Assembly (NCBI GenBank): GCA_029762535.1
Contig: JARVGK010000009.1
Location: 1 to 64,000, forward strand
Length of the DNA stretch: 64,000 nt
Source of the DNA: Thermoplasmatota archaeon
GTDB lineage: Archaea; Thermoplasmatota; Penumbrarchaeia; Penumbrarchaeales; Penumbrarchaeaceae
Direction: 5' to 3'
Shown here: in pieces, positions 1 through 64,000 of the stretch
Layout of the letters: each line of letters begins with the position of its first letter
How positions within the stretch are numbered: position 1 is the first letter of the stretch
Program-made: the position numbers and the translations under genes
Notes under the pieces: generated by a model
Told to the model about the DNA's origin: nothing
The model's database searches: none
What the model saw: the letters and a program-made list of their open reading frames with translations, nothing else

Positions 1-260
1 GGACCTGAATCCAGAGCCTCTATCTTGTTTCGCTCCTGGAGTTCCAGGGACCACGTATAGAATCCCGGGATATCCCTGCTCCTTCCCCGCCTGTAGTAGC
101 TGATCTCCCCACGCACCCGCAAACGATGGAGGATGGATTTGGCCGTGGTCCTCTTGATCTCGAGGATCCTTGCGATCTCCCACGGGCTCCAGGGTTCTCC
201 TTCCGAACGGTGGAGGAGCTCCCGGATCCTATCGGTTATAGAGGGCCCTTTGGATAACAT
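1..260 (-). CDS. winged-helix DNA-binding protein (3' part outside window)
   Basis: Translated by hand from ATG at 260: MLSKGPSITDRIRELLHRSEGEPWSPWEIARILEIKRTTAKSILHRLRVRGEI..., an HTH pattern; the frame is open to the window edge and is not in the ORF track. Confidence 0.65.
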   Translation of the reverse strand, partial: MLSKGPSITDRIRELLHRSEGEPWSPWEIARILEIKRTTAKSILHRLRVRGEISYYRRGRSRDIPGFYTWSLELQERNKIEALDSG

Positions 261-362
261 GGGATCCCTCTATTTTCGTAGGCGATTCGCTGTAACTAAG
301 ATGTCCTTCTGATAGCTCAATGCCTCGAAATCTTCAGGGGCCAGACCTTCTCTGGCGTTTAT

Positions 363-634
363 ATCCCAGTGCCCCCACTTCTCTTTTTTATTTAAGTCCA
401 GGGGGCACGGATTTGAACCCTTGGGTTCCCGAAGAACGAGGTATTGCCGAGTTCAAGGGATGGGGAAAATCATGAAATGATTTTTCGAACATCAAATCCC
501 AGTGCCCCCACTTCTCTTTTTTATTTAAGTCCAGGGGGCACGGATTTGAACCCTTGGGTTCCCGAAGAACGAGGTATTGCCGAGTTCAAGGGATGGGGAA
601 AATCATGAAATGATTTTTCGAACATCAAATCCCA
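363..634. repeat. 133-bp exact tandem duplication (2 copies plus 6 bp) containing tRNA T-arm-like inverted ends
   Basis: Units start at 363, 496 and 629 (atccca...). Each contains GGATTTGAACCC...TCAAATCCC and a GAAAATCAT-GAA-ATGATTTTT hairpin. Confidence 0.9.
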
Positions 635-892
635 ATACCCGCACCCATTTTCTCTCGTCAAATGAAAATGCTACGAAAATCGGTGCTCGAAGATAATTCT
701 ATACGAAAAATGAGAATTATTCATTGTTTTAGCCTCATTTTCCTGGACCTTTGGACTTGGTTCATCGTTGTTCTTTGGACAGTCCAAAGGTCCCAGCGCC
801 CCCACCTATCCTCTATCGTTCTGATCAACGGGCGCTTACGTCCAACAAGGATTATATACAACACTCCACCCTTAACCCTTCAACAGGGGGCT

Positions 893-2086
893 ATGACCTT
901 GAGACAGGACCGGGAAGGATCTCGTTCGAGAGATGGAAAGATCAGGGGGTCTGATAGAAGAAGGGAGAGTTACGACAGGTCCTTCGAAAGGAAGGGGCGC
1001 CGGGATCGAGAGCGACCCGGCGATGTTGCTCCAGGGAACAAGGGCATCCCGAAGGCCTTCATAGTCCCCATAGCGGTGATGATCGTCCTCATCCTACTCA
1101 TCGCCTCGGTCCTTCTGCTGATCAACTCAGGGTCATCTTTGGATTCCGCCCTGGTGGGCAATATCGAGAGAAGGAGCATGGATGGGGACCTGTACCAGGA
1201 CAATTATCCCGAGACCCTCTACATCCCGTTCTATGCCTCCTCCTCCGGTTTCGGAAAGCCGAAAGGGACGCTGACCCTCGAGATACGATATTCAGTGGAT
1301 CAGACGCTTCTCCACACCGAAAAGGTGGAGATCGACGGTGAGATCGGACACACTTACGTCCACATGAACCGATTCGTCAAGGGAAACGGGGATTACACCT
1401 TCACGGCCAGGGTAGGGGGTTCCTCCAATTCCGTGACCTTCACCATATATGAGGTCGTCGAAAAGCTCTCGGTCGTTTGGGAGCATGGCATCAACGACAC
1501 CCCCTTCTCCACCCATTCTTACAGTGTAGATTATACCGTGACCCCATTGAACAAGGACGGGCAATCACTCTTGAGGGCACCAATGCCTTACGACCTGAAG
1601 GGGGCCCTCTCCAAGCCTCAAGGGGATGCCGACATTATAGAAAGGGACTGGCCACAGACGGGCTCGTATATCATTACGGGTGGGACAGAGCATACTATCA
1701 AGGGCAACTACGACCTGGACCTCCAATGGACCAACCTTATGTGCCGGGCGGACTCTCCATACTACAAGGTCTCACTCTCCGAGGGAAGCTCAATACCGGT
1801 TGATTCGCCTCCGTATGCCGATGCCGGAGAGGACCAGGAGGTCGCACTAACCGGTGGCGCGGCCACAGTGAGCTTCGACGGGTCCGGATCCGAGGATGAC
1901 TGGTCCATCGTCGAGTATCGTTGGGACTTCGGTGACGGACAGAACTTCACATCCGCGACACCATATGCGTCACACACCTACAATGCAACGGGTGATTACT
2001 TCGTGACCTTGGTCGTCGTGGACGATTCTGGCCAGACATCCACATCACGATGGGGCGGCGACATGATGGTAACCGTCATCGAGTGA
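893..2086 (+). CDS. membrane-anchored PKD domain protein
   Basis: Charged N-terminus, one TM helix, C-terminal PKD motif (PYADAGEDQ...FDGSGS...YRWDFGDG...HTY...VTLVVVD). ATG at 893 follows a GGGGG RBS-like run and is preferred over the ORF start at 662. Confidence 0.8.
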   Translation: MTLRQDREGSRSRDGKIRGSDRRRESYDRSFERKGRRDRERPGDVAPGNKGIPKAFIVPIAVMIVLILLIASVLLLINSGSSLDSALVGNIERRSMDGDLYQDNYPETLYIPFYASSSGFGKPKGTLTLEIRYSVDQTLLHTEKVEIDGEIGHTYVHMNRFVKGNGDYTFTARVGGSSNSVTFTIYEVVEKLSVVWEHGINDTPFSTHSYSVDYTVTPLNKDGQSLLRAPMPYDLKGALSKPQGDADIIERDWPQTGSYIITGGTEHTIKGNYDLDLQWTNLMCRADSPYYKVSLSEGSSIPVDSPPYADAGEDQEVALTGGAATVSFDGSGSEDDWSIVEYRWDFGDGQNFTSATPYASHTYNATGDYFVTLVVVDDSGQTSTSRWGGDMMVTVIE

Positions 2087-3305
2087 TCCTACCCCCAAAG
2101 GGTTCGAGGATCAAGCATTGTTCCCCTTTGAACAGGTGCACCTTCTTATCCCCGTTCAAGCCCGACTCCAGTTCAAGCCTGCGCTCCCAATATTCGCTCG
2201 GATCGACGTTGTAGCGCAGAGTGACCTTTCCTGCTCCAGCATCCTTCAACTCCCTTGATAGGGCATCCTCCGAACATATCGAAACCACCTTATACGCCAT
2301 CCCCAAGAAACCTGCTTCTATCGGTTCACGGGAAAAAAGCAGGCACCTCCTCCCGTCAAGACATAGCGCCTTGATATCCATCCCGGTCTCTTCGAGAGCA
2401 TCCCTTAATAGACCGGACCTGACCAGCGCGGGGTCCGCTTCGTATGCATATTCACCTGAAACGATCTTCTCTTCCATTAAAGGCAATTGCCGCGAAACGC
2501 CTGTTATGGAATACCCTCCAGGAAGGACCACAGCCGATACGGCGCCCTTCATCAGGTCTCCCGTGTAGAGGTTGAGGCGATTAAGCCTCCGATCGAGAGA
2601 GAGATATTCCGCCTCGCATGGGAATTCCACCTGGTCGAGGGACATGTACGGGGGCACTTCGAAGCAGAACCCGGGAGATATGTCCGAATAAACCGATAGG
2701 ATCCTCCGGGGATCGGGGACTATATCATCAAGGGACCTCTCCAGAGCGCCTTGCGGCCTGGCAGGGTCCGAGAACACGTATGAGCCGGGTTCGACCTTTC
2801 CGGCAATGCCAGGATCCATGCAGTCCCCGCGAACGAGTGAGACGTTATCCAGAGAGAGCTCCTCGATGTTCAGGGACGCGATGAAGGCGTTAAGAGGGTC
2901 GATCTCCACGGCAAGAACCCTATCGCAGTGGCGGGCGAGGGATAGCACCTGGCCCCCTTGACCGCATGTGACATCGGCAGCGGAAGGCCCGGACAATCTG
3001 CTTGCACAATGCTCTGCGGCTACCTCGGGAGTACCCCACCTAAGGCCTTCGGCCGTGAAGAACAAGCGCTTCCCATCAGAGTATTTGCCTCCGGACCGCT
3101 TCCTTGTCTTGGCAATATCGAGGAGCACCCTGGATGCAGGGTCGTCAGGGGTCCGCGGTCCGATCCTCTCCAATACATTGCGGTCCGTGATCCCTGATCG
3201 CTTCCAGCCCTCTATCCTGGAAACTGCGGCCCTCACACCCTCATATCCCATCTCCATAAGTGGATCCAGGGCGGGACCCGATAAGTGATCTTCGCCATTC
3301 ATCAT
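2076..3305 (-). CDS. class I SAM-dependent methyltransferase with THUMP-like C-terminus
   Basis: ADVTCGQGG SAM motif, VFSDPARP motif, YEADPALVRSGLL. Confidence 0.8.
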   Translation of the reverse strand: MMNGEDHLSGPALDPLMEMGYEGVRAAVSRIEGWKRSGITDRNVLERIGPRTPDDPASRVLLDIAKTRKRSGGKYSDGKRLFFTAEGLRWGTPEVAAEHCASRLSGPSAADVTCGQGGQVLSLARHCDRVLAVEIDPLNAFIASLNIEELSLDNVSLVRGDCMDPGIAGKVEPGSYVFSDPARPQGALERSLDDIVPDPRRILSVYSDISPGFCFEVPPYMSLDQVEFPCEAEYLSLDRRLNRLNLYTGDLMKGAVSAVVLPGGYSITGVSRQLPLMEEKIVSGEYAYEADPALVRSGLLRDALEETGMDIKALCLDGRRCLLFSREPIEAGFLGMAYKVVSICSEDALSRELKDAGAGKVTLRYNVDPSEYWERRLELESGLNGDKKVHLFKGEQCLILEPFGGRITR

Positions 3306-3397
3306 CGGTATAACCAAGGTAAAGTTTTTAAAGGATGTGGATTTAATGGGCCTCTCCCTCGATATCGAGGGATTTCGACGATGTCGGAGGAGTCAGA

Positions 3398-3760
3398 ATG
3401 AACAGGGCAAAAAAAACCGACCCGGGCGTCATACTCCTCATCGAGGACCTGAAGAAATGGTCCCGTGAGAACGATGCCCCCATCTGGCGAGACATCGCGC
3501 GAAGGCTCGAGAAGCCGCGCAGGGTCTGGGCGGAGGTCAATCTCTCCCGGATCGCCCTTCACGTCAAGAAGGGCGATACCCTCATAATCCCCGGCAAGCT
3601 TCTCGGCTCGGGCGATCTCGATATGCCAGTCACAGTGGCCACTTTCAAGGCCTCCAAGCAAGCCAGGGATAAGATCACCGCGGCCGGCGGATCCGTCCTT
3701 ACCATACCGGAGCTCGTGAGCGCTAACCCAAAAGGGACCGGTGTGAGGATAATCGGGTGA
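3398..3760 (+). CDS. rpl18e: 50S ribosomal protein L18e
   Basis: APIWRDIARRLEKPRR..EVNLSRI..IPGKLLGSG..NPKG. Confidence 0.97.
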   Translation: MNRAKKTDPGVILLIEDLKKWSRENDAPIWRDIARRLEKPRRVWAEVNLSRIALHVKKGDTLIIPGKLLGSGDLDMPVTVATFKASKQARDKITAAGGSVLTIPELVSANPKGTGVRIIG

Positions 3761-3764
3761 TGAT

Positions 3765-4196
3765 ATGCCCCAGGTAATAGATGCAACAGGCCTCATATTG
3801 GGGCGCCTATCCTCGAGCGTCGCGAGAACCCTGCTCAATGACGAGAAGCGGGAGATCGCCATCGTGAACGCCGAGAAATGTATCGTCTCGGGATCCAGGA
3901 AGAGGCTGATGACCCAGTTTCTGGACAGAATGGAGCTCAACCATCCAAGGAAAGGACCACATTACCCAAGGATGCCCGATAAGATCATCAAGAGGACCAT
4001 ACGTGGCATGCTCCCCTATCAGCAGCAACGGGGTCGCGATGCCTTGAAAAGGGTCAAGGTCTATATCGGCGTCCCTTCGGAGTTCAAGTCCTCAAAGATG
4101 GACACATGCGAGGACGCAAAGAACAAGGGACTTGAGTACTACTTGGAGCTCGGTGAGATCTCCCGCATACTCGGGGTCAATCTCAAGGGGGTGTGA
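3765..4196 (+). CDS. rpl13: 50S ribosomal protein L13
   Basis: [42 protein letters not shown]. Confidence 0.97.
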
Positions 4197-4198
4197 AC

Positions 4199-4600
4199 AT
4201 GGCCAAGGTCGTCAATACCAGCGGAAAGAGGAAGACCGCCATCGCCAGAGCGACGGTCCGGTCCGGAAAGGGCAGGATCAGGATCAACAGGAAACCTATC
4301 GAGCTCGTAACGCCAGAGATCGCCAAGCTGAAGATCATGGAACCCCTGATCCTTGCCAGGGACCGAGCCGAGACCGTAGATATAGATGTCTCCGTATCGG
4401 GAGGCGGTTTCATGGGACAGGCGGACGCGTCCCGCACCGCCATAGCAAGAGGGCTTGTCCAGTTCTTCGCGGACGATGATCTCAAGCAGAGCTATCTCCA
4501 TTACGATAGGGCTCTGCTGGTCAACGATCCACGTAGACACATACCAAAGAAACCTCTGGGACGCGGAGCCCGCAAGATGCGCCAGAAATCCTACAGGTGA
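4199..4600 (+). CDS. rps9: 30S ribosomal protein S9
   Basis: [27 protein letters not shown]. Confidence 0.97.
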
Positions 4601-4671
4601 TCATATCACAGTTCCGGCCCGATGGCCGGATAACGTATCGACGATGCTCTTCGCATCGATAGGCACGGAGG

Positions 4672-5043
4672 ATGGTTCGGATGTACGTGTTCGACCTTGA
4701 ACACCCCCTGAGGAGGGTCATGGAAAGGAAGGTCCTATCCAGATTGGCAGCCCTCACCGAACAGGAGGTGATAGCTTGGAGGACAGGCATCTGGAGGATC
4801 GCCGAGGAGATCATCGAGAGATATGATGAAAGGCTGAGGAGGAACAGGCGCCTTATAATTGGGGTCACCGAAAGGTTCTCCCCCGAGGCGATCTCCCGTG
4901 AGCTGATCGTTCGCAGACCGGACCTATCCGAATATTGGGACGACGAGGTCTTCTTCAGGAGGCTTAGGGAGGAGACACAGACCCTTTTAGCCCATCTCCG
5001 CCATTCTCCGGGAGAAAACCCGCAAAAAGAAGGAAAAGATTGA
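4672..5043 (+). CDS. hypothetical protein
   Basis: 123-aa helical ORF preceded by GGAGG RBS; no recognised motif. Confidence 0.55.
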   Translation: MVRMYVFDLEHPLRRVMERKVLSRLAALTEQEVIAWRTGIWRIAEEIIERYDERLRRNRRLIIGVTERFSPEAISRELIVRRPDLSEYWDDEVFFRRLREETQTLLAHLRHSPGENPQKEGKD

Positions 5044-5091
5044 TTATCCCACAGCGCTTAGTACAAGTAAGCAAAAAGGAGATGATACCTC

Positions 5092-5772
5092 TTGAACAGG
5101 AATTTGATAATAATGATCGCGATCGCAGCGGCGGTCGTCATCGTCGCGGGGGGCTTGGCACTCGCATTGTCCGGAAAGGGCGAGAAGGGTGGGCCCGAGA
5201 TTCCCAGGATAGATACGTTCCCCGACCAGTCCTATACCCTTGAAACGGACGGGCCGGTCATGGTCAACGATGGCCAGACGATGTTCTGGCCTATCGCCAA
5301 CAACGGCAGCGAGGTAATGCTGGTCTATTCGGTCAGCGTGTTCGTCACCTGGTCCGATGATGAGGAGCCGCCGGCATGGAGGGTGACGTACGTAAACGAA
5401 CCGGACACCTTCGATGCTTTCATCGATCTGAACAGCTCTGCTGTGAACGTCAGCGCAAGGACCCAGGCAACCTCAAGCACGGGAAGCTTAACGACCACCA
5501 TGAACCTGCAAGCGAATCCGGGCGTCGTCCTTGGAAATGGTCAGCCTAACTGGACCTTCCCCGCATCCGGCCAAGCCGATCCCGGCCAGAACGATACCCT
5601 ATATTTATCGATAAGATGCACCGCAGGGCACATAAGGTCCACGATGCCTGGTCATGTGATCATGTATACTGACAGGGGCGATGAGATCGAGGTCCAGTTG
5701 ACGATCAAGTACAAGCTCATCCCCCAGGATGTCTTCGAATACTGGTTCATAGGCGAAGGAAAGGGGATGTGA
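5092..5772 (+). CDS. membrane-anchored/secreted hypothetical protein
   Basis: N-terminal hydrophobic helix then a beta-rich domain; stop overlaps the next start (GTGA). Confidence 0.7.
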   Translation: MNRNLIIMIAIAAAVVIVAGGLALALSGKGEKGGPEIPRIDTFPDQSYTLETDGPVMVNDGQTMFWPIANNGSEVMLVYSVSVFVTWSDDEEPPAWRVTYVNEPDTFDAFIDLNSSAVNVSARTQATSSTGSLTTTMNLQANPGVVLGNGQPNWTFPASGQADPGQNDTLYLSIRCTAGHIRSTMPGHVIMYTDRGDEIEVQLTIKYKLIPQDVFEYWFIGEGKGM

Positions 5773-6143
5773 AAGACATGATCCACAGGCGGACCGAGGA
5801 TGTTCCATACGTCAAAGTGGCCATGGAAGGGGTCGAAGGGACATCCATGCAGTGGTTGTTCTCCCGCCTGGAGGGAGCTCCCAACTTCTCCATGAGGCGT
5901 TTCATTATATCCCCCGGAGGTAGGATCGGGCTGCACGCTCATCCTTGGGAGCACGAGATCCTCATATTAAGCGGGCGGGGCGAGGCCTTCACACCTGACC
6001 AGAGGGCGTCTGTAGGGCCCGGAGAGGCCATTTACATACCTTCCGACGAGCCTCACGGATACGAGAACGTCTCTGATGAGGATCTGGTCTTCCTCTGCAT
6101 GATACCGAACTCGGGCGATACACGACCCCCTTCCGATGGTTAA
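5769..6143 (+). CDS. cupin domain protein
   Basis: PGGRIGLHAHPWEHE...GEAIYIPSDEPHGYEN cupin motifs. Confidence 0.9.
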   Translation: MKDMIHRRTEDVPYVKVAMEGVEGTSMQWLFSRLEGAPNFSMRRFIISPGGRIGLHAHPWEHEILILSGRGEAFTPDQRASVGPGEAIYIPSDEPHGYENVSDEDLVFLCMIPNSGDTRPPSDG

Positions 6144-6187
6144 TATTATATTGCTCAAGAAGCTTCGACTATCAGAGGTGGTTCCAG

Positions 6188-6607
6188 TTGGCAGTCCATA
6201 CCGAGGAGATCCCCATCAGCACCAAGAACGAAGGGGATATGATAGATCTCAAGGAGGGCCTCAGGTCTGTTGCCAGGAGATCGGGGATCACCATCGGGAC
6301 GCTCCACTGCTTCGTCCCGGGGGCCACTGGAGCCCTCACCTTCATCGAATTTGAGCCAGGGCTCCTCGGGGATTTTCCCACAATGCTCGAAAGGATCATC
6401 CCAAAAGGCATCGAGTACGGTCACGATCTTGCCTGGAAGGACGGGAATGGACACTCTCATGTCAGGGCTGCTTTGATCGGCGCGGACATCACCATACCCG
6501 TAAGGGACAAGGACCTCTACTTGGGGAGATGGCAAACGCCCACGTTCCTCGAGCTGGATGTCCGTCCAAGGGATCGAAAGTTGCTCGTTACCGTTATTGG
6601 AGAATGA
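6188..6607 (+). CDS. yjbQ: YjbQ/UPF0047 family protein
   Basis: GATGALT..E.EPGL..Y.HD...DGNGHSHVRA..LGRWQ..ELD.RPR.R. Confidence 0.9.
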   Translation: MAVHTEEIPISTKNEGDMIDLKEGLRSVARRSGITIGTLHCFVPGATGALTFIEFEPGLLGDFPTMLERIIPKGIEYGHDLAWKDGNGHSHVRAALIGADITIPVRDKDLYLGRWQTPTFLELDVRPRDRKLLVTVIGE

Positions 6608-6917
6608 TTGTCCCCGGCACATAACAAGGAGCTTCATGTGCGGCCTGCGCCAGATCGGTCCTCTGACCCGCGCCGGGGGTTGTGTACGATGCCTGGGTTG
6701 TCCATCCTATCATCCGATGACGTCACGTCTGAAGTGTCAAGGAGGGACCCTTTAAGACACCGATCGTCATGTTCCCCTGACATTGCCAAGGCGGATCATC
6801 GATCACCGCCGTCTTCGAAGCTCAGGGGAGGCTCATATGGGCCTGCATGTAGAAAAATGTTGGCCCCGAAATAGATAAACAATAAATACCAAGTTGGAAT
6901 GGAGGTATGGGGTCACG

Positions 6918-7331
6918 ATGAACTTCGCGGATTTCAAGAGAAAGCTCAAGATGTTCTGGAGACGCAACAAGAGATCGCTCTCCTTCGCCATCGGCCTGAT
7001 CGGGTCGATCTTCACAGTACTTGGCGTTTGGGAGCTATTGGTCATCTTCGAGACCCTGGAAGGGAAATACGGCTTCCCGCTGATGGATAAAGTGGGCTTC
7101 GGTTCCTGGTTCTTCGCCATCATCGGCTCCCTCGTCGCACTTGGCGGATTCATTTACTTCTACGATTACAACAAGAAACACAAGGAGTTCCAGGAGCTGA
7201 TAGACACCGACTCAAAGGCCGCTTTCGTCAGGAACCTAGTGGAGCTCGAAGAGCTGGCAATATCGCTCGGACCCGATTACGAGAAGCGCGTCATGGAGCA
7301 GAGGGAAAAATATAAGGTCAAGACGCTCTAA
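6918..7331 (+). CDS. DUF3198-like membrane protein
   Basis: Two TM helices followed by FQELIDTDSKAAFVRN..ELEELAISL. Confidence 0.7.
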   Translation: MNFADFKRKLKMFWRRNKRSLSFAIGLIGSIFTVLGVWELLVIFETLEGKYGFPLMDKVGFGSWFFAIIGSLVALGGFIYFYDYNKKHKEFQELIDTDSKAAFVRNLVELEELAISLGPDYEKRVMEQREKYKVKTL

Positions 7332-7386
7332 TTCCCCAATAACGAAAGTAAGCGAATACCTTATGAATATATAGGGGCGTGAAGAT

Positions 7387-7764
7387 TTGGTTGCCTACTG
7401 CAACGATTGCAAGAGATACGTGAACCAGTACTGCGAGGTATGCTCGGGCAATTTCGGGGTAAGGACGTGCGACAGGTTCGGCTGCGGCGGCCGGATGCTA
7501 TGCCCTGTTTGCGGGGGAAACAACCTGTCGTCGAAAAGGGAGGACCCTGGCTCGTCCCACGATTTCTCGAAGGAAAGGACCGCTTACAACACCAAGAAGA
7601 AGGCCGCGTCCGAATTGGAGGCCAGGTACTTCGCCCGGGAGAGGGAGAAGGCCGTATGCGGATCCCAAACATCGACCGATAGACACTGTCCTTTATGCGG
7701 CTACCGGCTGGATCCCAGCTGGAAGTTCTGCCCGGAGTGCGGCGTATCCTTGTTGAAGAAGTGA
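7387..7764 (+). CDS. multi-zinc-ribbon protein
   Basis: Several CxxC pairs; C-terminal CPLCG..LDPSWKFCPECG. Confidence 0.75.
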   Translation: MVAYCNDCKRYVNQYCEVCSGNFGVRTCDRFGCGGRMLCPVCGGNNLSSKREDPGSSHDFSKERTAYNTKKKAASELEARYFAREREKAVCGSQTSTDRHCPLCGYRLDPSWKFCPECGVSLLKK

Positions 7765-7770
7765 TACCCC

Positions 7771-12328
<4,558 letters not shown>

Positions 12329-12410
12329 TCACTCCGACGACAGGCCTCTCAGGAGATACACCTCGAGGTGCACCCCATCCGCATGCCTGAGGGGCATAAC
12401 ATCTTCGACT

Positions 12411-12442
12411 ATTTATATATCGCGCACGCGCGTACGCGCGCG
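12411..12442 (-). promoter_or_regulatory. putative gyrBA promoter: TATA box directly preceded by a 22-bp alternating purine-pyrimidine tract
   Basis: Minus strand reads CGCGCGCGTACGCGCGTGCGCG-ATATATAAAT, about 90 bp upstream of the gyrB ATG. Confidence 0.65.
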
Positions 12443-12634
12443 GGGGCCTCCTCTCACCCTGCATGGAATGGCGAATGGGTCCGATCCCGGTTGGCGATCC
12501 CCGTATGATCATATATTTTAAGACGTTTCATAATAGAAACGCCGGAAAGTGTCACGTCCGGTCCTTATTTTGTCATTCAGGCGACCAGTAATGTAATATA
12601 TGGCCTCCTCTTCACCTCATAAGGAGGTCGCTGT

Positions 12635-13654
12635 ATGCGATACCTGAAGCTTCCCCATGAAAAAAGAAGGGAATTCCTAATTGAATTGAAGGGATACGGC
12701 ATCCTGTATGCTCCTGTGAGTATCTCCGAGAAGAATTTCGACTACAAGAAGGTGGACGATGTCGATACCATCAGGTTCGATTACAACAGGACCGTTCTCC
12801 CTCCAAGGAAGTATTTCTTCCCCCCGAACGAGACCCTCTTCAAGTTCGACAAGAAGGACTGCCGACTCATCGATGCCTATGAGGATCCCGGCACCTTCGT
12901 CATATTCGGAATGCATCCTTGCGACATCATAGGTCTGAGGGTATTGGACTCCCGCTTCATAGACGATCAGCCTGACACCTACTACAAGCGAAGGCGGGAA
13001 AAGGGGATAATAATCGGCATAGACTGCCTGCCGGATGAATACTGCTTCTGTAACATAAGGGACGCGGATTTCGCGGACCGGGGCTTCGATCTATTCCTTC
13101 ATGAGCTGGATGACGGATACCTCATCCGGGTTGGAAGCGTCATGGGCCACAAGATCGTTGATGCGTGCGATCATCTGTTCGAGGCCATAAAGGCCGAGGA
13201 CATATCGGTGATGACACGCAAGGAGAGAGAGAAACAGGCCATGTTCCAGCATTACGAGAACTGGGATAATCTCCGCTACCTGCTTGAGCTGCAGGACTCC
13301 CACCCCCTGTGGGAGAGGGAAAGTGAAAAATGCATCAGCTGCGGCAACTGCACATTGACATGCCCCACATGCAGGTGTTACGATGTCCAGGACGTGCCCG
13401 AGCTTGATGGGAACGGGGGCAAGAGGATCCGGTTCTGGGACTCATGCCAGTACCGGGAGCACGGGCTCGTGGCCGGAGGGCATAATTTCAGGGATACAAA
13501 GCTCGATCGGTTCAAGAACCGCTACCAGTGCAAGAACGCATACTGCGAGACCATGACGATCTCCTACTGCGTCGGCTGTGGGAGATGCACCCAATTCTGC
13601 CCAACTGGGATCAATTACAGGAAGAACCTGATGGAGATAAGGGGGGATGAGTGA
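12635..13654 (+). CDS. hydB: group 3b [NiFe]-hydrogenase (sulfhydrogenase) beta subunit, Fe-S
   Basis: GMHPCD, CISCGNCTLTCPTCRC, CVGCGRCTQFCP; AGGAGG RBS. Confidence 0.9.
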   Translation: MRYLKLPHEKRREFLIELKGYGILYAPVSISEKNFDYKKVDDVDTIRFDYNRTVLPPRKYFFPPNETLFKFDKKDCRLIDAYEDPGTFVIFGMHPCDIIGLRVLDSRFIDDQPDTYYKRRREKGIIIGIDCLPDEYCFCNIRDADFADRGFDLFLHELDDGYLIRVGSVMGHKIVDACDHLFEAIKAEDISVMTRKEREKQAMFQHYENWDNLRYLLELQDSHPLWERESEKCISCGNCTLTCPTCRCYDVQDVPELDGNGGKRIRFWDSCQYREHGLVAGGHNFRDTKLDRFKNRYQCKNAYCETMTISYCVGCGRCTQFCPTGINYRKNLMEIRGDE

Positions 13655-14508
13655 TGATGCAGTCCCGGAACATCTACGACACGCATGTATGCAGGGTATT
13701 GAGGGTATATCCTCTGACCGATACGGAAAAGCTTTTCCTCTTTAGGTTCGAGGATCCCTCGATAGGAATGAACTGGCGTTTCAAACCCGGCACCTTCGTC
13801 GAGCTATCACAACCCGGGGTCGGTGAGGTCCCCATATCGATATGCTCCTCATCGATGAGGATAGGCTTCTTCGAGCTGTGCATAAGAAACGCTGGCAGGG
13901 TCACACAGAAGATACACTCCCTCAAGCCCGGAGATACCGTTGGTATACGAGGGCCATACGGGAACGGGTTCCCCATGGAGAAGTTCGAGGGCAGGGACCT
14001 GCTGCTCGTGGCGGCCGGCCTTGGCATGGCCCCGCTTCGTTCAGTATTCCTCTACGCCCTTGACAACCGGTGGCAGTTCGGCAATATCACAATAATCAAC
14101 GCCGCCAAGACCGGCCCTGAGCTTCTGTTCATGCACGAGCTCGATGCGATGCGGGACATCGCCGAGGCCGAGAACATCACCATTCTTCAAACCACCACTA
14201 GGGACGAGAGATGGGGTGGGCTCAAAGGAAGGGCCGCAACACATCTGGACAAGGTGAACGTCGATCCGAACAATACAGCCGTCGCCCTCTGTGGGCCGCC
14301 GCACATGTACAAGTCGATGTTCGAGGAGCTAATGAGAAGGGGGTTCGACCCCAGGCGAATATTCGTGACGGTCGAGAGACGGATGAAGTGCGGGGTCGGT
14401 AAATGCGGCCACTGCAATATCGGCACGGCGGCCAACTGGATGTACGTGTGCAAGGATGGCCCGGTATTCGATTACTACGACATGATATCCACTCCGGGGT
14501 TGATATGA
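13651..14508 (+). CDS. hydG: sulfhydrogenase gamma subunit (FAD/NAD(P)-binding)
   Basis: GEVPISICSS, RGPYGNGF, AGLGMAPLR, ERRMKCGVGKCGHC...VCKDGPVF. Confidence 0.9.
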   Translation: MMMQSRNIYDTHVCRVLRVYPLTDTEKLFLFRFEDPSIGMNWRFKPGTFVELSQPGVGEVPISICSSSMRIGFFELCIRNAGRVTQKIHSLKPGDTVGIRGPYGNGFPMEKFEGRDLLLVAAGLGMAPLRSVFLYALDNRWQFGNITIINAAKTGPELLFMHELDAMRDIAEAENITILQTTTRDERWGGLKGRAATHLDKVNVDPNNTAVALCGPPHMYKSMFEELMRRGFDPRRIFVTVERRMKCGVGKCGHCNIGTAANWMYVCKDGPVFDYYDMISTPGLI

Positions 14509-15321
14509 ATGGTCGAAACATGCAGCGTCTGTGAAACCAGGAAGCCTGTGGTGGGCGTATATGCCCTGACGTCGTGTTACGGCTGCCAGCTCATGATAGC
14601 AACGGTCGAGAAGATACTTCAGATATCCGAAGCCGTCACTTTCAAGAGCTTCCATATGCTGACCTCCGCAAGCTCTCATGGAAAGGTCGACATCGCCTTC
14701 GTCGAGGGATCCGTTTCCACGGAGAAGGACCTGATCGAGCTCAAGCAGATAAGGGAGGACGCTACCGTTCTCGTTGCCATCGGCGCGTGTTCAATACACG
14801 GGGGCGTTCAGAGCTGGGATCAGGGACTAAGGGATTATCCTGAGATGTACGAGAAGGTCTACGGCAATGGGGAGATCGCTTACGAGGGCCTTGCGGCGAA
14901 ACCCATCGACCACTATGTGAAAGTGGACCATTACCTCCCGGGATGCCCTCCGGACGAACGGGAGATCGTCTACTTCCTCTCGACCTTCCTCTTCGGAACC
15001 TACCCGGAACGGAAGGAGCGACCCGTATGCCATGAATGCCGCCTGGCCGGGAATCCCTGCATACTAATCGAGAAGGGGGAGATGTGTCTGGGTTCCGTCA
15101 CCACATCCGGCTGCAACGCGCTCTGCATTGGCTTCGGGATCCCCTGCATAGGATGCCGGGGGCCGACCCCTTACGATACCGCGTCGTTCGATGCCCTTGC
15201 GAAGGAGTTCAAGCGCCTTGGCAAGACCCGCGAGGAGGTCCTTGACCGCCTTTCCATCTTCGGATCCCACGATCGCAGGATGCGACAGATGGTCGAGAAG
15301 GCTTACGGAGGTGAGAAATAA
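14509..15321 (+). CDS. hydD: sulfhydrogenase delta (small) subunit
   Basis: TSCYGC, VEGSVS, IGACSIHGG, LPGCPP, VCHEC..C, CIGCRG. Confidence 0.9.
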   Translation: MVETCSVCETRKPVVGVYALTSCYGCQLMIATVEKILQISEAVTFKSFHMLTSASSHGKVDIAFVEGSVSTEKDLIELKQIREDATVLVAIGACSIHGGVQSWDQGLRDYPEMYEKVYGNGEIAYEGLAAKPIDHYVKVDHYLPGCPPDEREIVYFLSTFLFGTYPERKERPVCHECRLAGNPCILIEKGEMCLGSVTTSGCNALCIGFGIPCIGCRGPTPYDTASFDALAKEFKRLGKTREEVLDRLSIFGSHDRRMRQMVEKAYGGEK

Positions 15322-16661
15322 TGAAACAGGTGAAGATCAGCAGACCGATACTGGTTGATCATGTTGCAAGGATAGAGGGCAAGGCCGGGATAGAGGTCAT
15401 GGTCTCGAACAAACAAGTGTCCTCCGTCCAGATGAACATATTCGAGGGACCGAGGTTCTTCGAGGCCATAACCGTCGGAAAGAAGGTCGAGGATGCGGTG
15501 GCGGTATTCCCTAGGATATGCTCTTTCTGCGCCGCCGCTCACAAGATCACAGCCGTCGAGGCGGCCGAAGCAGCGCTGGGAGTCGAGCCCTCCGATCAGA
15601 CCAAAAGGCTCAGGGAGCTCCTTTACATCGGCGATTATATAGAGAGCCACGCGCTGCATCTATTCTTCCTGGCCTTCCCCGATCTTCTCGGCTATCACGA
15701 TGCCCTTTCCATGGCAGGCGATTACAGCGATACGGTGAAGGCCGGGATCGCACTCAAGGACGTGGGAGCGAGGATACAGAGCGTTATAGGGGCGAGATAC
15801 ATCCATCAGGAGAACCTCCTCATCGGAGGGTTCGGAAAGATCCCCGGCAAAGCACAGATGGGTGCGTTGAAAGATGAGCTCGCGAGCCTCAAGAGCGCAT
15901 CCGAGCTCGCGTCCGATATTCTCATCAACTTCTCCAACTGGAAGGAGCTCGATTCACCTAGACTTCATCTCGCGATCGCTCCGGACGATGGAAGGTACAC
16001 CATGTACGGCAGCCATATCCATGCATCATCGGACACCTCCTTCCCCATGAAGGATTACAGGAAGCACATCCTGGAACATGTCGTCGAGCACTCGTTCGCC
16101 AAGCACTGCAGGTACGATCCCGGCGGATCCAAAAAGAAGAACGAACCTTCGATATTCACTACAGGGGCGCTGTCCAGATATACCTTGAACAAGAGATCGC
16201 TTACGAACAGGGCAAAGGAGAGATCGATTATGAACAAGGACCATCTCGACCCGTCCAATCCTCTCTCAAACAATTTCGCCCAGGCGGTAGAGCTCATCCA
16301 CTACATCGATCTGGCCCACAATCTTGCTTCCGAGCTGGCAGAAACGATCGATGAGAATGAGAGGCCCGTTAAATACGATCCCCAAAAGGGGGGCATCGGT
16401 GCCGTGGCCACGGAGGCCCCGAGAGGCCTCCTGACCTACCTTCTCGATATCGACGGTACGGGACGGATCAAGAACGCAGACGTCATCACTCCGACAGCGA
16501 TGTTCCTTCCGATGATGGAGAAGGACGTCGGCAGGATGGCGCAGTCCCTAGTCGACGGCGGGATCTCCGATCCGAGCATAATCGCCCCGAAGCTAGAGAC
16601 CGTCGTCAGGTCCTACGATCCATGCGTCTCATGCTCGGTGCATGTTACCACGGTGAAGTGA
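15321..16661 (+). CDS. hydA: sulfhydrogenase alpha (large, NiFe) subunit
   Basis: ARIEG, L1 RICSFC, EAPRG, L2 DPCVSCSVH plus a 4-aa cleavable tail. Confidence 0.93.
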   Translation: MKQVKISRPILVDHVARIEGKAGIEVMVSNKQVSSVQMNIFEGPRFFEAITVGKKVEDAVAVFPRICSFCAAAHKITAVEAAEAALGVEPSDQTKRLRELLYIGDYIESHALHLFFLAFPDLLGYHDALSMAGDYSDTVKAGIALKDVGARIQSVIGARYIHQENLLIGGFGKIPGKAQMGALKDELASLKSASELASDILINFSNWKELDSPRLHLAIAPDDGRYTMYGSHIHASSDTSFPMKDYRKHILEHVVEHSFAKHCRYDPGGSKKKNEPSIFTTGALSRYTLNKRSLTNRAKERSIMNKDHLDPSNPLSNNFAQAVELIHYIDLAHNLASELAETIDENERPVKYDPQKGGIGAVATEAPRGLLTYLLDIDGTGRIKNADVITPTAMFLPMMEKDVGRMAQSLVDGGISDPSIIAPKLETVVRSYDPCVSCSVHVTTVK

Positions 16662-17131
16662 TGAGGCCCCTGATAGTCTCGATCGGCAACCCGTTCATGA
16701 GGGACGATGGGATCGGGCAGGCGATACTCATCGAACTCAAGGACCGGGGGGTCGATGCTGACCTGATCGATCTGGGGACGGACATGCTTCGGCTCTCACT
16801 CTACGGCGAGGGCTATTGTGACATCGTCGTACTCGATTCCTTAAGGGGGGCTGGATTGGCAGGAGAGGTCCTATCGTTCTCCGGAGAGGGGATCGTACGC
16901 TCCCTGGATTCCAGGATGAGGTCCGCCCATCGAATGGGCTCGATCGAGGCACTCGAGGTCCTGAGATCGTTTAAACAGTCCTTAAAGGGCGCCAGATTCC
17001 ATTTCGTCGGTATAGTTGCCGACGACATATCCATAGGTGAGGGCCTGACCGAGGATGTTAAGAGGGCGGTACCTGTCGCTGCGGACATCGTATGTGGTCT
17101 CTTATTCGACATCAGCGACGCGCAAGGGTGA
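16661..17131 (+). CDS. hydrogenase maturation protease
   Basis: IGNPFMRDDGIG, D.GTD, SAHRMG; start overlaps the alpha-subunit stop (TGATG). Confidence 0.9.
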   Translation: MRPLIVSIGNPFMRDDGIGQAILIELKDRGVDADLIDLGTDMLRLSLYGEGYCDIVVLDSLRGAGLAGEVLSFSGEGIVRSLDSRMRSAHRMGSIEALEVLRSFKQSLKGARFHFVGIVADDISIGEGLTEDVKRAVPVAADIVCGLLFDISDAQG

Positions 17132-17158
17132 AGTATTTTTACTTAATGCGCCTGAACG

Positions 17159-18856
17159 ATGTCCATGTTGGATCGTATAAGGGTGTTCGCGCTGCAGAAC
17201 GCTATCGAGCACGGAGGAAGGGCCAGCATAGGAAGCGTGATGGGGAGGGCCATGAGCACGTTCCCGGAACTGAAAGGCGATCCCAAAGGCACCTCTGAGA
17301 TTGTCAAATCCATCGTTCAGGAAGTGAACGAGATGGATCCCGCCCGGCAGGAGATGGAGATCGAGTGTTTGGGCGGACCCGAGAGAAGAGAATCTCGTCC
17401 CAGGAACACCGAACTGCACGAACTCCCCGGCGTGGGGCCTTCAGGGGTTAGGATGAGGTTCGCCCCTGGACCTTCAGGCCCCCTTCACATAGGGCATTCC
17501 AGGGCCTCGATACTCAACGATGAATACGTAAAGAGATATGGCGGGTCCTTCATACTCAGATACGAGGACACCAATCCCGAAAAGATAGAACCTGAGGCCT
17601 ACCGAATGATCCGGGAGGACCTGCAATGGCTCGACGTGAATGTCCATGAGACCTACATCCAATCGGATCGATTCGAGAGCTACTACGCCGTAGCCCGTGA
17701 GCTCCTGAAGAAGGGACGTGCCTACATATGCCTCTGCGAGGTGGAGGATTGGAGGGGCCTGAAACTGAAGGAGGCCCCGTGTCCCCACCGGGACCTTTCT
17801 CCCGATGAGCAGCTTGAGAGATGGGACCGGATGCTTGGCGGTGAATTCATTGAAGGGGGGGCATCTTTGGTGGTAAAGACCGACCTGTCCCACCGTAATC
17901 CTGCGGTCCGCGATTTCATCGCCATGAGATTGCTGGATGCCCTTCACCCGCTAAAGGGTGACAGATACCGAGTATATCCTCTTTATAATTTCTCGGTCGC
18001 CGTGGACGATCACATGATGGGATGCACTCATGTGCTGAGGGGAAAGGACCATCTCAACAACACTTTGAGGCAGGAATACGTGTTCCACCACATGGGGTGG
18101 TCCCCTCCGCACTTCCACCACTACGGCCTGGTTTCGATACCCGATACGAACCTCAAGAAATCCATGATCAAGGAGGACCTTAAGGCCGGCCGAGTGAGGG
18201 GTTGGGACGATGTCAGACTTGGGACCCTTCGGGCGATGGAGGCCAGGGGCATTCAGCCAGAAGCTCTCAGGAGATATTGGCTGGATGTGGGCACAAAGCC
18301 CGTTGACATAGAGTTCTCATGGGACAATCTATCATCATACAACCGGACCCTGATAGATCCGATCGCTAACAGGTTCTTCTTCGTCGCCGATCCCGTCGTG
18401 CTGACGGTTAGGTCCGACGCGGGGATTGTCTCCAGGGCACCGCTGCATCCGGACCATCCGGAGAGGGGCTACAGGGAGATGCGTTTCGAACCGGATGGAG
18501 GTAGCTTTCGCATGCTGGTGCCATCCGAGGAAGCATCGTCCCTACAGGTCGGTTCGTTGCTCAGGCTTAAGGACCTCTGTAACATAAAGATCACATCAGA
18601 GGATCCTCTCACAGCGGATCTCTTCCCCGGGGACCATACTATACTGCGAGGAGGGGCAGGGAGGATCATACAATGGTGTCCTGAGGACGGGGTCCCGTGT
18701 ACTCTCAGGTATCCGGATAGGGAGGAAAGGAACGGGATCGCCGAGAGGGCGATAGCCCCCCTTGCTGCTGAAAGATCGATCATCCAGTTCGAGAGGATTG
18801 GGTTCTTCAGGCTGTACATAGAGGATGGGGTGATGGGGAATTTCGCCCACAGGTGA
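17159..18856 (+). CDS. gltX: glutamyl-tRNA synthetase (archaeal type)
   Basis: MRFAPGPSGPLHIGH, LRYEDTNP, THVLRGKDH, IQFERIGF. Confidence 0.96.
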   Translation: MSMLDRIRVFALQNAIEHGGRASIGSVMGRAMSTFPELKGDPKGTSEIVKSIVQEVNEMDPARQEMEIECLGGPERRESRPRNTELHELPGVGPSGVRMRFAPGPSGPLHIGHSRASILNDEYVKRYGGSFILRYEDTNPEKIEPEAYRMIREDLQWLDVNVHETYIQSDRFESYYAVARELLKKGRAYICLCEVEDWRGLKLKEAPCPHRDLSPDEQLERWDRMLGGEFIEGGASLVVKTDLSHRNPAVRDFIAMRLLDALHPLKGDRYRVYPLYNFSVAVDDHMMGCTHVLRGKDHLNNTLRQEYVFHHMGWSPPHFHHYGLVSIPDTNLKKSMIKEDLKAGRVRGWDDVRLGTLRAMEARGIQPEALRRYWLDVGTKPVDIEFSWDNLSSYNRTLIDPIANRFFFVADPVVLTVRSDAGIVSRAPLHPDHPERGYREMRFEPDGGSFRMLVPSEEASSLQVGSLLRLKDLCNIKITSEDPLTADLFPGDHTILRGGAGRIIQWCPEDGVPCTLRYPDREERNGIAERAIAPLAAERSIIQFERIGFFRLYIEDGVMGNFAHR

Positions 18857-18918
18857 GGGGGATGACCGGGGGATTTCCCGGGTAGCTTTCTATAGTTACA
18901 AGATTGGAAATAGAGCCC

Positions 18919-19053
18919 ATGGAGCGAAACATCTTCCAGAGAAAGCATGATGTTGAGATCGATCTCTCCATGATCGAGAGCGCCAGATTGAGGTCCCTTG
19001 CCAGAAGAGGCCTGATAGAAGAGCAGAGTGAGAAGACCTCGACCGACATATGA
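18919..19053 (+). CDS. possible 44-aa small protein
   Basis: ATG...TGA ORF (MERNIFQRKHDVEIDLSMIESARLRSLARRGLIEEQSEKTSTDI) filling the gltX-IMPase gap; no motif. Confidence 0.25.
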   Translation: MERNIFQRKHDVEIDLSMIESARLRSLARRGLIEEQSEKTSTDI

Positions 19054-19077
19054 ACTGAGAGAAAAGTATATATCTCG

Positions 19078-19920
19078 GTGAAATCTAGCAAACCCGTGAA
19101 CGATCTGGATATCATAAAGGAGATCGCAGAACGCATCAGGGATGCGGTAATGGACAGATATCCCGACGGGGGCGGAGGCGCGGTGGTAAGCACCGCACCC
19201 GATGGCAGCATGACTCGGGAGATCGATCTCGCGGCCGAGAGATGCGCGATCGATCATATCGAGGAGAACGATCTGCCCTGGAACCTCCTCTCCGAAGAGG
19301 ACGGATCATTCGACGGCAGGGGCGAAAGGACCCTCATCCTAGATCCCATCGACGGGACATACAATGCGATACACGGCATTCCTCTCTTCTCCACTTCATT
19401 GGCCCTTTGCGAGGGGCCCTTGCATAATATCACATCCTCCCTTGTGATGAACATCCCAGTGGGTATGTCCTTCACCGCGGTAAAAGGGGAAGGGGCGAAC
19501 TACAACGACAAGGCCATATCTACCCGGAACCTTGACGAGGCCATGGCCGTCTTCAACTCCTTCCTGGGTCCGGCCTCTCTGGAAGAGAACAGGCTCTTGT
19601 TCTCCTGGCCATACAGGGGGAGATATTTCGGCTCCATATCCCTCGAGGTATGCTATGTGGCCAAAGGGGCGATAGATCTCTTCGCCCTTTTCTGGAGGAT
19701 CCCTCGCATCACGGACATCGCCGGGGCTTATCTTATACTCAAGGAAGCAGGAGGCCATATAATGATAGGGGACCATCGCAGCACATGGAGCGATTACATG
19801 CCCTCATTGGACCACCCTGGGTCCAGGGACCTCATCGTAATGGGAGACGCCTCAAGCAAGGAGCGGATACTTCAAATTATTTCACAGATGAATCCATGCG
19901 CCGGGGGTTTGAGAAGATGA
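19078..19920 (+). CDS. inositol monophosphatase / FBPase (class IV) family protein
   Basis: LLSEE, ILDPIDGTYN, GSISLE, DIAGAYLILKEAGG. Confidence 0.9.
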   Translation: MKSSKPVNDLDIIKEIAERIRDAVMDRYPDGGGGAVVSTAPDGSMTREIDLAAERCAIDHIEENDLPWNLLSEEDGSFDGRGERTLILDPIDGTYNAIHGIPLFSTSLALCEGPLHNITSSLVMNIPVGMSFTAVKGEGANYNDKAISTRNLDEAMAVFNSFLGPASLEENRLLFSWPYRGRYFGSISLEVCYVAKGAIDLFALFWRIPRITDIAGAYLILKEAGGHIMIGDHRSTWSDYMPSLDHPGSRDLIVMGDASSKERILQIISQMNPCAGGLRR

Positions 19921-20780
19921 GGTGGGGCCTGGTATTTCATCCTGCTAAGAAAAAGGCGCATTCCCTCGCGCTATATCTCGTGGACCATATCGCGGGTCTC
20001 CATAGGGATGGTGTGGATATAGAGGTCGTGATGGAATCATGTAACAGGGACAGGATGAGGGGAGCGAACGTGGAATTTTGCGATCCGCAGGACATGAGAA
20101 TGGACCTCGTCATCTCCATCGGGGGGGACGGGACGGTTCTCAGGACACTGAGGGATTTCGATGCGCCGGTCCTGGGCATCAACGTCGGGTCCTTCGGTTT
20201 TTTGATCGAGGTCCAACCGGAGAACGCGAAGAAGGCCATCGATAACGTCTTGAAGGGAAACTATACGATAAGGGAAAGGTCCAAGCTAAGCACTCTTGTG
20301 GATTCTGAACCCCTTCCAGATGCCGCGAACGAGGTTGTTATGGTCTCCAAGACCCCAGCGAAGATGGTCAGCTACGAGATGTATATTAACATGAAATATA
20401 TGGAAAGGATAAGGGGCGATGGATTGATAATAGCGACGCCCATGGGATCCACATGCTACGCGATGTCTGCGGGCGGGGCGATCCTGGACCCGGAGGTCCA
20501 GGCTATGGAGATCGTTCCTCTATCACCGTTCCTTAAGAACATAAGGCCTATTGTTATCCCCGACAACTACATCGTCACTTTTAAGGTCCTCGACAGGAAA
20601 AGGGCTGTCGCCCTTGCGGTGGATGGCAATCATGTCAGGTCCATCAAAGGGGACCATGACATATTGATCAAGCGCTCAAAAAAGAATTCGAAGTTCGTGC
20701 GTTTCGATCAGGATTTCTACAGCCAGTTGAAAAGGTTAATCGATTCGTCCGACACATTGGATAGGATAAAGTGTAAGTAA
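19917..20780 (+). CDS. nadK: NAD(+) kinase
   Basis: GGDGTVL, GINVGSFGFL, NE, GDGLIIATPMGSTCYAMSAGG; start by ATGA coupling at 19917. Confidence 0.93.
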   Translation: MRWGLVFHPAKKKAHSLALYLVDHIAGLHRDGVDIEVVMESCNRDRMRGANVEFCDPQDMRMDLVISIGGDGTVLRTLRDFDAPVLGINVGSFGFLIEVQPENAKKAIDNVLKGNYTIRERSKLSTLVDSEPLPDAANEVVMVSKTPAKMVSYEMYINMKYMERIRGDGLIIATPMGSTCYAMSAGGAILDPEVQAMEIVPLSPFLKNIRPIVIPDNYIVTFKVLDRKRAVALAVDGNHVRSIKGDHDILIKRSKKNSKFVRFDQDFYSQLKRLIDSSDTLDRIKCK

Positions 20781-20788
20781 GGGTATTT

Positions 20789-20811
20789 CATTACAACTAA
20801 TGGTTGTAATG
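20789..20811. promoter_or_regulatory. palindromic operator upstream of the ArsR-type regulator
   Basis: CATTACAAC-N5-GTTGTAATG perfect 9-bp arms ending 2 bp before the ATG. Confidence 0.6.
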
Positions 20812-20812
20812 T

Positions 20813-21592
20813 ATGCCCGATCGTAATGACGAAATGGACCTGGACCAGATACTTGCGGTCCTTGCCAATCCGATCAGAAGAATGATACTCAAGAAGCTCT
20901 CGACCGAGACGAACTATCCGCTGCAGCTATCGAGAGAGCTGAACGTAAGTCAGCAGGCGCTCATGAAGCATATGAGAGTACTCGAGGAGACGGGTTTCAT
21001 AAGGTCCGTAGAGGAAAGGTCGAATAAAGGAGGGCCTCCAAGGAACCTGTACGTGGTTAGGAAGCGAATGAGCGTCCGTATCGACCTGGGCCCGAACACC
21101 TTCGAAGAGAAACTCTTCTCGTTCGATGCATATGGTGAGGGGATGGACGACGCTCCATTTTACATACAGTCGAATAGATTATCGTTCGGTGGAAACGTCA
21201 CAGGAGAGATACTTCCTGAGGTCGATGGTGTTCTCCCGGCATATACGGATCCCTTTCTCGAATCTATGAGGAGAACGATCGATGGACTTATGAAGGATGA
21301 TGTCAAGGAAAGGAGATTATATTCGCTCAGACGGCATATCTCCTTGATCAACAAGGAGCTCTCAAAACTAGAGGAAAGAAGGAGAAAGATACTTGAATTG
21401 AGGGAGAGGGCATTCGAAATGGCGAATAGTATCATAGTAGAGTCTGCGAGAGACCCTCTTGAAAGGGATGTTTATTCATTGTTGATAAAGAATGATATCG
21501 ATGATCTCGAGTTCTTATCGGATATGCTTCAAACGAGAAGTAAAGTGATAGCCGAGATCCTAAAGGACCTCAAAAGAAAAGGGATCATTTGA
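20813..21592 (+). CDS. ArsR-family (Phr/HSR1-like) wHTH regulator with coiled coil
   Basis: LANPIRRMILKKL..YPLQLSRELNVSQQALMKHMRVLE..GPPRNLY, followed by a coiled coil. Confidence 0.85.
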   Translation: MPDRNDEMDLDQILAVLANPIRRMILKKLSTETNYPLQLSRELNVSQQALMKHMRVLEETGFIRSVEERSNKGGPPRNLYVVRKRMSVRIDLGPNTFEEKLFSFDAYGEGMDDAPFYIQSNRLSFGGNVTGEILPEVDGVLPAYTDPFLESMRRTIDGLMKDDVKERRLYSLRRHISLINKELSKLEERRRKILELRERAFEMANSIIVESARDPLERDVYSLLIKNDIDDLEFLSDMLQTRSKVIAEILKDLKRKGII

Positions 21593-21670
21593 TCGTTGAC
21601 CCAGTTCGATGGGCCTTTACTGGAAATTGACCCGGATGTTACTTTCATTGAAAAAGAACCTTTTTTTAGA

Positions 21671-22032
21671 GAGACCCCCGTATTTCCATTGGAGAGAGAT
21701 CCAATGATCAAAAGTTATGAAGGATCGATACGTTCATGGATCCACGTTCATTCTTTGTATCGATCAATGGATACCTTTACTTCTATCAACACGATATATA
21801 TCGATAATTGATTTAACGATATACTCTCTTATTATTATATAATATAAACTTTTATATATTTATATATACTAATATTTTTGTCATATAAATATATATCGTT
21901 ATCTTTTAATATAAGTTTTAGTTATTATTGTAATAATGATCCGATCGATATTATTCAGTTTTGATGAAAGGATCGTCCTTCTCTACCGAAGGGCCATCAT
22001 TTCACTTCTTACAGTGGAAAAATAGGGGTCTC
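21671..22032. other. candidate replication origin (oriC): inverted ORB pair flanking an AT-rich unwinding element
   Basis: 21671-21693 (-) TCCAATGGAAATACGGGGGTCTC and 22010-22032 (+) TACAGTGGAAAAATAGGGGTCTC, 18/23 identical and matching the ORB pattern TCCAxTGGAAA..GGGG; near-pure A/T tract at about 21810-21940. Confidence 0.75.
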
Positions 22033-22052
22033 CCTATTATTGCTTCTTTTAT

Positions 22053-23171
22053 TCATCTTTGGACCATACGCTCATATATCCTCATTATCTCTTGATTCAC
22101 ATTGAACCAAGTTCTTTCGTTAACGTATGATTGTCCATTTTCGATCATATGGTGCCTATCATTTTCGTTCTCTATAAGAGTGACAAGAGCGTCATGAAAA
22201 GATTGGATGTTCCCACCTTCGCAAACGATACCACAACCAGATCCTTCCACGATCTCTCTACAACCTCCCACATCGGATACGATCGCGGGTAAGCCTGAGG
22301 CTATGGCCTCCTGCACCACGTTACCGAACGTTTCGGTCCTGGATGGGAACAAGAACACATCCGCGCTGGCATATGCCGCATACAGATCCTCGCCGTTGAG
22401 ATATCCTGGAAAGATAGCCTTGGACATTTCTCTTTTTAGAACATCTTCTTCAGGACCGTGACCGACCATTACGAAGATCGTCCTTTCCTTGAACCTTCCT
22501 TCCATTATCCTTTGATAGACCTTGATAACGACGTCTATGTCCTTGTAATAAACGAACCTTCCAGTGAACAGAACGACGACTTTGCCCTCCGCTTTCCATC
22601 GCTTCCTCAGGTCGGATCTCCTTTTCGACGGATTGAAACAGTAAGTATCAATACCACGTGACCATACCTTGACGTTGTTGATCCCGTGTTCCTCCAATGT
22701 TCTCATTATCCTCTTCGTGGGGCATAGGACCACACAGCATTTTCGATAGAAATAGCGAAGGAACCACCAGAGCATACCACTAAATAATGAAATGTGGTAA
22801 TATTTCAGATAGGAGGGAAAATCCGTGTGATAAGCGCTCACCAAGGGAACTCCCCTCTTATTGGCATGGATTCCGATCAACAGTCCGATAAGGTCCGGGG
22901 TCGAGGTATGGATCACATCGGGATCGAACTCGTCCATTTCCTTCAGGAAACCGTGTCTGGGCAGGGCGAACCTGTATGATGGATACAAGGGAACTGGCAG
23001 CGAAGGGAAATGATGGAACGTCACTCCCTCCAATGTGTCCTCCGAGACCTCTGGCGTCCATAGGTGTACTTCATGCCCCTGAGAAAGGAGGTGTTCTACC
23101 AGTTGATAGGCGGTCCTTGCCACCCCGTCCTTGTTCTTGTAGAAGGTCCCGTAATACAGAGCGATCCTCAT
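22053..23171 (-). CDS. GT4 family glycosyltransferase
   Basis: DGVA, YHTDFPSY, WSRGID, FPSRTETFGNVVQEAIASGLP. Confidence 0.92.
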   Translation of the reverse strand: MRIALYYGTFYKNKDGVARTAYQLVEHLLSQGHEVHLWTPEVSEDTLEGVTFHHFPSLPVPLYPSYRFALPRHGFLKEMDEFDPDVIHTSTPDLIGLLIGIHANKRGVPLVSAYHTDFPSYLKYYHISLFSGMLWWFLRYFYRKCCVVLCPTKRIMRTLEEHGINNVKVWSRGIDTYCFNPSKRRSDLRKRWKAEGKVVVLFTGRFVYYKDIDVVIKVYQRIMEGRFKERTIFVMVGHGPEEDVLKREMSKAIFPGYLNGEDLYAAYASADVFLFPSRTETFGNVVQEAIASGLPAIVSDVGGCREIVEGSGCGIVCEGGNIQSFHDALVTLIENENDRHHMIENGQSYVNERTWFNVNQEIMRIYERMVQR

Positions 23172-23302
23172 TTGAATATCGTCCCTTGATCAGGGGATGA
23201 GGCTAAAGGCCTAATAAACCCTTTCCACAAGCAAGAATACCAGGATCCCGATCTGTTGGGGGGGGATCACCCCTGAACCCGGGATGATGAGTAGATGTTG
23301 AG

Positions 23303-23680
23303 TGGGTTCAAATCCCTTTCGTCAATTAAGGCTACAACAAAGAGGGATTGGTGCGGATGCCGGGACCTTTGGATCGTCCTCTCATTGACGCTAATTCAGA
23401 TCCAAAGGGCCAGGAAAATGCCTATCAGGCATTTTTCGTATCAAATCATATTCAAGCGCTCTTTTTCGTAACGTTATGGATCGACGAAAGGAAAAGAGTG
23501 TGAATGCCGGGATTTGACTGCGGAAAATCAGAGATTTTCCTCGTCCCGGATGCCACATATCGTCAAATCCACTAGCGTGACATCCGGGAACCCCGGGATG
23601 CTGATAAGATGATTATCTGGGTTCAAATCCCTTTCGTCAATTAAGGCTACAACAAAGAGGGATTGGTGCGGATGCCGGGA
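23303..23680. repeat. 63-bp exact direct repeat (23303-23365 / 23618-23680) including the 3' 17 nt of tRNA-Gly, enclosing hairpin-rich DNA
   Basis: TGGGTTCAAATCCCTTTCG...TGGTGCGGATGCCGGGA occurs twice, 315 bp apart. Confidence 0.9.
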
Positions 23681-23739
23681 TTTGAACCCGGGCAAGTAGC
23701 TTGGGAAGCTACGGTCCTACCGAGCTAGACCACATCCGC
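23664..23739 (-). tRNA. tRNA-Gly (CCC), CCA encoded, no intron
   Basis: GCGGATGTGGTCTAGCTCGGTAGGACCGTAGCTTCCCAAGCTACTTGCCCGGGTTCAAATCCCGGCATCCGCACCA folds as a cloverleaf with anticodon CCC. Confidence 0.96.
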
Positions 23740-23790
23740 AAGTGGATCGATAGGGTGGAATATCGCAAGAGGGTATATTGCTCTTTCCTT

Positions 23791-24111
23791 TTAGAGAGAG
23801 CCCCCCTTGGCCTTCTCCTTCAGTCTCTTGAGGCGGGTCTTGGAATCGAAGCCGGTAGCTGCCTCCAGGAAGAGGTTCCTCTTCTTCATCGTGTCAAGTA
23901 CCTGATCGTCCGGTACCTTTACGGTGACGATCTCTATGACAAGCTCCGATCCCGAGCCCATCCGCGCCCGGATAGGTCGCATTGCACCGTAGTTCGAGGA
24001 GATCCAATCCCCTTCTGCTTCGGCGTTGCCGAAGATGTCCTTCATTAGATCGGTGAGCCCCTTACCTTCTATCTTCTTGGCATATCCCTTCTTGATATCG
24101 AAGATCTCCAT
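23791..24111 (-). CDS. DUF5611-like archaeal protein
   Basis: FDIKKG..SNYGAM..N.FLEAATGFDSKTR pattern. Confidence 0.7.
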   Translation of the reverse strand: MEIFDIKKGYAKKIEGKGLTDLMKDIFGNAEAEGDWISSNYGAMRPIRARMGSGSELVIEIVTVKVPDDQVLDTMKKRNLFLEAATGFDSKTRLKRLKEKAKGGSL

Positions 24112-24147
24112 GGGGGGCGGTAATACTTGATGGATAATTATAGTTAC

Positions 24148-25092
24148 TCAATCCCTTATTCCCTCTTCAGATACGGATATTACCGCCTCTCCCTCGGGAA
24201 GGTTCGGGGAATCGATCAACCTGGCTATACGGCGGTTCCCCTTCGATTTTCTCAGATAGACCCTGAACGTGGACTTGTGAGCCAGTATGTGCCCTCCTAT
24301 TGCCCTTGTGGGATCCCCAAAGAAGGCGTCTGGTTTGGCAGCGACCTGGTTGGTAACGGCTATGACGGCTTGGTTCAGGTCCCCGAACTTCTGGAGAGCG
24401 TGAAGGTGTTTGTTCAGCTTCTGCTGCCTGTCCGCCAATGCCCCCCTTCCGATGTATTCAGCCCTGAAATGGGATGTTAGCGAATCCACCACGATGAGCC
24501 TGATCGGAAACTCCTTGGAGATGTCCTTGGCCTTATCGACCAGCAGCATCTGATGATGAGAATTGAAGGCCCTGGCCACATGAATGGACTTCAACACTTC
24601 CGTGGGATCGAGCTCATATGCCTCGGCCATCTGAACGATCCTCTCTGGGCGAAAGGTGTTCTCGGTATCGATGAAGACAGTGTGACCACCAAGTCCTCCA
24701 TCCTCCTGCGGGCGAAACACGTTCACACACAGTTGATGTATGATCTGGGTCTTGCCGGATCCGAATTCTCCGAAGAACTCCGTTATGGCAGAGGTCTCGA
24801 TCCCCCCGCCCATAAGATCGTCCAGGGCCCTCGATCCAGAAGTGAGTTTATTGGTGTTCATCCGCCCCTCCATTATGATGTCCCCTGTGACGAACCCGCC
24901 GATATCCGCGAGCTTCTTGGCGGCGGCGATGATCTTTATCGCAGTGGACTCACCCAGCTCTGCAGCCTCCACAAGGGCTGCCGGGCTTGCCACGGCTATC
25001 GATAGAAGGTCATCGTATCCCGCATCTCTCAGCTTCTCCGCTGTGGCCGGACCGACCCCTGGGAGATCCTCCACCGTTCTTTCTTCATCCAT
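24148..25092 (-). CDS. radA: DNA repair and recombination protein RadA
   Basis: [14 protein letters not shown] Hh[10 protein letters not shown] Walker [25 protein letters not shown]; ATG at 25092 follows GGTGA. Confidence 0.97.
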
Positions 25093-25175
25093 TGTATCAC
25101 CGATAGCGATCCACCGAACTGAGCCAAGACCCATATATACTTTCACAGTAGGAGAGGGATGGCCAAATCTATTCT

Positions 25176-26249
25176 TCATGATGAAGAGAGATATTCCTCG
25201 ATAAGGGGGAGATAGTCCTGATGTTTTATGGTGAACGTCTTTGACGGGGAGAAAAGCAATATCATCGGCTCTCCCCTGACCTTGAAATGGTCCTTGACAA
25301 GGGCCGTATACTCCTCTCGCGCTGTGGAGAATTGGGTGAAGTCATGGAAAAGCGACAGGGAAACCGTCTCGTTCAGGCCGTATATCGAGAAGAAGCTTGG
25401 CAGATGGAGTGGATCGGTGTTCGGATAGGTCAGCTCCCTCTCCTTGAACCTGTCGTAATGCGCCTCGACGAGGCACAAAATGTTGAAGCCAAGGAGGCCG
25501 TAATCGATCACCCTCGTCTTTTTTATCACTCCGAGGTCGAGCAATTCCTTCTTATGGCGGGCAACCGCCTGTCTGGTTGTATCGAGCTTCTGTGCGATCT
25601 TGTTGTCGGGCATGTCGGGAGCCCCGAGCAGTCCCTTCAGAATGAGCTTTTCCTTGTTCGTCAGGTGATGGAACTTGTTCAACGCCTTTTCGCTCTCAGT
25701 AACGGAGGCCGCCGGATCGCTGACCGGTTCTATGTTGAACGCGCGCTCCAGAACGTCGGTGTAATCGAAGTTCTTGTTCATATGGGAGAGGGACATCGGA
25801 TATATCGTGGAATGAAGGATGTTGCCGGAGAGCAATCCGTATTCGTTGAGGGAGATCCTGATATCCCGTTCAGAGGCCCTATAGTGAGTATAATCCCGGT
25901 ATAGGGAAATGTAGAAAAGTGTGTCCCCGAACACCATGGCGCTGTAGGTGTTAGGATGCTTTTTGAAGAGTTCTATCAATGATCGCCGGTCCTTATCATC
26001 CCGCACCGCTCTATCTAAAGGCGTCCATCCGACCGTGAGTACCTCATAGTCCATTATGTTAATGTTAGGCACCAGCCTGTCGTGGATGATCCCCGTCCTT
26101 TTCATCTTGTTCTTGATGGCATTGAGCGTGGACATGCGAATGTTGATCCTGTCAGAAAGCTGACGGTCGTTGAGCATCGGGAACCTGACCATTCCCCATA
26201 GAATGAGCCTCTCGTTCTTGGACAACTTCATGATGGCCCTCCTTACCAT
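25176..26249 (-). CDS. tandem (duplicated) Lrp/AsnC-like wHTH regulator
   Basis: Two HTH modules: [25 protein letters not shown] and [33 protein letters not shown]. Confidence 0.7.
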
Positions 26250-26404
26250 GCCTCATAGGGCTTGAGGATATGCTTTTAGCATAACTTATTGGTTATTTAT
26301 AATTTAGGAATTGTGTAATGAAATGGTGCCCAAACAGCTGCTCAAGGCTGCTTAAATGGAAAAGTCTGGTAAGAAAACCGTAATAATGTTTAATGGCCAA
26401 AAGC

Positions 26405-27328
26405 TCATCCTTCCAATTCCTCTATGGATTTGACTATGTCCACCATCCCCTCCATGCCCTCACGCTCCGGAAGAGCTGTATGGCCCTCTTTGAGAACCGT
26501 CACACCCTGTTCTCCCTTCATGAGTCCCTCGATTATCGTATCCGGGGTGACAACGACCCTCCTCCCCCTGATATCGCCCCCGATCCTTGCGGCATGATGG
26601 ATCGTCACGTCCCCCTGGCATTTTATCGTGCCGTTGACCACAACGTCCTCTCCCAGATAGAGGTCACCATGGGTGGTAATGTCCCCGAAAACCTGAACGG
26701 CCTTGTCTATATCGACCCCGCCCTCCACATCAAGGTCGCCCACGATGGTGCAACCCGGGCCTATCCTCATGTCACCTGGTATGTGAATGGTGTCCGGGTC
26801 TATTGAGCTTGAGCGTGGGAAGTAGAGGAAGCCCCTCTCCACAAGAAAGGACCCTCCAGCTTCACCGTCCAATTCCGAGAGGAACCTATCGATCTCTTCG
26901 GATCCCTCCTCCTTGATCATCTGGAGAAGGTATAACAGGAGATAGATCATCATGGAAATGGGGTTCCTGATATTGATGAAACCCCTGGATTCTATGCCTT
27001 CCGGGTCAAGGGACGCGCCTTCGCCTATGTCGAGGTCTTTGCCTACGTTGAGAGTGCCTTGGACGATACATCGTTCACCGATGAATATGTCCGCATCCGA
27101 GGTGACATTGCCCTTGAGCCTAGTTCCCTTGTCCAGACGAACATCGCCGATCGAGACGATGTCCCCCTTGAGTTCGGCGAACTCTCCGATGAAGACCCTG
27201 CCCTCAGTTATGACCCCTCTCCTGATGAGGGACCTGTCCGAGATTATAACATCTCCCTTGCTGCGTATGTTCTTCTCCTCGAGAAGGGTGCCTGCGGGTA
27301 TGAAGCAAAGAGAGCGGTCGAATACCAT
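26405..27328 (-). CDS. bactofilin-like / DUF583 beta-helix protein with two domains
   Basis: Repeated (I/V)xGD(I/V/L) beta-helix motifs in two blocks around a central IRNP..helical linker. Confidence 0.75.
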   Translation of the reverse strand: MVFDRSLCFIPAGTLLEEKNIRSKGDVIISDRSLIRRGVITEGRVFIGEFAELKGDIVSIGDVRLDKGTRLKGNVTSDADIFIGERCIVQGTLNVGKDLDIGEGASLDPEGIESRGFINIRNPISMMIYLLLYLLQMIKEEGSEEIDRFLSELDGEAGGSFLVERGFLYFPRSSSIDPDTIHIPGDMRIGPGCTIVGDLDVEGGVDIDKAVQVFGDITTHGDLYLGEDVVVNGTIKCQGDVTIHHAARIGGDIRGRRVVVTPDTIIEGLMKGEQGVTVLKEGHTALPEREGMEGMVDIVKSIEELEG

Positions 27329-27417
27329 CCTTTGAACCTCTGTGACTGCGAACTGCCCCTTTAGGAGCGAACAGGTATTTATCGGTTTTACCTCGGATAT
27401 CGGCCCTTGATCCCTTC

Positions 27418-27873
27418 TCAGAGATCGACGAGAACGCGCGCCTTGTACATCAAGCCCTCTTTTACGATGCCAACCTCATGGTAAGTTATGGCCTTGACCT
27501 CCATACCCGCATGCCCAGGATCAATGGTGAAGAGCTGGCCCTTGGATGAGAGGGAGATCGAGAGGAGATCGTCTTCGACCGCTATCAGGGGGTCGGTGAT
27601 GACCACCCCCTCTCCCTCTACAAGGTAGAGGCATTCCGATAGGAAACGGACCAGAGCTTCCTCCGGGGAGGACCCGCGGACCGTGAATTCCACGTCCTTC
27701 TCCCCTTCGAGATGAAACCCGCCCGCGATGATGCCGTATAGGGACATGAGCATGGACCCAAGCAACTCGGCCGGGTCCTCCGATTCACCAACGATCCACA
27801 TGTCGGCAGTATGCTCCTCCGTCCACGAACGACATGGCAGAGGCCTCCACATTCCATCGGACCTTCGGGACAT
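27418..27873 (-). CDS. archease
   Basis: EHTADM...EVKAITYH...VLVDL. Confidence 0.9.
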   Translation of the reverse strand: MSRRSDGMWRPLPCRSWTEEHTADMWIVGESEDPAELLGSMLMSLYGIIAGGFHLEGEKDVEFTVRGSSPEEALVRFLSECLYLVEGEGVVITDPLIAVEDDLLSISLSSKGQLFTIDPGHAGMEVKAITYHEVGIVKEGLMYKARVLVDL

Positions 27874-27936
27874 AGCGACCTATTAGGGAGTATCGGGCAA
27901 AATAATTTTTACCTATCGGTCGATGCATGGGGTGCA

Positions 27937-29007
27937 ATGACATTGAGGGAAAGGGAGCTGAGGGTGTTGTACGCCCTATCCAGATGGCCAAAGGCTAGCA
28001 TGAACGAGGTAGCTCATTCTCTGAACATATCGCTTTCCTCCCTCTCAAGCATCAAGACCGCCCTTTTGAAAGCCGGTGTTCTTCGCCCCTCGGTAGTCTC
28101 CCTGCCCAAGGTCCTTGGGATGAACTTCAGGGGGGTTGATACCGCCCCGATCCTGCCCAAGACGGCATCGAGGAAGGTTCTAGAGATCATCGACCGATCA
28201 TCCATCGAGAACGGAGTCACCTACAAGGTCATGATGGACGGGGCGAGATATAACATACAAGCCCTCTCCCGGGACAATGATTCAATGGGGTCCTTCCTCA
28301 GCGGCCTGGATGCGATATCTGGAAAGACCTATAAAGAGAACGACGAAGACCGTTTGAGGATGCTTTTCCCGCTGGATCAGGAGATTATGCACAATATCGC
28401 GGACCAATCCGGGGTTGTAAGACATTCATTTGGGATCGACGTTGAGCCTTTGACGGGCATGTCAAGACAGAACCCGGGACCGCTTGCCGATACCACTATG
28501 GACATGCCCAGTCCACAAAGCCTGCAGACACTCCCCTTGTTCGTTGGTAGCCCGATAAGAAAGGACAGCGAGATCGCAAATGTCCTCAACGTCTCCAAGC
28601 AAAGGGTCGGGAAGATCAGGCAGGAGCTTGAGAAGAGAAAACTGATCGTGAGGAACAATATCATAGACCACTCGTCCCTTGGCTTCGAAACTATCGGCTT
28701 CTTCTATATCGTGTATCATAAGGATAGAACGATCGAGGAGATCTCGGAATTCGAGGAACGAATAAGGGTCGCGTTCGATCCCTTCTTCTGGGCGCGGAAC
28801 GGGCACATATCCACCTTCGATTACTGGTTCAGAGGTCTTAAGGAGCTCAAACGTTTCAGGGCGGAACTGTTCTCCCTGTCGGAGGACCCTCTCATAGACA
28901 GAATGAAGGCGTTCTTCCTCTCCGGCGATATCACGACCCACATCAGATATATCTCCGGTGGGATGAAGGAACGGGGAGAAGAGAGCGTCGCAACGGGAGG
29001 GCGATAG
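27937..29007 (+). CDS. tandem Lrp/AsnC-like wHTH regulator (paralog of 25176-26249)
   Basis: LRERELRVL..SMNEVAHSLNISLSSL and KDSEIANVLNVSKQRVGKIRQELEK..IDHSSLGF. Confidence 0.65.
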   Translation: MTLRERELRVLYALSRWPKASMNEVAHSLNISLSSLSSIKTALLKAGVLRPSVVSLPKVLGMNFRGVDTAPILPKTASRKVLEIIDRSSIENGVTYKVMMDGARYNIQALSRDNDSMGSFLSGLDAISGKTYKENDEDRLRMLFPLDQEIMHNIADQSGVVRHSFGIDVEPLTGMSRQNPGPLADTTMDMPSPQSLQTLPLFVGSPIRKDSEIANVLNVSKQRVGKIRQELEKRKLIVRNNIIDHSSLGFETIGFFYIVYHKDRTIEEISEFEERIRVAFDPFFWARNGHISTFDYWFRGLKELKRFRAELFSLSEDPLIDRMKAFFLSGDITTHIRYISGGMKERGEESVATGGR

Positions 29008-29008
29008 C

Positions 29009-30061
29009 GTGCGGGTCCTTGATAGGCGGGAGGATTCGGACATCCTATCCCTCAGGATCGATACGGCGGACGACCTGTACTATCTATCACAGATCATCGG
29101 CGAGGGGGATCGGGTCGGATGCCAATCCCTCCGACGGCCCGAGGCGAAGGATGACATGGTCAGGTCCGACTCCCAACCCCGGAGGCGGGTCTATCTCGTT
29201 ATCGAGGTGGAGGGGGTGGAGTTCCAGGCTTTCACTGACGCTTTGAGGATAAAGGGCAGGATAGTCGAGGGTCCGCCCGATGTGAAAGGGCATCACACTC
29301 AGGTTGTGGAGCCGGGGACCGTCATCGACCTCGCCTTCAAGGAACCCAACGGGTCGGTTCTGGAGATACTCGAGGAGGCCCTGAAGGCCTCCGACAGGCC
29401 GAACATGATAGTCATCTCGGTGGATGATTCGGACTGTAGCATATTCCGCCTCAGGGATTACGGCCTCGAGGAGGTCGAGACGCTCAATGCGGGAGCGGGA
29501 GGCAAGATGTTCCCCTCGGGTGACCGTTGGTCATCGTTGATCGGTGCTATCTGTGAGACGGTAAGGCCGATGTACATGGAGGGTATGCCGATCGTCATAT
29601 TGGGACCCTCGTTCGTTAAAGAGAGGGTCCGGGACCATCTCTTGAAGGAGATGAGGGTATCGCCTCCCCGGATAATACTGCTGTCGGCATCGAGCGGGGG
29701 GCTATCCGGTGTGAGGGAGGCCCTTAGCAAGGGCGAGAGCCTTCAGGACGTCGTTCGTGAGAACAGAGTGGTCCGGGAGTCCTCCATGGTCGATGAGCTC
29801 TTTGCCAGGATCGCCAGGGGATACGGGGCCACGTATGGCCCGGACCAGGTAAGGAAGGCGATCTCCTCGGGCGCGGTGGAGGTCCTACTCATCTCGGAGG
29901 ATCTCTTCAGGGATGAGGAGATGAGGCGCCTAATGGACGCGGCCCGCGAGATCGGAGCGTCGACCATGATAGTATCGGCGCATCACGATGCCGGAAAAAA
30001 GTTCAGCAGGATGGGCGGCCTTGCCGCATTCCTGCGATTCGATCCCGGGGGGCCCGCATGA
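29009..30061 (+). CDS. pelA: pelota/Dom34 ribosome rescue factor
   Basis: DDLYYL..GD, VEFQAFTDALRIKGRI, HHT, GPSFVKE, YG...GAVEVLL, MGGLAAFLRF. Confidence 0.92.
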   Translation: MRVLDRREDSDILSLRIDTADDLYYLSQIIGEGDRVGCQSLRRPEAKDDMVRSDSQPRRRVYLVIEVEGVEFQAFTDALRIKGRIVEGPPDVKGHHTQVVEPGTVIDLAFKEPNGSVLEILEEALKASDRPNMIVISVDDSDCSIFRLRDYGLEEVETLNAGAGGKMFPSGDRWSSLIGAICETVRPMYMEGMPIVILGPSFVKERVRDHLLKEMRVSPPRIILLSASSGGLSGVREALSKGESLQDVVRENRVVRESSMVDELFARIARGYGATYGPDQVRKAISSGAVEVLLISEDLFRDEEMRRLMDAAREIGASTMIVSAHHDAGKKFSRMGGLAAFLRFDPGGPA

Positions 30062-30612
30062 TCAACAAGCCCTGGTCATATTTCAGAAAGCCGCCCGTGG
30101 GAGGTCTTATACTCGCTGCGATAATGTTGTTCATATCCCTCATCGTGATAACGGCACCCTTTCTGGAGGATCCCGGTTCCATAAAGATGAGCAACGACGG
30201 CAAAGTGGGGGGTCATGAGCATGAGGACCATATCGCCGAAATGAGGCTGCCCCTGGCAAGGAGCGTATACAGGCTAGGCGACGTATACTGCCATCAGATA
30301 GAGGACAGGACGCTGTTCCTCAACGGGAACCCCATGCCGGTCTGTTCGAGGGATATCGCACTGTTCTTAGGGATGGTCCTCGGCTCCGTGTTCGCTGCCG
30401 TTTACAGAGGGAGGTTCAACGGTCTTCTGGCACTGGCCCTGATCGCCCCCATGGTCCTGGATGGAACGATGCAGATGCTAACACTATACGAATCGATCAA
30501 CATCGTCAGGATATTGACCGGGTTCGCCGCAGGGTTCGTCATCGCATGGACGCTGAACTGCGGGATAATGTTCGTTTCGGGCGATTATCCCGCATCCCCT
30601 CCATCGGAATAG
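30058..30612 (+). CDS. DUF2085 membrane protein
   Basis: YCHQIEDRT..G.PMPVCSRD..PMVLDG..N..RILTG. Confidence 0.85.
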   Translation: MINKPWSYFRKPPVGGLILAAIMLFISLIVITAPFLEDPGSIKMSNDGKVGGHEHEDHIAEMRLPLARSVYRLGDVYCHQIEDRTLFLNGNPMPVCSRDIALFLGMVLGSVFAAVYRGRFNGLLALALIAPMVLDGTMQMLTLYESINIVRILTGFAAGFVIAWTLNCGIMFVSGDYPASPPSE

Positions 30613-30657
30613 CTTAATATCGAGCCTTACATATCGGCTCTCGCCCGAGGTGAAAGG

Positions 30658-31599
30658 ATGAAGATACTCATTACTGACGGATTGGCGAAGGAGGCCGTAC
30701 AGATGCTCAGGGACGCCGGACACGAGGTCGTTATGGACGAGGCGACCCCTGAGAGGCTGCTCGAGATCATCGGGGATCATGAAGCGCTCATGGTCAGGTC
30801 AAGGACCAAGGTCAGGGCGGACGCTTTGGAGAAGGGGACGAACCTCAAGGTCATCGCAAGAGCCGGCATCGGCGTCGACAACATAGACGTGAGGACGGCG
30901 GTTGAGAAGGGCATTGTCGTTGTGAACGCTCCCAGCGGAAGCACCGTCTCCGTCGCTGAGATGGCCATAGCTCACATGTTCTCTCTCGCGAGAAGCGTTC
31001 CCAGGGCCACATCCGCCCTCAAGAAGGGCGAATGGCTGAAGAAGCAGCTCAAAGGGATCGAGCTCAATGGTAAAACGCTGGGTCTTATCGGATGCGGAAG
31101 GATAGGCCAGGCCACCGCCGAGAGGGCGAGGGCATTGGGGATGCACGTGATAGGGTGCGATCCTTGCATATCCGGTGAGGCCCTGAGCAAGGGCGGGATA
31201 GAACCTGTCCCCTTCGAGGACCTGATGGCAAGGTCTGATTTCATATCGTTGCATTCGAACTACACTCCCGAGAACAGGCACATGATAGGCGCAGAAGCCC
31301 TATCCAAGATGAAGAAGACCGCCTATCTCATTAACTGTGCCAGGGGCGGGCTGATCGACGAGGCGGCCCTGTATGACGCCCTGAAGGAGGGCAGGATCGC
31401 CGGGGCAGCCCTTGATGTGTTCGAGACAGAGCCGCCGGGCGAGAGCCCCCTTATGACGCTCGATAACGTTTCGTTCACCCCCCATATCGGGGCTAACACC
31501 GTCGAGGGGCAGTTCCGTGCGGGTATGATCGTGGCGGAACAGGTATTGAAGGTCCTAAACGGTGAGAAGCCAGACTTTCCCGTACTGCCCAAGGCCTGA
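30658..31599 (+). CDS. serA: D-3-phosphoglycerate / D-2-hydroxyacid dehydrogenase (short type, no ACT domain)
   Basis: RAGIGVDNID, GLIGCGRIG, INCARGG, ALDVFETEP, TPHIGA. Confidence 0.85.
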   Translation: MKILITDGLAKEAVQMLRDAGHEVVMDEATPERLLEIIGDHEALMVRSRTKVRADALEKGTNLKVIARAGIGVDNIDVRTAVEKGIVVVNAPSGSTVSVAEMAIAHMFSLARSVPRATSALKKGEWLKKQLKGIELNGKTLGLIGCGRIGQATAERARALGMHVIGCDPCISGEALSKGGIEPVPFEDLMARSDFISLHSNYTPENRHMIGAEALSKMKKTAYLINCARGGLIDEAALYDALKEGRIAGAALDVFETEPPGESPLMTLDNVSFTPHIGANTVEGQFRAGMIVAEQVLKVLNGEKPDFPVLPKA

Positions 31600-31644
31600 A
31601 AGGTTCAGGACTACAGATAAATAATCAGAGCCCCTCATCTTCCC

Positions 31645-32127
31645 ATGGACGGAAAAATCAGGCTTTCCAGGGCGACCTTCGCCGCAGGATGTTTCTGGGG
31701 CGTCGAGGAGTCCTTCGCGAACCTTTTTGGAGTTATCTCCACCCAGGTGGGATATTCCGGAGGGAACGTGGCGGATCCGACATACAGGGACGTTTGCCGG
31801 GGGGATACCGGGCATGCTGAGGCCGTCGAGGTCATGTTCGATCCGAACGTTGTCTCTTACGAGGACCTTCTGGACCATCTTTTCTCGATACATGACCCGA
31901 CCACGCCGAACAGGCAAGGCCCCGATGTCGGGCACCAGTATCGATCCGCCATCTTCTATCATGACGAGGCGCAGAAGCAAAAGGCGCTTAAGGCGATCGA
32001 TGGACATTGCAATGATTTCGCCAGACCGATCGTGACGGAGATCGCCCCCGCCGGCCCCTTCTACAGGGCCGAAGAGTATCACCAGAGGTACCTGGCGAAA
32101 AATGGGATGGCCCATTGCAGGATATGA
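31645..32127 (+). CDS. msrA: peptide-methionine (S)-S-oxide reductase
   Basis: AGCFWGVE, TGHAE, HDPT..NRQGPDVG.QYRS, AEEYHQRY. Confidence 0.96.
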   Translation: MDGKIRLSRATFAAGCFWGVEESFANLFGVISTQVGYSGGNVADPTYRDVCRGDTGHAEAVEVMFDPNVVSYEDLLDHLFSIHDPTTPNRQGPDVGHQYRSAIFYHDEAQKQKALKAIDGHCNDFARPIVTEIAPAGPFYRAEEYHQRYLAKNGMAHCRI

Positions 32128-32166
32128 TGGCGAACAGTTATCTCTCCGACGGGATATCAACGTTCG

Positions 32167-33732
32167 ATGAGCAAGAGGTCGGTGGACATAGTCCTCATCA
32201 CAGGCGAATACCACGATGACCACCCGCTGTCTCCCTCCGGGATGATAAGCCGTGTGCTCCTTGACGCGGGTTATTCGGTAGGGATCGTCGAGAAACCGAC
32301 GCAAGACCCGGATTATAAGACGTTCGGAGAACCAAAGCTATTCTTCGGGGTCACCTCCGGGTCCATCGACAGCATGCTGTCGAACTACACACCCATGAAG
32401 AGGAGGCGGTTCCCCGAGGGGCATCCTCTACTGATGCCGGACAGAGCCGTGATCCGTTACTGCAACGACCTGAGGAGGCTGTTCAAGGGATGCAGGATCG
32501 TTATAGGGGGCATAGAAGCGTCCCTGCGCAGGTTCGCTCATTACGATTACTGGGATAACGATCTCAGAAGGAGCATCCTTCTGGATTCGAAGGCGGACCT
32601 TCTCGTTTACGGCAACGGTGAGAAGCAGGTCATCGAAGCTGCTGGGAGGGCGGGATCTGATGATGGCTTCGAGGGTATCGAGGGGACATGTATTAGATCT
32701 GCCGAGAAACCCCCGGGTTTTTCGGAGGTCCCATCGTTCGAGGATGTGAGCGCGGACAACGCCGCGTTCTGTTCGATGCAGAGGGAATTCAGCAACGATA
32801 AGGACCTCGCGCAGTTCACCGGCGGGACATACGTGCTGCAATACAGATACCCCAGATACTCGCCATCGGACCTGGACCGCTACTTTTCGCTTCCTTTTTC
32901 AAGACGCCTCAACCCCCGTTCGGCCCTTTCCATGGCGCGGTTCTCGGTCGTGACCCACAGGGGCTGCTTCGGCGGATGCGGTTTCTGCTCCATCGCACTT
33001 CATCAGGGGCCGAGGGTCATATCCCGGTCGGAGGATTCGATAATAGCGGAGATCGGATCGCTTACCAGGCATCCGGACTTCAAGGGATACATCGACGATC
33101 TCGGCGGCCCTTCCGCGAACATGTATGGAATGGACCGGGAGGAGGGATATGGTTGTCCGGGTTCGATCAAGAAATTGGACCATTCCCGCGCCATATCGCT
33201 GCTCAGACGGGCAAGGGAGGTACCGGGCGTCAAGAAGGTCTTCGTACGGAGCGGAATAAGGTACGACATCGCTTTGAGCTCGGAGGAATACATCAGGGAG
33301 ATCTCGACTCATCATATATCCGGGACGCTCAAGATAGCCCCTGAGCACATCGACCCAGAGGTCCTTTCCCTGATGCGAAAGCCTGGCTCGAAGTTCAGAG
33401 AGTTCGTTGATCTTTTCAACAGGTTGAACGAGGGGACGGGACAGACCCTGAGATACTATCTCATGATAGGGCATCCCGGCGACGATGTTCAAAAGGTTCG
33501 TAAGCTCTCATATGAGGCCGACCGGCTCGGGAACATAGAGCAGTTCCAGCTGTTCACTCCAACGCCCATGTCATTATCCTCATGCATATACTGGACCGGG
33601 CTCGATCCCATCACAATGAAGGGGGTCATGGTCGTAAGGGACTACCGCACAAAGAAGGAGATGAAGGAGGAAATGCTCCGCTCGATAGGGAGGTCCCGCA
33701 GAACCGGGCGATCTCGCGGCACCTCTTCCTGA
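32167..33732 (+). CDS. YgiQ/UPF0313 family radical SAM protein
   Basis: HRGCFGGCGFC, GGIEASLRRFAHYDYW, DLGGPSANMY, APEH, FTPTPMS. Confidence 0.92.
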   Translation: MSKRSVDIVLITGEYHDDHPLSPSGMISRVLLDAGYSVGIVEKPTQDPDYKTFGEPKLFFGVTSGSIDSMLSNYTPMKRRRFPEGHPLLMPDRAVIRYCNDLRRLFKGCRIVIGGIEASLRRFAHYDYWDNDLRRSILLDSKADLLVYGNGEKQVIEAAGRAGSDDGFEGIEGTCIRSAEKPPGFSEVPSFEDVSADNAAFCSMQREFSNDKDLAQFTGGTYVLQYRYPRYSPSDLDRYFSLPFSRRLNPRSALSMARFSVVTHRGCFGGCGFCSIALHQGPRVISRSEDSIIAEIGSLTRHPDFKGYIDDLGGPSANMYGMDREEGYGCPGSIKKLDHSRAISLLRRAREVPGVKKVFVRSGIRYDIALSSEEYIREISTHHISGTLKIAPEHIDPEVLSLMRKPGSKFREFVDLFNRLNEGTGQTLRYYLMIGHPGDDVQKVRKLSYEADRLGNIEQFQLFTPTPMSLSSCIYWTGLDPITMKGVMVVRDYRTKKEMKEEMLRSIGRSRRTGRSRGTSS

Positions 33733-34552
33733 TGGTGACCTGGGTAATTCCGGTGTATTCCTCGACCTCGGACTGGGTCCTTGTCTGTCCGGTCAGGCCC
33801 GAGGCCAGATATATGGCCGCGGCGGCGAGCCCTGAGGGGTCCTTTCCGGCGAAGTTCTTTTCAGCGTCGGCATCTTCGATTATGAGCATCGCCCGCCTGG
33901 AGGTTTCGACCGATAGCTGTAGCCTGGAGCAGAACCGGTCCACGAATTCCGCCGGCCCCACAGGTGGCAGCTGCAATGAAAGCTCCCTGATAAGGCGCAT
34001 CTCCATTCGTCCCAGCTGCCTTCGGTCGAGACCGGTCGCCGAGGCGATCTCGTTAAGCGTCCTGGGCTGTCGGCATATCCTGCAGGAGCAGTAGATTATA
34101 GCGGCCGAAAGCAGGTCCATCGACCTGCCAAGAGTGAAACCCTTATCGAGGGCATCGATGTAGAGATCGTGTCCCGTATCCTTCACGGTCGATGTGAGGT
34201 CCATCACCTGGCATATCCTATCGATCTCGCCCAGGGCCGAGCGCATGTTCCTGTGGGGGGACCTATATCCCGACATCCTCCTCTGCCATTTGCGTATCCT
34301 GAACATCTGGGACCTGGTCGCCAAGGAGACGGGCCTGCCATAATGGTCGCGGTCCCCGGGCGATATCTCGGTATGAAGGCGTTCGGCCCCTCTCCCCCTC
34401 TCGAGGATGGTGGGGCCTAATGAGGAGATCCCAGAATCGGAAAGGACCATGCCACAGTCCTCGCATACGACCTCTCCCCGGATCTGGTCCTCCCTGATGT
34501 TCTCGGACCTGCATTCGGGGCATGTTCCGGACCCCATGTTCGATACCGGCAT
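33626..34552 (-). CDS. tfb: transcription initiation factor IIB (TFB) paralog, divergent
   Basis: Zn ribbon CPEC..RGEVVCEDCGMV, two cyclin folds (GRS..AAIIY..CR..PRTLNEIA; GKDPSGLAAAAIY..RTQ); start at 34552 preferred. Confidence 0.88.
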   Translation of the reverse strand: MPVSNMGSGTCPECRSENIREDQIRGEVVCEDCGMVLSDSGISSLGPTILERGRGAERLHTEISPGDRDHYGRPVSLATRSQMFRIRKWQRRMSGYRSPHRNMRSALGEIDRICQVMDLTSTVKDTGHDLYIDALDKGFTLGRSMDLLSAAIIYCSCRICRQPRTLNEIASATGLDRRQLGRMEMRLIRELSLQLPPVGPAEFVDRFCSRLQLSVETSRRAMLIIEDADAEKNFAGKDPSGLAAAAIYLASGLTGQTRTQSEVEEYTGITQVTIRKRCREIARFCGTSLSSGAFPPSSPSLCGSPLRP

Positions 34553-34745
34553 TCCAAAGCCTCCCGTATGTATAGAGCCCGAGCTAACCCTTCGGCCGGG
34601 CCGCCAACCACACATCGGATAGGATCGGCCCACCTAAGAGTAGGCTGACCTTCCTGCCCGATATCGCATCCGCTAGGGGGATATAAAAGCGTTTTGCGTC
34701 CATGTGAAGGAAACCGCCTTGGGCAACGTTCTAGGAAGGATACGA

Positions 34746-35915
34746 TCATTGTTGGTCCGTCGCTTCCGTCAGCAGGGTTACGTTCGACCTGGTGAAAAAA
34801 CCGTCGAAGTCCCCGTACCTGTGTATGTATTCGTTGACCAGGAGCGTGTTCTTCGAAGGGACGGTGAAGGTCTGTTTGAGCCCTTCCTTGGGCGATCCGA
34901 TGAGGTCTATGAGGAATCCCTGTGCTCTTTCCTTGAGTTCGATGAAGGCATCCTCGATATTAGGCGTGTCGAACGCTATATGGTGCACCCTCTTGCCGTA
35001 ATTGTATACGAACTTCTCGGTGGGTCCGGAGGAGGAGAGGTCCCTGAAGGGGGAGATCCCCGATGTGAAGACCTGAGCATACCTGCCGCCAGATATCCTG
35101 GCGACGTTCGTGATGGAGTTCATCATCTTGACGTAGATGGCGAAATCGAAGTCGTATTCCGTGAGCTCCATGAACTCTATTATGGCCGGGTCCCGGTGTT
35201 CGGCATGTACCCTGGTCGCGGCATGGTCCAGTCCACCCACCTTCCTTATGGCCGGTAGGTCGGGCTCGTCAAAGGACCACTCGAGGGCCGTATCGTCCGA
35301 GGAAATGTAATCGCCTCTATTCTGATGCCATTGTATGAACCCGATCGAATTGCCCGTGTAGCTCGAAGGCACAGTCTGGATGAAGGAGTAATTGTCCTTG
35401 CGTACGATATCCTCCGTCATGAAATGGACACCTCTTCCATTCTGTATCTCAAAGTACCTGTCGATATCTTTCACGCCGAACACGAACGTCTCCAGCCTCG
35501 TGTTTGGAAGGTGCTGGCTTTTAGGATGGATGTTGTTAGGGAGGAACGGGTTCCCGCCTCCTTTTCTGCTCCTTATAATGAAATCGGCGGATCCCTGCCT
35601 TCTCATGACCGCAGTCCTGTGATCCGGCTCAACGAAGGATCCGCAAAGGCTTAGCCCTGTATTCCCCATCAGTTCGGAAATGGCAGGCTTTTGCCTTTCC
35701 TCCTCAGTATTTATTATAACGCATTCGAGATCGCCTACGAGCCCCGTCAGTCCAGTTTGCTTTCGGGATTCCTTTATGATGCCCATGACGCGTCTGAGGG
35801 CCTCATCGGTGTTCTGGAAAACGACATTGTCGATATTCTTTTTCTGAAGGATCTCGTCGATGTCGCATGAGATGATGTGGTCCTCCATGAGATCGTCGCA
35901 GATCGAACGCTCCAT
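34746..35915 (-). CDS. VOC-superfamily protein, 4-hydroxyphenylpyruvate dioxygenase-like
   Basis: C-terminal LDHAATR, VHHIAF, NEYIHR..GFF..N triad pattern resembling HPPD. Confidence 0.65.
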   Translation of the reverse strand: MERSICDDLMEDHIISCDIDEILQKKNIDNVVFQNTDEALRRVMGIIKESRKQTGLTGLVGDLECVIINTEEERQKPAISELMGNTGLSLCGSFVEPDHRTAVMRRQGSADFIIRSRKGGGNPFLPNNIHPKSQHLPNTRLETFVFGVKDIDRYFEIQNGRGVHFMTEDIVRKDNYSFIQTVPSSYTGNSIGFIQWHQNRGDYISSDDTALEWSFDEPDLPAIRKVGGLDHAATRVHAEHRDPAIIEFMELTEYDFDFAIYVKMMNSITNVARISGGRYAQVFTSGISPFRDLSSSGPTEKFVYNYGKRVHHIAFDTPNIEDAFIELKERAQGFLIDLIGSPKEGLKQTFTVPSKNTLLVNEYIHRYGDFDGFFTRSNVTLLTEATDQQ

Positions 35916-35987
35916 TTTATCACCGCTTCCCCCCCTTAAATGTGGGGTTCGTATTAAGATTTGGCTGAAAAATGGATGCGCGAACTC

Positions 35988-36530
35988 TCAGCGGTGTAAC
36001 TCCTCGAACGTGGAGAGGAACCCGTCAACGACGGATGCATGTTCGAGCTTTCCCCTCATCATCAGCCACATGATCTCTTTGGGATCGGACAGCCTGAAGC
36101 CCTTGCCGCCCTCGTCCCTGTATCTCATCACGATGCCGGAGACCCTCAATCTGGCAAGGTGATAAGACAGGGTGGACCCGCTCACATCGAGCTCCTCCAG
36201 TAGCTGCTTGTGGCTCATCATCTCCTTTTCCAGCAGCAGTGAGACGATCCTTACAGGGACCACCTGCCGCAGCAGATGGAGCATGCCCCTGTGCCTGGAT
36301 GAGAACGCCGTCATCCCTTCACCCGGCCCGTCGGCCGGAAAGAACCTCCTGTATCCGTCCTGCCGGACCTCAACGATGAGGCCCTTGTCGAGGAGGGCCC
36401 TTGCATGGTATTCGACCAGAGAGGCCTTCAGGGATAGCCTCCTCGATATCTCCCTCAGATGCAGCCCGGGATTGGCGGTTATGGCCTCGAATATGGCCCT
36501 CCTCGTCTCCACATCGAGAACGCCGCTCAT
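35988..36530 (-). CDS. double winged-helix transcriptional regulator
   Basis: NPGLHLREISRRL...VEYH..L and MSHKQLLEELDVSGSTLSYHLARL. Confidence 0.85.
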   Translation of the reverse strand: MSGVLDVETRRAIFEAITANPGLHLREISRRLSLKASLVEYHARALLDKGLIVEVRQDGYRRFFPADGPGEGMTAFSSRHRGMLHLLRQVVPVRIVSLLLEKEMMSHKQLLEELDVSGSTLSYHLARLRVSGIVMRYRDEGGKGFRLSDPKEIMWLMMRGKLEHASVVDGFLSTFEELHR

Positions 36531-36797
36531 CTAGACCCTCAAAGTGGAGGCGTAAAGGAGCATCAGCGCGATAGTGTCGATGGCGGTCCCCGCGAGGAGC
36601 AGCTCGAGCATGCCCATAAGGTCTAGAAACAGCACGAGGGTAAGGAGCGCCCCTTTGACGAAGAATAGCAGGAAGGCCCCGGTCAAGATCAGGACCTTCG
36701 AGCTCCTGCTCCTTCTGTAGGCCAGGATGGCTACGAGCAGCAGGACGAAGGACAAAGCGGTGTATGCTGAAAAGAGCAGGTTCTCGATCCCAATCAT
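36531..36797 (-). CDS. small 3-TM membrane protein
   Basis: 88 aa hydrophobic, AYRR.RS.K...L.GAF.LF..KG; abuts the regulator. Confidence 0.75.
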   Translation of the reverse strand: MIGIENLLFSAYTALSFVLLLVAILAYRRSRSSKVLILTGAFLLFFVKGALLTLVLFLDLMGMLELLLAGTAIDTIALMLLYASTLRV

Positions 36798-36828
36798 GTC
36801 TTCACCTCGCGCCGGGCGACGATCTTCA

Positions 36829-38358
36829 TTATCGCACGCTGAACGCCTTTCGCCTCCAGGTGGCGGCGATCAGCAGCGCAACAGCTATGAAAGACATTAA
36901 ATAGATTGCGGGCTCGCCGACGAGACCTCGTTCCGGCTCGGGGAGTTGGATCCCCGGATATAGGGCGTTGTCCTCTATCTCTATGAACCCAAGCTTCGGG
37001 TCGTGGACGATGCTCCTCGCTCGTGGGTAGGAGAAGAGAACCCCTCTGTTCTGGGTGCTCTTTCCTCCATTTTCGTCCCAGTAGCTTCCGTAAACGGAGT
37101 TGAGGACCCTGGCCTTGACCGGGTGGATATCCCCGTCGGCGTAGGAGTGGTTCACCCATGAGAAGAATCCCGAGAAGTTCCCAGTTGTGACGCGGACCTC
37201 CTCCTCGTCCGAGGCCAGTCCGTTGGATTGGTCCCAGGAGGAGTCCATCCTTTTGAAGTCTATGTTCCCGGAATAACTGACATGGGACCCCATGTCCATG
37301 AGGAGGGCGAGCTTCGTCCCCCTTCCGACGAAAGGATACCCGTCTATTAGTATGTCGATCTTCATCGAGGACGGGGATAGATATCCGTTCTCTATCTCGA
37401 TCATATCGCTGGATATCGTGCACCTTATCCCGAAGATATTGTTGTTGTCCCGGACCTCGATGACCATGTCGGGAGCCGAATCGCCGTTAGCCTTCCGGTA
37501 TATCTTCAGGGGCCTGTACCTGGGGGCCGGGTTGGATACTTTGGATCGATCCGGACCCTCTTCGGGATTGATAGGGCCCTCTCCCCTCGTACGATCGGGA
37601 GCGGTCTCATCGTAGGCCGCCTCGTATCCTCGGTAGAAGCCCGAAGCGAAGGCCCTTGCAGCGGCCTCCCTCAGCCAATCCTGGGTCTCAGAGGGGTATG
37701 CTGTGTCGTTGAGCCATTGGGTGAATTGATCTATGTTCCTCTTCATTTCTTCTCGCCCAAGCCTCCGCTCGGCATAGGGATTGTGGTCCGCGCCCTCGTC
37801 GAGGTCCTTGGAGCCAATGCGCTGGCCCAGGGTCCATCCGGCCCCAAAGGCCCTATCGTACATTCTTGCATAATCGATGTCCCAGCTGCCGTTCTCGATG
37901 ATCCTCGCGGAAGGGTCCCATTTGACCCGGTTCCAGTCGTTCGCCTTCCTGAGGTAGTCGCTCTTTAAGGCGGAGGCCGATAGCGGGTAGAACGAGACCA
38001 CCCGGTCCTCGTCCTCATCGTACATGTCGTTCGATCCCGCATCGTTGTATTCTATGAGTGCCAGGAACCTCACGCCCATCCCGAAGCCGTCCCTCTCCTC
38101 GGAGTTGAAGCCGTAGGCGGCCCGGACCTCGAGGTCGTTCAAGGAATTCATCTGGAATTTGAACCAGGGAGCTCCCTCGGTCCTCGAGAAAGAGTTGACG
38201 GAAGCATAGTAGGTGTCCCTTTCCAGATAGAGGGTCCTGGGTGGTGAGGGTTCATCCCTTTGGGCGAGGCCCTCTCCAGTTATCAGGGGGATCCCCGCTA
38301 ACAAGAGGAGGCAGGCGAGTGCCATCAGCGTCTTGGGCGACATTCTCTCACCGTTCAA
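36829..38358 (-). CDS. cell-surface protein (signal peptide plus C-terminal TM anchor)
   Basis: Signal peptide, beta-rich domain ending SYP..IVHDPKLG, TM helix followed by RRK. Confidence 0.75.
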   Translation of the reverse strand: MNGERMSPKTLMALACLLLLAGIPLITGEGLAQRDEPSPPRTLYLERDTYYASVNSFSRTEGAPWFKFQMNSLNDLEVRAAYGFNSEERDGFGMGVRFLALIEYNDAGSNDMYDEDEDRVVSFYPLSASALKSDYLRKANDWNRVKWDPSARIIENGSWDIDYARMYDRAFGAGWTLGQRIGSKDLDEGADHNPYAERRLGREEMKRNIDQFTQWLNDTAYPSETQDWLREAAARAFASGFYRGYEAAYDETAPDRTRGEGPINPEEGPDRSKVSNPAPRYRPLKIYRKANGDSAPDMVIEVRDNNNIFGIRCTISSDMIEIENGYLSPSSMKIDILIDGYPFVGRGTKLALLMDMGSHVSYSGNIDFKRMDSSWDQSNGLASDEEEVRVTTGNFSGFFSWVNHSYADGDIHPVKARVLNSVYGSYWDENGGKSTQNRGVLFSYPRARSIVHDPKLGFIEIEDNALYPGIQLPEPERGLVGEPAIYLMSFIAVALLIAATWRRKAFSVR

Positions 38359-38373
38359 GTCTTTCTATCTTCA

Positions 38374-39618
38374 TCAGTCGTTGATTTTCCTGTAAGTCGC
38401 GAAGGATGCGATCCCCAGAAGGACGGCGATCAATATTAGCGCCGCAATGGCGGTCATGGTGGCCGTTGTGAGCCCCGAGGACCCCTTTTCCTGTGCGGGG
38501 GTATCGACCTCATCGAGGGTCATTTCTTCCTCGACCAATTCCGCTTCGGGCTCGTAGGTCACATCATCGTTGCCGATTTCTGGGCGGGGATCCGGCCTCT
38601 TCTCTGGAGGGGCCTCCCTCTCGGGCCTGGCGTTATCCCCCCCCTCATTGTCATCCTTCATTCCATCGCGATCCCCGGAAGCGTTCCCCCTTATATATTT
38701 GGCGACGAGCGTCATTGCATAAGCGAACTCCCTTCTTGAGAGCTGCCCGTCCCCGTCCTTATCTGCAGCGTTGAAGATCCTCTTGACGACATCAGTGTCG
38801 TCGATCTTCTTCTCAATGAATGCGTTGAACTCCCTGAGGGAGATCGATCCGTCCCCGTCCTTATCGGGTCCGCAGTCCTTATCCTCTTTCTGTGACCTTA
38901 TATATTTGGCGACGAGCGTCATTGCGTAAGCGAACTCCCTTCTTGAGAGCTGTCCATCTCCATCTTTGTCCGCTGCATTGAAGATCCTCTTGACGACATC
39001 CGTGTCGTCGATCTTCTTCTCAATGAATGCGTTGAACTCCCTGAGGGAGATCGATCCGTCCCCGTCCTTATCGGGTCCGCAGTCCTTATCCTCTTTCTGT
39101 GACCTTATATATTTGGCGACAAGTGTCATGGCGTAAGCGAACTCCCTTCTTGAGAGCTGTCCGTCCCCGTCCTTGTCTGCAACGTTGAAGATCCTCTTGA
39201 CGACATCCGTATCGTCGATCTTCTTCTCAATGAATGCGTTGAACTCCCTGAGGGAGATCGATCCGTCCCCGTCCTTATCCGGTCCGTTATTCTCTTTCTG
39301 GTTCTGGGACCTTATATATTTGGCGACAAGCGTCATAGCGTAAGCGAACTCCCTTCTTGAGAGCTGTCCGTCCCCGTCCTTGTCTGCAACGTTGAAGATC
39401 CTCTTTACCGCCTCATCATCCATTCTTCCGTTTATGAACGCATGGAATTCTCTAAGGGAGAGGCCTCTGTCGTCGTTCTCTTCAGGTTCGTCGGTCTCCA
39501 CCGGTTCCCGATCAGTGGTGGCAAGGGCCACCGGCAGCGCTGCGAGGAACATCAGGACCGTCACGATCCCGAACATGGTCATGAGTTTCGTTTTCACAAG
39601 ATCACCTTGAGTGGTCAT
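38374..39618 (-). CDS. secreted, membrane-anchored multi-EF-hand Ca2+-binding protein
   Basis: Signal peptide; 4x DKDGDGQLSRRE and 3x DKDGDGSISLRE canonical 12-residue loops; C-terminal TM helix. Confidence 0.9.
   Translation of the reverse strand: MTTQGDLVKTKLMTMFGIVTVLMFLAALPVALATTDREPVETDEPEENDDRGLSLREFHAFINGRMDDEAVKRIFNVADKDGDGQLSRREFAYAMTLVAKYIRSQNQKENNGPDKDGDGSISLREFNAFIEKKIDDTDVVKRIFNVADKDGDGQLSRREFAYAMTLVAKYIRSQKEDKDCGPDKDGDGSISLREFNAFIEKKIDDTDVVKRIFNAADKDGDGQLSRREFAYAMTLVAKYIRSQKEDKDCGPDKDGDGSISLREFNAFIEKKIDDTDVVKRIFNAADKDGDGQLSRREFAYAMTLVAKYIRGNASGDRDGMKDDNEGGDNARPEREAPPEKRPDPRPEIGNDDVTYEPEAELVEEEMTLDEVDTPAQEKGSSGLTTATMTAIAALILIAVLLGIASFATYRKIND
38689..39404. repeat. intragenic 207-bp tandem repeat (about 3.5 copies; 69-aa EF-hand pair)
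   Basis: TTATATATTTGGCGAC recurs at 38691, 38898, 39105 and 39312. Confidence 0.92.
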
Positions 39619-39687
39619 CGGACATGTGCATATATATCAGTTATTGGACGGCCTTCGAAGGATTTAACAGCTTTCGAACAAAAATGA

Positions 39688-40344
39688 TCAGTGTCCAACT
39701 ATGAATATCCGTATCATGAGGAAGAAGACCGCCTGTGCTGCGAGGTAGTGTATCAGAAGGTCGTTCTTCGTTCTCAGCTTGAGAAGGCCGAAGGACAGGG
39801 CCATTACAGAGGCTATGACGAACCATGCGATGTAGTTCTGCAGGGGGATATAGCCCACGTCCCATGTCCAGTAATCAAAGTGGATCGCGACCGGCTCCAA
39901 AATGTAATCGAACAGGAAGGCGACCGCTCCCGAAAGAAGCGACACGAGGATCAATTTCTTGGTCAGAAGGTTGGAGGCCTTCAAGCTGCCGAGTATGACC
40001 AGGGTCCAATTGAACCCGATCACGACGGGAACGGCGAAGAGCGAGAGGCCCAGCGTCGGACCGTATTCGTAGGCCCCGAACACGGCTCCCGTCTCCACTC
40101 CCAGCACCTCGAGGGAGAAGGTTATCGCATAGATAATGAGAGCCCAGATAAGTACCTTCCAGTTCCTCTCGCGGATGGTGGGTATAAGAACGAATATGCC
40201 CATGAGGAAAAGGAACGGAGGCGTAATCGTTAGCATGAGGTCCCTGGTAGCCTCCAAGAGGTGCCCTAGGAAGCCCACTGAGAACATAATGTATATTATG
40301 TAGGGGGCGACCTTTTCGAACGTTAGGTCCTTGACATCGATCAT
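39688..40344 (-). CDS. cruF: carotenoid 1,2-hydratase (CruF/DUF422 family)
   Basis: EVLGVETGAVFGAYEYG..LG..VPVVIGFNW, D..LEPVA..YW.W..PLQNY.AW. Confidence 0.8.
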   Translation of the reverse strand: MIDVKDLTFEKVAPYIIYIMFSVGFLGHLLEATRDLMLTITPPFLFLMGIFVLIPTIRERNWKVLIWALIIYAITFSLEVLGVETGAVFGAYEYGPTLGLSLFAVPVVIGFNWTLVILGSLKASNLLTKKLILVSLLSGAVAFLFDYILEPVAIHFDYWTWDVGYIPLQNYIAWFVIASVMALSFGLLKLRTKNDLLIHYLAAQAVFFLMIRIFIVGH

Positions 40345-41169
40345 TTAAAGCACCACGTGTTTCCTTGCCACGTTGAGGAATATCCTCGCCTTTGAGGGTT
40401 TCACCTTCTTCTTGTAAACGATGAAGGGATCCCTTCTAATAATATCCGCCGTCCAGTTGTACATGTCGGAGGCCGATGATATGGGTATGAGGTACATCTT
40501 TGGGATCGCGGAATATCCCTCTTCGGCATGCAGCTGCCACTTCCTGTAGCGGTCCACCTGGGCCTGCATGAACTCGAGGAACCCCCTCCTGTTAGAATAG
40601 GCGCTGTCCTTGGAGAGGTCGCTAAGGCCATGCTCCTCCAATTCATGGAACGGGAAGTATATACGACCCAGCTTGTCGTCCTCGTTGATATCGCGTATGA
40701 AATTGATGTACTGCATGGCCTTACCCAGGGACCTCGCATGGGAATCGAAGGATCGGTCCAGATCGAGTATCCTCGACATCATCAATCCGATGACCTCGGC
40801 CGATCCGTATATGTAAATCATGGTCTGGCCTATGTCCTCGTACCTGTTCTTCGTCAGGTCCATGGACATGGATTCCAGGAAGCCGTCTATCCAGCTCTTC
40901 TCGAACCCCTTTCTATGAGCGAGTTCGGTGAAATGATCGATGGTCACGTCCCCGGTATTCTCCCCATTGTAAGACCTTTCGTAGCGGTCGCAGAAGGATT
41001 TGAACTCCGCGCCCTTCTGCGGTATGGAGTCCACCAGGTTGTCCGCCTGCCTTACGAAGGAATAGAGAGAGAACACATCCCTTTTAACAGGCCTTGGAAA
41101 GAATATCGAGTTGTAGAAATAGGTCTTTGAACCGCGTTTGAACGTCTCGTATATCTCCTTCTCGATCAT
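40345..41169 (-). CDS. crtB: phytoene synthase
   Basis: GSKTY, LYSFVRQADNLVD, YIYGSAEVIG, LGKAMQYINFIRDINED..LGRIYFP. Confidence 0.93.
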   Translation of the reverse strand: MIEKEIYETFKRGSKTYFYNSIFFPRPVKRDVFSLYSFVRQADNLVDSIPQKGAEFKSFCDRYERSYNGENTGDVTIDHFTELAHRKGFEKSWIDGFLESMSMDLTKNRYEDIGQTMIYIYGSAEVIGLMMSRILDLDRSFDSHARSLGKAMQYINFIRDINEDDKLGRIYFPFHELEEHGLSDLSKDSAYSNRRGFLEFMQAQVDRYRKWQLHAEEGYSAIPKMYLIPISSASDMYNWTADIIRRDPFIVYKKKVKPSKARIFLNVARKHVVL

Positions 41170-42635
41170 CCTTTCGCTATCTCCTCTGCCAGTATCTCCG
41201 AGCTTATGACCACCATTGGCACGCCGATCCCCGGGTGGGTGTAGTGGCCCGTGTAATAGAGGCCTTTGACCTTCTTGCTGTAATGGGACGGCCTGAAAAC
41301 GGCCGTCTGCATCAGGGTGTGGGCAAGGCCCAATGCCGTTCCCTTGTAGGCGTTGTACTCGGATGTGAAGTCCGAGTGGGCGAAAATACGCTTGACGATG
41401 ACGTGCTCGCGTATTCTCTCGCCTGTCAGCTTTTCAAGATGAGTGAGGATTTTGTCATAATACTTGTCCCTTATCTGTTCATCATCGGCCAATCCGGGGG
41501 CTACGGGCACTAGGAAGAACAGGTTCTCGCAGCCCTCGGGGGCGACGCTAGGATCGGTCTTGGAGGGACAGCATACATAATAAGAGGGATCGTCCGGCCA
41601 TCGCGGCCTCTTGAAAATAGTGTCGAAATGTTCGTCCCAGTTCGAGGAGAGGAAGAGATTGTGATGGTTCAATCCCTCCATCCGCTTGTCCAGGCCAATG
41701 TACATCAGCAAACATGAAGGAGCGATGGCCTTCTTCTTCCAGTATCTCTCGTTGTACGTCCTGGAGTTCTCGTCCAGAAGATTCATTTCCGCCCATGCGT
41801 AATCGGCGTTGACTACGACGGAATCGGCTCTGTAGTTACGCCCTTTGGCCCTCACTCCGGATGCCTTCCCGTTCTCGACCAGTATCCTTTCGGCCGGGGC
41901 ATCGAAGACGAACTTCACCCCGGCGTCCTTGGCGACGTTCATGAAGGCTCTGGCCAGTTCGCCGAAGCCGCCCATAGGGTACCACACCCCCAGATTGAAA
42001 TCCACATGGGACATCAGCGCGTAGAGGGCTGGGGAATCATTCGGCGTCCCTCCGAGGAACACTATATTGTACTCGAGGATCTTCCTGAGGTCCTTGTCCT
42101 TGATGAAGCGTTTGGCGTACCTGTCCAGGCTCTCGAAGATGTGGAGTTTCGTCCCCTCGAAGACGAGCTTCCTGTTCATGAAGTCGAATATCGTCCTGTA
42201 CTCCTTGTATATGAACTGCTCCATGGCCACCTTGTACTGGTAGCTGGCGGACTCAAGGTATCTCTTCAAACCGTCAGAGCCGCCCTTCTCCATGCTCTCG
42301 AAGAGTTTGTAATTGTCCTTTAGGTCCGAGAGCACGTCCATTTTCTTCCCCGAGCCGAAGAACACCCGATAATGCGGATCGAGCCTCTGAAGTGTGTACA
42401 ACTCCTCCGGCTTTCTTCCGAAGTGCGAGAAGAACCTCTCGAACACCTCCGGCATAAGATACCACGAGGGACCCATATCGTATAGGAAACCGTCCTTTTT
42501 CCAAACCTGGCCTCTGCCCCCGGGCTGCGAGTTCTTCTCAAGGACCGTTACATCGAAACCTTTCCTTGCAAGCAGCCCGGCCGCTGCCATCCCTCCGAAG
42601 CCCGCTCCGATCACGACGACCTCTTTACCTGCCAT
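41166..42635 (-). CDS. crtI: phytoene desaturase
   Basis: GAGFGG FAD motif, DMGPSWYLMP, GLAHTLMQTAVFRP, THPGIGVP. Confidence 0.9.
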   Translation of the reverse strand: MAGKEVVVIGAGFGGMAAAGLLARKGFDVTVLEKNSQPGGRGQVWKKDGFLYDMGPSWYLMPEVFERFFSHFGRKPEELYTLQRLDPHYRVFFGSGKKMDVLSDLKDNYKLFESMEKGGSDGLKRYLESASYQYKVAMEQFIYKEYRTIFDFMNRKLVFEGTKLHIFESLDRYAKRFIKDKDLRKILEYNIVFLGGTPNDSPALYALMSHVDFNLGVWYPMGGFGELARAFMNVAKDAGVKFVFDAPAERILVENGKASGVRAKGRNYRADSVVVNADYAWAEMNLLDENSRTYNERYWKKKAIAPSCLLMYIGLDKRMEGLNHHNLFLSSNWDEHFDTIFKRPRWPDDPSYYVCCPSKTDPSVAPEGCENLFFLVPVAPGLADDEQIRDKYYDKILTHLEKLTGERIREHVIVKRIFAHSDFTSEYNAYKGTALGLAHTLMQTAVFRPSHYSKKVKGLYYTGHYTHPGIGVPMVVISSEILAEEIAKG

Positions 42636-42676
42636 AATAATCCCCTTGATGCCTGGAATGTATTATCAAATAATAA

Positions 42677-44158
42677 TTATTTTTCTCTTTTAATGATCGA
42701 GCGGGCGGCGATCATCCCGGAGGATATGACCAGCGGCATACCCCCGCCCGGATGTGCGGATCCCCCGGCGAAATAGAGATGTTCGTAGCCCCTCGCTCTC
42801 GAACCTTGGCGCAGGAACGCCGCGTTCCTGTCGTTCGAGGACACCCCGTATATGCTGCCCTTGTTCGTTAGATAACGCTTTTGGATCCCGGACGGATCGA
42901 GGGTCCCAACGACCTCGACCTCTTTGGTAAGGTCGCATCCTAGCGCTTTCCCGACCCGCTCGATGACGGAAGAACGCGTCCTTTCCATCTCCGACCTCCA
43001 GTCCTGTCCCGAGTCCCAGGGGGCGTTCACCAACACGAACCAGTTCTCACAGCCCCGCGGAGCGTCCTCCGGGTCGACCTTGGAGGTGATGTTCACATAT
43101 ACCGTGGGATCGGAGGGACAGCGCCTCCTTTCGAATATGTCCTTGAACTCCCTTTCGTAGTCCGGGGAGAAGAATATGTTGTTGACGAGCAGATCGTCGA
43201 ACGCCTTTCGGATCCCGATATAGAAGACGGCCCCGGACACGGAAGGCTCCATTCTCGCATACCTTCTTGCGGTCCTGGAGGATCCATCATCGAGCAGCTT
43301 GTCGTAGGTGTGGACCACGTCTGAATTCGAGAGGACGATGTCGAATCGCTCATGTTTTGAGCCGGTGATGACGCCTCTCGCCCTGCCCCTCTCCACGAGG
43401 ATACTCTCCACCTCCTCACCGAAGCGGAAATTCGCCCCCTTCTCCTCGGAGAGCCTGTGCAGCGCCTTGGGGATCGCGAAGATCCCGCCTTTGACCGCGT
43501 AGCTGCCCAGATCGTATTCGACGTGCTGTATCATGTTGAAGATCCCGGATATGCGGTAGGGATCGGACCCGTTGTAGGTGGCATACCTGTCGAAGAGCTG
43601 CACCAGCCTCTTCTCCTTGAGCCTTGCATCGTTCACCTGATGCATGGTCCTGAACAGGTCCAGCCTCCAGGAGTTCAGGACACCCCATAACGCCTTGAGG
43701 CTGAAGAGGGACCGGCCAAGGTCCTCGAAGAGGAAGAGGTCCCCCGCAAGAGAGTATATCTCCGAGCATCTCCTCAGATATGCGCGGACCCTGTCCCCGG
43801 GCACGTCCAGCTTCTCCTGCACCTCTGCGGAGAACCTTTCCGGGTCGGCGAAAGCGTCGAGAGCGGTCCCGTCCGGGAAGAAGTATCGGGTTATCGGATC
43901 GAGCCTCACGAACTCCAGATGGTCCCCCCTACTCTCTCCGACAGAGTCGAACAGCCTGTCGATGACGAAGGGCATCGTAAGGATGGAGGGCCCGGTATCG
44001 AATCGGTAACCCCCTATTTCCAAATTGCCCGCCTTGCCCCCGGGATGGAGGTTCCTCTCGAACACCGTGACATCATAGCCGTTGTGTGTGAGGACAAGGG
44101 TGGCGGACAGACCGCCCAATCCAGTCCCTATAACTGCGACCCTCTTCAGAGGCCCCAC
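42677..44158 (-). CDS. crtD: CrtI-family desaturase, likely 1-hydroxycarotenoid 3,4-desaturase (CrtD-like)
   Basis: GTGLGG, FDTGPSILTMP, RYATYNGSDPY, GGSAHPGGGMPL; GTG start at 44158 inferred. Confidence 0.7.
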   Translation of the reverse strand: MGPLKRVAVIGTGLGGLSATLVLTHNGYDVTVFERNLHPGGKAGNLEIGGYRFDTGPSILTMPFVIDRLFDSVGESRGDHLEFVRLDPITRYFFPDGTALDAFADPERFSAEVQEKLDVPGDRVRAYLRRCSEIYSLAGDLFLFEDLGRSLFSLKALWGVLNSWRLDLFRTMHQVNDARLKEKRLVQLFDRYATYNGSDPYRISGIFNMIQHVEYDLGSYAVKGGIFAIPKALHRLSEEKGANFRFGEEVESILVERGRARGVITGSKHERFDIVLSNSDVVHTYDKLLDDGSSRTARRYARMEPSVSGAVFYIGIRKAFDDLLVNNIFFSPDYEREFKDIFERRRCPSDPTVYVNITSKVDPEDAPRGCENWFVLVNAPWDSGQDWRSEMERTRSSVIERVGKALGCDLTKEVEVVGTLDPSGIQKRYLTNKGSIYGVSSNDRNAAFLRQGSRARGYEHLYFAGGSAHPGGGMPLVISSGMIAARSIIKREK

Positions 44159-44841
44159 CTGTCCCTGAAGCGGTGATAGACGGCAAGGTATCCTGTGAGC
44201 ATGGCGATATTGTAAATGAAGTCCTCGTAAGGGATCGTTATGAATCGCCCCTGCCATGCTCCGTCATCGCCCCATATCGCCTCGTGCCAGTACCATACGA
44301 TCGGGATCGAGGTCAGGATGTAATTGACCGCTATGAAGAGCCCCATGGTGATGGCGATGAATATCAGGAAGCTGCTCGTGGAGAGCATGTTCTTGGAAAG
44401 AAGCGGAGCCCCTATTAGGACGATCCCAAGCGACACGAACGCCGACATGGTGTAGGCCTGATCCCAGAATACCGCCGCAAGGACGAAGGATAACAGGCCC
44501 AGGAGGATGTAGGGCGCGGGATGGAAGGGGATCCTCTTTGAGGGGATATATGCCACTATGCACTCGTAGGTGAATATGCAGGCGTACGGGACCGTCACGA
44601 AGAACAGCGCCTCCTCCAGGGGGATCGAGAGAATATGTATCCCCAGGATGTAATCCTCGCTGAAGCCCCAGTGCCCCTCCTTGGTCATGATCATATCCCA
44701 CAGCACAAAGGGGATCCCCACCGCTATATAGGCGAAGGGCAGCGCCTTCCACTTCTTGTAGAATGCCACCTTCTTGTCGAAGGAGAGCAGGAACGGGAAG
44801 AGTATTACGAGGAAATTGATCAGAAGGTAGAGATAGTTCAT
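44146..44841 (-). CDS. crtY: membrane lycopene cyclase (fused CrtYc/Yd type)
   Basis: Two cyclase repeats: WD..G.W.F...G...IPLEE..FF and N.ILT..IP.EDF.Y; ATGA-coupled to the photolyase. Confidence 0.85.
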   Translation of the reverse strand: MNYLYLLINFLVILFPFLLSFDKKVAFYKKWKALPFAYIAVGIPFVLWDMIMTKEGHWGFSEDYILGIHILSIPLEEALFFVTVPYACIFTYECIVAYIPSKRIPFHPAPYILLGLLSFVLAAVFWDQAYTMSAFVSLGIVLIGAPLLSKNMLSTSSFLIFIAITMGLFIAVNYILTSIPIVWYWHEAIWGDDGAWQGRFITIPYEDFIYNIAMLTGYLAVYHRFRDRWGL

Positions 44842-46199
44842 TTGTTGCCCCCTGACACCCTTGATATATATGCTTCCATATCGAACTTTCGCCTCAGACC
44901 CTTGTCGTTCATGTATCGGACCTTGCCGAAGATCGGCCTTTCGGACCATGGGTGATCGTGCTTCCCGAAGCACCAGGCGACCCCGGTGTAGCCGTTGGGA
45001 TCCCTTCCGTCGAGGAAATATCTGTTGTTGAGGATGAGCGCCGTTCGGTGCGCCTCCTGCGGGGTGGGGGTCCATTCGAGTATCTTCTTGGCCCAGTACA
45101 TCCTCATGTATCCGTGCATCTTCCCTGTCCGGACCATCTCCGTCTGGGCGGCGTTCCAGTAGGGATCGTGGGTGTTGGCCCTTTCCAGTTCGCAGATGGA
45201 GTAGAGGTATTCCCTCATGTCAACAGCGTGTTCCTCGAGCGAATCTTTTGCCCATTGCGGGATGGAAGAGTAGCTGTCGTATCCGTCGTTGTAATGGGCG
45301 AAGTTGAGGGAGAGTTCCCGGCGAACTATCAACTGCTCCAGGAACCGCTCCGAACCCTCTCCGCCGCGGTCCATCGCCCTCAGTGCGATGTAAAGAGGGG
45401 AGATCTGGCCGAAGTGGAGGTAGGGGCCAAGGCCCGACTGAACGTCAAGGGCGGGATCGTTCGAGAGATCCCCGTATCGGTCGATATTGAGATCCAGGAA
45501 CCGCTCAAGCCTCTTCATGGCCTCCTGCGTTCCGCCCCTGATACCCTCCACCGGGGCGACCGAATCATCGGCGCCCTTCAGGAGTTCGGGGTCCGACGGG
45601 TCCAAAGTATCAGCATTAATCCGTTTTAATTTGTTCTTCAACCTCCTCTCTTCGAGGGGGATCAGGTATTCGTAGAGCTTTTTATGAATACGTGGGCGGA
45701 TCGTGTAGGCTGCGTGCTGTTCGGAGTCGGAGGCCGCCTCCACAGGGACGACGGCGTCGGATTCGACCTGGACCACCTTCAGTTCGGCCTTGCGCGCAAG
45801 GGATCGCCTCCATTCCCTCTGCATCCTGAGATAGCCCATGTCGCATACGATCATGGAGGCGTCGCTCGAGAGCTCGAGGGCGACATCCGGGGGGGATCCT
45901 CTCCGGATGATGAGGGGGATCCCCCGCTTTTTAAGAGAGGACCTGACCGCTTCAAGGCCTTCGACCATGAATTTGAGATGTCTCAGATTCGCCTCGGGGA
46001 AATCCACCATCAGCCCGAAGCAGACGACCAGGGGCAGGTTCGAACGGTTCGCCTCGATCGCGGAATATTCCAGGGCATGGTTCCAGTGCGCTCTCTGCGA
46101 GGCCTGCATCCAGTAGAGGACATGATCGCCCTCTCTTTCGGGACGATCGTTGAGAGCCCTTATCCTGCCTTCGGGTATCATGTCATTTTTCTTCATCAT
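44838..46199 (-). CDS. phrB: class II CPD photolyase
   Basis: VLYWMQASQR..N.ALEY, S.L.PYLHFGQIS, THDPYWNAAQ..GKMHGYMRMYWAKKILEW. Confidence 0.93.
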   Translation of the reverse strand: MMKKNDMIPEGRIRALNDRPEREGDHVLYWMQASQRAHWNHALEYSAIEANRSNLPLVVCFGLMVDFPEANLRHLKFMVEGLEAVRSSLKKRGIPLIIRRGSPPDVALELSSDASMIVCDMGYLRMQREWRRSLARKAELKVVQVESDAVVPVEAASDSEQHAAYTIRPRIHKKLYEYLIPLEERRLKNKLKRINADTLDPSDPELLKGADDSVAPVEGIRGGTQEAMKRLERFLDLNIDRYGDLSNDPALDVQSGLGPYLHFGQISPLYIALRAMDRGGEGSERFLEQLIVRRELSLNFAHYNDGYDSYSSIPQWAKDSLEEHAVDMREYLYSICELERANTHDPYWNAAQTEMVRTGKMHGYMRMYWAKKILEWTPTPQEAHRTALILNNRYFLDGRDPNGYTGVAWCFGKHDHPWSERPIFGKVRYMNDKGLRRKFDMEAYISRVSGGNK

Positions 46200-46287
46200 C
46201 CGATGGGAGGGACCCCTCTGCTTGGTAATAATACTTGTCCGGGACCCTCTTCCGGAACAGTTATCTTCATGCGGGAGGATTTCGGGG

Positions 46288-47043
46288 ATGATGAGCTTCA
46301 AGCTGAGGCATCCCAGGGAGCGATCCGATCTGTTCATCGCCGTCATTGCTGCGGGGGTGATGTTCCTCATGCTCAGCGCTCTGACATGGGGCGTATGCTG
46401 TCTATGGGGCGGCATCGGGCTTCTTTTCGTCGCGTTCATGGTCGCTGTCGAGAACTCCCATCTCAGGAACACCGCCAGGCCCTTGGAGGAGGATCCCGTT
46501 CTCGATCGGATGCTGAAGGAGGCGTCCGGGAAGCTGGGGATCGATCCCCCGAAAGCCTACATATCAGGATCGAAAGAGGTGAACGCCTATACCCGGGGTG
46601 TGATCTCGCCCGTGCTCGTTCTGAACCGGGGCTTGATAGACACCATGGACGAGGGCGAGATATCGTTCGTGATGGGACATGAGCTTGGGCATATAAAGCT
46701 GCGGCATTTCGCCATAAGGACGATCCTTGATGCCCGGGTCAGGGTCCCGATCCTGGTCTATCTTCCGCTTCTGCTGTTCCGAATGCTCTTCCTTCGCGGA
46801 AGGCTCTCGAGATCGATGGAGTACTCCGCCGACAGGGCGGGGTTAGCTGCCTGCGGCAGCCTCGAGAAGGCGATATCGACGATGATCAAGCTCGGGACCG
46901 GGAGATCCGTGACCCCGGACCAGGTCCGGGGTGCGATCGACGGTAGCTTTCGGATCGACGGGGAGAAGGGGATCGTGGGAAGGCTCCTGTCGTCGCATCC
47001 CGATCTCGACGATAGGGTGCGGGAGCTGGTGAGATCCCCTTAG
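46288..47043 (+). CDS. M48 family (HtpX-like) membrane zinc metalloprotease
   Basis: VNAY, HELGH, SRSMEYSADR, SHPDLDDR. Confidence 0.9.
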   Translation: MMSFKLRHPRERSDLFIAVIAAGVMFLMLSALTWGVCCLWGGIGLLFVAFMVAVENSHLRNTARPLEEDPVLDRMLKEASGKLGIDPPKAYISGSKEVNAYTRGVISPVLVLNRGLIDTMDEGEISFVMGHELGHIKLRHFAIRTILDARVRVPILVYLPLLLFRMLFLRGRLSRSMEYSADRAGLAACGSLEKAISTMIKLGTGRSVTPDQVRGAIDGSFRIDGEKGIVGRLLSSHPDLDDRVRELVRSP

Positions 47044-47074
47044 GAGGGGGATCCCCACGTCGGATCCGAATGAG
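46992..47074. repeat. 83-bp repeat (3' end of M48 gene plus junction motif), copy 1; copy 2 at 54358-54440
   Basis: 79/83 identity by manual alignment. Confidence 0.9.
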
Positions 47075-47923
47075 TCACAATCCGTCCATGAATTCTTTCA
47101 TCGTGATATATACTTGGGCAATGGCCCTTTCCCTAGCGATCGTATCGAAAGGTTCGATGAAGTTCCCCACCCAATTCGTACCTGCCGCTCTCATGGACCC
47201 GAACCTCTTCCGGATCATATCGACGCTGTCCCTCACCATGGGATCCGTCAAATGTCCTCTTACAAGCCCTGCCACAGCTTTTGGACTATCCATGCAATCC
47301 GCTACCACCGTATAGATGTCGTAAGCATCCTTTTCCTTGTATCGCTCTCCAAGCAGACGGCCCTTCATCCCAAGGCAGCCGGTGATATCCAGCATCCTGA
47401 TCTCCGTCTCTATCTCACCATCGCCGGGAAGGATTCCCTCGATGTTCTTGAAATAATTATACTTGAAGGCAAGGGCACATTCCGGTATCATCCTGGCCCG
47501 CAGGTCCCTGTCGACGACCCTCGTTCTATGCCCTTCTCTGTCGGGATCCATGGTGGTCAGAAAATCGACCTGTATCTCGTATTCTTTTTCTCCTGAGGTA
47601 AGATCTCTGATGAAGCTCGACGGGATCGGTTCTCCGGTCCTGCCCCTCTTCATCCTGTATCCCCTCGACTCGATGATGTCCACGATGTTATGATACAGGT
47701 CTGGATCGCTGCCCGGTTCCACTGCCAGGTCGATGTCGATGGATCCGACATGTTTTATGGTACCCCTGCCATGGTCCTCTAAAAGGAAGTATGGGGCCCA
47801 GCCACCAACGAGAACGATCCTGTCCCTGAAGGAACGCAAGGAGAGAGATAGTTCGACCAGAGCGGACATCGACGCGTTAACCAATTCCAATTCATAATGC
47901 GAAGATGTCCTCATCATGTTCAA
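47075..47923 (-). CDS. AbiEii-like nucleotidyltransferase (type IV TA toxin)
   Basis: VLVGGWAP, GSIDIDL, VDFLT, KEKDAYDIY; coupled to an AbiEi-like gene. Confidence 0.75.
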   Translation of the reverse strand: MNMMRTSSHYELELVNASMSALVELSLSLRSFRDRIVLVGGWAPYFLLEDHGRGTIKHVGSIDIDLAVEPGSDPDLYHNIVDIIESRGYRMKRGRTGEPIPSSFIRDLTSGEKEYEIQVDFLTTMDPDREGHRTRVVDRDLRARMIPECALAFKYNYFKNIEGILPGDGEIETEIRMLDITGCLGMKGRLLGERYKEKDAYDIYTVVADCMDSPKAVAGLVRGHLTDPMVRDSVDMIRKRFGSMRAAGTNWVGNFIEPFDTIARERAIAQVYITMKEFMDGL

Positions 47924-48933
47924 TACCTCAGGAATCTTTCCCTGACCGCTTTCGATTGTTCCCGGCCTCTCATCGGGTACTGGTATAGGTCCATATATAA
48001 TTGGACGTATGAGACGACCGATATCCCTTCGATCGATACTGTGTCGTAAAGTGCTCCCTCATCATAAGGTATGATCAGATTCACGTTTCCCCCGAATTCC
48101 ACTTTTTGCATCTCCAGTACCTTTATGAGTTTTTCAGGATAGTAGGTGTATATATTGAAATCGCTCGATCTGACCATGGGAGCCACAAGGGCCGCAGCGC
48201 ATCCCAATGTCAAGGCGTAATCCGTTTCCGGGATCCCCTTTAACCTATCGTAGATATCCTGAACATCTGTGATCGGGCAGAAGTAACCGATCACATTCTC
48301 ACTTTCGATCCTGTAGATACTCGACCATGCATCGAGGAGTTCGGCCGGTCTGACAAGACGTATGGACGATCTGCTCGCCTCTACGTATCCTTCCTCGGCA
48401 AGTCGCCCGATCTCGTTCGAAGCCAACCCCAAGCTCACGTTCGCCTCTTTTGAAATATCCTCCAATCTCCAGGTCCTATCAGGGTCCGATAGCAGTTTCC
48501 TTACGATCCTGGATGCCTTCCTTGAGAAGATGTTCTTCAGAGTCCTTCTCCGTATTCTCCGGCAACTATCCGTCCTCTTATCTATAATAACGTTCTCGAA
48601 TGAAATGAAAGCGTTCCCGTACATGTCCATATAGCCGAATCCCGCTTCCTTGATCATTTTGGATGCCATCTCGCTGATCATTGGGGCGACGATCACGGCA
48701 TGGTCGTAGTTATCCGTTCCGGTGTTCGTGAGGTCGAAGAGCATTGATTTTATTCTTTGAAGTTGTGATGTCTTAATGATCTTCAACAGTATCCTTTTTT
48801 CAAGGTCCGCTATCTTCAGTACCAACTCAGCGTCGGCACTCCTGCCGCCGATGAGGGCGAATGATGCGATCCGGATGTTGGATATCCCTTTGAATAGATC
48901 GTCCAACCGCTTAATGACATCTTCGTTTCTCAT
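47920..48933 (-). CDS. AbiEi-family antitoxin / transcriptional regulator
   Basis: wHTH (W..EDISKEANVSLGLAS), P.ELLDAW, YALT..AA..AP, VS.VQLYMDL...RGREQ. Confidence 0.8.
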   Translation of the reverse strand: MRNEDVIKRLDDLFKGISNIRIASFALIGGRSADAELVLKIADLEKRILLKIIKTSQLQRIKSMLFDLTNTGTDNYDHAVIVAPMISEMASKMIKEAGFGYMDMYGNAFISFENVIIDKRTDSCRRIRRRTLKNIFSRKASRIVRKLLSDPDRTWRLEDISKEANVSLGLASNEIGRLAEEGYVEASRSSIRLVRPAELLDAWSSIYRIESENVIGYFCPITDVQDIYDRLKGIPETDYALTLGCAAALVAPMVRSSDFNIYTYYPEKLIKVLEMQKVEFGGNVNLIIPYDEGALYDTVSIEGISVVSYVQLYMDLYQYPMRGREQSKAVRERFLRY

Positions 48934-48935
48934 TT

Positions 48936-48953
48936 TTTCAACAGTTGTTGAAA
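48936..48953. promoter_or_regulatory. palindrome TTTCAACA-GT-TGTTGAAA (identical copies at 49051-49068 and 54482-54499)
   Basis: Perfect 8-bp arms; first copy lies 2 bp upstream of the AbiEi ATG. Confidence 0.75.
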
Positions 48954-49168
48954 TTGCTTCCTATTATTAAAACTATCCATATCAAGTGGATATACCGGGT
49001 CCGAATGAGATCCCGGGACAATGGTAATGATCCCTTCGGGATCCGTGTTATTTCAACAGTTGTTGAAAATGGCCAATTCAAATATGGCCATCCAAGATAC
49101 TGATGGATTTCTTCTTGGTCCGCCGGGAATGAAGGTACGTTCAAACAATGCTTCGAATATCTTTTAAT

Positions 49169-49182
49169 ATGTGTAAACACAT
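49169..49182. promoter_or_regulatory. palindrome ATGTGT-AA-ACACAT, putative VapB operator
   Basis: Lies between a TTTTAATA TATA-like box and the antitoxin ATG. Confidence 0.5.
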
Positions 49183-49200
49183 GTAATACTAGGTAATGAC

Positions 49201-49428
49201 ATGGCCAATATGACGATCACCATTCCGAAGGAAATGAAGAACGACCTTGACCTTTTTCCCGAGATCAACTGGTCCGAGGTCGCCAGACAGGCATTCAGGG
49301 AAAAGATCGAGGATCTGAAATTCCTGTTGGAATACAAGAAGAACAGCAGGATGACCGAAGAGGATGCCTTGAGGCTTGGCAAAGAGGTCAACAGATCGCT
49401 TCATAAGCGTTATTCGGAGATGCGGTGA
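49201..49428 (+). CDS. ribbon-helix-helix antitoxin (VapB-like)
   Basis: MANMTITIP..INWSEVARQA pattern; overlaps the PIN gene. Confidence 0.8.
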   Translation: MANMTITIPKEMKNDLDLFPEINWSEVARQAFREKIEDLKFLLEYKKNSRMTEEDALRLGKEVNRSLHKRYSEMR

Positions 49429-49859
49429 TGGACCTTGTATTGGATGCGAATGTCCTGTTCGCGGCCCTGATAAAGGATAATGTCACCGCCGAACTCATGT
49501 TCAAGGATACGATCCATCTATTCGCACCTGAATATCTCCTCGATGAATTTGCCGAGCATAAGGAGGAGATCATCGATAAAACAGATAGGAAAAGAGAGGA
49601 TTTCGACAGGTTCATCGAGATCCTTAAAAAAAGAATAACCTTTCACCCATACGATGATTTCAGTAAATGCCTGGACACGGCATTGAGGATCACTCCGGAT
49701 CCCGATGATGCCGAATATATCGCCCTGGCATTGAGCATCAAAGCGGATATCTGGTCGAATGACAGATCTCTTAAAATTATCAAGGAACTTAAAGTCTATT
49801 CCACTCGGGATATCATCAACATCTTACATGAGTTCGATAAGGGGGGAAATGATCATTGA
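49425..49859 (+). CDS. PIN domain toxin (VapC-like)
   Basis: VLDANVLFAAL, E, DPDDAEYIALAL, IWSND. Confidence 0.88.
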   Translation: MMDLVLDANVLFAALIKDNVTAELMFKDTIHLFAPEYLLDEFAEHKEEIIDKTDRKREDFDRFIEILKKRITFHPYDDFSKCLDTALRITPDPDDAEYIALALSIKADIWSNDRSLKIIKELKVYSTRDIINILHEFDKGGNDH

Positions 49860-49915
49860 CCCGTTCATCACAAGGGACGGCAACGTTTTTATGAGGGCTC
49901 TACATTGATTTCGTT

Positions 49916-52900
49916 ATGGGACAGGCGAGGTCATTGCATGTGGGGATCGTTCTCCTACTTGTCATGAACATGCCTGTATTCGGATCGGGGGATCCCGATC
50001 CCGAAATCACCCGGGAGATCCCCCTACCGATCCCTGGAGACATCTCATCCGCTTTACACTCTTTAGCATCGGATCCCTTCATCGAGAACGGGGGCCAATG
50101 GGATCCCGAGATACTCTTTGTTACATCGACCGATGTGGGTAAAGTTGCTCTATGCAGAGGGGGGATCATCCAACGTGTCATGATTCAAGAGAGGTCTCGA
50201 CCCTCTCCCCAGCTCGACCGACCTCGAAGCACTGTGGCAGATTCGTGCGATATTGGGATCATGTTCGAGGGAGGATCCCCTTCCTTTGTAGTGGGGGAGG
50301 GCCGTGTAGATACCATTTACAATTATTATCTGGGCAATGACTCGTCAAGGTGGGCTACGGATTTGAATGGATACCGAAGCGTCCTCTATGCTGAGGTTTG
50401 GCCTGGTATTGACATTGTCTATCATCAAAGGGGAGGTCGGCTCAAGTATGACATAATTCTCTCCCCCGGAGCTGATCCCGACGAGGTAAAGTTGAAAATC
50501 GATGGAGCGAGATCGGTCCATATCTCAGAAGGATCATTGGTCATCTCTACACCGATTGGGGTGGACCTGATCGATTCGGAACCGATCGCAAATTACGATT
50601 CCGGAGAAAGCGTGGGGGTGGCTCTATCCCTCGATGAGAACGTTTACAGTTTCAATCTCGCTCCCTACGATTATTCCCGATCCGTCGTGATCGATCCGGA
50701 ATATAACGTGAATGCACTGAACTTCTCAACATATATTGGAGGGCGACAAGATGATCAACCTACGAGGATGGATACGGATCGATCAGGGGACATATACATC
50801 GTAGGTGATACTGGTTCTCAAGATTTTCCGCTCAAATATGCTTATCAAAATAGTCTCTTTGGAATTGATGCTTTTATTTTAAAATTGGATAAAGATGGAC
50901 CGGGAATCAAGTATTCCACCTTTATCGGCGGTTCGAGTTACGATATTGCAACCGATATAAAAATAGATTCAAGCGGATGCGCGTTCATCACAGGGAAGAC
51001 GGGTTCTAAAGATTTCCCGGTAACAGCTGGGGCTTACGATAATACTCTTGATTATTATGATCTATTCATCTTGAAATTGAACAATATCGGAAACGGACTA
51101 TTATATTCGACTTACCTGGGTGGATCAGGGGTTGAAGGCTATGGTGCGCGTCCGATCCTTTATTTGGATGAAGGAGATAGGATTTACATTGCATCAAATA
51201 CGAATTCTGACAATTTTCCCGTAACATCCGATGCCTTTCAAGCATCCTTGTCAAGTCCGTTGCAACATGATATGATAATCGTGAAGATGGATCTGTCATC
51301 TATGACCTTGCTCTATTCCACCTATCTTGGGGGAACGGACATGGATTATCCATCTTCCATTGTCGTTGCCAACGGTTACGCGTATATCGGGGGAACGACC
51401 TATTCAAATGATTTCAATGTAACGAGCGGCGCTTATCTGACGAGCAACAGCGGAGGTTCGACGGGTTTCATCCTGAAGTTCGATATGAAGCAGAGATCGC
51501 TCGTTTACTGCACTTATTTTGGGGGATCCGGCGATGATAAATTGAACGACATTGCAGTCGATGTCCAAGGCAATGTGTATGCATGCGGTAACACCGGATC
51601 GATCGATTTACCGGTCCCTTTTACTGCGCTCGGCACCACACTGAATGGGACCAGCGACGGTTTTGTGATGTGCTTGGATCCCAAAGGTAGTGCCCTTTTG
51701 TTCTCCTCTTTCATCGGAGGTAGCGGGGAAGAAGTGTTGAACGCTCTTTTCGTGGACCCCGATTCAAATATCCATCTGATAGGCTATGAGAAGGATCCGG
51801 ATGAAGACGGATTCGATTTCCCCACGATGGCAGGTGTGGTCCAGGAACAGGCAAGAGGGGGCGAAGAAGAGGTTGTTTATGTCAAGCTTGACAGCAATGC
51901 GAGCCATTATCTTTATTCCACGTTCCTCGGTGGAAATGGCGATGATAAGGGATTGGACATATTCGTTGATCCCTCAAGCGGAGAACCTGTCATACTTGGA
52001 TATACTTCATCAAGCAACTTCCCCGTCAAACCAGGGTCATTCGATACATCTTACACTTTTTATGAAATCTTTGTAACGAAGTTCGTCCTGACCTTTCCTC
52101 CGTCCAAGCCCCGGAATTTGGAGTCCAGGTCGGGGGATTCATTTGTCGAACTGAGATGGGATCCCCCTTCCGACGACGGAGGGGCACCGATCATAAAATA
52201 TTCAGTGTGGAGGGGATCACAGGGCGGGAACCTTAGCATGAGATTGGATAATGTCACGTGTCTCACCTATAACGACACGAGTGTGGAGAACGGGCATGTC
52301 TATTATTACGGCGTGAGGGCTCTGAACCGAGCGTGGGAGGGTCCGTTTTCGGACGAGGTTTCATCCTATCCCGTGTCGATTCCGACATCTCCCCGCAACC
52401 TCAGGGTCACTTCTTGGGGAGACGAGGTCCTTGAACTATCATGGATGTATCCGAATTATACCGGAGGGGAGGGCATCCCCATCCGTGGTTACAATCTCTA
52501 CAGGATCGCCGCAGGCGAGCCCGAGCCACTGAAGATATCGATCGATGGTTCATTGCTGCACTATTCCGATGAGAATGTAATGAACGGTGTGAACTACAGT
52601 TACCGTGCTACCGCCTTTAACGATCACGGTGAATCCCCTCCGAGCGATCCCGTGCATGCCGTTCCCATGACGATCCCGACGGGCGTGACTGATCCGTATG
52701 TCTTGTGCGGTAGTCGATTCGCACACCTGTTCTGGGGTCCGCCCGATGACGACGGTGGGAGCCCGATACTGGATTACATGATCTTGAGGGAAGAGGGGCT
52801 CGATAAGAAGCTCATAACGCTGGATGGTAACCATACGGAATACAACGATACGTCCCTCGTCAACGGAAAGAGCTACAACTACACCATCAAGGCTCGGAAC

Positions 52901-54259
52901 GTGGTCGGTTTCGGACCCCTGTCCGATTTCGCGACCTGCGAGCCAATGGGCCGCCCCTCGTCCCCCCGCAGCGTGATACTGGAAGTCCATCCCGGTTCCA
53001 TAACCCTGTCGTGGTTTCCGCCGTCGGACAATGGCGGGTCAGATATAGAGGAATATCTCATTTATCGCTCCATGGACGGATCGGAATGGACGATGATCAT
53101 GTCAGTTCCTTTCACGGACCTCTCATATACTGATAAATGCCTGATCAACGGAAAGACCTATCATTACACTATCACCGTAAAGAACCATTTTCAGGAATCC
53201 GAACCCTCGATCGCTCTGAACGGTACGCCGTTGGACGTTCCCGGGATGCCACCGATGCTGACCCTGACCGCTGGTGACGGTTACGTTCTCCTCAATTGGG
53301 AGACATCAACGATCGATGGCGGAACCCCTATCCTTGGCTTCTGGATACTCCGGGGAAAGAACGAGTCCTCGATGGTATCCATGATCGAGGTCGGAGCCAA
53401 CGTCCTCATGTTCAACGATACGACCGTTGAGAACGGAAAGGAATATCTCTATCAGGTCAAGGCGTTCAATGCGTTCGGGATGGGACGTGGAACCGGGTTC
53501 ATCTCCGCGATTCCTGCAGGCCTTCCGTCACCTCCCGTAATAGTCGTAGTTACATCGGGCGACAGGTTTGTGGAGATAGAATGGTCGGAGCCCCTTGTGA
53601 ACGGCGGCTTTCCGATCAATACGGTTAGAATCTACAAATGGACGGAGAACTCCTCCGCATCAGTGATCCTCAGGACAGATGATGTACAGGGATCGTTCAA
53701 AGACATATCAGTTGAGAACGGGATCACATACATGTATGCTATGAGTTGCGAAAATGATATCGGAGAGGGGTCCAGATCCTGTGTGTTAAATGCAACTCCA
53801 TTAGGACAACCCTCGGCACCGACGAGATTGTCGATCAACCCCCTATCCCCGACCTCGGTTGAGATAAGCTGGGGATCTCCCCAGGACACCGGAGGATCGC
53901 CGATCGTGAGCTATCACATCTACAGGTCGGAGGATTCCGAATCCTGGCGTAAGATCGCTTTTATAAGCGGTGACGAGCTGAATTACACGGATCCCAACCT
54001 GGACTCTGGCAGGGTTTATTGGTACAGGGTTTCGGCCGAGAACGCTCAGGGAGAAGGTCCGCATGGGGAAGAGATATCCATCGAGTTGAAGGAGAGTGGC
54101 GGGTTCTCGGGCATGTATCTCCTGATTGCCGGGGCGGTGCTGTTCCTGATCATTCTCGGGTCCGCGCTGGGGTTGGCCATATTACGAAGGAAAAAAGGAT
54201 CCTTTGAAAGTCCTGCCCCGGGAGAAGTGGAGGCATCACCATGCGATATGGATACTTGA
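49916..54259 (+). CDS. giant surface protein: N-terminal domain, SBBP-type beta-propeller repeats, about 7 fibronectin type III repeats, TM anchor
   Basis: FIENGGQW, YSTYLGG..D repeats with G.T.S.DFP, W.PP.D.GG.PI..Y...Y.D..V.NG..Y.Y repeats, C-terminal TM helix plus RRKK. Confidence 0.88.
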   Translation: MGQARSLHVGIVLLLVMNMPVFGSGDPDPEITREIPLPIPGDISSALHSLASDPFIENGGQWDPEILFVTSTDVGKVALCRGGIIQRVMIQERSRPSPQLDRPRSTVADSCDIGIMFEGGSPSFVVGEGRVDTIYNYYLGNDSSRWATDLNGYRSVLYAEVWPGIDIVYHQRGGRLKYDIILSPGADPDEVKLKIDGARSVHISEGSLVISTPIGVDLIDSEPIANYDSGESVGVALSLDENVYSFNLAPYDYSRSVVIDPEYNVNALNFSTYIGGRQDDQPTRMDTDRSGDIYIVGDTGSQDFPLKYAYQNSLFGIDAFILKLDKDGPGIKYSTFIGGSSYDIATDIKIDSSGCAFITGKTGSKDFPVTAGAYDNTLDYYDLFILKLNNIGNGLLYSTYLGGSGVEGYGARPILYLDEGDRIYIASNTNSDNFPVTSDAFQASLSSPLQHDMIIVKMDLSSMTLLYSTYLGGTDMDYPSSIVVANGYAYIGGTTYSNDFNVTSGAYLTSNSGGSTGFILKFDMKQRSLVYCTYFGGSGDDKLNDIAVDVQGNVYACGNTGSIDLPVPFTALGTTLNGTSDGFVMCLDPKGSALLFSSFIGGSGEEVLNALFVDPDSNIHLIGYEKDPDEDGFDFPTMAGVVQEQARGGEEEVVYVKLDSNASHYLYSTFLGGNGDDKGLDIFVDPSSGEPVILGYTSSSNFPVKPGSFDTSYTFYEIFVTKFVLTFPPSKPRNLESRSGDSFVELRWDPPSDDGGAPIIKYSVWRGSQGGNLSMRLDNVTCLTYNDTSVENGHVYYYGVRALNRAWEGPFSDEVSSYPVSIPTSPRNLRVTSWGDEVLELSWMYPNYTGGEGIPIRGYNLYRIAAGEPEPLKISIDGSLLHYSDENVMNGVNYSYRATAFNDHGESPPSDPVHAVPMTIPTGVTDPYVLCGSRFAHLFWGPPDDDGGSPILDYMILREEGLDKKLITLDGNHTEYNDTSLVNGKSYNYTIKARNVVGFGPLSDFATCEPMGRPSSPRSVILEVHPGSITLSWFPPSDNGGSDIEEYLIYRSMDGSEWTMIMSVPFTDLSYTDKCLINGKTYHYTITVKNHFQESEPSIALNGTPLDVPGMPPMLTLTAGDGYVLLNWETSTIDGGTPILGFWILRGKNESSMVSMIEVGANVLMFNDTTVENGKEYLYQVKAFNAFGMGRGTGFISAIPAGLPSPPVIVVVTSGDRFVEIEWSEPLVNGGFPINTVRIYKWTENSSASVILRTDDVQGSFKDISVENGITYMYAMSCENDIGEGSRSCVLNATPLGQPSAPTRLSINPLSPTSVEISWGSPQDTGGSPIVSYHIYRSEDSESWRKIAFISGDELNYTDPNLDSGRVYWYRVSAENAQGEGPHGEEISIELKESGGFSGMYLLIAGAVLFLIILGSALGLAILRRKKGSFESPAPGEVEASPCDMDT

Positions 54260-54297
54260 ATGAGGTGCCCTGTGCAGAGGGCATCCTTGACCTATGG

Positions 54298-54517
54298 TCC
54301 TTTTCCTTGTTTCGTTCTCTTAGCAGACGCCCCTTCATCCCAAGGAGCCGGTGATATGTCGCATCCCGATCTCGACGATAGAGTGAGGGAGCTGGTGAGA
54401 TCCCCTTAGGAGGGGGATCCCCGCGCCGGATCCGAATGAGATTCCTTGACCACGGCAACGATCCCTTCGGGATCCGTGTTGTTTCAACAGTTGTTGAAAA
54501 TGCTTCCTATTATTAAA
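54298..54517. repeat. mosaic of fragments duplicated from the 47.0-49.1 kb region
   Basis: 54298-54357 matches 47328-47388; 54358-54440 matches 46992-47074; 54460-54502 matches 49029-49071; 54501-54517 equals 48955-48971. Confidence 0.85.
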
Positions 54518-54624
54518 TCTTACAATAACATGTCGTTTCATACGATCCAAAGTATATCATTGATCCTTCACACTCCAATCAGTAAAGGATCGCTCCTAAT
54601 AGCCAGCTATAATGGGATCCCCCA

Positions 54625-55065
54625 TCATTTCTTTATTGATGCGGCCGTCATCAAATGCTCGATCCTTTCTATGAACGAACTGGCCCTCTCCAAGGCATCC
54701 GATGATTCTTCATCATCGGTCCCGAGGGATTCTACACCGTAGAACCATTGATGTCTCTCAAGACGATACGTATCCAGCCACGATATCATATCCAGTCCCA
54801 GATCATCTTTATGTTTTTCCATGAGATAGAGAACTACACAATAATGATTCTTTTCGACGACCCCCTCACTGAAAAGAAGCGATCTTGCCGCTTGGAACAT
54901 AGCTGCATATGATGCGACCACGGATTCGTCGAAGAACCCGCTCTCATTGAGGTCAGCGGCCCTCTGTATTTTCTGGTTTGCCATCTCCATCGATCTTTCC
55001 GACATGGATATGTTGGGATCGACCTTTCTCAACATACGACCCTTGAAACAATCCTCCAACCTCAT
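54625..55065 (-). CDS. HEPN domain protein (toxin of a HEPN/MNT pair)
   Basis: YAAMFQAARSLL...G..KNH, R-x4-Y (RHQWFY), A..FIERI. Confidence 0.85.
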   Translation of the reverse strand: MRLEDCFKGRMLRKVDPNISMSERSMEMANQKIQRAADLNESGFFDESVVASYAAMFQAARSLLFSEGVVEKNHYCVVLYLMEKHKDDLGLDMISWLDTYRLERHQWFYGVESLGTDDEESSDALERASSFIERIEHLMTAASIKK

Positions 55066-55619
55066 AATGCAACCAACCTTTTACCATGGAGCGTGATCCC
55101 ATCCGAAATGACCTCAAGGTAGAAAGCCCTGTTCGTCATTGATTGCTTCTCCCATTCGTCAGGCCTCATCTGAACGATCGAGATCTCCGGTTCGTGGATC
55201 CCTAACGTATCGCGGGCGATCCTCTTCCTTGTCGATGAGATCACAAGCAGATCGATATCGCTTTTCCGATCGTTCTTGCCCGAGGCATAGCTGCCGTAAA
55301 GGACGATAGATATGATCCCTTCGTTCTCTTGGATCAACCTCTGAACGATCCCTCTCTCCTTTACCTTGGCGAGGTTGTATGATATCTTAAGGTACCTCAA
55401 CGTCATGTCATCCAAGTTGGCCCTGAAAAGAGTATGGTTCTTTTCAGCGTACTTGACCACAAGATCGTCCTTTACCAGTATATCGAGGCATCGCTTCACC
55501 GTCATGGGACTCATCTCAAGATTTCTGGCGATCTCCCTGAGGTAGAACCCCTCATAAGGATCTTCGATCAGCCGTGATAGGACCTTGATAGTGTTTATAT
55601 TTTGATACAGTTGTATCAT
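55062..55619 (-). CDS. HTH-fused minimal nucleotidyltransferase (MNT antitoxin)
   Basis: YLREIARNLEMSPMTV HTH; LYGSYASG...SDIDLL; ATGA-coupled to HEPN. Confidence 0.88.
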   Translation of the reverse strand: MIQLYQNINTIKVLSRLIEDPYEGFYLREIARNLEMSPMTVKRCLDILVKDDLVVKYAEKNHTLFRANLDDMTLRYLKISYNLAKVKERGIVQRLIQENEGIISIVLYGSYASGKNDRKSDIDLLVISSTRKRIARDTLGIHEPEISIVQMRPDEWEKQSMTNRAFYLEVISDGITLHGKRLVAL

Positions 55620-55680
55620 AATATGGACATATATGATATGAATAAATATAGTTTTCGTTACCATACTTTCATAAGATCGA

Positions 55681-55720
55681 AGGAGGGGGATCCCCGCGCC
55701 GGATCCGAATGAGATCCCGG
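55681..55720. repeat. junction motif AGGAGGGGGATCCCCGCGCCGGATCCGAATGAGAT(CCCGG)
   Basis: 35 bp identical to 54408-54442; near-identical to 47042-47074; its 3' part matches 48995-49016. Confidence 0.9.
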
Positions 55721-55800
55721 TAGTTACACGATCATATCCGCCATATGTTTGTTAAAAGAACGGGTTAATGTAATATACCGGCCTTCTTCTTTGTATCGAT

Positions 55801-58800
55801 ATGAGGTGTGTGGTCTCGATCAGCATCGCATTGATCATGCTCCTCCTTGTCATGAACATACCTGTGTTCGGATCGGGGGATCCCGATACAGAGATCACCC
55901 AGGATATTCCCCTCCCGATCCCCGGGGATGTCCTGTCCATTGTCAGCTCCCTTGCATCTGGACCTTTCATAGAGAACAGAGGCCAATGGGATCCCTCGAT
56001 ATTATACATGATCTCCAACGAGTACGGGAAGATGGCCCTTGCCAAAGACGGGATCTACCACTGGGTCCACAAATTCGAAAGAAGGGAAACCGATCCCATT
56101 GAGGATGCCCCAGAGTTCGAAATGATCGACTCTTGTCTTATCAAAGCCCTCTTCGAGGGCGGATCCCCTTCCTCCGTCCAGGGAGAGGATCCCGTCCAGA
56201 CGAGTTACAACTTCTTCCTTGGCAACGACAGCTCAAGGTGGGCGTCGGATGTCAGAGGGTATGGATCCGTCCTCTACGAAGACGTTTGGGACGGGATCGA
56301 CATCCATTACTATCAGAAAGAGGGCAGGGTCAAGTATGATCTCCTCCTCTCCCCCGGGGCAGATCCAGATCTGATAAGGATGAGGATCGAGGGGGCGGGA
56401 TCCATACGAAATGATGGTGGCGACCTGATCATATCCACGCCGATAGGAGTGGATCTCCTCGATTCGGGGCTGGTCTCTTATTATACGACGGGGGAGCATA
56501 TTCCATCCTCATTTCTACTCGAGGGGAACATATACGGCTTTGACATCGGACCGTATGATAGGACGAGATCGATCGTGATCGATCCTCTGGTCGCATCCAC
56601 TTATGCGGGTGGAACGGACCGAGATATCGCTAAGAAGGTGATGAGTGATGATGATGGTAATTGGATAGTTGCTGGAGAAACATTTTCAACCGATCTTCCG
56701 GTAACGACGGGTGTGATCCAGTCCATTCATTCCGGAAAAAGAGATTGTGCGATCCTCAAATTCGATCATAGGATGAAGAATTTGATATTCGCTACATATT
56801 ATGGTGGTTCTGATAATGAATTTTTAAATGACATGTCTTTGATCGGAAATGATATAATTATTGGAGGGTACTCAAATTCTTATGATCTTCCTATTACAAA
56901 CGGTTCTTTATATGAGAGTTATAATGGTAATTGGGACGGTTTTCTCGCCAGAATAGATAGTAAAGGATCCAACTTGACGTTCTCAACATATATCGGGGGT
57001 CCAGAATTTGATTCTGTTGAATCTATTAAAGTGAATAATAATAACATGGATATATACATTACCGGAAGAATTAGTTCAAATAATTACCCCATCACGAATA
57101 ATTCAATGTACAAAGAGAATCTATACTATGGTTTCTTATCGATATTATCATCGGATTGTTCGGAATTTATTTATTCTACATATTTTTCTGCTGGATCTTT
57201 TATTGAATTAATGGATAATGGGTATGTGGTCATTGCTGTTTCAAATTCTATACGTGATTATCCTACCACTCCTGGATCATATGATACTACCCATAATGGT
57301 AATGTTGATATTTATATCGCTTGTTTTGATATACAAAATAATTCTTATATATTCGCTACATATATCGGTGGAGTTGAAAATGATATTGTAGTTTCTATGA
57401 ATATTGATATGAACAATAACATATACATAACAGGTACTACATATTCGAATAATTTTCCCGTTACCTCTGACGCATACAGCAGGAAGAAGGATGATACATT
57501 CGTATCCGTACTGAGTTCTGACGGAAAATATCTGCTGCATTCCACGTTCATCGGCGGCAGCGATATAGAGGTCGTCTCTTCGATAGCTTTGGACGGCCAG
57601 GGTTATCCGTTCATAACCGGCTATACCAGGTCCGGGGACTATCCCACGACATGGGGATCCTATGATAGATCCTACAATCAGGGCATTGATTCTTTCATCA
57701 CATCATTTGACAGGAACCTTTCATACCTGCGCTATTCCACATATTTCGGGGGATCGAGCAACGATTATGCATTAGATATCTATATGGACGAACTCGATCA
57801 GGCCGTGATAGCGGGCGAGACCTATTCCTCCGATCTACCAACGGTCTGGGGCTGTTACGATGTGACCTGGAACGGTCATTACGACATGTTCATATCAGTT
57901 ATCAACATCTCGACTCCACCATCCGAGCCCCTATCCTTATCCGGGGACATATCTGACGGATGCATATCCTTGGAATGGGATCCCCCGCTGTCGAATGGCG
58001 GCGCCAACATCACCGGGTACAATATCTATCGTGGTCGTACCGCGGACAACATGTCCTCGGTAGCAAGGGGGGTCCAAACCCTATCATACGATGACAGGAC
58101 CATCGTCAACGGCCGGTCTTATGTTTATCATGTCACGGCCGTGAACGCGGCAGGCGAATCAAACGCCAGCGATAACGTCACGGTGTTCGATGACATGGTT
58201 CCGATCTTCCTGTCCGATCTGACGCCTGAGTCCGTGAACAATGGAGATATGCTCTTTTTCTCCGTGATCGTATCCGACAACGTCCTTGTCACAGAGGTGT
58301 CCCTATCATTTCGGATCGATGATGGGGATTCTGATAAAGTGGATATGGTTCGGGACGGAATATTCTGGAACCATTCGACGACTGTCCCGAACGAGCATAT
58401 CCGCTTTGTTCATTATCGATTCACCGCAGCGGATCCCTCCGGCAATTCCAATTCCACGAAAGAGAAAAGTATACTGATCATCGACTCGGAACCGCCCTTG
58501 CTCCATTCTTTCAATGTCCCCTCTGTCGTCAAGCCCGAGAGGACCGTGTCCCTGGATCTGGCAACGAGCGACAACGTGGGCGTGTTGAGCGCCGAGGTCG
58601 AGCACTGGTACGATGATGTATCCCCGGTGATCTGCCCCCTGGTCCGTAAGGACGGAATGAAATGGGGCTTGAACCTGAGCGCCCCCCCCGTCCAGACAGT
58701 TTGGAGGATCGTCTTTCACTCACATGACGGCACGAACCGTGCCTCATCGGACCTCTTCAACGTCTCCGTTATCGATTCGGATCCGCCAACGTTCCTGGAC

Positions 58801-60051
58801 GATCTCACCCCCTCCGAGATCGAATGCGGCGCATACCTCGAGTTCAAGGCCGTTGTCCTGGACGACGTATCCGTCGGATCCGTTCTTGTGAATTTCAGTC
58901 ACGACGGGAAATTCTGGCAGATCCGTGAGATGGAGCATCTCGGCTCAGACGTCTATTCGTTCTCCATATATGTTAATCCGTCCTTGGAGAGCATACTCTA
59001 CAGTCTTGAGAGTTCGGACATATACGGAAATTCGGATGCTTCCGATGTGAGGACGGTAAATGTGATCGACATCCTCCCTCCGTTCTTTATCGATGACGTA
59101 TCCGACCGTGTTGCGACGACGGGTGACGAATGCCTTCTATCGGTCCGCGCCGTGGACAACATGGGTATATCCAAGCTCAGTGTGTTCTACTGGTATTCTT
59201 TCTCCGAAGTCTTCAGGAAGGACATCACCTCAAGCTTGGTCGATGACCGTTATTCTATGAATATCCGGATCCCGTCAGATTCCGATCGCCCCCTCAACTA
59301 CTACTTCGAGGCAGTTGACCTATCCGGGAACGTCAACAGGACCCCGGATCGGGTCGTCCCGGTCCTGGACGACGATCCCCCTACCATATTCGACCTGAAA
59401 TTCAACGAGACCGCCGGAACGGGCGAATCGTACATGATAACTGCATCTTTCCGGGATAATATAAGGATCGATAGTTATTCTCTTTCAGCATCGATGGGAG
59501 GATCTCCTCTTTCGAACAGGAGCATATCCGGCATGCCGGGTGAGGTCCTCTTCCTTGTGGACATTCCCGTGTACGAAGTGGGCAATCTCACGCTCTTGAT
59601 CGATGTCAGTGACAGGGCCGGTAATGTGAATTCCACCGGTATCATATCTATCCCCGTTCTTGACACGATCCCTCCCCGGATCCCTCTTATGAATTCTTTT
59701 AAGATCAGAAGCGGCGAGACCTTCGAAATATTCGTCAATGCCACAGATAATATCGGGATCGCGAGGATCGAGTGGCAGGGTCTTCCCGAGGAATTCGAGG
59801 GGGATCGCTATCGCGGATCCATAAGTAAGCCTGGATACTACGGTATAATGGTAACCGCTTATGATGAGGCGGGCAATACCGATCTGGTCATTTTCACGAT
59901 AAGGGTCGTCGATGAGGATGTTAATATCAGATTAATCATAATCGGGTTCTCAGCATTCATAGTACTTTCGATCCTAATATATCTCTTCTTTTTCTTCAAA
60001 TTCAGTAAAAGACCGGATAGAAAGAATGATGAGGCCCCTCCTTCTGAGTGA
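55801..60051 (+). CDS. giant surface protein (paralog of 49916-54259): SBBP repeats, one Fn3, Ig-like repeats, TM anchor
   Basis: Near-identical N-terminus LLLVMN.PVFGSGDPD.EIT..IPLPIPGD; STY.GG repeats; D..PP..D / A.D.SGN Ig-like repeats. Confidence 0.88.
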   Translation: MRCVVSISIALIMLLLVMNIPVFGSGDPDTEITQDIPLPIPGDVLSIVSSLASGPFIENRGQWDPSILYMISNEYGKMALAKDGIYHWVHKFERRETDPIEDAPEFEMIDSCLIKALFEGGSPSSVQGEDPVQTSYNFFLGNDSSRWASDVRGYGSVLYEDVWDGIDIHYYQKEGRVKYDLLLSPGADPDLIRMRIEGAGSIRNDGGDLIISTPIGVDLLDSGLVSYYTTGEHIPSSFLLEGNIYGFDIGPYDRTRSIVIDPLVASTYAGGTDRDIAKKVMSDDDGNWIVAGETFSTDLPVTTGVIQSIHSGKRDCAILKFDHRMKNLIFATYYGGSDNEFLNDMSLIGNDIIIGGYSNSYDLPITNGSLYESYNGNWDGFLARIDSKGSNLTFSTYIGGPEFDSVESIKVNNNNMDIYITGRISSNNYPITNNSMYKENLYYGFLSILSSDCSEFIYSTYFSAGSFIELMDNGYVVIAVSNSIRDYPTTPGSYDTTHNGNVDIYIACFDIQNNSYIFATYIGGVENDIVVSMNIDMNNNIYITGTTYSNNFPVTSDAYSRKKDDTFVSVLSSDGKYLLHSTFIGGSDIEVVSSIALDGQGYPFITGYTRSGDYPTTWGSYDRSYNQGIDSFITSFDRNLSYLRYSTYFGGSSNDYALDIYMDELDQAVIAGETYSSDLPTVWGCYDVTWNGHYDMFISVINISTPPSEPLSLSGDISDGCISLEWDPPLSNGGANITGYNIYRGRTADNMSSVARGVQTLSYDDRTIVNGRSYVYHVTAVNAAGESNASDNVTVFDDMVPIFLSDLTPESVNNGDMLFFSVIVSDNVLVTEVSLSFRIDDGDSDKVDMVRDGIFWNHSTTVPNEHIRFVHYRFTAADPSGNSNSTKEKSILIIDSEPPLLHSFNVPSVVKPERTVSLDLATSDNVGVLSAEVEHWYDDVSPVICPLVRKDGMKWGLNLSAPPVQTVWRIVFHSHDGTNRASSDLFNVSVIDSDPPTFLDDLTPSEIECGAYLEFKAVVLDDVSVGSVLVNFSHDGKFWQIREMEHLGSDVYSFSIYVNPSLESILYSLESSDIYGNSDASDVRTVNVIDILPPFFIDDVSDRVATTGDECLLSVRAVDNMGISKLSVFYWYSFSEVFRKDITSSLVDDRYSMNIRIPSDSDRPLNYYFEAVDLSGNVNRTPDRVVPVLDDDPPTIFDLKFNETAGTGESYMITASFRDNIRIDSYSLSASMGGSPLSNRSISGMPGEVLFLVDIPVYEVGNLTLLIDVSDRAGNVNSTGIISIPVLDTIPPRIPLMNSFKIRSGETFEIFVNATDNIGIARIEWQGLPEEFEGDRYRGSISKPGYYGIMVTAYDEAGNTDLVIFTIRVVDEDVNIRLIIIGFSAFIVLSILIYLFFFFKFSKRPDRKNDEAPPSE

Positions 60052-60057
60052 ATCGTT

Positions 60058-63000
60058 TCATAAATACAATTGACGCGCTGGTCCATTATCGATATAAATT
60101 ATCGGTGCGGTTTTCCATTCATCAATAGGGGATGGCCATTTCTTGTTCCAAGGACATACAAACATATCAGAATCTTTATTTGCCAAGCATGCACTGGTAA
60201 AATAAGCGGCTTCATTGAATGATATAATATAATCTATCAGGTATTGATCCCATATAATATCCCTATTATTATTTACTGAACTCACACCATCAGCATTTAA
60301 AACATCTCTGCCCCATGGATCTTCCTGTGTTAGGTGATTCCCTCGGTCCTCCCCAAATAATTCATTTTCTATATAATAATTAGCTTCATTTTCTCCTTTA
60401 ATTCTACTATAGAACATTACATTGTATCTGTATGATGTATCTGTTTCTCTCGATGAAGTCATAATGATCGATGATATTTCTTTTAGGTCATTAACAAAAC
60501 CACCTGAATAGCAGAAATCTAAAAGGAGTATCGATTCTTTATATGAAATATTTTCCAATTCTTCTTTCAAATCTGTATCCCACCAAATGTATTTAAAGAT
60601 TTGAAATCTTCCTCCGACAATACTATCATAATCCAAATCATCAGATAATCCCACATAATCAAATTTCCTGAATGGATCATCTTCAACAAATTCATGCGTT
60701 GCAAAACCTTCGTCAATATCAATATAATCATCAAGATCCTCTATGTATGCTAAACTGAACTCTCCTTGTCGATCCCCTTCTGCATGTATATCGTCTTGAT
60801 TCAAATCAACTCCAGTCAAATGTAATATCCTTGATGTTGAATTGTAATCATAACAATAATGCATAGTATTATTCTCATCGATCCATGCTGCTTTAACTTG
60901 CGCATCCCATTGATCATTACCCATTGGATTATATCCGTTTGTGTGATTTACTTCTCTAAATGTTCCGTTAATATATAATCTCCACCACCATTCATTTAGA
61001 TTTTGTACTAAATATATTTCTTCCATAATACTGTCATGGTTTATGTCGAATAACCAACAAAAATTTGGATCACCTTTAATATCAGGAAATTCTATAGGAT
61101 CGTTATTAAGAGGTATACCTGGACCTACTTGTTCTTGTAATGTCGTCCTCATAAAATAATATAATTCAATGGCAAATTCCTGTTCACTAATATCAGCAAA
61201 ATCTTCATGTTCATCATAATGATTTTCATCACCATTTAAGACGGTCCTACATCTACCATTTCTCCATCCAAAATCCCATTCTTCCGAATTTTTATCCCAA
61301 ATCGAATTATCATTTACATCTCCGTTATATCTAGGATCATCTTTGTAACCAACACCATGATTCCTTAATTCTATAAATATAATGTCATTCTCATCCAATT
61401 TTGGTACTATGTGATACTCGTCTATTCGTTCATTTATTTCGACTCCTCCTTCGTGATATGTAGTTTTTTGATGATATATACATGCGGGACCTCCATATTC
61501 CAATGCATCCAAAATATTTTTTAAACAGCCTTTATATGGACAACCATCCAACCAATAAGCTGTATCAGAACCACTATTTTTATATTTGTTATCATCTGTA
61601 TCATAAATCCACTCACCCTGAAATTCTTCAGGTGTTAGGTCAAAATAAAAGGACATGAATAAAACATCTTCGTCTTTCCAACCATTTGAAGATAAATAAT
61701 GTCTCATCATGGTAATATCATAAGTAAATTGAATTTCTTTAGGATGAAATATAGGTGCCATTAAAATCGCAATTCTAGAATTATGAATCATTGAATTATA
61801 TTGGATCGAATTATATGATCTTGATATTTCATAACAATCAGATATTCCGTCAGAATCTCTATCCTCTCTGAAATTCTTATAACCAGATGTTATAATAACT
61901 TCATCCATAAACCCATGAAAAAATGGTGTTTGATAAATATCCCCCCATATATTATCAGGACATCCTCCAATGTAATATTTATTTATTTCAGTTTGTACTA
62001 AATTTTCTTCAAAAATAATAGGATCATTACCTGAATAATAACAAAAATGTTTTGAATCCCAAAAACCGTTAATATACATATTTATAGTATCGTATAAATA
62101 ATGTGGTGAATTTTTTCCTTCTATTGAATATGCAACATGAGTCCAATCATAATTTTTTGATAAAAAGCCTTTTGAATAAATAATACTTTCTGTTGAAGTT
62201 TGAATATATAACCTATATCTGTTACCCATCTGTTCATATTTTAAACCAAATACAACAGGATAATTTTGATAATTCTCTGATGAATAAGGACAGACAGATA
62301 TAATTTGATCATCGTTGGTATCTATTATTTTTATCCATGCTTCAAATGTATGAACCCTAGGAATAAACACGTTGCCTACAAGATAATCGTTATTAGAATT
62401 AAAAAACACACATTTCCCGTATTTACCATTATTATTAATTGTTGGTCCTTCTCCTATCATGCCGATTTCACAATCTTCGCTAAAATATGAACTATCGATT
62501 GTAATTGATCCATCGTCAAATGTGAAGTGTTGTTTTATTATATTAACTTTCAAGGCATAATTATATATTTCAAAGTTATCTAACATTCCATGATAACCAT
62601 ATTCATTACCTCTACTACCAATAAAAATATCTTCTTCAGCAGGATATAGATTGATCACACCAAGATCCTTGCTTTTATCCAATTGACCATTTATGTATAT
62701 ATAACCCATCTGATCTTTTAATATGAACTGAATTTTATACCATTTCTCCATGGTTAAAGTACTATTTGAGGTTATTGATATTATCTTTCCATAATCGATA
62801 TTACCAATATCTTTTACAACATCGATCTTTAATTTATTATTGTTTGTGATCATTGCTTGAAATTGGCCTGCTCGATATTGTGGATCAATATATAATTGAT
62901 CATTAATATTAGAGAAAATAATTCTATCATTAGAAAACGGTTTTATATCAAATTTCATTGTCATTTCAGATTTAATATTGAAGCTATTATTATATGGTAT

Positions 63001-64000
63001 TTTTATATATTGTTTTGTTTCATAATCAACATCATCAAAATCAATACAGTTACCTGAAATGCCGTTATTATCCCAATTTGGATTAAAATTCTGCAAATAA
63101 TAGATTGTTGAATCATCAATGTTATCAGGATATGTATCATTTTCATCGACATAAATATAATATAAATCATTATTTTGATCATATCCCATTCCTTTAACTT
63201 CCTTTTCCATTCCTTGATTCGTACCTCCTATTATAGTGACATGAGCATCATAAAGAGGGAAACCGAACGGATAACATGCATATTTATATATCTTATAATC
63301 ATTATCTGAAGTATCTAATGTATTGGCAGCGCGATACATCAATGATTCTCCGAGATAAGCATTATTATTGAAATTAGTTTGATCTGATGATAATGGACCT
63401 CCACCTTCATTGAAATCAAGTTTCAAAACAGGTAATTCTAAATTTATTGGACGATATTTAGTAATAGGAGATTTATAAGAACACATAGTAAATTCATCCA
63501 AAATACCTCTAAAAAATTCATCACCATCACTTCCCAAATATAAAGAATGATATTGTCCGGGACCGGTGTTATTAAAATAATATAACGGATCACCCTGTAT
63601 AATTGAAGAATCATATAATACTCCATCTAAATATATACCAATCATTGGTTCTTGTATATTATCAAGCTGCATATGCAACCCTATTGTTGACCAAGTGTTT
63701 TCTTTATTTAAGTAAGGAGTACTAACAATATTCTCATATAAATTGCCATTATAGTAACTGTTAAATATTAATTTATATCTAATAACTTTTATGTTAGCAT
63801 CCTTTTCTATGATAAGTTTCCAAGATTCATAAGATATGATTAATGAAGTCGTTTCTACATCCATAAAATAAGGAAATACCATTATTTCAATGTGGATATT
63901 ATTATCGTACATACTATATGGATGATAAATATGATATTCAAAACCATTATTATTAAATTCAAACGCTCTTCCGTAGGGCGTAGTAGAGACAATAGATGGA
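60058..64000 (-). CDS. very large LamG/ConA-like multi-domain protein with a C-terminal clan CD (C13/caspase-like) peptidase; 5' end outside window
   Basis: LamG motifs (W.H...Y..MYING, F.G.LDE), IFIELRNHG and LLLDFCYSGGF catalytic-dyad motifs; frame stays open from 63912 to 64000; strongly AT-rich. Confidence 0.75.
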   Translation of the reverse strand, partial: PSIVSTTPYGRAFEFNNNGFEYHIYHPYSMYDNNIHIEIMVFPYFMDVETTSLIISYESWKLIIEKDANIKVIRYKLIFNSYYNGNLYENIVSTPYLNKENTWSTIGLHMQLDNIQEPMIGIYLDGVLYDSSIIQGDPLYYFNNTGPGQYHSLYLGSDGDEFFRGILDEFTMCSYKSPITKYRPINLELPVLKLDFNEGGGPLSSDQTNFNNNAYLGESLMYRAANTLDTSDNDYKIYKYACYPFGFPLYDAHVTIIGGTNQGMEKEVKGMGYDQNNDLYYIYVDENDTYPDNIDDSTIYYLQNFNPNWDNNGISGNCIDFDDVDYETKQYIKIPYNNSFNIKSEMTMKFDIKPFSNDRIIFSNINDQLYIDPQYRAGQFQAMITNNNKLKIDVVKDIGNIDYGKIISITSNSTLTMEKWYKIQFILKDQMGYIYINGQLDKSKDLGVINLYPAEEDIFIGSRGNEYGYHGMLDNFEIYNYALKVNIIKQHFTFDDGSITIDSSYFSEDCEIGMIGEGPTINNNGKYGKCVFFNSNNDYLVGNVFIPRVHTFEAWIKIIDTNDDQIISVCPYSSENYQNYPVVFGLKYEQMGNRYRLYIQTSTESIIYSKGFLSKNYDWTHVAYSIEGKNSPHYLYDTINMYINGFWDSKHFCYYSGNDPIIFEENLVQTEINKYYIGGCPDNIWGDIYQTPFFHGFMDEVIITSGYKNFREDRDSDGISDCYEISRSYNSIQYNSMIHNSRIAILMAPIFHPKEIQFTYDITMMRHYLSSNGWKDEDVLFMSFYFDLTPEEFQGEWIYDTDDNKYKNSGSDTAYWLDGCPYKGCLKNILDALEYGGPACIYHQKTTYHEGGVEINERIDEYHIVPKLDENDIIFIELRNHGVGYKDDPRYNGDVNDNSIWDKNSEEWDFGWRNGRCRTVLNGDENHYDEHEDFADISEQEFAIELYYFMRTTLQEQVGPGIPLNNDPIEFPDIKGDPNFCWLFDINHDSIMEEIYLVQNLNEWWWRLYINGTFREVNHTNGYNPMGNDQWDAQVKAAWIDENNTMHYCYDYNSTSRILHLTGVDLNQDDIHAEGDRQGEFSLAYIEDLDDYIDIDEGFATHEFVEDDPFRKFDYVGLSDDLDYDSIVGGRFQIFKYIWWDTDLKEELENISYKESILLLDFCYSGGFVNDLKEISSIIMTSSRETDTSYRYNVMFYSRIKGENEANYYIENELFGEDRGNHLTQEDPWGRDVLNADGVSSVNNNRDIIWDQYLIDYIISFNEAAYFTSACLANKDSDMFVCPWNKKWPSPIDEWKTAPIIYIDNGPARQLYL

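Follow-up and report, generated by a model that had tools for sequence, protein, structure and literature searches.

The contig that carries the window (the whole 64,000-nt stretch of DNA analysed here) holds, 362 nt from its first base, a pair of identical 133-bp repeats that are rich in hairpins and end in what looks like the 3' end of a tRNA, with no tRNA gene beside them. The question raised by this locus is what these units are, from which gene their tails were copied, and how they came to lie where they do. Working from the sequence alone, an initial annotation had taken them for members of a structured repeat family, either REP/MITE-like elements possibly moved in trans by an HUH/Y1 enzyme or tRNA-like non-coding RNAs. 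Its observation was confirmed in part, and its interpretation is partly supported.

The exact tandem duplication of 133 bp is present at 363–495 and 496–628, a copy number that rests on one assembly, the independent Logan assembly of the locus breaking within the repeat. All motifs quoted in the initial annotation were found in the sequence, and the tail that it called tRNA-like, CCCAGTGCCCCCAC, is the true 3' end of a tRNA-Trp, with an identity of 22 nt (C53:7507–7705). The extent proposed for the array, 363–645, was borne out as far as it goes, but its stop at 645 was wrong: positions 363–806 form an array of three cassettes, of types A, A, and C, every one of which terminates in a copied tRNA-Trp 3' end. 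Cassettes are here gene-less units of 110–165 bp that stand in tandem directly behind tRNA genes. The array opens on the plus strand with a first tail, T0 (363–378), a 16-nt copy of the tRNA-Trp 3' end (ATCCCAGTGCCCCCAC) that is identical to C53:7690–7705 and whose identity with the tRNA starts inside the T-loop. Cassette A1 (379–511, plus strand; 92.2 bits under covariance model R1) follows, with, all on the plus strand, a T-rich spacer (379–400), an antisense arm complementary to the acceptor 3' strand and the T-arm (401–420), a hairpin H1 with a CTTG turn (415–428), a variable hairpin H2 (about 429–460), a hairpin H3 of the form GGAAAAT...ATTTTTC (464–486), and a sense copy of the tRNA from T-loop to 3' end (491–511). 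Cassette A2 (512–645, plus strand; 88.2 bits) is the same as A1 up to 628 and ends in a diverged tail, CCCAATACCCGCACC, with three changes relative to the Trp tail. This tail and its flank also occur in an independent Logan contig, and no source tRNA for it was found within the host genome. Cassette C (646–806, plus strand) consists of a small hairpin, an inverted H3-like hairpin (703–748), a hairpin TGGACCTTTGGACT...AGTCCAAAGGT, and the tail CCCAGCGCCCCCACC at 792–806. Its architecture is common to 10 other C-type units of the host genome, all of which close with the tail of their own tRNA. Since the array reaches 806, the following PKD-domain gene should start near 893 and not at 662, and an independent gene call agrees. 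False open reading frames arise from the cassettes in the window (the frames 320–475 and 444–608, and the PKD gene start at 662).

Why does no tRNA adjoin this array? Positions 1–362 lie outside the cassette family and are probably the distal end of an integrase-bearing element; they contain a weak winged-helix reading frame on the minus strand (3–260), whose HTH matches fall under the Pfam cut-offs. The first base of the window is also the first base of its contig, C102. On contig C53, the order is tRNA-Arg, L41e, and tRNA-Trp, then, 12 nt further on, the C-terminus of a tyrosine integrase, which continues to the contig end. A full-length homologous integrase follows tRNA-Trp in one relative (G021). 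In another (G005), an A-type cassette and then another cassette stand behind tRNA-Trp, and this array shares its contig and orientation with the ortholog of the gene at 2076–3317 of the window. The simplest reading is that an integrase element entered tRNA-Trp in the host and displaced the older array downstream, so that the array became detached from its tRNA. The identity block of this element also begins in the T-loop, as do the tails of A- and B-type cassettes. We infer that T0, at which the array originally began, is the attR-like junction of the integrated element, and that C53 and C102, which stand as separate contigs in the assembly, join in this way.

The second locus retains its tRNA. 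The only tRNA called in the window, by both ARAGORN and Rfam (RF00005, 64.2 bits), is a tRNA-Gly(CCC) at 23664–23739 on the minus strand, which anchors an array of the pattern B-C-B'. Cassette B (23496–23640, minus strand; 50.8 bits under R1, E 4e-13) ends in TCAAATCCCGGCATTCACAC and has the plan of A plus a linker of about 25 nt that separates the antisense T-arm from the sense stub; its core is 80% identical to that of a B unit behind tRNA-Leu(TAA). It is followed by a cassette C (23351–23495, minus strand), closed by an exact copy of the tRNA-Gly tail, CCCGGCATCCGCACCA, and, at the end of the array, by a truncated B (23262–23350, minus strand) that has only the spacer, the antisense T-arm, and the sense stub. 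An exact 63-nt repeat links positions 23303–23365 and 23618–23680, and the B-C-B' pattern is also seen behind tRNA-Glu and tRNA-Leu. The initial annotation had placed 23505–23631 on the minus strand in the same family as the repeats of the first locus, rightly so given the score of the B unit. It had also placed there 23366–23447 on the plus strand. The shared GGAAAAT...ATTTTTC hairpin with its G-T pair is indeed present there, but not the same architecture on that strand: the segment is a C-type cassette read on the wrong strand, with its tRNA tail on the minus strand at 23351–23367. The plus-strand ATCAAATC is not kept in the other 10 C copies, and C units carry the hairpin in inverted orientation with respect to the tail. 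This hairpin is also present at dozens of other sites in the genome, including hairpin arrays unlinked to tRNAs.

Eight A-type units of the host genome align well and give a single consensus fold. In these units, the order is an antisense T-arm (GGATTYGAACC), a CTTG turn, the 5' half of a sense T-arm (GGGTTC), the hairpin H2, whose sequence varies, the hairpin H3 (GGAAAAT-loop-ATTTTYC), and a copy that comprises the sense T-loop, T-stem, and acceptor 3' strand as far as the discriminator base. Both halves of the split sense T-arm find their partner in the antisense strand, so that the cargo is looped out of the T-loop and the whole closes as a four-way junction. The fold of the 133-bp unit is accordingly a closed multi-hairpin, as had been suggested (−50.2 kcal/mol and z −4.7 as RNA, z −4.1 as DNA). 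H1 carries a CUUG-type tetraloop, and runs of T5–T6 are found in the spacer and in H3, upstream of the tail. The antisense T-arm is universal among units and agrees with its own tRNA in the A57 or G57 variant. In only about one-third of the units does the antisense arm also include the acceptor complement (runs of at least 5 nt in 14 of 42, compared with 12% of mismatched controls). That the arm derives from the tRNA 3' end is indicated by tRNA-Ala, in which the 5' arm of the cassette reads GGACCGG, the complement of the 3' strand, and does not copy the tRNA's own 5' strand, GGGCCGG, which forms the G3-U70 pair. An origin of the antisense arm from tRNA-primed cDNA was rejected, as the arm is without a CCA complement and no reverse transcriptase gene was found in the genome. 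The tails of A and B units start at T55/C56 in the T-loop and those of C-type units at position 61, and the direct repeats that bound the units vary in length between 12 and 30 nt.

A reading of these units as tRNA genes is not supported. ARAGORN and Rfam RF00005 gave no tRNA in 363–811, nor in 300–900 even at E ≤ 5, and Rfam searches of the window and of bacterial look-alikes, at gathering and at relaxed scores, returned tRNA and rRNA matches only. Of the initial suggestion of a tRNA-like non-coding RNA, the tRNA gene itself thus falls away, but a mimic of the acceptor and T-arm survives as one of the alternatives weighed below. The cargo was also considered as a BHB intron, and this was discarded on inspection of the folds, whose junction is without two 3-nt bulges 4 bp apart.

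There are clear signs that the fold is under selection. The initial annotation had described a structure conserved through compensatory stems, and the test of this was made on a 51-row model alignment with 32 pairs, 500 shuffles, and slid-partner controls. Paired cells amount to 92.8%, compared with 75.5% in column shuffles; fitting the alignment to the model inflates this fraction but cannot create the many alternative Watson-Crick pair types of H2. Changes on both sides are present in 23 of the 32 pairs; values this high did not occur in any of the 500 shuffles, and the pairing signal falls sharply when partner columns are slid. T-loop position 57 covaries perfectly across the two arms (CG in 26 rows, UA in 21). 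Read on the tRNA-sense strand, G-U pairs outnumber A-C pairs by 66 to 35, a weak hint that this strand is the active one, which does not separate RNA from single-stranded DNA.

The family extends well beyond the window. Model R1, built from the eight A units of the host genome, yields 21 matches in that genome at the census cut-off of E < 1e-5, and it detects the family in 22 of the 25 other genomes scanned from the order (20 of the 23 other genomes of the family and both genomes of a sister family). Eleven genomes from other families of the class gave none. In the loci fetched from 24 genomes, copies are concentrated at tRNA 3' ends: 43 of 48 forward-strand copies stand directly behind a tRNA on the same strand, with a gap of 14–53 nt between the tRNA and the first unit, and in 38 of these 43 the tail matches the tRNA at 18 or more of the 19–22 positions compared. 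The five exceptions are the two displaced copies of the window, two copies at contig ends (L074 and L008), and one in G006, where the fetched stretch shows no tRNA upstream. Among the 45 tRNAs of the host, 17 are followed, no more than 1.5 kb downstream, by an exact 12-mer copy of their own tail. For 20 of the 45, at least 9 nt of the 3' end recur in inverse orientation in the next 110 nt, where about 0.25 such cases would arise by chance. Some tRNAs have the inverse copy alone and no cassette, such as tRNA-Ala(TGC) on contig C14, which looks like an empty paralog of the filled site at tRNA-Ala(GGC) on C58. As a whole, the archaeal family is found behind about 40% of tRNAs and comprises several types of cassettes (A, B, C, and others).

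A comparable design is known from E. coli. The tRNA-linked repeats (TLRs) of this bacterium have 18–19 nt in common with the tRNA or rRNA gene upstream, at its 3' end, and have no accepted function. For three of them, transcription that reads past a first terminator yields RNAs that undergo processing and bind Hfq and CsrA (PMC8144298). They include the 178-bp repeats of the tyrT-tyrV operon, called RtT or rttR (Egan and Landy 1978, Rudd 1999, both as cited in PMC8144298). In a preprint on the E. coli mobilome, raised coverage of rttR was put down to RNA/DNA hybrids and not to circles. Direct reading of the tyrT-tyrV sequence of K-12 shows that each RtT repeat consists of an antisense T-arm with the first acceptor bases (GGGGAAGGAT..GAACCTTC), a short turn, the 5' half of a sense T-arm (AAGGTTCGA), cargo hairpins, ATCC, and then the tail. 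Its fold is closed by a helix between the antisense arm and the tail, like that of the archaeal units. Both kinds of repeats immediately follow a stable-RNA gene, share its orientation, and stand in tandem, and both copy the last 18–22 nt of this gene at the end of the unit. The split T-arm plan and the closed fold that they share make the archaeal units the same kind of object as RtT. By contrast, there is no sequence similarity in the cargo, and the RtT family of Rfam (RF00391) gave no match in the window at the gathering score, nor on 300–900 at E ≤ 5. The archaeal units are thus a variant of the tRNA-linked-repeat design and not sequence members of the Rfam family. The two also differ in that expression has been shown for E. 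coli only, whereas occupation of about 40% of tRNAs by several types is archaeal.

Other likenesses are with mobile elements. The boundary of the tails, from the T-loop to the tRNA 3' end, is that of the att cores of T-loop-class integrases (PMC1762012, PMC4383910). In phage Ms6, the att core covers the same segment, and editing this core retargets integration (PMC1762012). The sites of T-loop-class integrases, their non-autonomous derivatives (CIMEs), and Islander islands (PMC4383910) resemble the cassettes in having a direct repeat that starts within the T-loop and reaches the tRNA 3' end, a regenerated tRNA, a displaced fragment at the far end, and tandem stacking. Unlike them, the cassettes are gene-less, measure 110–165 bp, and possess an antisense T-arm and a split sense T-arm; in addition, one core serves many tRNAs, and no integrase family co-occurs with the units.

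A further parallel is offered by recombination sites that act as folded single strands, such as the attC sites of integrons and the attP(+) site of CTX-phi, which mimics dif. As in these sites, structure is conserved over sequence in the cassettes, and imperfectly complementary arms re-form a duplex. This duplex mimics the chromosomal target, as in CTX-phi, and cassettes form tandem arrays, as in integrons. In contrast to attC, no IntI-type or other dedicated recombinase was identified. By analogy with these systems, one might speculate that the cassettes recombine as single strands.

Clear signs of movement between tRNA genes were found among the archaeal cassettes. Cores that are 76–83% identical stand behind tRNAs of different amino acids, with entirely different tails. 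Such cores are shared within the host genome between tRNA-Trp and tRNA-Ala, tRNA-Glu and tRNA-Leu, and tRNA-Gly and tRNA-Leu, and between genomes for the pairs Arg/Thr, Arg/Gly, and Ala/Pro. The cassettes of tRNA-Trp in G005 and in the host are alike in their plan and in almost nothing else. The number of tandem units varies among congeners, with four copies in G008 and two in G020. Similar cores with different tails, together with these differences in copy number, indicate that cores move among tRNA loci and that their arms are then re-matched to the new neighbor. Correction of imperfect inverted repeats templated by a hairpin is a known process, and it would re-match the antisense arm; we infer that re-matching occurs in this way.

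Our best guess is therefore that the cassettes are non-autonomous units that recombine at the part of the tRNA that extends from the T-loop to the 3' end. The reading that we favor, with a probability of roughly 0.45, is that of non-autonomous DNA units that accumulate at tRNA 3' ends and are probably also read through and processed. Such units would enter, or duplicate at, this segment, which is the att core used by T-loop-class tyrosine integrases, and every event would yield an intact tRNA and a displaced copy of its tail. Arrays would grow by accretion and by unequal crossing-over. Cores would switch tRNAs, with arms re-matched most simply through hairpin-templated correction, and the enzyme would be supplied from outside the cassette and not encoded by it. 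When single-stranded, the unit would fold into the four-way junction, in which the antisense strand re-forms the duplex of the T-arm, and in some cases of the acceptor. Cassettes would probably be transcribed together with the tRNA and processed at the tail copy, by analogy with RtT and RrB of E. coli. In the window, the array would later have been severed from tRNA-Trp by the integrase element entering at the same site. Several points count against this reading: the distribution of the cassettes is not followed by that of any recombinase, a 20-mer hallmark of the design, described below, is absent from IMG/VR viral contigs, about two-thirds of the units are without the acceptor complement, and the T-runs of the spacer and of H3 could stop archaeal transcription before the tail, which bears on the read-through part. 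Moreover, a simple reciprocal crossover in the T-loop with the cassette of another tRNA gives a chimeric, dead tRNA, so that moves between tRNAs need a step that duplicates the target or copies the unit.

The search for an enzyme bears on the same reading. Tyrosine recombinases (PF00589) number 0–2 in most cassette-carrying genomes, without enrichment. The integrase type of C53 and G021 was found in 3 of the 24 genomes of family f1 that were searched, the host (G000) included, and cassettes in 21 of the 24; with so sporadic a distribution among relatives, the tRNA-Trp integrase family was rejected as the mover. A Xer-like recombinase on C25 has no repeats nearby and was set aside, as was the only insertion-sequence transposase found, an IS110 in single copy on C22 whose ends are unrelated to the cassettes. 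No parent insertion sequence for the cassettes was found in the host genome. Casposon mini-elements moved by a casposase were discarded as well, the sole Cas1 lying in a normal CRISPR-Cas locus with an array of 36-nt repeats.

The alternative that survives best, although we consider it the less likely, is that the cassettes are functional RNAs: small structured molecules made by read-through from the tRNA promoter and cut out by the enzymes that process tRNA 3' and 5' ends. As the closing helix copies the acceptor and T-arm end of the tRNA, these enzymes would excise the unit, as for RtT and RrA/B/F, and the DNA would have spread only through local duplication and rare ectopic recombination. 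The conserved fold with its strong covariation, the larger number of G-U than of A-C pairs when the tRNA-sense strand is read (66 to 35), and the CUUG-type tetraloop of H1 all fit such an RNA. So does the design shared with E. coli RtT, related E. coli repeats being transcribed, processed, and bound by proteins (PMC8144298), and bacterial look-alikes duplicate the terminator too, in the layout tRNA, T1, unit, T2. However, processing alone does not demand that the tail match the neighboring tRNA, the acceptor helix is re-formed in only about one-third of the units, and the T5–T6 runs in the spacer and in H3 precede the tail. The cargo hairpins are wholly different among lineages, and the H3-like module is inverted in C units, which fits a DNA palindrome better than an RNA.

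That the cassettes are instead passive scars, that is, attR fragments and leftovers of successive integrations of integrase elements followed by decay, with no property that depends on the fold, appears improbable. Such an element does reside at tRNA-Trp, its att block starts in the T-loop like the tails of A and B units, and the distal tails are diverged versions of tRNA ends. Nevertheless, a common fold of about 120 nt, with compensatory changes, is seen in 22 of the order's 25 genomes, and debris of att sites should not contain an antisense T-arm; cores are common to different tRNAs, and integrases are rare in these genomes.

It is equally doubtful that the exact 133-bp duplication is an artefact of assembly, one unit or another number being the true state. 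The two copies are 100% identical, the Logan assembly terminates inside the unit, and contig C102 begins 362 nt upstream of the repeat. Against this, other tRNAs and other genomes often have tandem pairs and quadruplets whose copies differ slightly, and the second copy of the window has its own diverged tail, independently confirmed. The cassettes do have a practical cost, in assemblies broken at tRNA loci and in spurious open reading frames.

The mechanism first put forward, in which REP/MITE-like units are moved in trans by an HUH/Y1 transposase (RAYT or IS200/IS605) acting on single-stranded hairpins, is not supported and appears very improbable: the units are non-coding and rich in hairpins, with a conserved single-strand structure, but neither a Y1 transposase (PF01797, with matches obtained in control genomes) nor TnpB (PF07282) was found in this 93%-complete genome, the units are confined to tRNA 3' ends and are not dispersed extragenic palindromes, and their duplicated tail of 20–22 nt contrasts with the insertion of IS200/IS605 elements without duplication, direct repeats of 13–22 nt bounding the units. 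The likeness to REP/BIME elements and MITEs is that of short, repeated, non-coding, hairpin-forming sequences, and the cassettes differ from them by the absence of RAYT/Y1, by their location at tRNA ends, and by arms matched to the neighboring gene. Inverted arms are present but are copied from the target, and the length of the direct repeats varies.

Beyond this archaeal family, an exact 20-mer, GGATTYGAACCCTTGGGTTC, turned up in 40 stretches of metagenome sequence and in 24 species representatives. Of the latter, 19 have behind it 50–150 nt of hairpins and then an exact copy of 13–22 nt of upstream sequence that begins in or next to a T-loop and corresponds to the tail of the tRNA just upstream. 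This tRNA was called by ARAGORN in 11 of the 19, and a T-arm is visible in the other sequences. The cargo of these copies splits the sense T-arm exactly at the step from position 57 to position 58. Among their hosts are archaea of the Methanobacteriota, Woesearchaeota, Aenigmatarchaeota, and Thermoplasmata, and bacteria of the Clostridia, Verrucomicrobiota, Alphaproteobacteria, Parcubacteria, and Bacteroidota. No Rfam family covers these look-alikes, and the 20-mer was not found in IMG/VR viral contigs. A bolder proposal, which we hold to be unlikely, would unite the archaeal A, B, and C cassettes, E. coli RtT, and the look-alikes (from Clostridia, Verrucomicrobiota, Alphaproteobacteria, Patescibacteria, and DPANN archaea) in one cross-domain class of protein-less mobile elements whose single-stranded form would locate the insertion site through base pairing. 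The antisense T-arm and the sense tail would base-pair to different strands of the tRNA gene at its 3' end, a near-universal host enzyme would insert the element, and rewriting the arms would reprogram its target.

The E. coli tRNA-linked repeats have, to our knowledge, been without explanation since 1978. Three results alter the way into this problem. A whole archaeal order carries an RtT-like design behind about 40% of its tRNA genes, and the antisense T-arm, the split sense T-arm, and the tail copy can be recognized in E. coli RtT itself. An exact 20-nt hallmark of this design is present behind tRNAs in at least five bacterial phyla and in several archaeal lineages. A local curiosity thus becomes a general and testable phenomenon, which can be studied experimentally in E. 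coli. The cassettes would represent site-specific mini mobile elements of a new kind under one mechanism, and widespread passenger RNAs of tRNA operons under the other.

Open frames run through the cassettes, the gene-less folded units that carry a copy of the tRNA 3' end, at window 320-475, 444-608 and 662-892; they are repeat artefacts. Automated ORF calling could add about 77 codons of cassette C to the PKD-domain gene. The tRNA-Trp gene holds an inserted tyrosine-integrase element, parts of which lie at 7706-8098 of contig C53 (locus L015) and probably at window 1-362, the contig break falling within it. At the same tRNA-Trp site, the relative G021 encodes a full-length homologous integrase of 333 aa. 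In another genome compared, G028, an apparent second intron-containing tRNA lies on the opposite strand directly 3' of tRNA-Trp (contig C211, locus L006), with a 3' end that reads almost as the tRNA-Trp tail region in reverse complement.

Folded units of other sizes and settings are also present in the genome under study. Behind tRNA-Ala(CGC), the A cassette is followed by a row of fold-back units that, at about 50-95 nt, are much smaller than the cassettes (C21:19340-19800, locus L011). Every unit opens with GGACTGGT, which is complementary to the acceptor 3' strand, and closes with CCCGACCAGTCCA; the row is broken by an assembly gap (Ns). Hairpins of the GGAAAATC...GATTTTTC type form arrays without adjoining tRNAs on C61, where the period is 56 nt, and at C25:47700-48800 (L016:1200-2400), C31:5500-5700, C4:83800-83876, C6:78650 and C16:326. 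Their hairpin module is the same as that of H3, the second cargo hairpin of the A and B cassettes. The genome also carries a CRISPR-Cas locus (C5:61684-66800; L037:7000-12800), with an array of 36-nt repeats (CTCTCCATGGCC...GAAGC) and a 555-aa ORF that contains Cas1 and is possibly a fusion.

In bacteria, a near-identical cassette of about 150 nt is found behind tRNA-Cys, past its terminator, in gut MAGs placed in different phyla (Clostridia, Paludibacteraceae and Fimenecus; loci L122, L125, L134, L138-L140 and L143). The motifs GAGCG-N-AGCGAG and GAAGGGTGAGG are common to the cargos of bacterial cassettes and to the tRNA-linked repeat RtT of E. coli. These findings suggest a homologous bacterial cassette family that would be broader than RtT as defined in Rfam (RF00391).

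Follow-up and report, generated by a model that had tools for sequence, protein, structure and literature searches.

Supercoiling-dependent alternating purine-pyrimidine tracts have been described from a few settings that bear on the locus reported here. Among the closest is the RY element of the Halobacterium bop promoter; Yang, Kim, Molinari and DasSarma (1996, J Bacteriol 178:840) are said to have found this promoter stimulated by supercoiling, and the element is reportedly 11 bp long, overlaps the TATA box and needs activators. The tract in the gyrBA promoter of the present uncultured Thermoplasmatota archaeon resembles it as an alternating tract in an archaeal core promoter, proposed to be Z-like under supercoiling, and differs in being longer and CG-rich, in standing at a gene of the enzyme that makes supercoils and in recurring in two phyla. 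The two also differ in direction: bop is reported to be stimulated by supercoiling (reversed in strain R1), whereas the gyrB tract is predicted to repress, and as an analogy the bop precedent points to activation rather than repression. Engineered (CG)n inserts in plasmids of E. coli and Halobacterium reportedly adopt the Z form (Kim, Yang, DasSarma, 1996, JBC 271:9340); this indicates that the flipping of short CG tracts in an archaeal plasmid depends on their length and on supercoiling, but the inserts are artificial and have no regulatory role. Eukaryotic promoter Z-DNA elements likewise place Z-prone tracts near start sites with negative supercoils as the driver, but they work mostly through activation, nucleosome exclusion or Z-alpha proteins, whereas no Z-alpha domain (PF02295) was found in the present genome, which is 93% complete. 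That absence is no proof of a "protein-free" switch. In vivo evidence that Z-DNA plays a regulatory part in prokaryotes has been called limited by a 2026 review (PMC13463272).

Relaxation-stimulated transcription of gyrase follows the same homeostatic logic at the same genes, and the haloarchaeal promoters in which it occurs carry the tract. In bacteria, gyr promoters react to relaxation although they have no such tracts, and these cases are explained by the -10/discriminator sequence or by a leader palindrome. The reviews consulted name no cis element and leave Z-DNA unmentioned. Among archaea, novobiocin induces the gyrase genes of Haloferax and Halobacterium (PMC8643681); in Halobacterium, gyrA rose 3.4- and 7.5-fold and gyrB 1.8- and 1.6-fold, and topA and top6B also rose about 2-fold (PMC3184054, supplement 8). 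The novobiocin response that the original prediction looked for is therefore already published for haloarchaea, in the predicted direction, although these data do not implicate the tract itself. Homeostatic control of plasmid supercoiling has been published for H. volcanii, and archaeal control of bacterial-type gyrase homeostasis has been called poorly understood (PMC9348778). No paper linking Z-DNA to archaeal gyrase promoters surfaced in the literature searched, which took in neither Yang et al. (1996) nor Holmes and Dyall-Smith (1991).

The window, meaning the whole stretch of 64,000 nucleotides that was analysed, contains the gyrase genes and the features listed in Table 1. The original prediction had described a perfect purine-pyrimidine alternation of 22 bp with a 14-bp palindrome inside it, and both are present in the sequence, the palindrome at 12427-12440. 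It had further described the tract as directly abutting the promoter element on the gyrB (minus) strand; the tract is indeed followed directly by ATATATAAATAG, while the TATA box proper begins 1 or 3 bp off. The tract lies 99 bp upstream of gyrB. Read as 11 dinucleotides in pyrimidine-purine phase, it comprises nine CG, one TA and one TG/CA; a Z element is a mostly CG alternation of at least 8-12 bp, and here there are 22 bp with 9/11 dinucleotides CG. No A-rich BRE stands in front of the gyrBA TATA-like box, at the upstream edge of which the model predicts a B-Z junction. Both gyrase genes score above their NCBIfam cut-offs (Table 1). The coordinates of gyrA are those of the longest ORF, and its real start may be internal. 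A Logan contig of the probable source sample, which is not independent of the assembly, showed no differences from it. At the far end of the window (60001-64000) the GC content falls to 28-33%, versus 53% genome-wide, and this part is probably a foreign island.

Table 1. Features of the gyrBA promoter region, with coordinates in the window
Feature	Position	Strand	Basis
CG-rich alternating purine-pyrimidine tract, predicted B-Z switch over the BRE position	12421..12442	.	Sequence, Z model
TATA-like box of gyrBA, TATATAAATA	12410..12419	-	Same place as TTTAWA in relatives
Putative transcription start region	12386..12392	-	Usual archaeal TATA-to-start spacing
Conserved leader motif, family consensus GGGATGCAC, here GGGGTGCAC	12367..12379	-	43-50 bp after TATA
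gyrB, DNA gyrase subunit B	10397..12322	-	TIGR01059, 994 bits (cut-off 882)
gyrA, DNA gyrase subunit A	7771..10407	-	TIGR01063, 1108 bits (cut-off 877)
Sulfhydrogenase-like NiFe hydrogenase operon with maturation protease, divergent	12635..17131	+	

The earlier impression that nothing comparable lies elsewhere in the window holds for the entire genome, in which the tract is the longest alternating run in 2.96 Mb and the runner-up has 17 bp. Alternation by itself is not extraordinary at this length, as Markov models of order 1-5 predict 0.11-0.14 runs of 22 bp of any letters per genome; if no more than three A/T bases are allowed, the expectation drops to between 4e-5 and 1e-7. The model of the B-Z transition took K as 2200RT/N, allowed 0.4 turn for each junction and assumed a 5-kb domain. 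Dinucleotide energies and the junction cost of 5 kcal/mol were those of PMC3024258. In this model 20.1 kcal/mol is needed to flip the tract, which then takes up about 4.7 turns; in the genome-wide ranking that the original prediction had proposed the tract comes first, with a sigma_c of -0.037 and a modelled midpoint of about -0.036. The second site (C36:15760; sigma_c -0.039) is a Cys-Ala coding repeat within a gene, and the remaining Z sites need -0.044 or more. When competing Z sites in 5 kb are included, modelled occupancy is 0.01 at sigma -0.030, 0.41 at -0.035 and 0.98 at -0.040. The tract is predicted to flip at a plausible sigma and ahead of its competitors, under a model without melting or proteins. 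Because melting, bound proteins and salt are omitted, these figures rank sites and do not measure; melting is known to compete with the B-Z transition (PMC3343103). If free supercoiling lay steadily beyond -0.045, the tract would be permanently flipped. In GC-rich genomes of two other Thermoplasmatota families (f35, f11) the gyrB tract ranks first in 200 kb. That of H. volcanii ranks third in 400 kb and is not unique as a Z site; of the 17 strong sites there, no other adjoins a TATA-like run. The ORF behind the second-ranked site of the present genome (544 aa, C36:15745-17379, minus; L176) ends in a Gly-rich linker and the Cys-Ala repeat (CACACACACGG) and overlaps the next gene.

Orthologous gyrB promoters keep the tract across two archaeal phyla, as the original prediction required of related archaea. 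In the following, f1 denotes the host's own family, G000 the genome studied and f11 a Methanomethylophilus-like family. A CG-rich alternating tract stands just 5′ of a TTTAWA-like box before gyrB in 22/22 f1 genomes from seven genera, which are all those of the family with enough upstream DNA, against 0/318 control windows at the same cut-off; among the listed f1 members, nearly every CG-rich run of at least 17 bp is the gyrB tract. The top6B and topA promoters of f1 have no such tract. Six further Thermoplasmatota families carry it before gyrB, namely f35 (13/15), f11 (4/4) and, with single loci, f16, f34, f37 and f38; it is absent from gyrB in the other families of the host's class and in many other gyrase-bearing families, some of them GC-rich. 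Among loci sampled from the phylum to which Archaeoglobaceae and the haloarchaea belong, the tract was found at 15/15 loci of the haloarchaeal GyrB clade, its bearers including Haloferax, Natrinema, Halorubrum, Halococcoides and Halodesulfurarchaeum, and at 0/55 of the other Halobacteriota gyrB loci. All 22 Haloferax genomes have it, H. volcanii included, where it occupies chromosome positions 1,441,341-1,441,356. The Z cut-off (-0.0435) was set after the first data and was applied blind only to 29 gyrB loci of Halobacteriaceae; 28 passed, five of them already seen, compared with 0.23% of 1772 control windows, and 21 distinct tract cores were represented. One of 79 mostly bacterial gyrB loci passes, in line with the 1.5% background. 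The related genomes in all of these counts are not independent samples, and the GyrB tree requires 3 to 10 gains or losses of the tract, a range that it does not narrow at depth. We hold the tract to be a real, selected, gyrB-specific element of the presumed promoter, spanning two archaeal phyla.

Several observations were made alongside. Two genomes have two gyrB copies each, G228 (L053, L089) and G022 (L016, L079), through duplication or binning contamination, and both copies of G228 carry the tract. In a Methanomethylophilus-like genome (G072; L315-L323) shorter CG tracts of 8-18 bp stand before a number of further AT-rich sites that resemble promoters, which may form a graded series sensitive to topology. 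Low-GC families of the host's class (L026, L027, L062, L069, L072) have AT-rich alternating runs of up to 24 bp before gyrB in place of CG tracts; these are poor Z formers and possibly a melting- or cruciform-type counterpart.

Within the conserved tracts, length ranges over 12-36 bp and the distance to TATA over 0-12 bp. The 46 distinct linkers between CG runs include 40 that alternate, five in-phase CC/GG, the cheapest break in the B-Z energy table, one other break and no phase shift, whereas background linkers retain alternation in 1/177 and 7/384 cases, a contrast that is inflated by choosing loci by Z score, although f1 and the haloarchaea were taken whole. The f1 tracts show a single transversion break. 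Alternation and phase are preserved while letters, length and spacing drift, which is what selection on a Z element would leave. Mutation bias does not explain the kept alternation, since only 40% of the changes at gyrB fourfold sites are transitions and the genome shows no CpG depletion (CG o/e 0.97; CGCG o/e 0.8); decay through CpG methylation was rejected on the same ratios. No pure CG run is longer than six repeats, and such runs fall short of those in shuffled tracts (p=2e-5), as expected if long ones are unstable or flip too early. Longer tracts contain costlier dinucleotides (rho 0.36 overall and 0.64 in f1, among kin that are not independent). Across the conserved tracts sigma_c spans a narrow range, -0.035 to -0.043, which we do not claim as tuning because it is bounded by the cut-off and by the shape of the function.

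The original prediction had tied the element to the BRE position. This position is not essential, because f35 carries the tract 3′ of the TATA-like box, where it fills the spacer to the leader; in two tract-less relatives the TATA-like box lies at an equal distance from the same leader hairpin. A canonical BRE is short, A-rich, at a fixed distance and common, whereas the tract is GC-rich, variable in length and spacing, and unique among 774 TATA-plus-ORF sites. The topA promoters of f1 possess an ordinary A-rich BRE and gyrB is without one. A general GC-rich upstream element in G000 was considered and rejected, CG counts before TATA boxes not being raised. Only one TATA-like box is conserved before gyrB. 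In haloarchaea it is found 32-39 bp ahead of the ATG, where the box of a transcript with a short leader usually stands, and in f1 it precedes the leader motif at the distance given in Table 1. A dRNA-seq table for H. volcanii contains top6B and no primary start for gyrB. A leader motif of the GGGATGCA type occurs once in G000 at that distance from a TATA box and recurs before gyrB across Thermoplasmatota (L002-L023, L034, L036, L039, L040, L049, L073, L084), also at loci without the Z tract. In genus g53 of f35 it forms the loop of a hairpin whose stem, judged by eye, apparently covaries. The motif is possibly a second regulatory element, acting as DNA or RNA. A search of Rfam gave no match.

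The gene divergent from gyrB varies among relatives (gltX, hydrogenase, top6B or a thiC-like gene), and because this neighbour changes while the tract stays, the tract belongs to gyrB; membership of the divergent hydrogenase operon was rejected for the same reason. That operon could nevertheless feed negative supercoils into the tract. Here it sits between gltX and gyrB, and at L013 too it faces gyrB, while in the other relatives examined gltX is directly divergent from gyrB. In several haloarchaea (L249, L250, L251, L259, L267) gyrB and top6B diverge, 140-250 bp apart, with the tract between both promoters. The gene upstream of top6B has a 10-bp tract before it that is not conserved in 19 relatives. 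The f1 top6B promoters (L326-L348; in G000 at C22, about 29260-29290, minus) have in common a block rich in pyrimidines, similar to TTCTTTCRCCYACCCC, immediately 5′ of TATA, and Haloferax top6B (L261-L282) has a similar TTCACTTTCAC block; either this is a conserved element at the promoter of the counterpart enzyme or it is the terminator of the upstream gene.

We judge it slightly likelier true than false that the tract is a supercoil-driven B-Z switch which represses gyrBA. With local DNA relaxed, the tract would be in B-form, TBP, TFB and RNA polymerase would assemble, and gyrase would be made. Once unconstrained negative supercoiling passed roughly sigma -0.035 to -0.04, aided by divergent transcription where this is present, the tract would flip to left-handed Z-DNA, and the TATA box would have a B-Z junction at its edge. 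The flip would remove the B-form surface needed by TFB (upstream type) or by RNA polymerase (downstream type, f35), and the Z form would absorb about 4.7 turns of twist that otherwise help to open the promoter. With a junction at the TATA edge and the local twist drained, initiation would therefore drop; gyrBA transcription would fall and a negative-feedback loop would be closed. We infer Z formation in the cell, repression by the Z form and the absence of a reader protein. A wider proposal, that such a protein-free B-to-Z switch shuts the gyrase promoter and thereby sets the supercoiling set-point of many archaea, having arisen or moved more than once (to either side of TATA), with the interruptions tuning the threshold, is offered tentatively, and we would not quite expect it to hold; if it did, this would be a rare case in prokaryotes of Z-DNA with a regulatory function under selection.

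A protein binding site that regulates gyrBA, whether for a repressor, for a TFB paralogue that recognises a GC-rich element or for a reader of CG repeats or Z-DNA, seems unlikely to us. In its favour the 22 Haloferax genomes share a near-invariant 16-mer with a conserved block just upstream of it, which is operator-like; a GYGCG end recurs 3-6 bp before TATA in haloarchaea and f1; and the conserved leader motif shows that sequence-specific elements exist at gyrB. However, the interruptions move, the spacing shifts by a full helical turn, there is one site per genome and no Z-alpha domain was found in this 93%-complete genome; because length, spacing and side of TATA all vary, a shape signal fits better than an operator. 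Somewhat less probable again is an effect exerted in B-form, in which a stiff GC-rich block stands in for the A-rich BRE or takes up the spacer from TATA to the start, so that complex assembly or opening responds to twist while the tract does not flip to Z. The lack at gyrB of the A-rich BRE seen at f1 topA promoters speaks for it, as does the f35 tract, which fills the region that must open; but strict alternation and phase are unnecessary for GC richness, and a GC-rich melting region would give a promoter that needs supercoiling, contrary to the induction on relaxation that has been published.

Z-DNA might also form and act the other way, keeping histones or chromatin proteins off the promoter or absorbing the supercoils of divergent transcription. 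The title of the bop study (Yang et al. 1996) reports stimulation by supercoiling together with a non-B structure, and the upstream gene is divergent in f1 and several haloarchaea. We nevertheless hold activation or buffering to be improbable, as haloarchaeal gyrase transcripts rise on relaxation and a Z segment between TATA and start, as in f35, could hardly activate. Extrusion of the palindrome as a cruciform or hairpin is a shade more improbable as the active structure. When compared with shuffles of dinucleotide order, the f1 tracts fold better (mean quantile 0.21), but there is no excess in f35 (0.51), haloarchaea (0.65), genus g5 (0.96) or this genome (0.50), and hairpin symmetry seems not to be generally selected. 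The central interruptions also shorten pure CG runs, and a 20-bp cruciform relieves about 2 turns versus 4.7 for the Z form. CG repeats slip easily and transitions preserve alternation, as a neutral microsatellite would show, but a single site in each genome, invariably beside the gyrB TATA-like box and in two phyla, makes a microsatellite or an assembly artefact hardly credible.

With the proposed B-Z switch two questions become testable, both of them in Haloferax volcanii: whether selection has given Z-DNA a regulatory task in prokaryotes, and how a bacterial gyrase was brought under homeostatic control with the archaeal TBP/TFB machinery. If the switch is real, it would be a minimal feedback sensor made of DNA only, and free supercoiling in archaeal cells could be calibrated with the natural variants of the tract, which form a series already at hand.

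Follow-up and report, generated by a model that had tools for sequence, protein, structure and literature searches.

Copies of an M48 peptidase gene's 3' flank bound toxin-antitoxin modules at the edge of a probable strain-variable island in a Thermoplasmatota archaeon

The window analyzed here is a 64,000-nucleotide stretch of DNA from an uncultured Thermoplasmatota archaeon whose genome is a MAG of 102 contigs. The region of interest begins with an HtpX-like M48 peptidase gene on the plus strand (46288-47043, stop codon at 47041-47043; Pfam Peptidase_M48, 91 bits); the 251-aa form of the protein that starts at 46288 is the one on public record, and orthologues with 41-65% identity occur within the same family. 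M48 is the last conserved core gene before a variable region, and the GC content falls from 57-60% to 45-50% at 47.2 kb. The minus strand then carries an AbiE-like pair, whose genes are reported as overlapping: a 280-aa AbiEii-like (DUF1814-type) nucleotidyltransferase toxin (47075-47917) and a 337-aa AbiEi-type antitoxin and repressor (47920-48933; Pfam AbiEi_2, PF09952, 26.6 bits, cut-off 21). The toxin scores 16.6 bits against Pfam AbiEii (PF08843), below the cut-off of 22.5, and its homologues are sub-threshold too. Its AlphaFold model (pLDDT 90.8) has MenT1, JHP933, MenT4 and MenT3/TglT as best structural matches (probability 0.99-1.0, TM 0.37-0.51), and the GS..D.D nucleotidyltransferase motif is invariant among 7 homologues. 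AbiEi homologues are patchily distributed (22/401 genomes of the phylum). The predicted AbiE promoter (48934-48994, minus strand) contains a putative operator palindrome, x1 (TTTCAACA-GT-TGTTGAAA, 48936-48953), that abuts the AbiEi start and is followed by a TATA-like box (y). On the plus strand lie a VapB-like (75 aa) and VapC PIN-domain (143 aa) pair (49201-49859; Pfam PIN_2, PF10130, 84.7 bits), in which the upstream 75-aa ORF overlaps the VapC start and has no family match in profile searches, and SBBP1, a surface protein of ~1,440 aa (49916-54259; Pfam DUF7948, SBBP and five fn3 domains); paralogous VapBC pairs occur on contigs C6 and C25. Further on, the minus strand encodes a HEPN-domain protein, the toxin half of a HEPN/MNT pair (54625-55065; PF05168, 42.9 bits), and a 185-aa wHTH plus minimal nucleotidyltransferase (MNT) protein (55062-55619; NTP_transf_2, PF01909, 41.3 bits); the two genes overlap by 4 nt, and the 185-aa form of MNT is the one on record and matches PADLOC PDC-M05A (E=7e-20). 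SBBP2, a surface protein of 1,416 aa whose central segment is AT-rich, completes the region on the plus strand (55801-60051; Pfam DUF7948, SBBP, fn3), and here the GC content drops to 31% at 56.8-57.4 kb. The AbiEi antitoxin is assigned from its Pfam domain, and the HEPN/MNT and VapBC pairs from Pfam domains together with gene adjacency.

The initial annotation had proposed that these modules are bounded by a recurring, co-oriented direct repeat, and an exact pattern search confirmed the positions of all four copies. The sequence CGGNTCCGAATGAG is present without mismatch at 47061, 48996, 54427 and 55700, on the plus strand in every case, and a longer form, AGGAGGGGGATCCCC.CG.CGGATCCGAATGAG, is present at 47042-47074, 54408-54440 and 55681-55713, while copy 2 (48995-49016) has only the 3' part of the motif. 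The proposed gene arrangement also held in the Pfam searches, with the AbiE-like pair on the minus strand between copies 1 and 2 and its toxin stop codon (47075-47077) adjoining copy 1, the HEPN/MNT pair, also on the minus strand, flanked by copies 3 and 4, two surface proteins of ~1,400 aa, and a VapC that has a PIN domain and is preceded by a small partner. A genome-wide search for the 15-nt core that allowed up to one mismatch returned these four sites and no fifth in 2,963,565 bases, a clustering that is not due to chance. Searches of contigs from 185,579 species genomes and of JGI metagenomes did not find the motif, and 40 relatives yielded three single matches to the 14-nt core and nothing more, the one inspected (in G002) being coding sequence. 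Of the two short dyads attributed to the motif, the first, GGGGATCCCC, is a word that is over-represented throughout the genome (115 copies, compared with ~4 expected) and carries no locus-specific information; GGATCC and GATC are over-represented 4.5-fold and 2.7-fold, respectively. Together with the 7 nt that follow it, the core makes up an imperfect dyad around a 7-nt spacer, CCGGATC-CGAATGA-GATCCCGG, located shortly after the M48 stop codon.

The four copies are unequal in extent (15, 40 and 83-145 nt) and do not constitute the recurring equivalent unit that had been envisaged. Copy 1 (46992-47074, plus strand; repeat families D6, D9 and D13) consists of the last 50 nt of M48 (m) and the native 3' flank of the gene (R), which is made up of r5 (47042-47059) and r3 (47060-47074). 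The motif is M48's own flank, with which the end of the gene folds into a 9-bp hairpin that has the stop codon in its loop, and the proposed anchoring of the motif at the 3' end of this gene stands. Copy 2 (48995-49071, plus strand; family D8) comprises r3 (48995-49009), z (49010-49048) and an operator palindrome, x2 (49049-49071); it is 88% identical to 54426-54502 and is the right half of an interrupted M48 flank. Copy 3 (54358-54502, plus strand) contains m' (54358-54407), R (54408-54440), z' (54441-54478) and x3 (54479-54502), sharing with copy 1 the 50 nt that end the M48 coding sequence (83 nt in all, 95% identity) and with copy 2 a further 62 nt downstream. When 47075-49009 is virtually removed, so that 46992-47074 is joined to 49010-49071, the alignment with copy 3 has 133 identical positions out of 145 (92%), compared with 73% identity when it is left in place. 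Direct repeats of 15 bp flank the AbiE pair, and copy 3 is the uninterrupted counterpart, or 'empty site'. VapBC-SBBP1 is bracketed by two 145-nt copies of the M48 tail and flank, an arrangement like that left by a single-crossover insertion. The translation of m' is identical to the M48 tail at 16/16 residues (tblastn), and the two nucleotide differences in these 50 nt are both synonymous, which fits a pair of alleles that may have diverged while on working genes. Copy 4 (55681-55720, plus strand; family D9, 97%) amounts to just 40 nt (r5 and r3 plus the initial 7 nt of z) positioned between the divergent MNT and SBBP2 promoters, and the alignment shows no difference from copy 3 over its first 35 nt.

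The sequences that adjoin copy 3 are derived in part from AbiE. The pattern TTTCAMC-N4-GKTGAAA precedes AbiEi by ~20 nt at 8 of the 10 distant loci with homologues and is present in imperfect form at a ninth, which identifies x as a predicted conserved AbiEi operator; binding of AbiEi to promoter inverted repeats has been published (PMC7319586). As x is a conserved operator of this predicted kind, the sequence to the right of copy 3 appears to be a dead AbiE promoter. Segments 48933-49012 and 54479-54558 are 77% identical, with the highest identity in the first 15 nt past the operator, and y' (54503-54540, minus strand; family D10), which continues from x3, is a relic of the AbiE TATA region. 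To the left of copy 3 is a decayed internal fragment of an AbiEii toxin gene (54298-54357, minus strand; 87% over 77 nt by blastn), which is homologous to 47328-47390 with a 1-nt deletion and is joined to the M48 tail (54357/54358) at a microhomology, GCATCCYGATCTC, that aligns at 13/14 nt. Two of the copy-3 joins are located at this microhomology and at the AbiEi operator, not at the motif, and this counts against the undescribed recombination-site system that had been proposed. The 260-nt mosaic as a whole (54298-54558) is compatible with more than one exact step-by-step history.

Divergence between strains was assessed through protein identity look-ups in one sister strain. Its core proteins are 92-97.5% identical, and all seven of the genes upstream of M48 are present, together with M48, on one 7,841-nt contig that ends at most 485 nt past M48. 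The AbiE proteins are 98.5-99.3% identical and are encoded on a 2,477-nt contig of their own, and a 1,534-nt contig of this strain encodes MNT and a split HEPN. At the protein level, AbiE has 6/617 differences and four core genes have 47/1,423 (Fisher p=0.002), the remaining core genes being still more diverged; AbiE is 4-5 times less diverged between the strains than the flanking core genes, which could reflect selection. The look-ups found no partner of at least 90% identity for VapC, SBBP1, SBBP2 or the LamG protein, nor for 6 of the 7 genes looked up at 66-77 kb. Since the core genes and AbiE are present but VapC, SBBP1 and SBBP2 have no 90% partners, the region appears to be a strain-variable island that starts at the M48 stop codon, and the differential divergence and missing partners in this one sister strain are indirect indications of element gain and loss. 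Five relatives have M48 orthologues with downstream sequence, and none has a duplicated M48 3' end. The nearest genus (M48 65% identical) has different M48 neighbors, with downstream genes that map to C42 in the present genome, and the island is not definable from synteny with relatives. Comparison of R with the M48 flanks of other genera gave a single 11-nt match (L014), borderline after correction. A 40-aa M48 fragment in another genome (G015) was considered as a second duplicated tail and rejected, because that gene is cut by the contig end.

Several established routes to such a structure were examined. A single old tandem duplication that copied a [TA + SBBP] unit is rejected, as the two SBBPs are 37-39% identical over ~820 aa and have closer paralogs elsewhere, whereas the repeats are 88-97% identical; at only 38% identity between SBBP1 and SBBP2, no TA-adhesin unit was duplicated. 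The initial annotation had named confinement of the motif to these copies, explained by one such duplication, as grounds against its own proposal; the confinement is real, but the duplication is insufficient to explain it. The closest paralogs of SBBP1 are encoded on C4 (43%), C60 and C43, and at least six paralogs on other contigs are closer to it than SBBP2, which argues against the idea that the modules stabilize a variable adhesin array at this site. Profile searches of the 106-kb contig (C102) found no match to Phage_integrase, Resolvase, OrfB_IS605, DDE_Tnp_1 or Cas1, so the integrase that was reported missing from the window is missing from the contig as well. Elsewhere in the genome, PF00589 matches are confined to C25 and C53, and Cas1 to C5; C58 carries a candidate serine recombinase. 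A transposon or casposon is ruled out by this location of Cas1 and by the lack of terminal inverted repeats at 47075 and 48994. The genome has an integron-like att pattern, AAC..GAAGTT..AATTTGGGT..GTT, on C25 (85-96 kb) and C6 that is absent from 44-64 kb; R has no AAC/GTT cores, in agreement with the earlier observation that the motif lacks attC consensus ends, and an integron-like array is ruled out by the separate att pattern and the contig's lack of a recombinase. A tRNA or known RNA as target or motif is likewise ruled out, with no tRNA near the locus and no Rfam match for the motif.

We consider it somewhat more probable than an even chance that the repeat is the native M48 3' flank and that its extra copies are scars of serial single-crossover insertions at the island edge. 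Campbell-type insertion duplicates whatever stretch the incoming DNA and the target have in common, and successive events of this type in the M48 flank would have left the extra copies. Three blocks could have arrived in this manner: the AbiE module (block A; 1,935 bp, 47075-49009) between 15-bp repeats, VapBC-SBBP1 (block B; 5.3 kb, 49072-54357) between two 145-nt copies that are 92% identical, and the AbiE promoter relic with HEPN/MNT (block C; 54441-55680) between 38-40-nt repeats. Block A would have split the left 145-nt copy after block B arrived, and the incoming circle of block B may have been closed at the junction of the AbiEii fragment and the M48 tail, where 13/14 nt of microhomology are seen. 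The incoming DNA was presumably a circle derived from this same locus in a related lineage, the dyad CCGGATC-CGAATGA-GATCCCGG may have served as an att-like crossover point, at least for the AbiE event, and the recombinase acting on it would be unlinked or lost. The TA modules would then persist through addiction or defense, and dedicated, currently active cassette machinery would not be needed. The elements of this reading that are observed directly are the filled/empty-site pair and the nested repeats, the joint at a microhomology, the identity of the operator, and an uneven degree of divergence between strains. It also carries costs. Ordinary homologous recombination needs longer stretches than a 15-bp repeat; the one around AbiE would call for an enzyme, and the contig has no recombinase of the five families searched. 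An additional round of AbiE gain and loss has to be assumed to account for the origin of z and for the operator in the 'empty' flank, and because the AbiEii fragment is without the 3' part of the gene, a further deletion is required.

The alternative that fares best, although we judge it rather unlikely, does without any site specificity: illegitimate recombination, recombination at short homologies or template switching during replication would have produced the structure inside a single locus. Parts of the M48 flank and of AbiE would have been copied in the process, with the 15-bp repeat around AbiE as a by-product. Every join in 54298-54558 coincides with a sequence that has two copies in 46992-49071, namely the microhomology (13/14 nt), r3 (15 nt) or the operator (23 nt), the repeat lengths are widely different, no recombinase is nearby, and GGATCC-type words are so common in this genome that short matches are easy to find. 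However, the repeats have diverged by 4-18% depending on the segment with only synonymous changes in the coding part, which fits import from another lineage better, and AbiE is far less diverged between strains than its neighbors. A clean pair of filled and empty sites with a 15-bp repeat is, moreover, the classic signature of insertion.

We regard as quite unlikely the proposal that an undescribed and still active recombination system uses R as its att site and moves TA cassettes without an integrase of their own in and out beside M48, perhaps driven in trans by an enzyme such as the Xer-like recombinase of the integron-like array on C25. The narrower version, in which the dyad CCGGATC-CGAATGA-GATCCCGG is the core of an unrecognized trans-acting recombinase that moves minimal, integrase-less TA modules such as the 1.9-kb AbiE between strains and would amount to an archaeal system of att-bounded TA cassettes separate from integrons, seems to us just as unlikely. 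One 14-nt core is found in a single orientation in 4/4 copies, the dyad that it forms with the following 7 nt resembles a tyrosine-recombinase core site, the AbiE module is bounded by the core and looks recently exchanged between strains, and recombinases exist elsewhere in the genome. Against this, the motif turned up at no other locus in any of the data searched, has no resemblance to the genome's integron-like att sites, and led to no attP-bearing element when used to search the species genomes and JGI metagenomes. Copies 3 and 4 are complete target-type sites rather than hybrid junctions, the cargo is in mixed orientation and includes 4.3-kb genes, and the five related M48 loci have no duplicated 3' end. 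A dedicated cassette system built on att sites is conceivable but not supported, given a motif at one locus and no recombinase of the five families on the contig. The reading put forward in the initial annotation is partly supported: DNA was inserted at the motif and the ages of the modules differ between strains, but the dedicated system is not borne out.

Concatenation of two strain alleles downstream of M48 in the MAG contig is highly improbable. The genome is in 102 contigs, the related strain is present in public assemblies, and a 36-nt exact repeat is unphasable at k=31, so that a k=31 graph also permits an empty chromosome plus a 7,366-bp circle. Nevertheless, the overlap at the junction of the AbiEii fragment and the M48 tail (13/14 nt) is far under any assembler's k, and reads of at least 100 nt cover the 36 nt plus distinguishing bases on either side. 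Logan contigs of 7,675 and 7,390 nt are exactly the lengths of the predicted k=31 unitigs 39376-47050 and 47027-54416, and the scar junction, which lies inside the second, is therefore reproduced by a second assembler. Equally implausible is that R is a functional cis-element (a terminator, RNA motif or protein-binding site) with copies kept by selection, as the strong 9-bp hairpin that carries the M48 stop codon in its loop when folded with R, the additional hairpins in r3-z and the frequency of similar GGGGATCCCC hairpins in the intergenic DNA of the genome are offset by plus-strand fold energies no better than shuffled controls (z 0.06 to -1.5), the lack of an Rfam match, the unrelated gene settings of the copies (convergent, upstream and divergent gaps) and the unexplained co-duplication of a coding tail and a gene fragment.

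Most likely, the locus represents an edge, scarred by insertions, of an island that varies between strains and not a new cassette-shuffling machine, and accretion scars at an island edge are an already known kind of structure. Tandem islands bounded by copies of the target gene's 3' end, many without integration genes, have been described (PMC5704250; PMC3146451). As in the tandem accretions and CIMEs of the ICESt1/ICESt3 type and the Dehalococcoides ssrA islands, co-oriented repeats of a 3' end and flank delimit accessory blocks (copies 1 and 3 contain the last 50 nt of M48, and the core is co-oriented in 4/4), TA cargo is common, many blocks have no integration genes and the site is at the edge of a strain-variable region (PMC5704250; PMC3146451). 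In contrast to CIMEs, there is no integrase or relic of one on C102 and the motif is in no other genome or metagenome searched, the blocks span 1.2-5.3 kb between unequal repeats (15, 40 and 145 nt), a gene fragment is attached through a microhomology at one junction, the target is unused in the sampled relatives, and the host is a Thermoplasmatota archaeon. Integrons, including archaeal integrons and CALINs as defined by Ghaly et al. 2022 (PMC9668308), similarly have accessory and TA genes separated by a recurring co-oriented sequence, and TA cassettes are thought to stabilize integron arrays (PMC9668308). Here, however, both IntI and folded sites of the attC type are missing, and the repeat is a gene flank instead of being cassette-borne. 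Integron cassettes are short and mostly co-oriented, whereas at this locus the minus strand encodes the AbiE and HEPN/MNT pairs, the plus strand encodes VapBC and the SBBPs, and genes reach 4.3 kb. Flexible islands and defense hotspots beside a core gene also show a sharp switch like the one at the M48 stop codon from genes that the sister strain has as well to genes that lack close partners, with lower GC content, TA/defense modules and surface proteins on the variable side, but hotspots are usually defined across many genomes, while this one is seen through protein look-ups in one sister strain.

Because the same genome retains both a filled insertion site and its empty counterpart, the sequence shows directly in what order and by what mechanics an island grew in this uncultured Thermoplasmatota archaeon. 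Beside a single core gene, TA modules and the gene for a surface protein are stacked, and a toxin gene and a promoter have decayed there. There is no evidence here for a new recombination system, and the main value of the locus is as a worked example, with the caution that a cassette-bounding repeat can be the duplicated flank of a target gene. SBBP2 has exact matches of 77 nt and 39 nt to its paralogs on C66 and C59. The locus also provides a conserved predicted operator palindrome for an archaeal AbiEi family. The AbiE pair resembles type IV TA systems (PMC7319586; PMC3985639) in being a two-gene operon of an AbiEi_2 antitoxin and a putative toxin with a predicted DUF1814-type nucleotidyltransferase fold, but it is archaeal, its toxin falls below the Pfam AbiEii cut-off, and it has a leaderless-type promoter with a TATA box and the predicted operator. 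As with the two repeat sets of Rv2827c, one palindrome abuts the antitoxin start and a second copy lies ~115 nt upstream.

Exact matches to CGGNTCCGAATGAG number four, all on the + strand (47061, 48996, 54427 and 55700), in agreement with the recurring, co-oriented motif described in the initial annotation. The long form of the motif spans 47042-47074 (copy 1), 54408-54445 (copy 3) and 55681-55718 (copy 4), and copy 2 contains its 3' part only. A whole-genome search for the 15-nt core, tolerating up to one mismatch, returned these four sites only. The motif is also anchored at the 3' end of the M48 gene, as had been proposed: it is the 3' flanking sequence native to this HtpX-like peptidase gene (46288-47043, + strand). 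A 9-bp hairpin has the M48 stop codon in its loop and the start of the motif as its 3' arm. We refer to the last 50 nt of M48 as m (46992-47041), to the first and second parts of the flank as r5 (47042-47059) and r3 (47060-47074), or R when joined, to the flank sequence following r3 as z (49010-49048), to the palindrome TTTCAACAGTTGTTGAAA as x (three copies: 48936-48953, 49051-49068 and 54482-54499), and to the TATA-like stretch after the first x as y. Copy 1 then reads m-r5-r3, with the AbiE toxin gene's end directly after it, copy 2 reads y-r3-z-x, copy 3 reads m'-r5-r3-z'-x-y', and copy 4 reads r5-r3 plus 7 nt of z.

Of the two dyads ascribed to the motif, the first is the palindrome GGGGATCCCC, a genome-wide word with 115 copies versus ~4 expected (in the window, for example, at 38287, 44710, 45915, 47047, 54413 and 55686), and the locus-specific portion is the second half only (...CGCGCCGGATCCGAATGAG). 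The core forms an imperfect dyad with 7 nt between its arms. GATC (2.7-fold), GGATCC (4.5-fold) and GATCCC (5.2-fold) are over-represented genome-wide, and CTAG is 9-fold under-represented. Hairpins similar to that of the motif also flank other genes, and GAGATCCCC...GGGGATC-type hairpins recur in intergenic DNA, as at 50.7 and 52.1 kb of contig C25 around a HEPN/MNT paralog. On the + strand the copies folded no better than shuffled controls, and no Rfam family or tRNA was found at the locus. The 26-nt degenerate form had no match in 185,579 species genomes or in JGI metagenomes; the 14-nt core gave three single matches in 40 relatives, the one inspected lying within coding sequence.

The gene identities agree with those assigned initially. 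The toxin beside AbiEi in the minus-strand AbiE pair is sub-threshold in Pfam AbiEii (16.6 bits, cut-off 22.5), and its structure model (pLDDT 90.8) best matches the DUF1814 toxins MenT1, JHP933, MenT4 and MenT3. When this module was virtually excised by joining 46992-47074 to 49010-49071, the product was identical to 54358-54502 at 133 of 145 positions, as compared to 73% without excision. Copy 3 is therefore an uninterrupted (‘empty’) M48 flank, and the 1,935-bp AbiE module (47075-49009) is an insertion between 15-bp repeats, CCGGRTCCGAATGAG. No terminal inverted repeats were found on the module. Palindrome x is a predicted AbiEi operator. Of 10 distant AbiE loci in Thermoplasmatota (among L032-L042), 8 have TTTCAMC-N4-GKTGAAA, preceded by a TATA-like box, ~20 nt upstream of where AbiEi starts, and a ninth carries an imperfect copy. 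In the window the first operator-like palindrome abuts the AbiEi start codon, and a second lies 115 nt upstream of it. This agrees with published AbiEi autoregulation, which acts via promoter inverted repeats, one mycobacterial case having two repeat sets within 131 nt (PMC7319586). With x as the putative operator, the x-y' stretch on the right-hand side of copy 3 would be a defunct AbiE promoter. On its left, copy 3 adjoins a decayed internal AbiEii gene fragment (54298-54357; 87% identical to 47328-47404, with one base deleted), which joins the M48 tail at GCATCCYGATCTC, a sequence that both parents share at 13 of 14 positions. The 260-nt mosaic 54298-54558 is made up of four segments of 46992-49071 whose order is permuted, and every join falls at a sequence occurring twice in 46992-49071.

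Three blocks can be delineated, each between direct repeats that contain r3. Block A is the AbiE module (47075-49009), with a 15-bp repeat. Block B (49072-54357) contains the VapBC toxin-antitoxin pair, the surface-protein gene SBBP1, 38 nt and the AbiEii fragment; its flanking repeat of 145 nt (m-r5-r3-z-x) is 92% identical between copies, the left one of which was later split by block A. Block C (54441-55680) contains the AbiE promoter relic and HEPN/MNT, the second minus-strand toxin-antitoxin pair, between repeats of 38-40 nt that are 97% identical. The two 145-nt copies have diverged unevenly (m 4%, R 6%, z 18%), and both changes in m are synonymous, with 16 of 16 amino acids identical. 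Two alleles that had each evolved next to a functional M48 gene would be expected to show such a pattern, and it suggests that this locus in a related lineage was the source of the incoming DNA. The topology of block B is as expected if a circular DNA carrying the M48 tail and flank had undergone one crossover with the chromosomal flank, in which case the circle's closing joint would be the microhomology junction adjoining the right-hand repeat. Of the readings considered, serial Campbell-type accretion into the 3' flank of M48 (the last core gene before the variable island), with later decay and rearrangement at short homologies, has the best support. The locus would then belong with the tandem genomic islands and cis-mobilizable elements that are delimited by duplicated target-gene ends (PMC5704250; PMC3146451), but in miniature and in an archaeon.

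Strains were compared indirectly by exact-protein look-ups, which located a sister strain in ENA and Logan assemblies. M48 and all seven genes upstream have sister partners (92-97.5% amino acid identity) on one 7,841-nt contig that extends at most 485 nt beyond M48; the sister M48 (P0002, P0004) ends in ...VRSQ, versus ...VRSP here, and divergence therefore seems to start at the very last M48 codon, inside the hairpin spanning the stop codon. No sister partner at ≥90% was found by protein look-up for VapC, SBBP1, SBBP2 or the LamG protein, nor for six of seven genes looked up at 66-77 kb. GC content falls from 57-60% to 45-50% just beyond the M48 stop. The strain comparison and this fall place the left boundary of a large strain-variable region at the M48 stop codon. 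The sister AbiE toxin (99.3% identical) and antitoxin (98.5-98.8%) lie on a separate 2,477-nt contig, with 6/617 differences versus 47/1,423 in four core genes (Fisher p=0.002); the remaining three core genes have diverged even more. Within the variable region, the AbiE module thus seems to have been shared more recently than the sequences around it. The sister MNT is intact and core-like (96.2% identical), and its HEPN partner (window 54625-55065; P0024, P0025) is present as two ORFs, one of 61 aa (residues 1-61) and one of 65 aa (residues 82-146), and is probably a broken toxin gene.

The shared core may have acted as a genuine att site, used by a recombinase that is unlinked or has since been lost. 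The absence of an integrase reported for the window extends to the whole contig (C102), on which Phage_integrase, Resolvase, OrfB_IS605, DDE_Tnp_1 and Cas1 had zero matches; elsewhere the genome encodes tyrosine recombinases (C25 and C53), a serine recombinase (C58) and Cas1 (C5). Integron-like att sites (AAC..GAAGTT..AATTTGGGT..GTT) map to C25 at 85-96 kb and to C6 beside a VapBC paralog, and nothing similar occurs at 44-64 kb of C102. The initial annotation had proposed an undescribed cassette-shuffling system; with the motif at one locus only, no match to the five families on C102 and copies that read as M48 flank, that interpretation is unsupported, and a dedicated, active system of this kind is improbable.

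One old tandem duplication of a toxin-antitoxin and adhesin unit is ruled out, as SBBP1 and SBBP2 (~1,400 aa each) are only 37-39% identical over ~820 aa and SBBP1 has closer paralogs on C4 (43% over 1,352 aa), C60, C43 and other contigs. The SBBP family has many members scattered across the genome. SBBP2 has exact stretches of 77 nt (56509-56585) and 39 nt (56019-56057) in common with paralogs on C66 and C59, respectively, at low overall identity; patchy gene conversion among the surface-protein paralogs is suggested. The neighboring LamG/C13-like gene (60058-64000, continuing to C102:65559; full ORF 1,833 aa) has a GC content of 27-34%.

The present assembly comprises 2.96 Mb in 102 contigs (GC 53%), of which C102 is 105,758 nt, its initial 64 kb being the window. 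Relatives retrieved via the M48 protein are Thermoplasmatota-labelled MAGs, with the closest M48 orthologues at 63-65% identity. In the nearest genus M48 has different neighbors, with an SBBP homologue upstream on the opposite strand and 3' genes that correspond to contig C42 here. None of five related M48 loci with downstream sequence has a second copy of its own M48 tail or flank, so that among the sampled relatives M48 is not repeatedly targeted. At one locus (L014, genus g6), an 11-nt exact match, ATCCGAATGAG, to window 47063-47074 and 55702-55720 lies ~70-80 nt past the M48 stop and spans the start codon of a secreted-protein gene 3' of M48 (MRHR...; MRSR... in sister loci); ATGAGATCCCGG in the window likewise reads MRSR. 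The core may be a relic of the start of a downstream gene in an ancestor, a borderline case (p ~0.003 before correction for 11 loci).

The scar junction 54357/54358 was not made by the MAG assembler, since it lies inside the second of two k=31 unitigs predicted from the window (39376-47050 and 47027-54416), whose lengths are exactly those of the Logan contigs with exact M48 and SBBP1 proteins (7,675 and 7,390 nt). Both unitigs end at a 36-nt exact repeat within copies 1 and 3, which a k=31 graph cannot phase, and the graph also permits an ‘empty chromosome plus 7,366-bp circle’. A further break in the independent k=31 assembly falls at 38795-39375, just upstream of a carotenoid/photolyase operon, where internal exact repeats of 119 and 68 nt are each spaced by 207.
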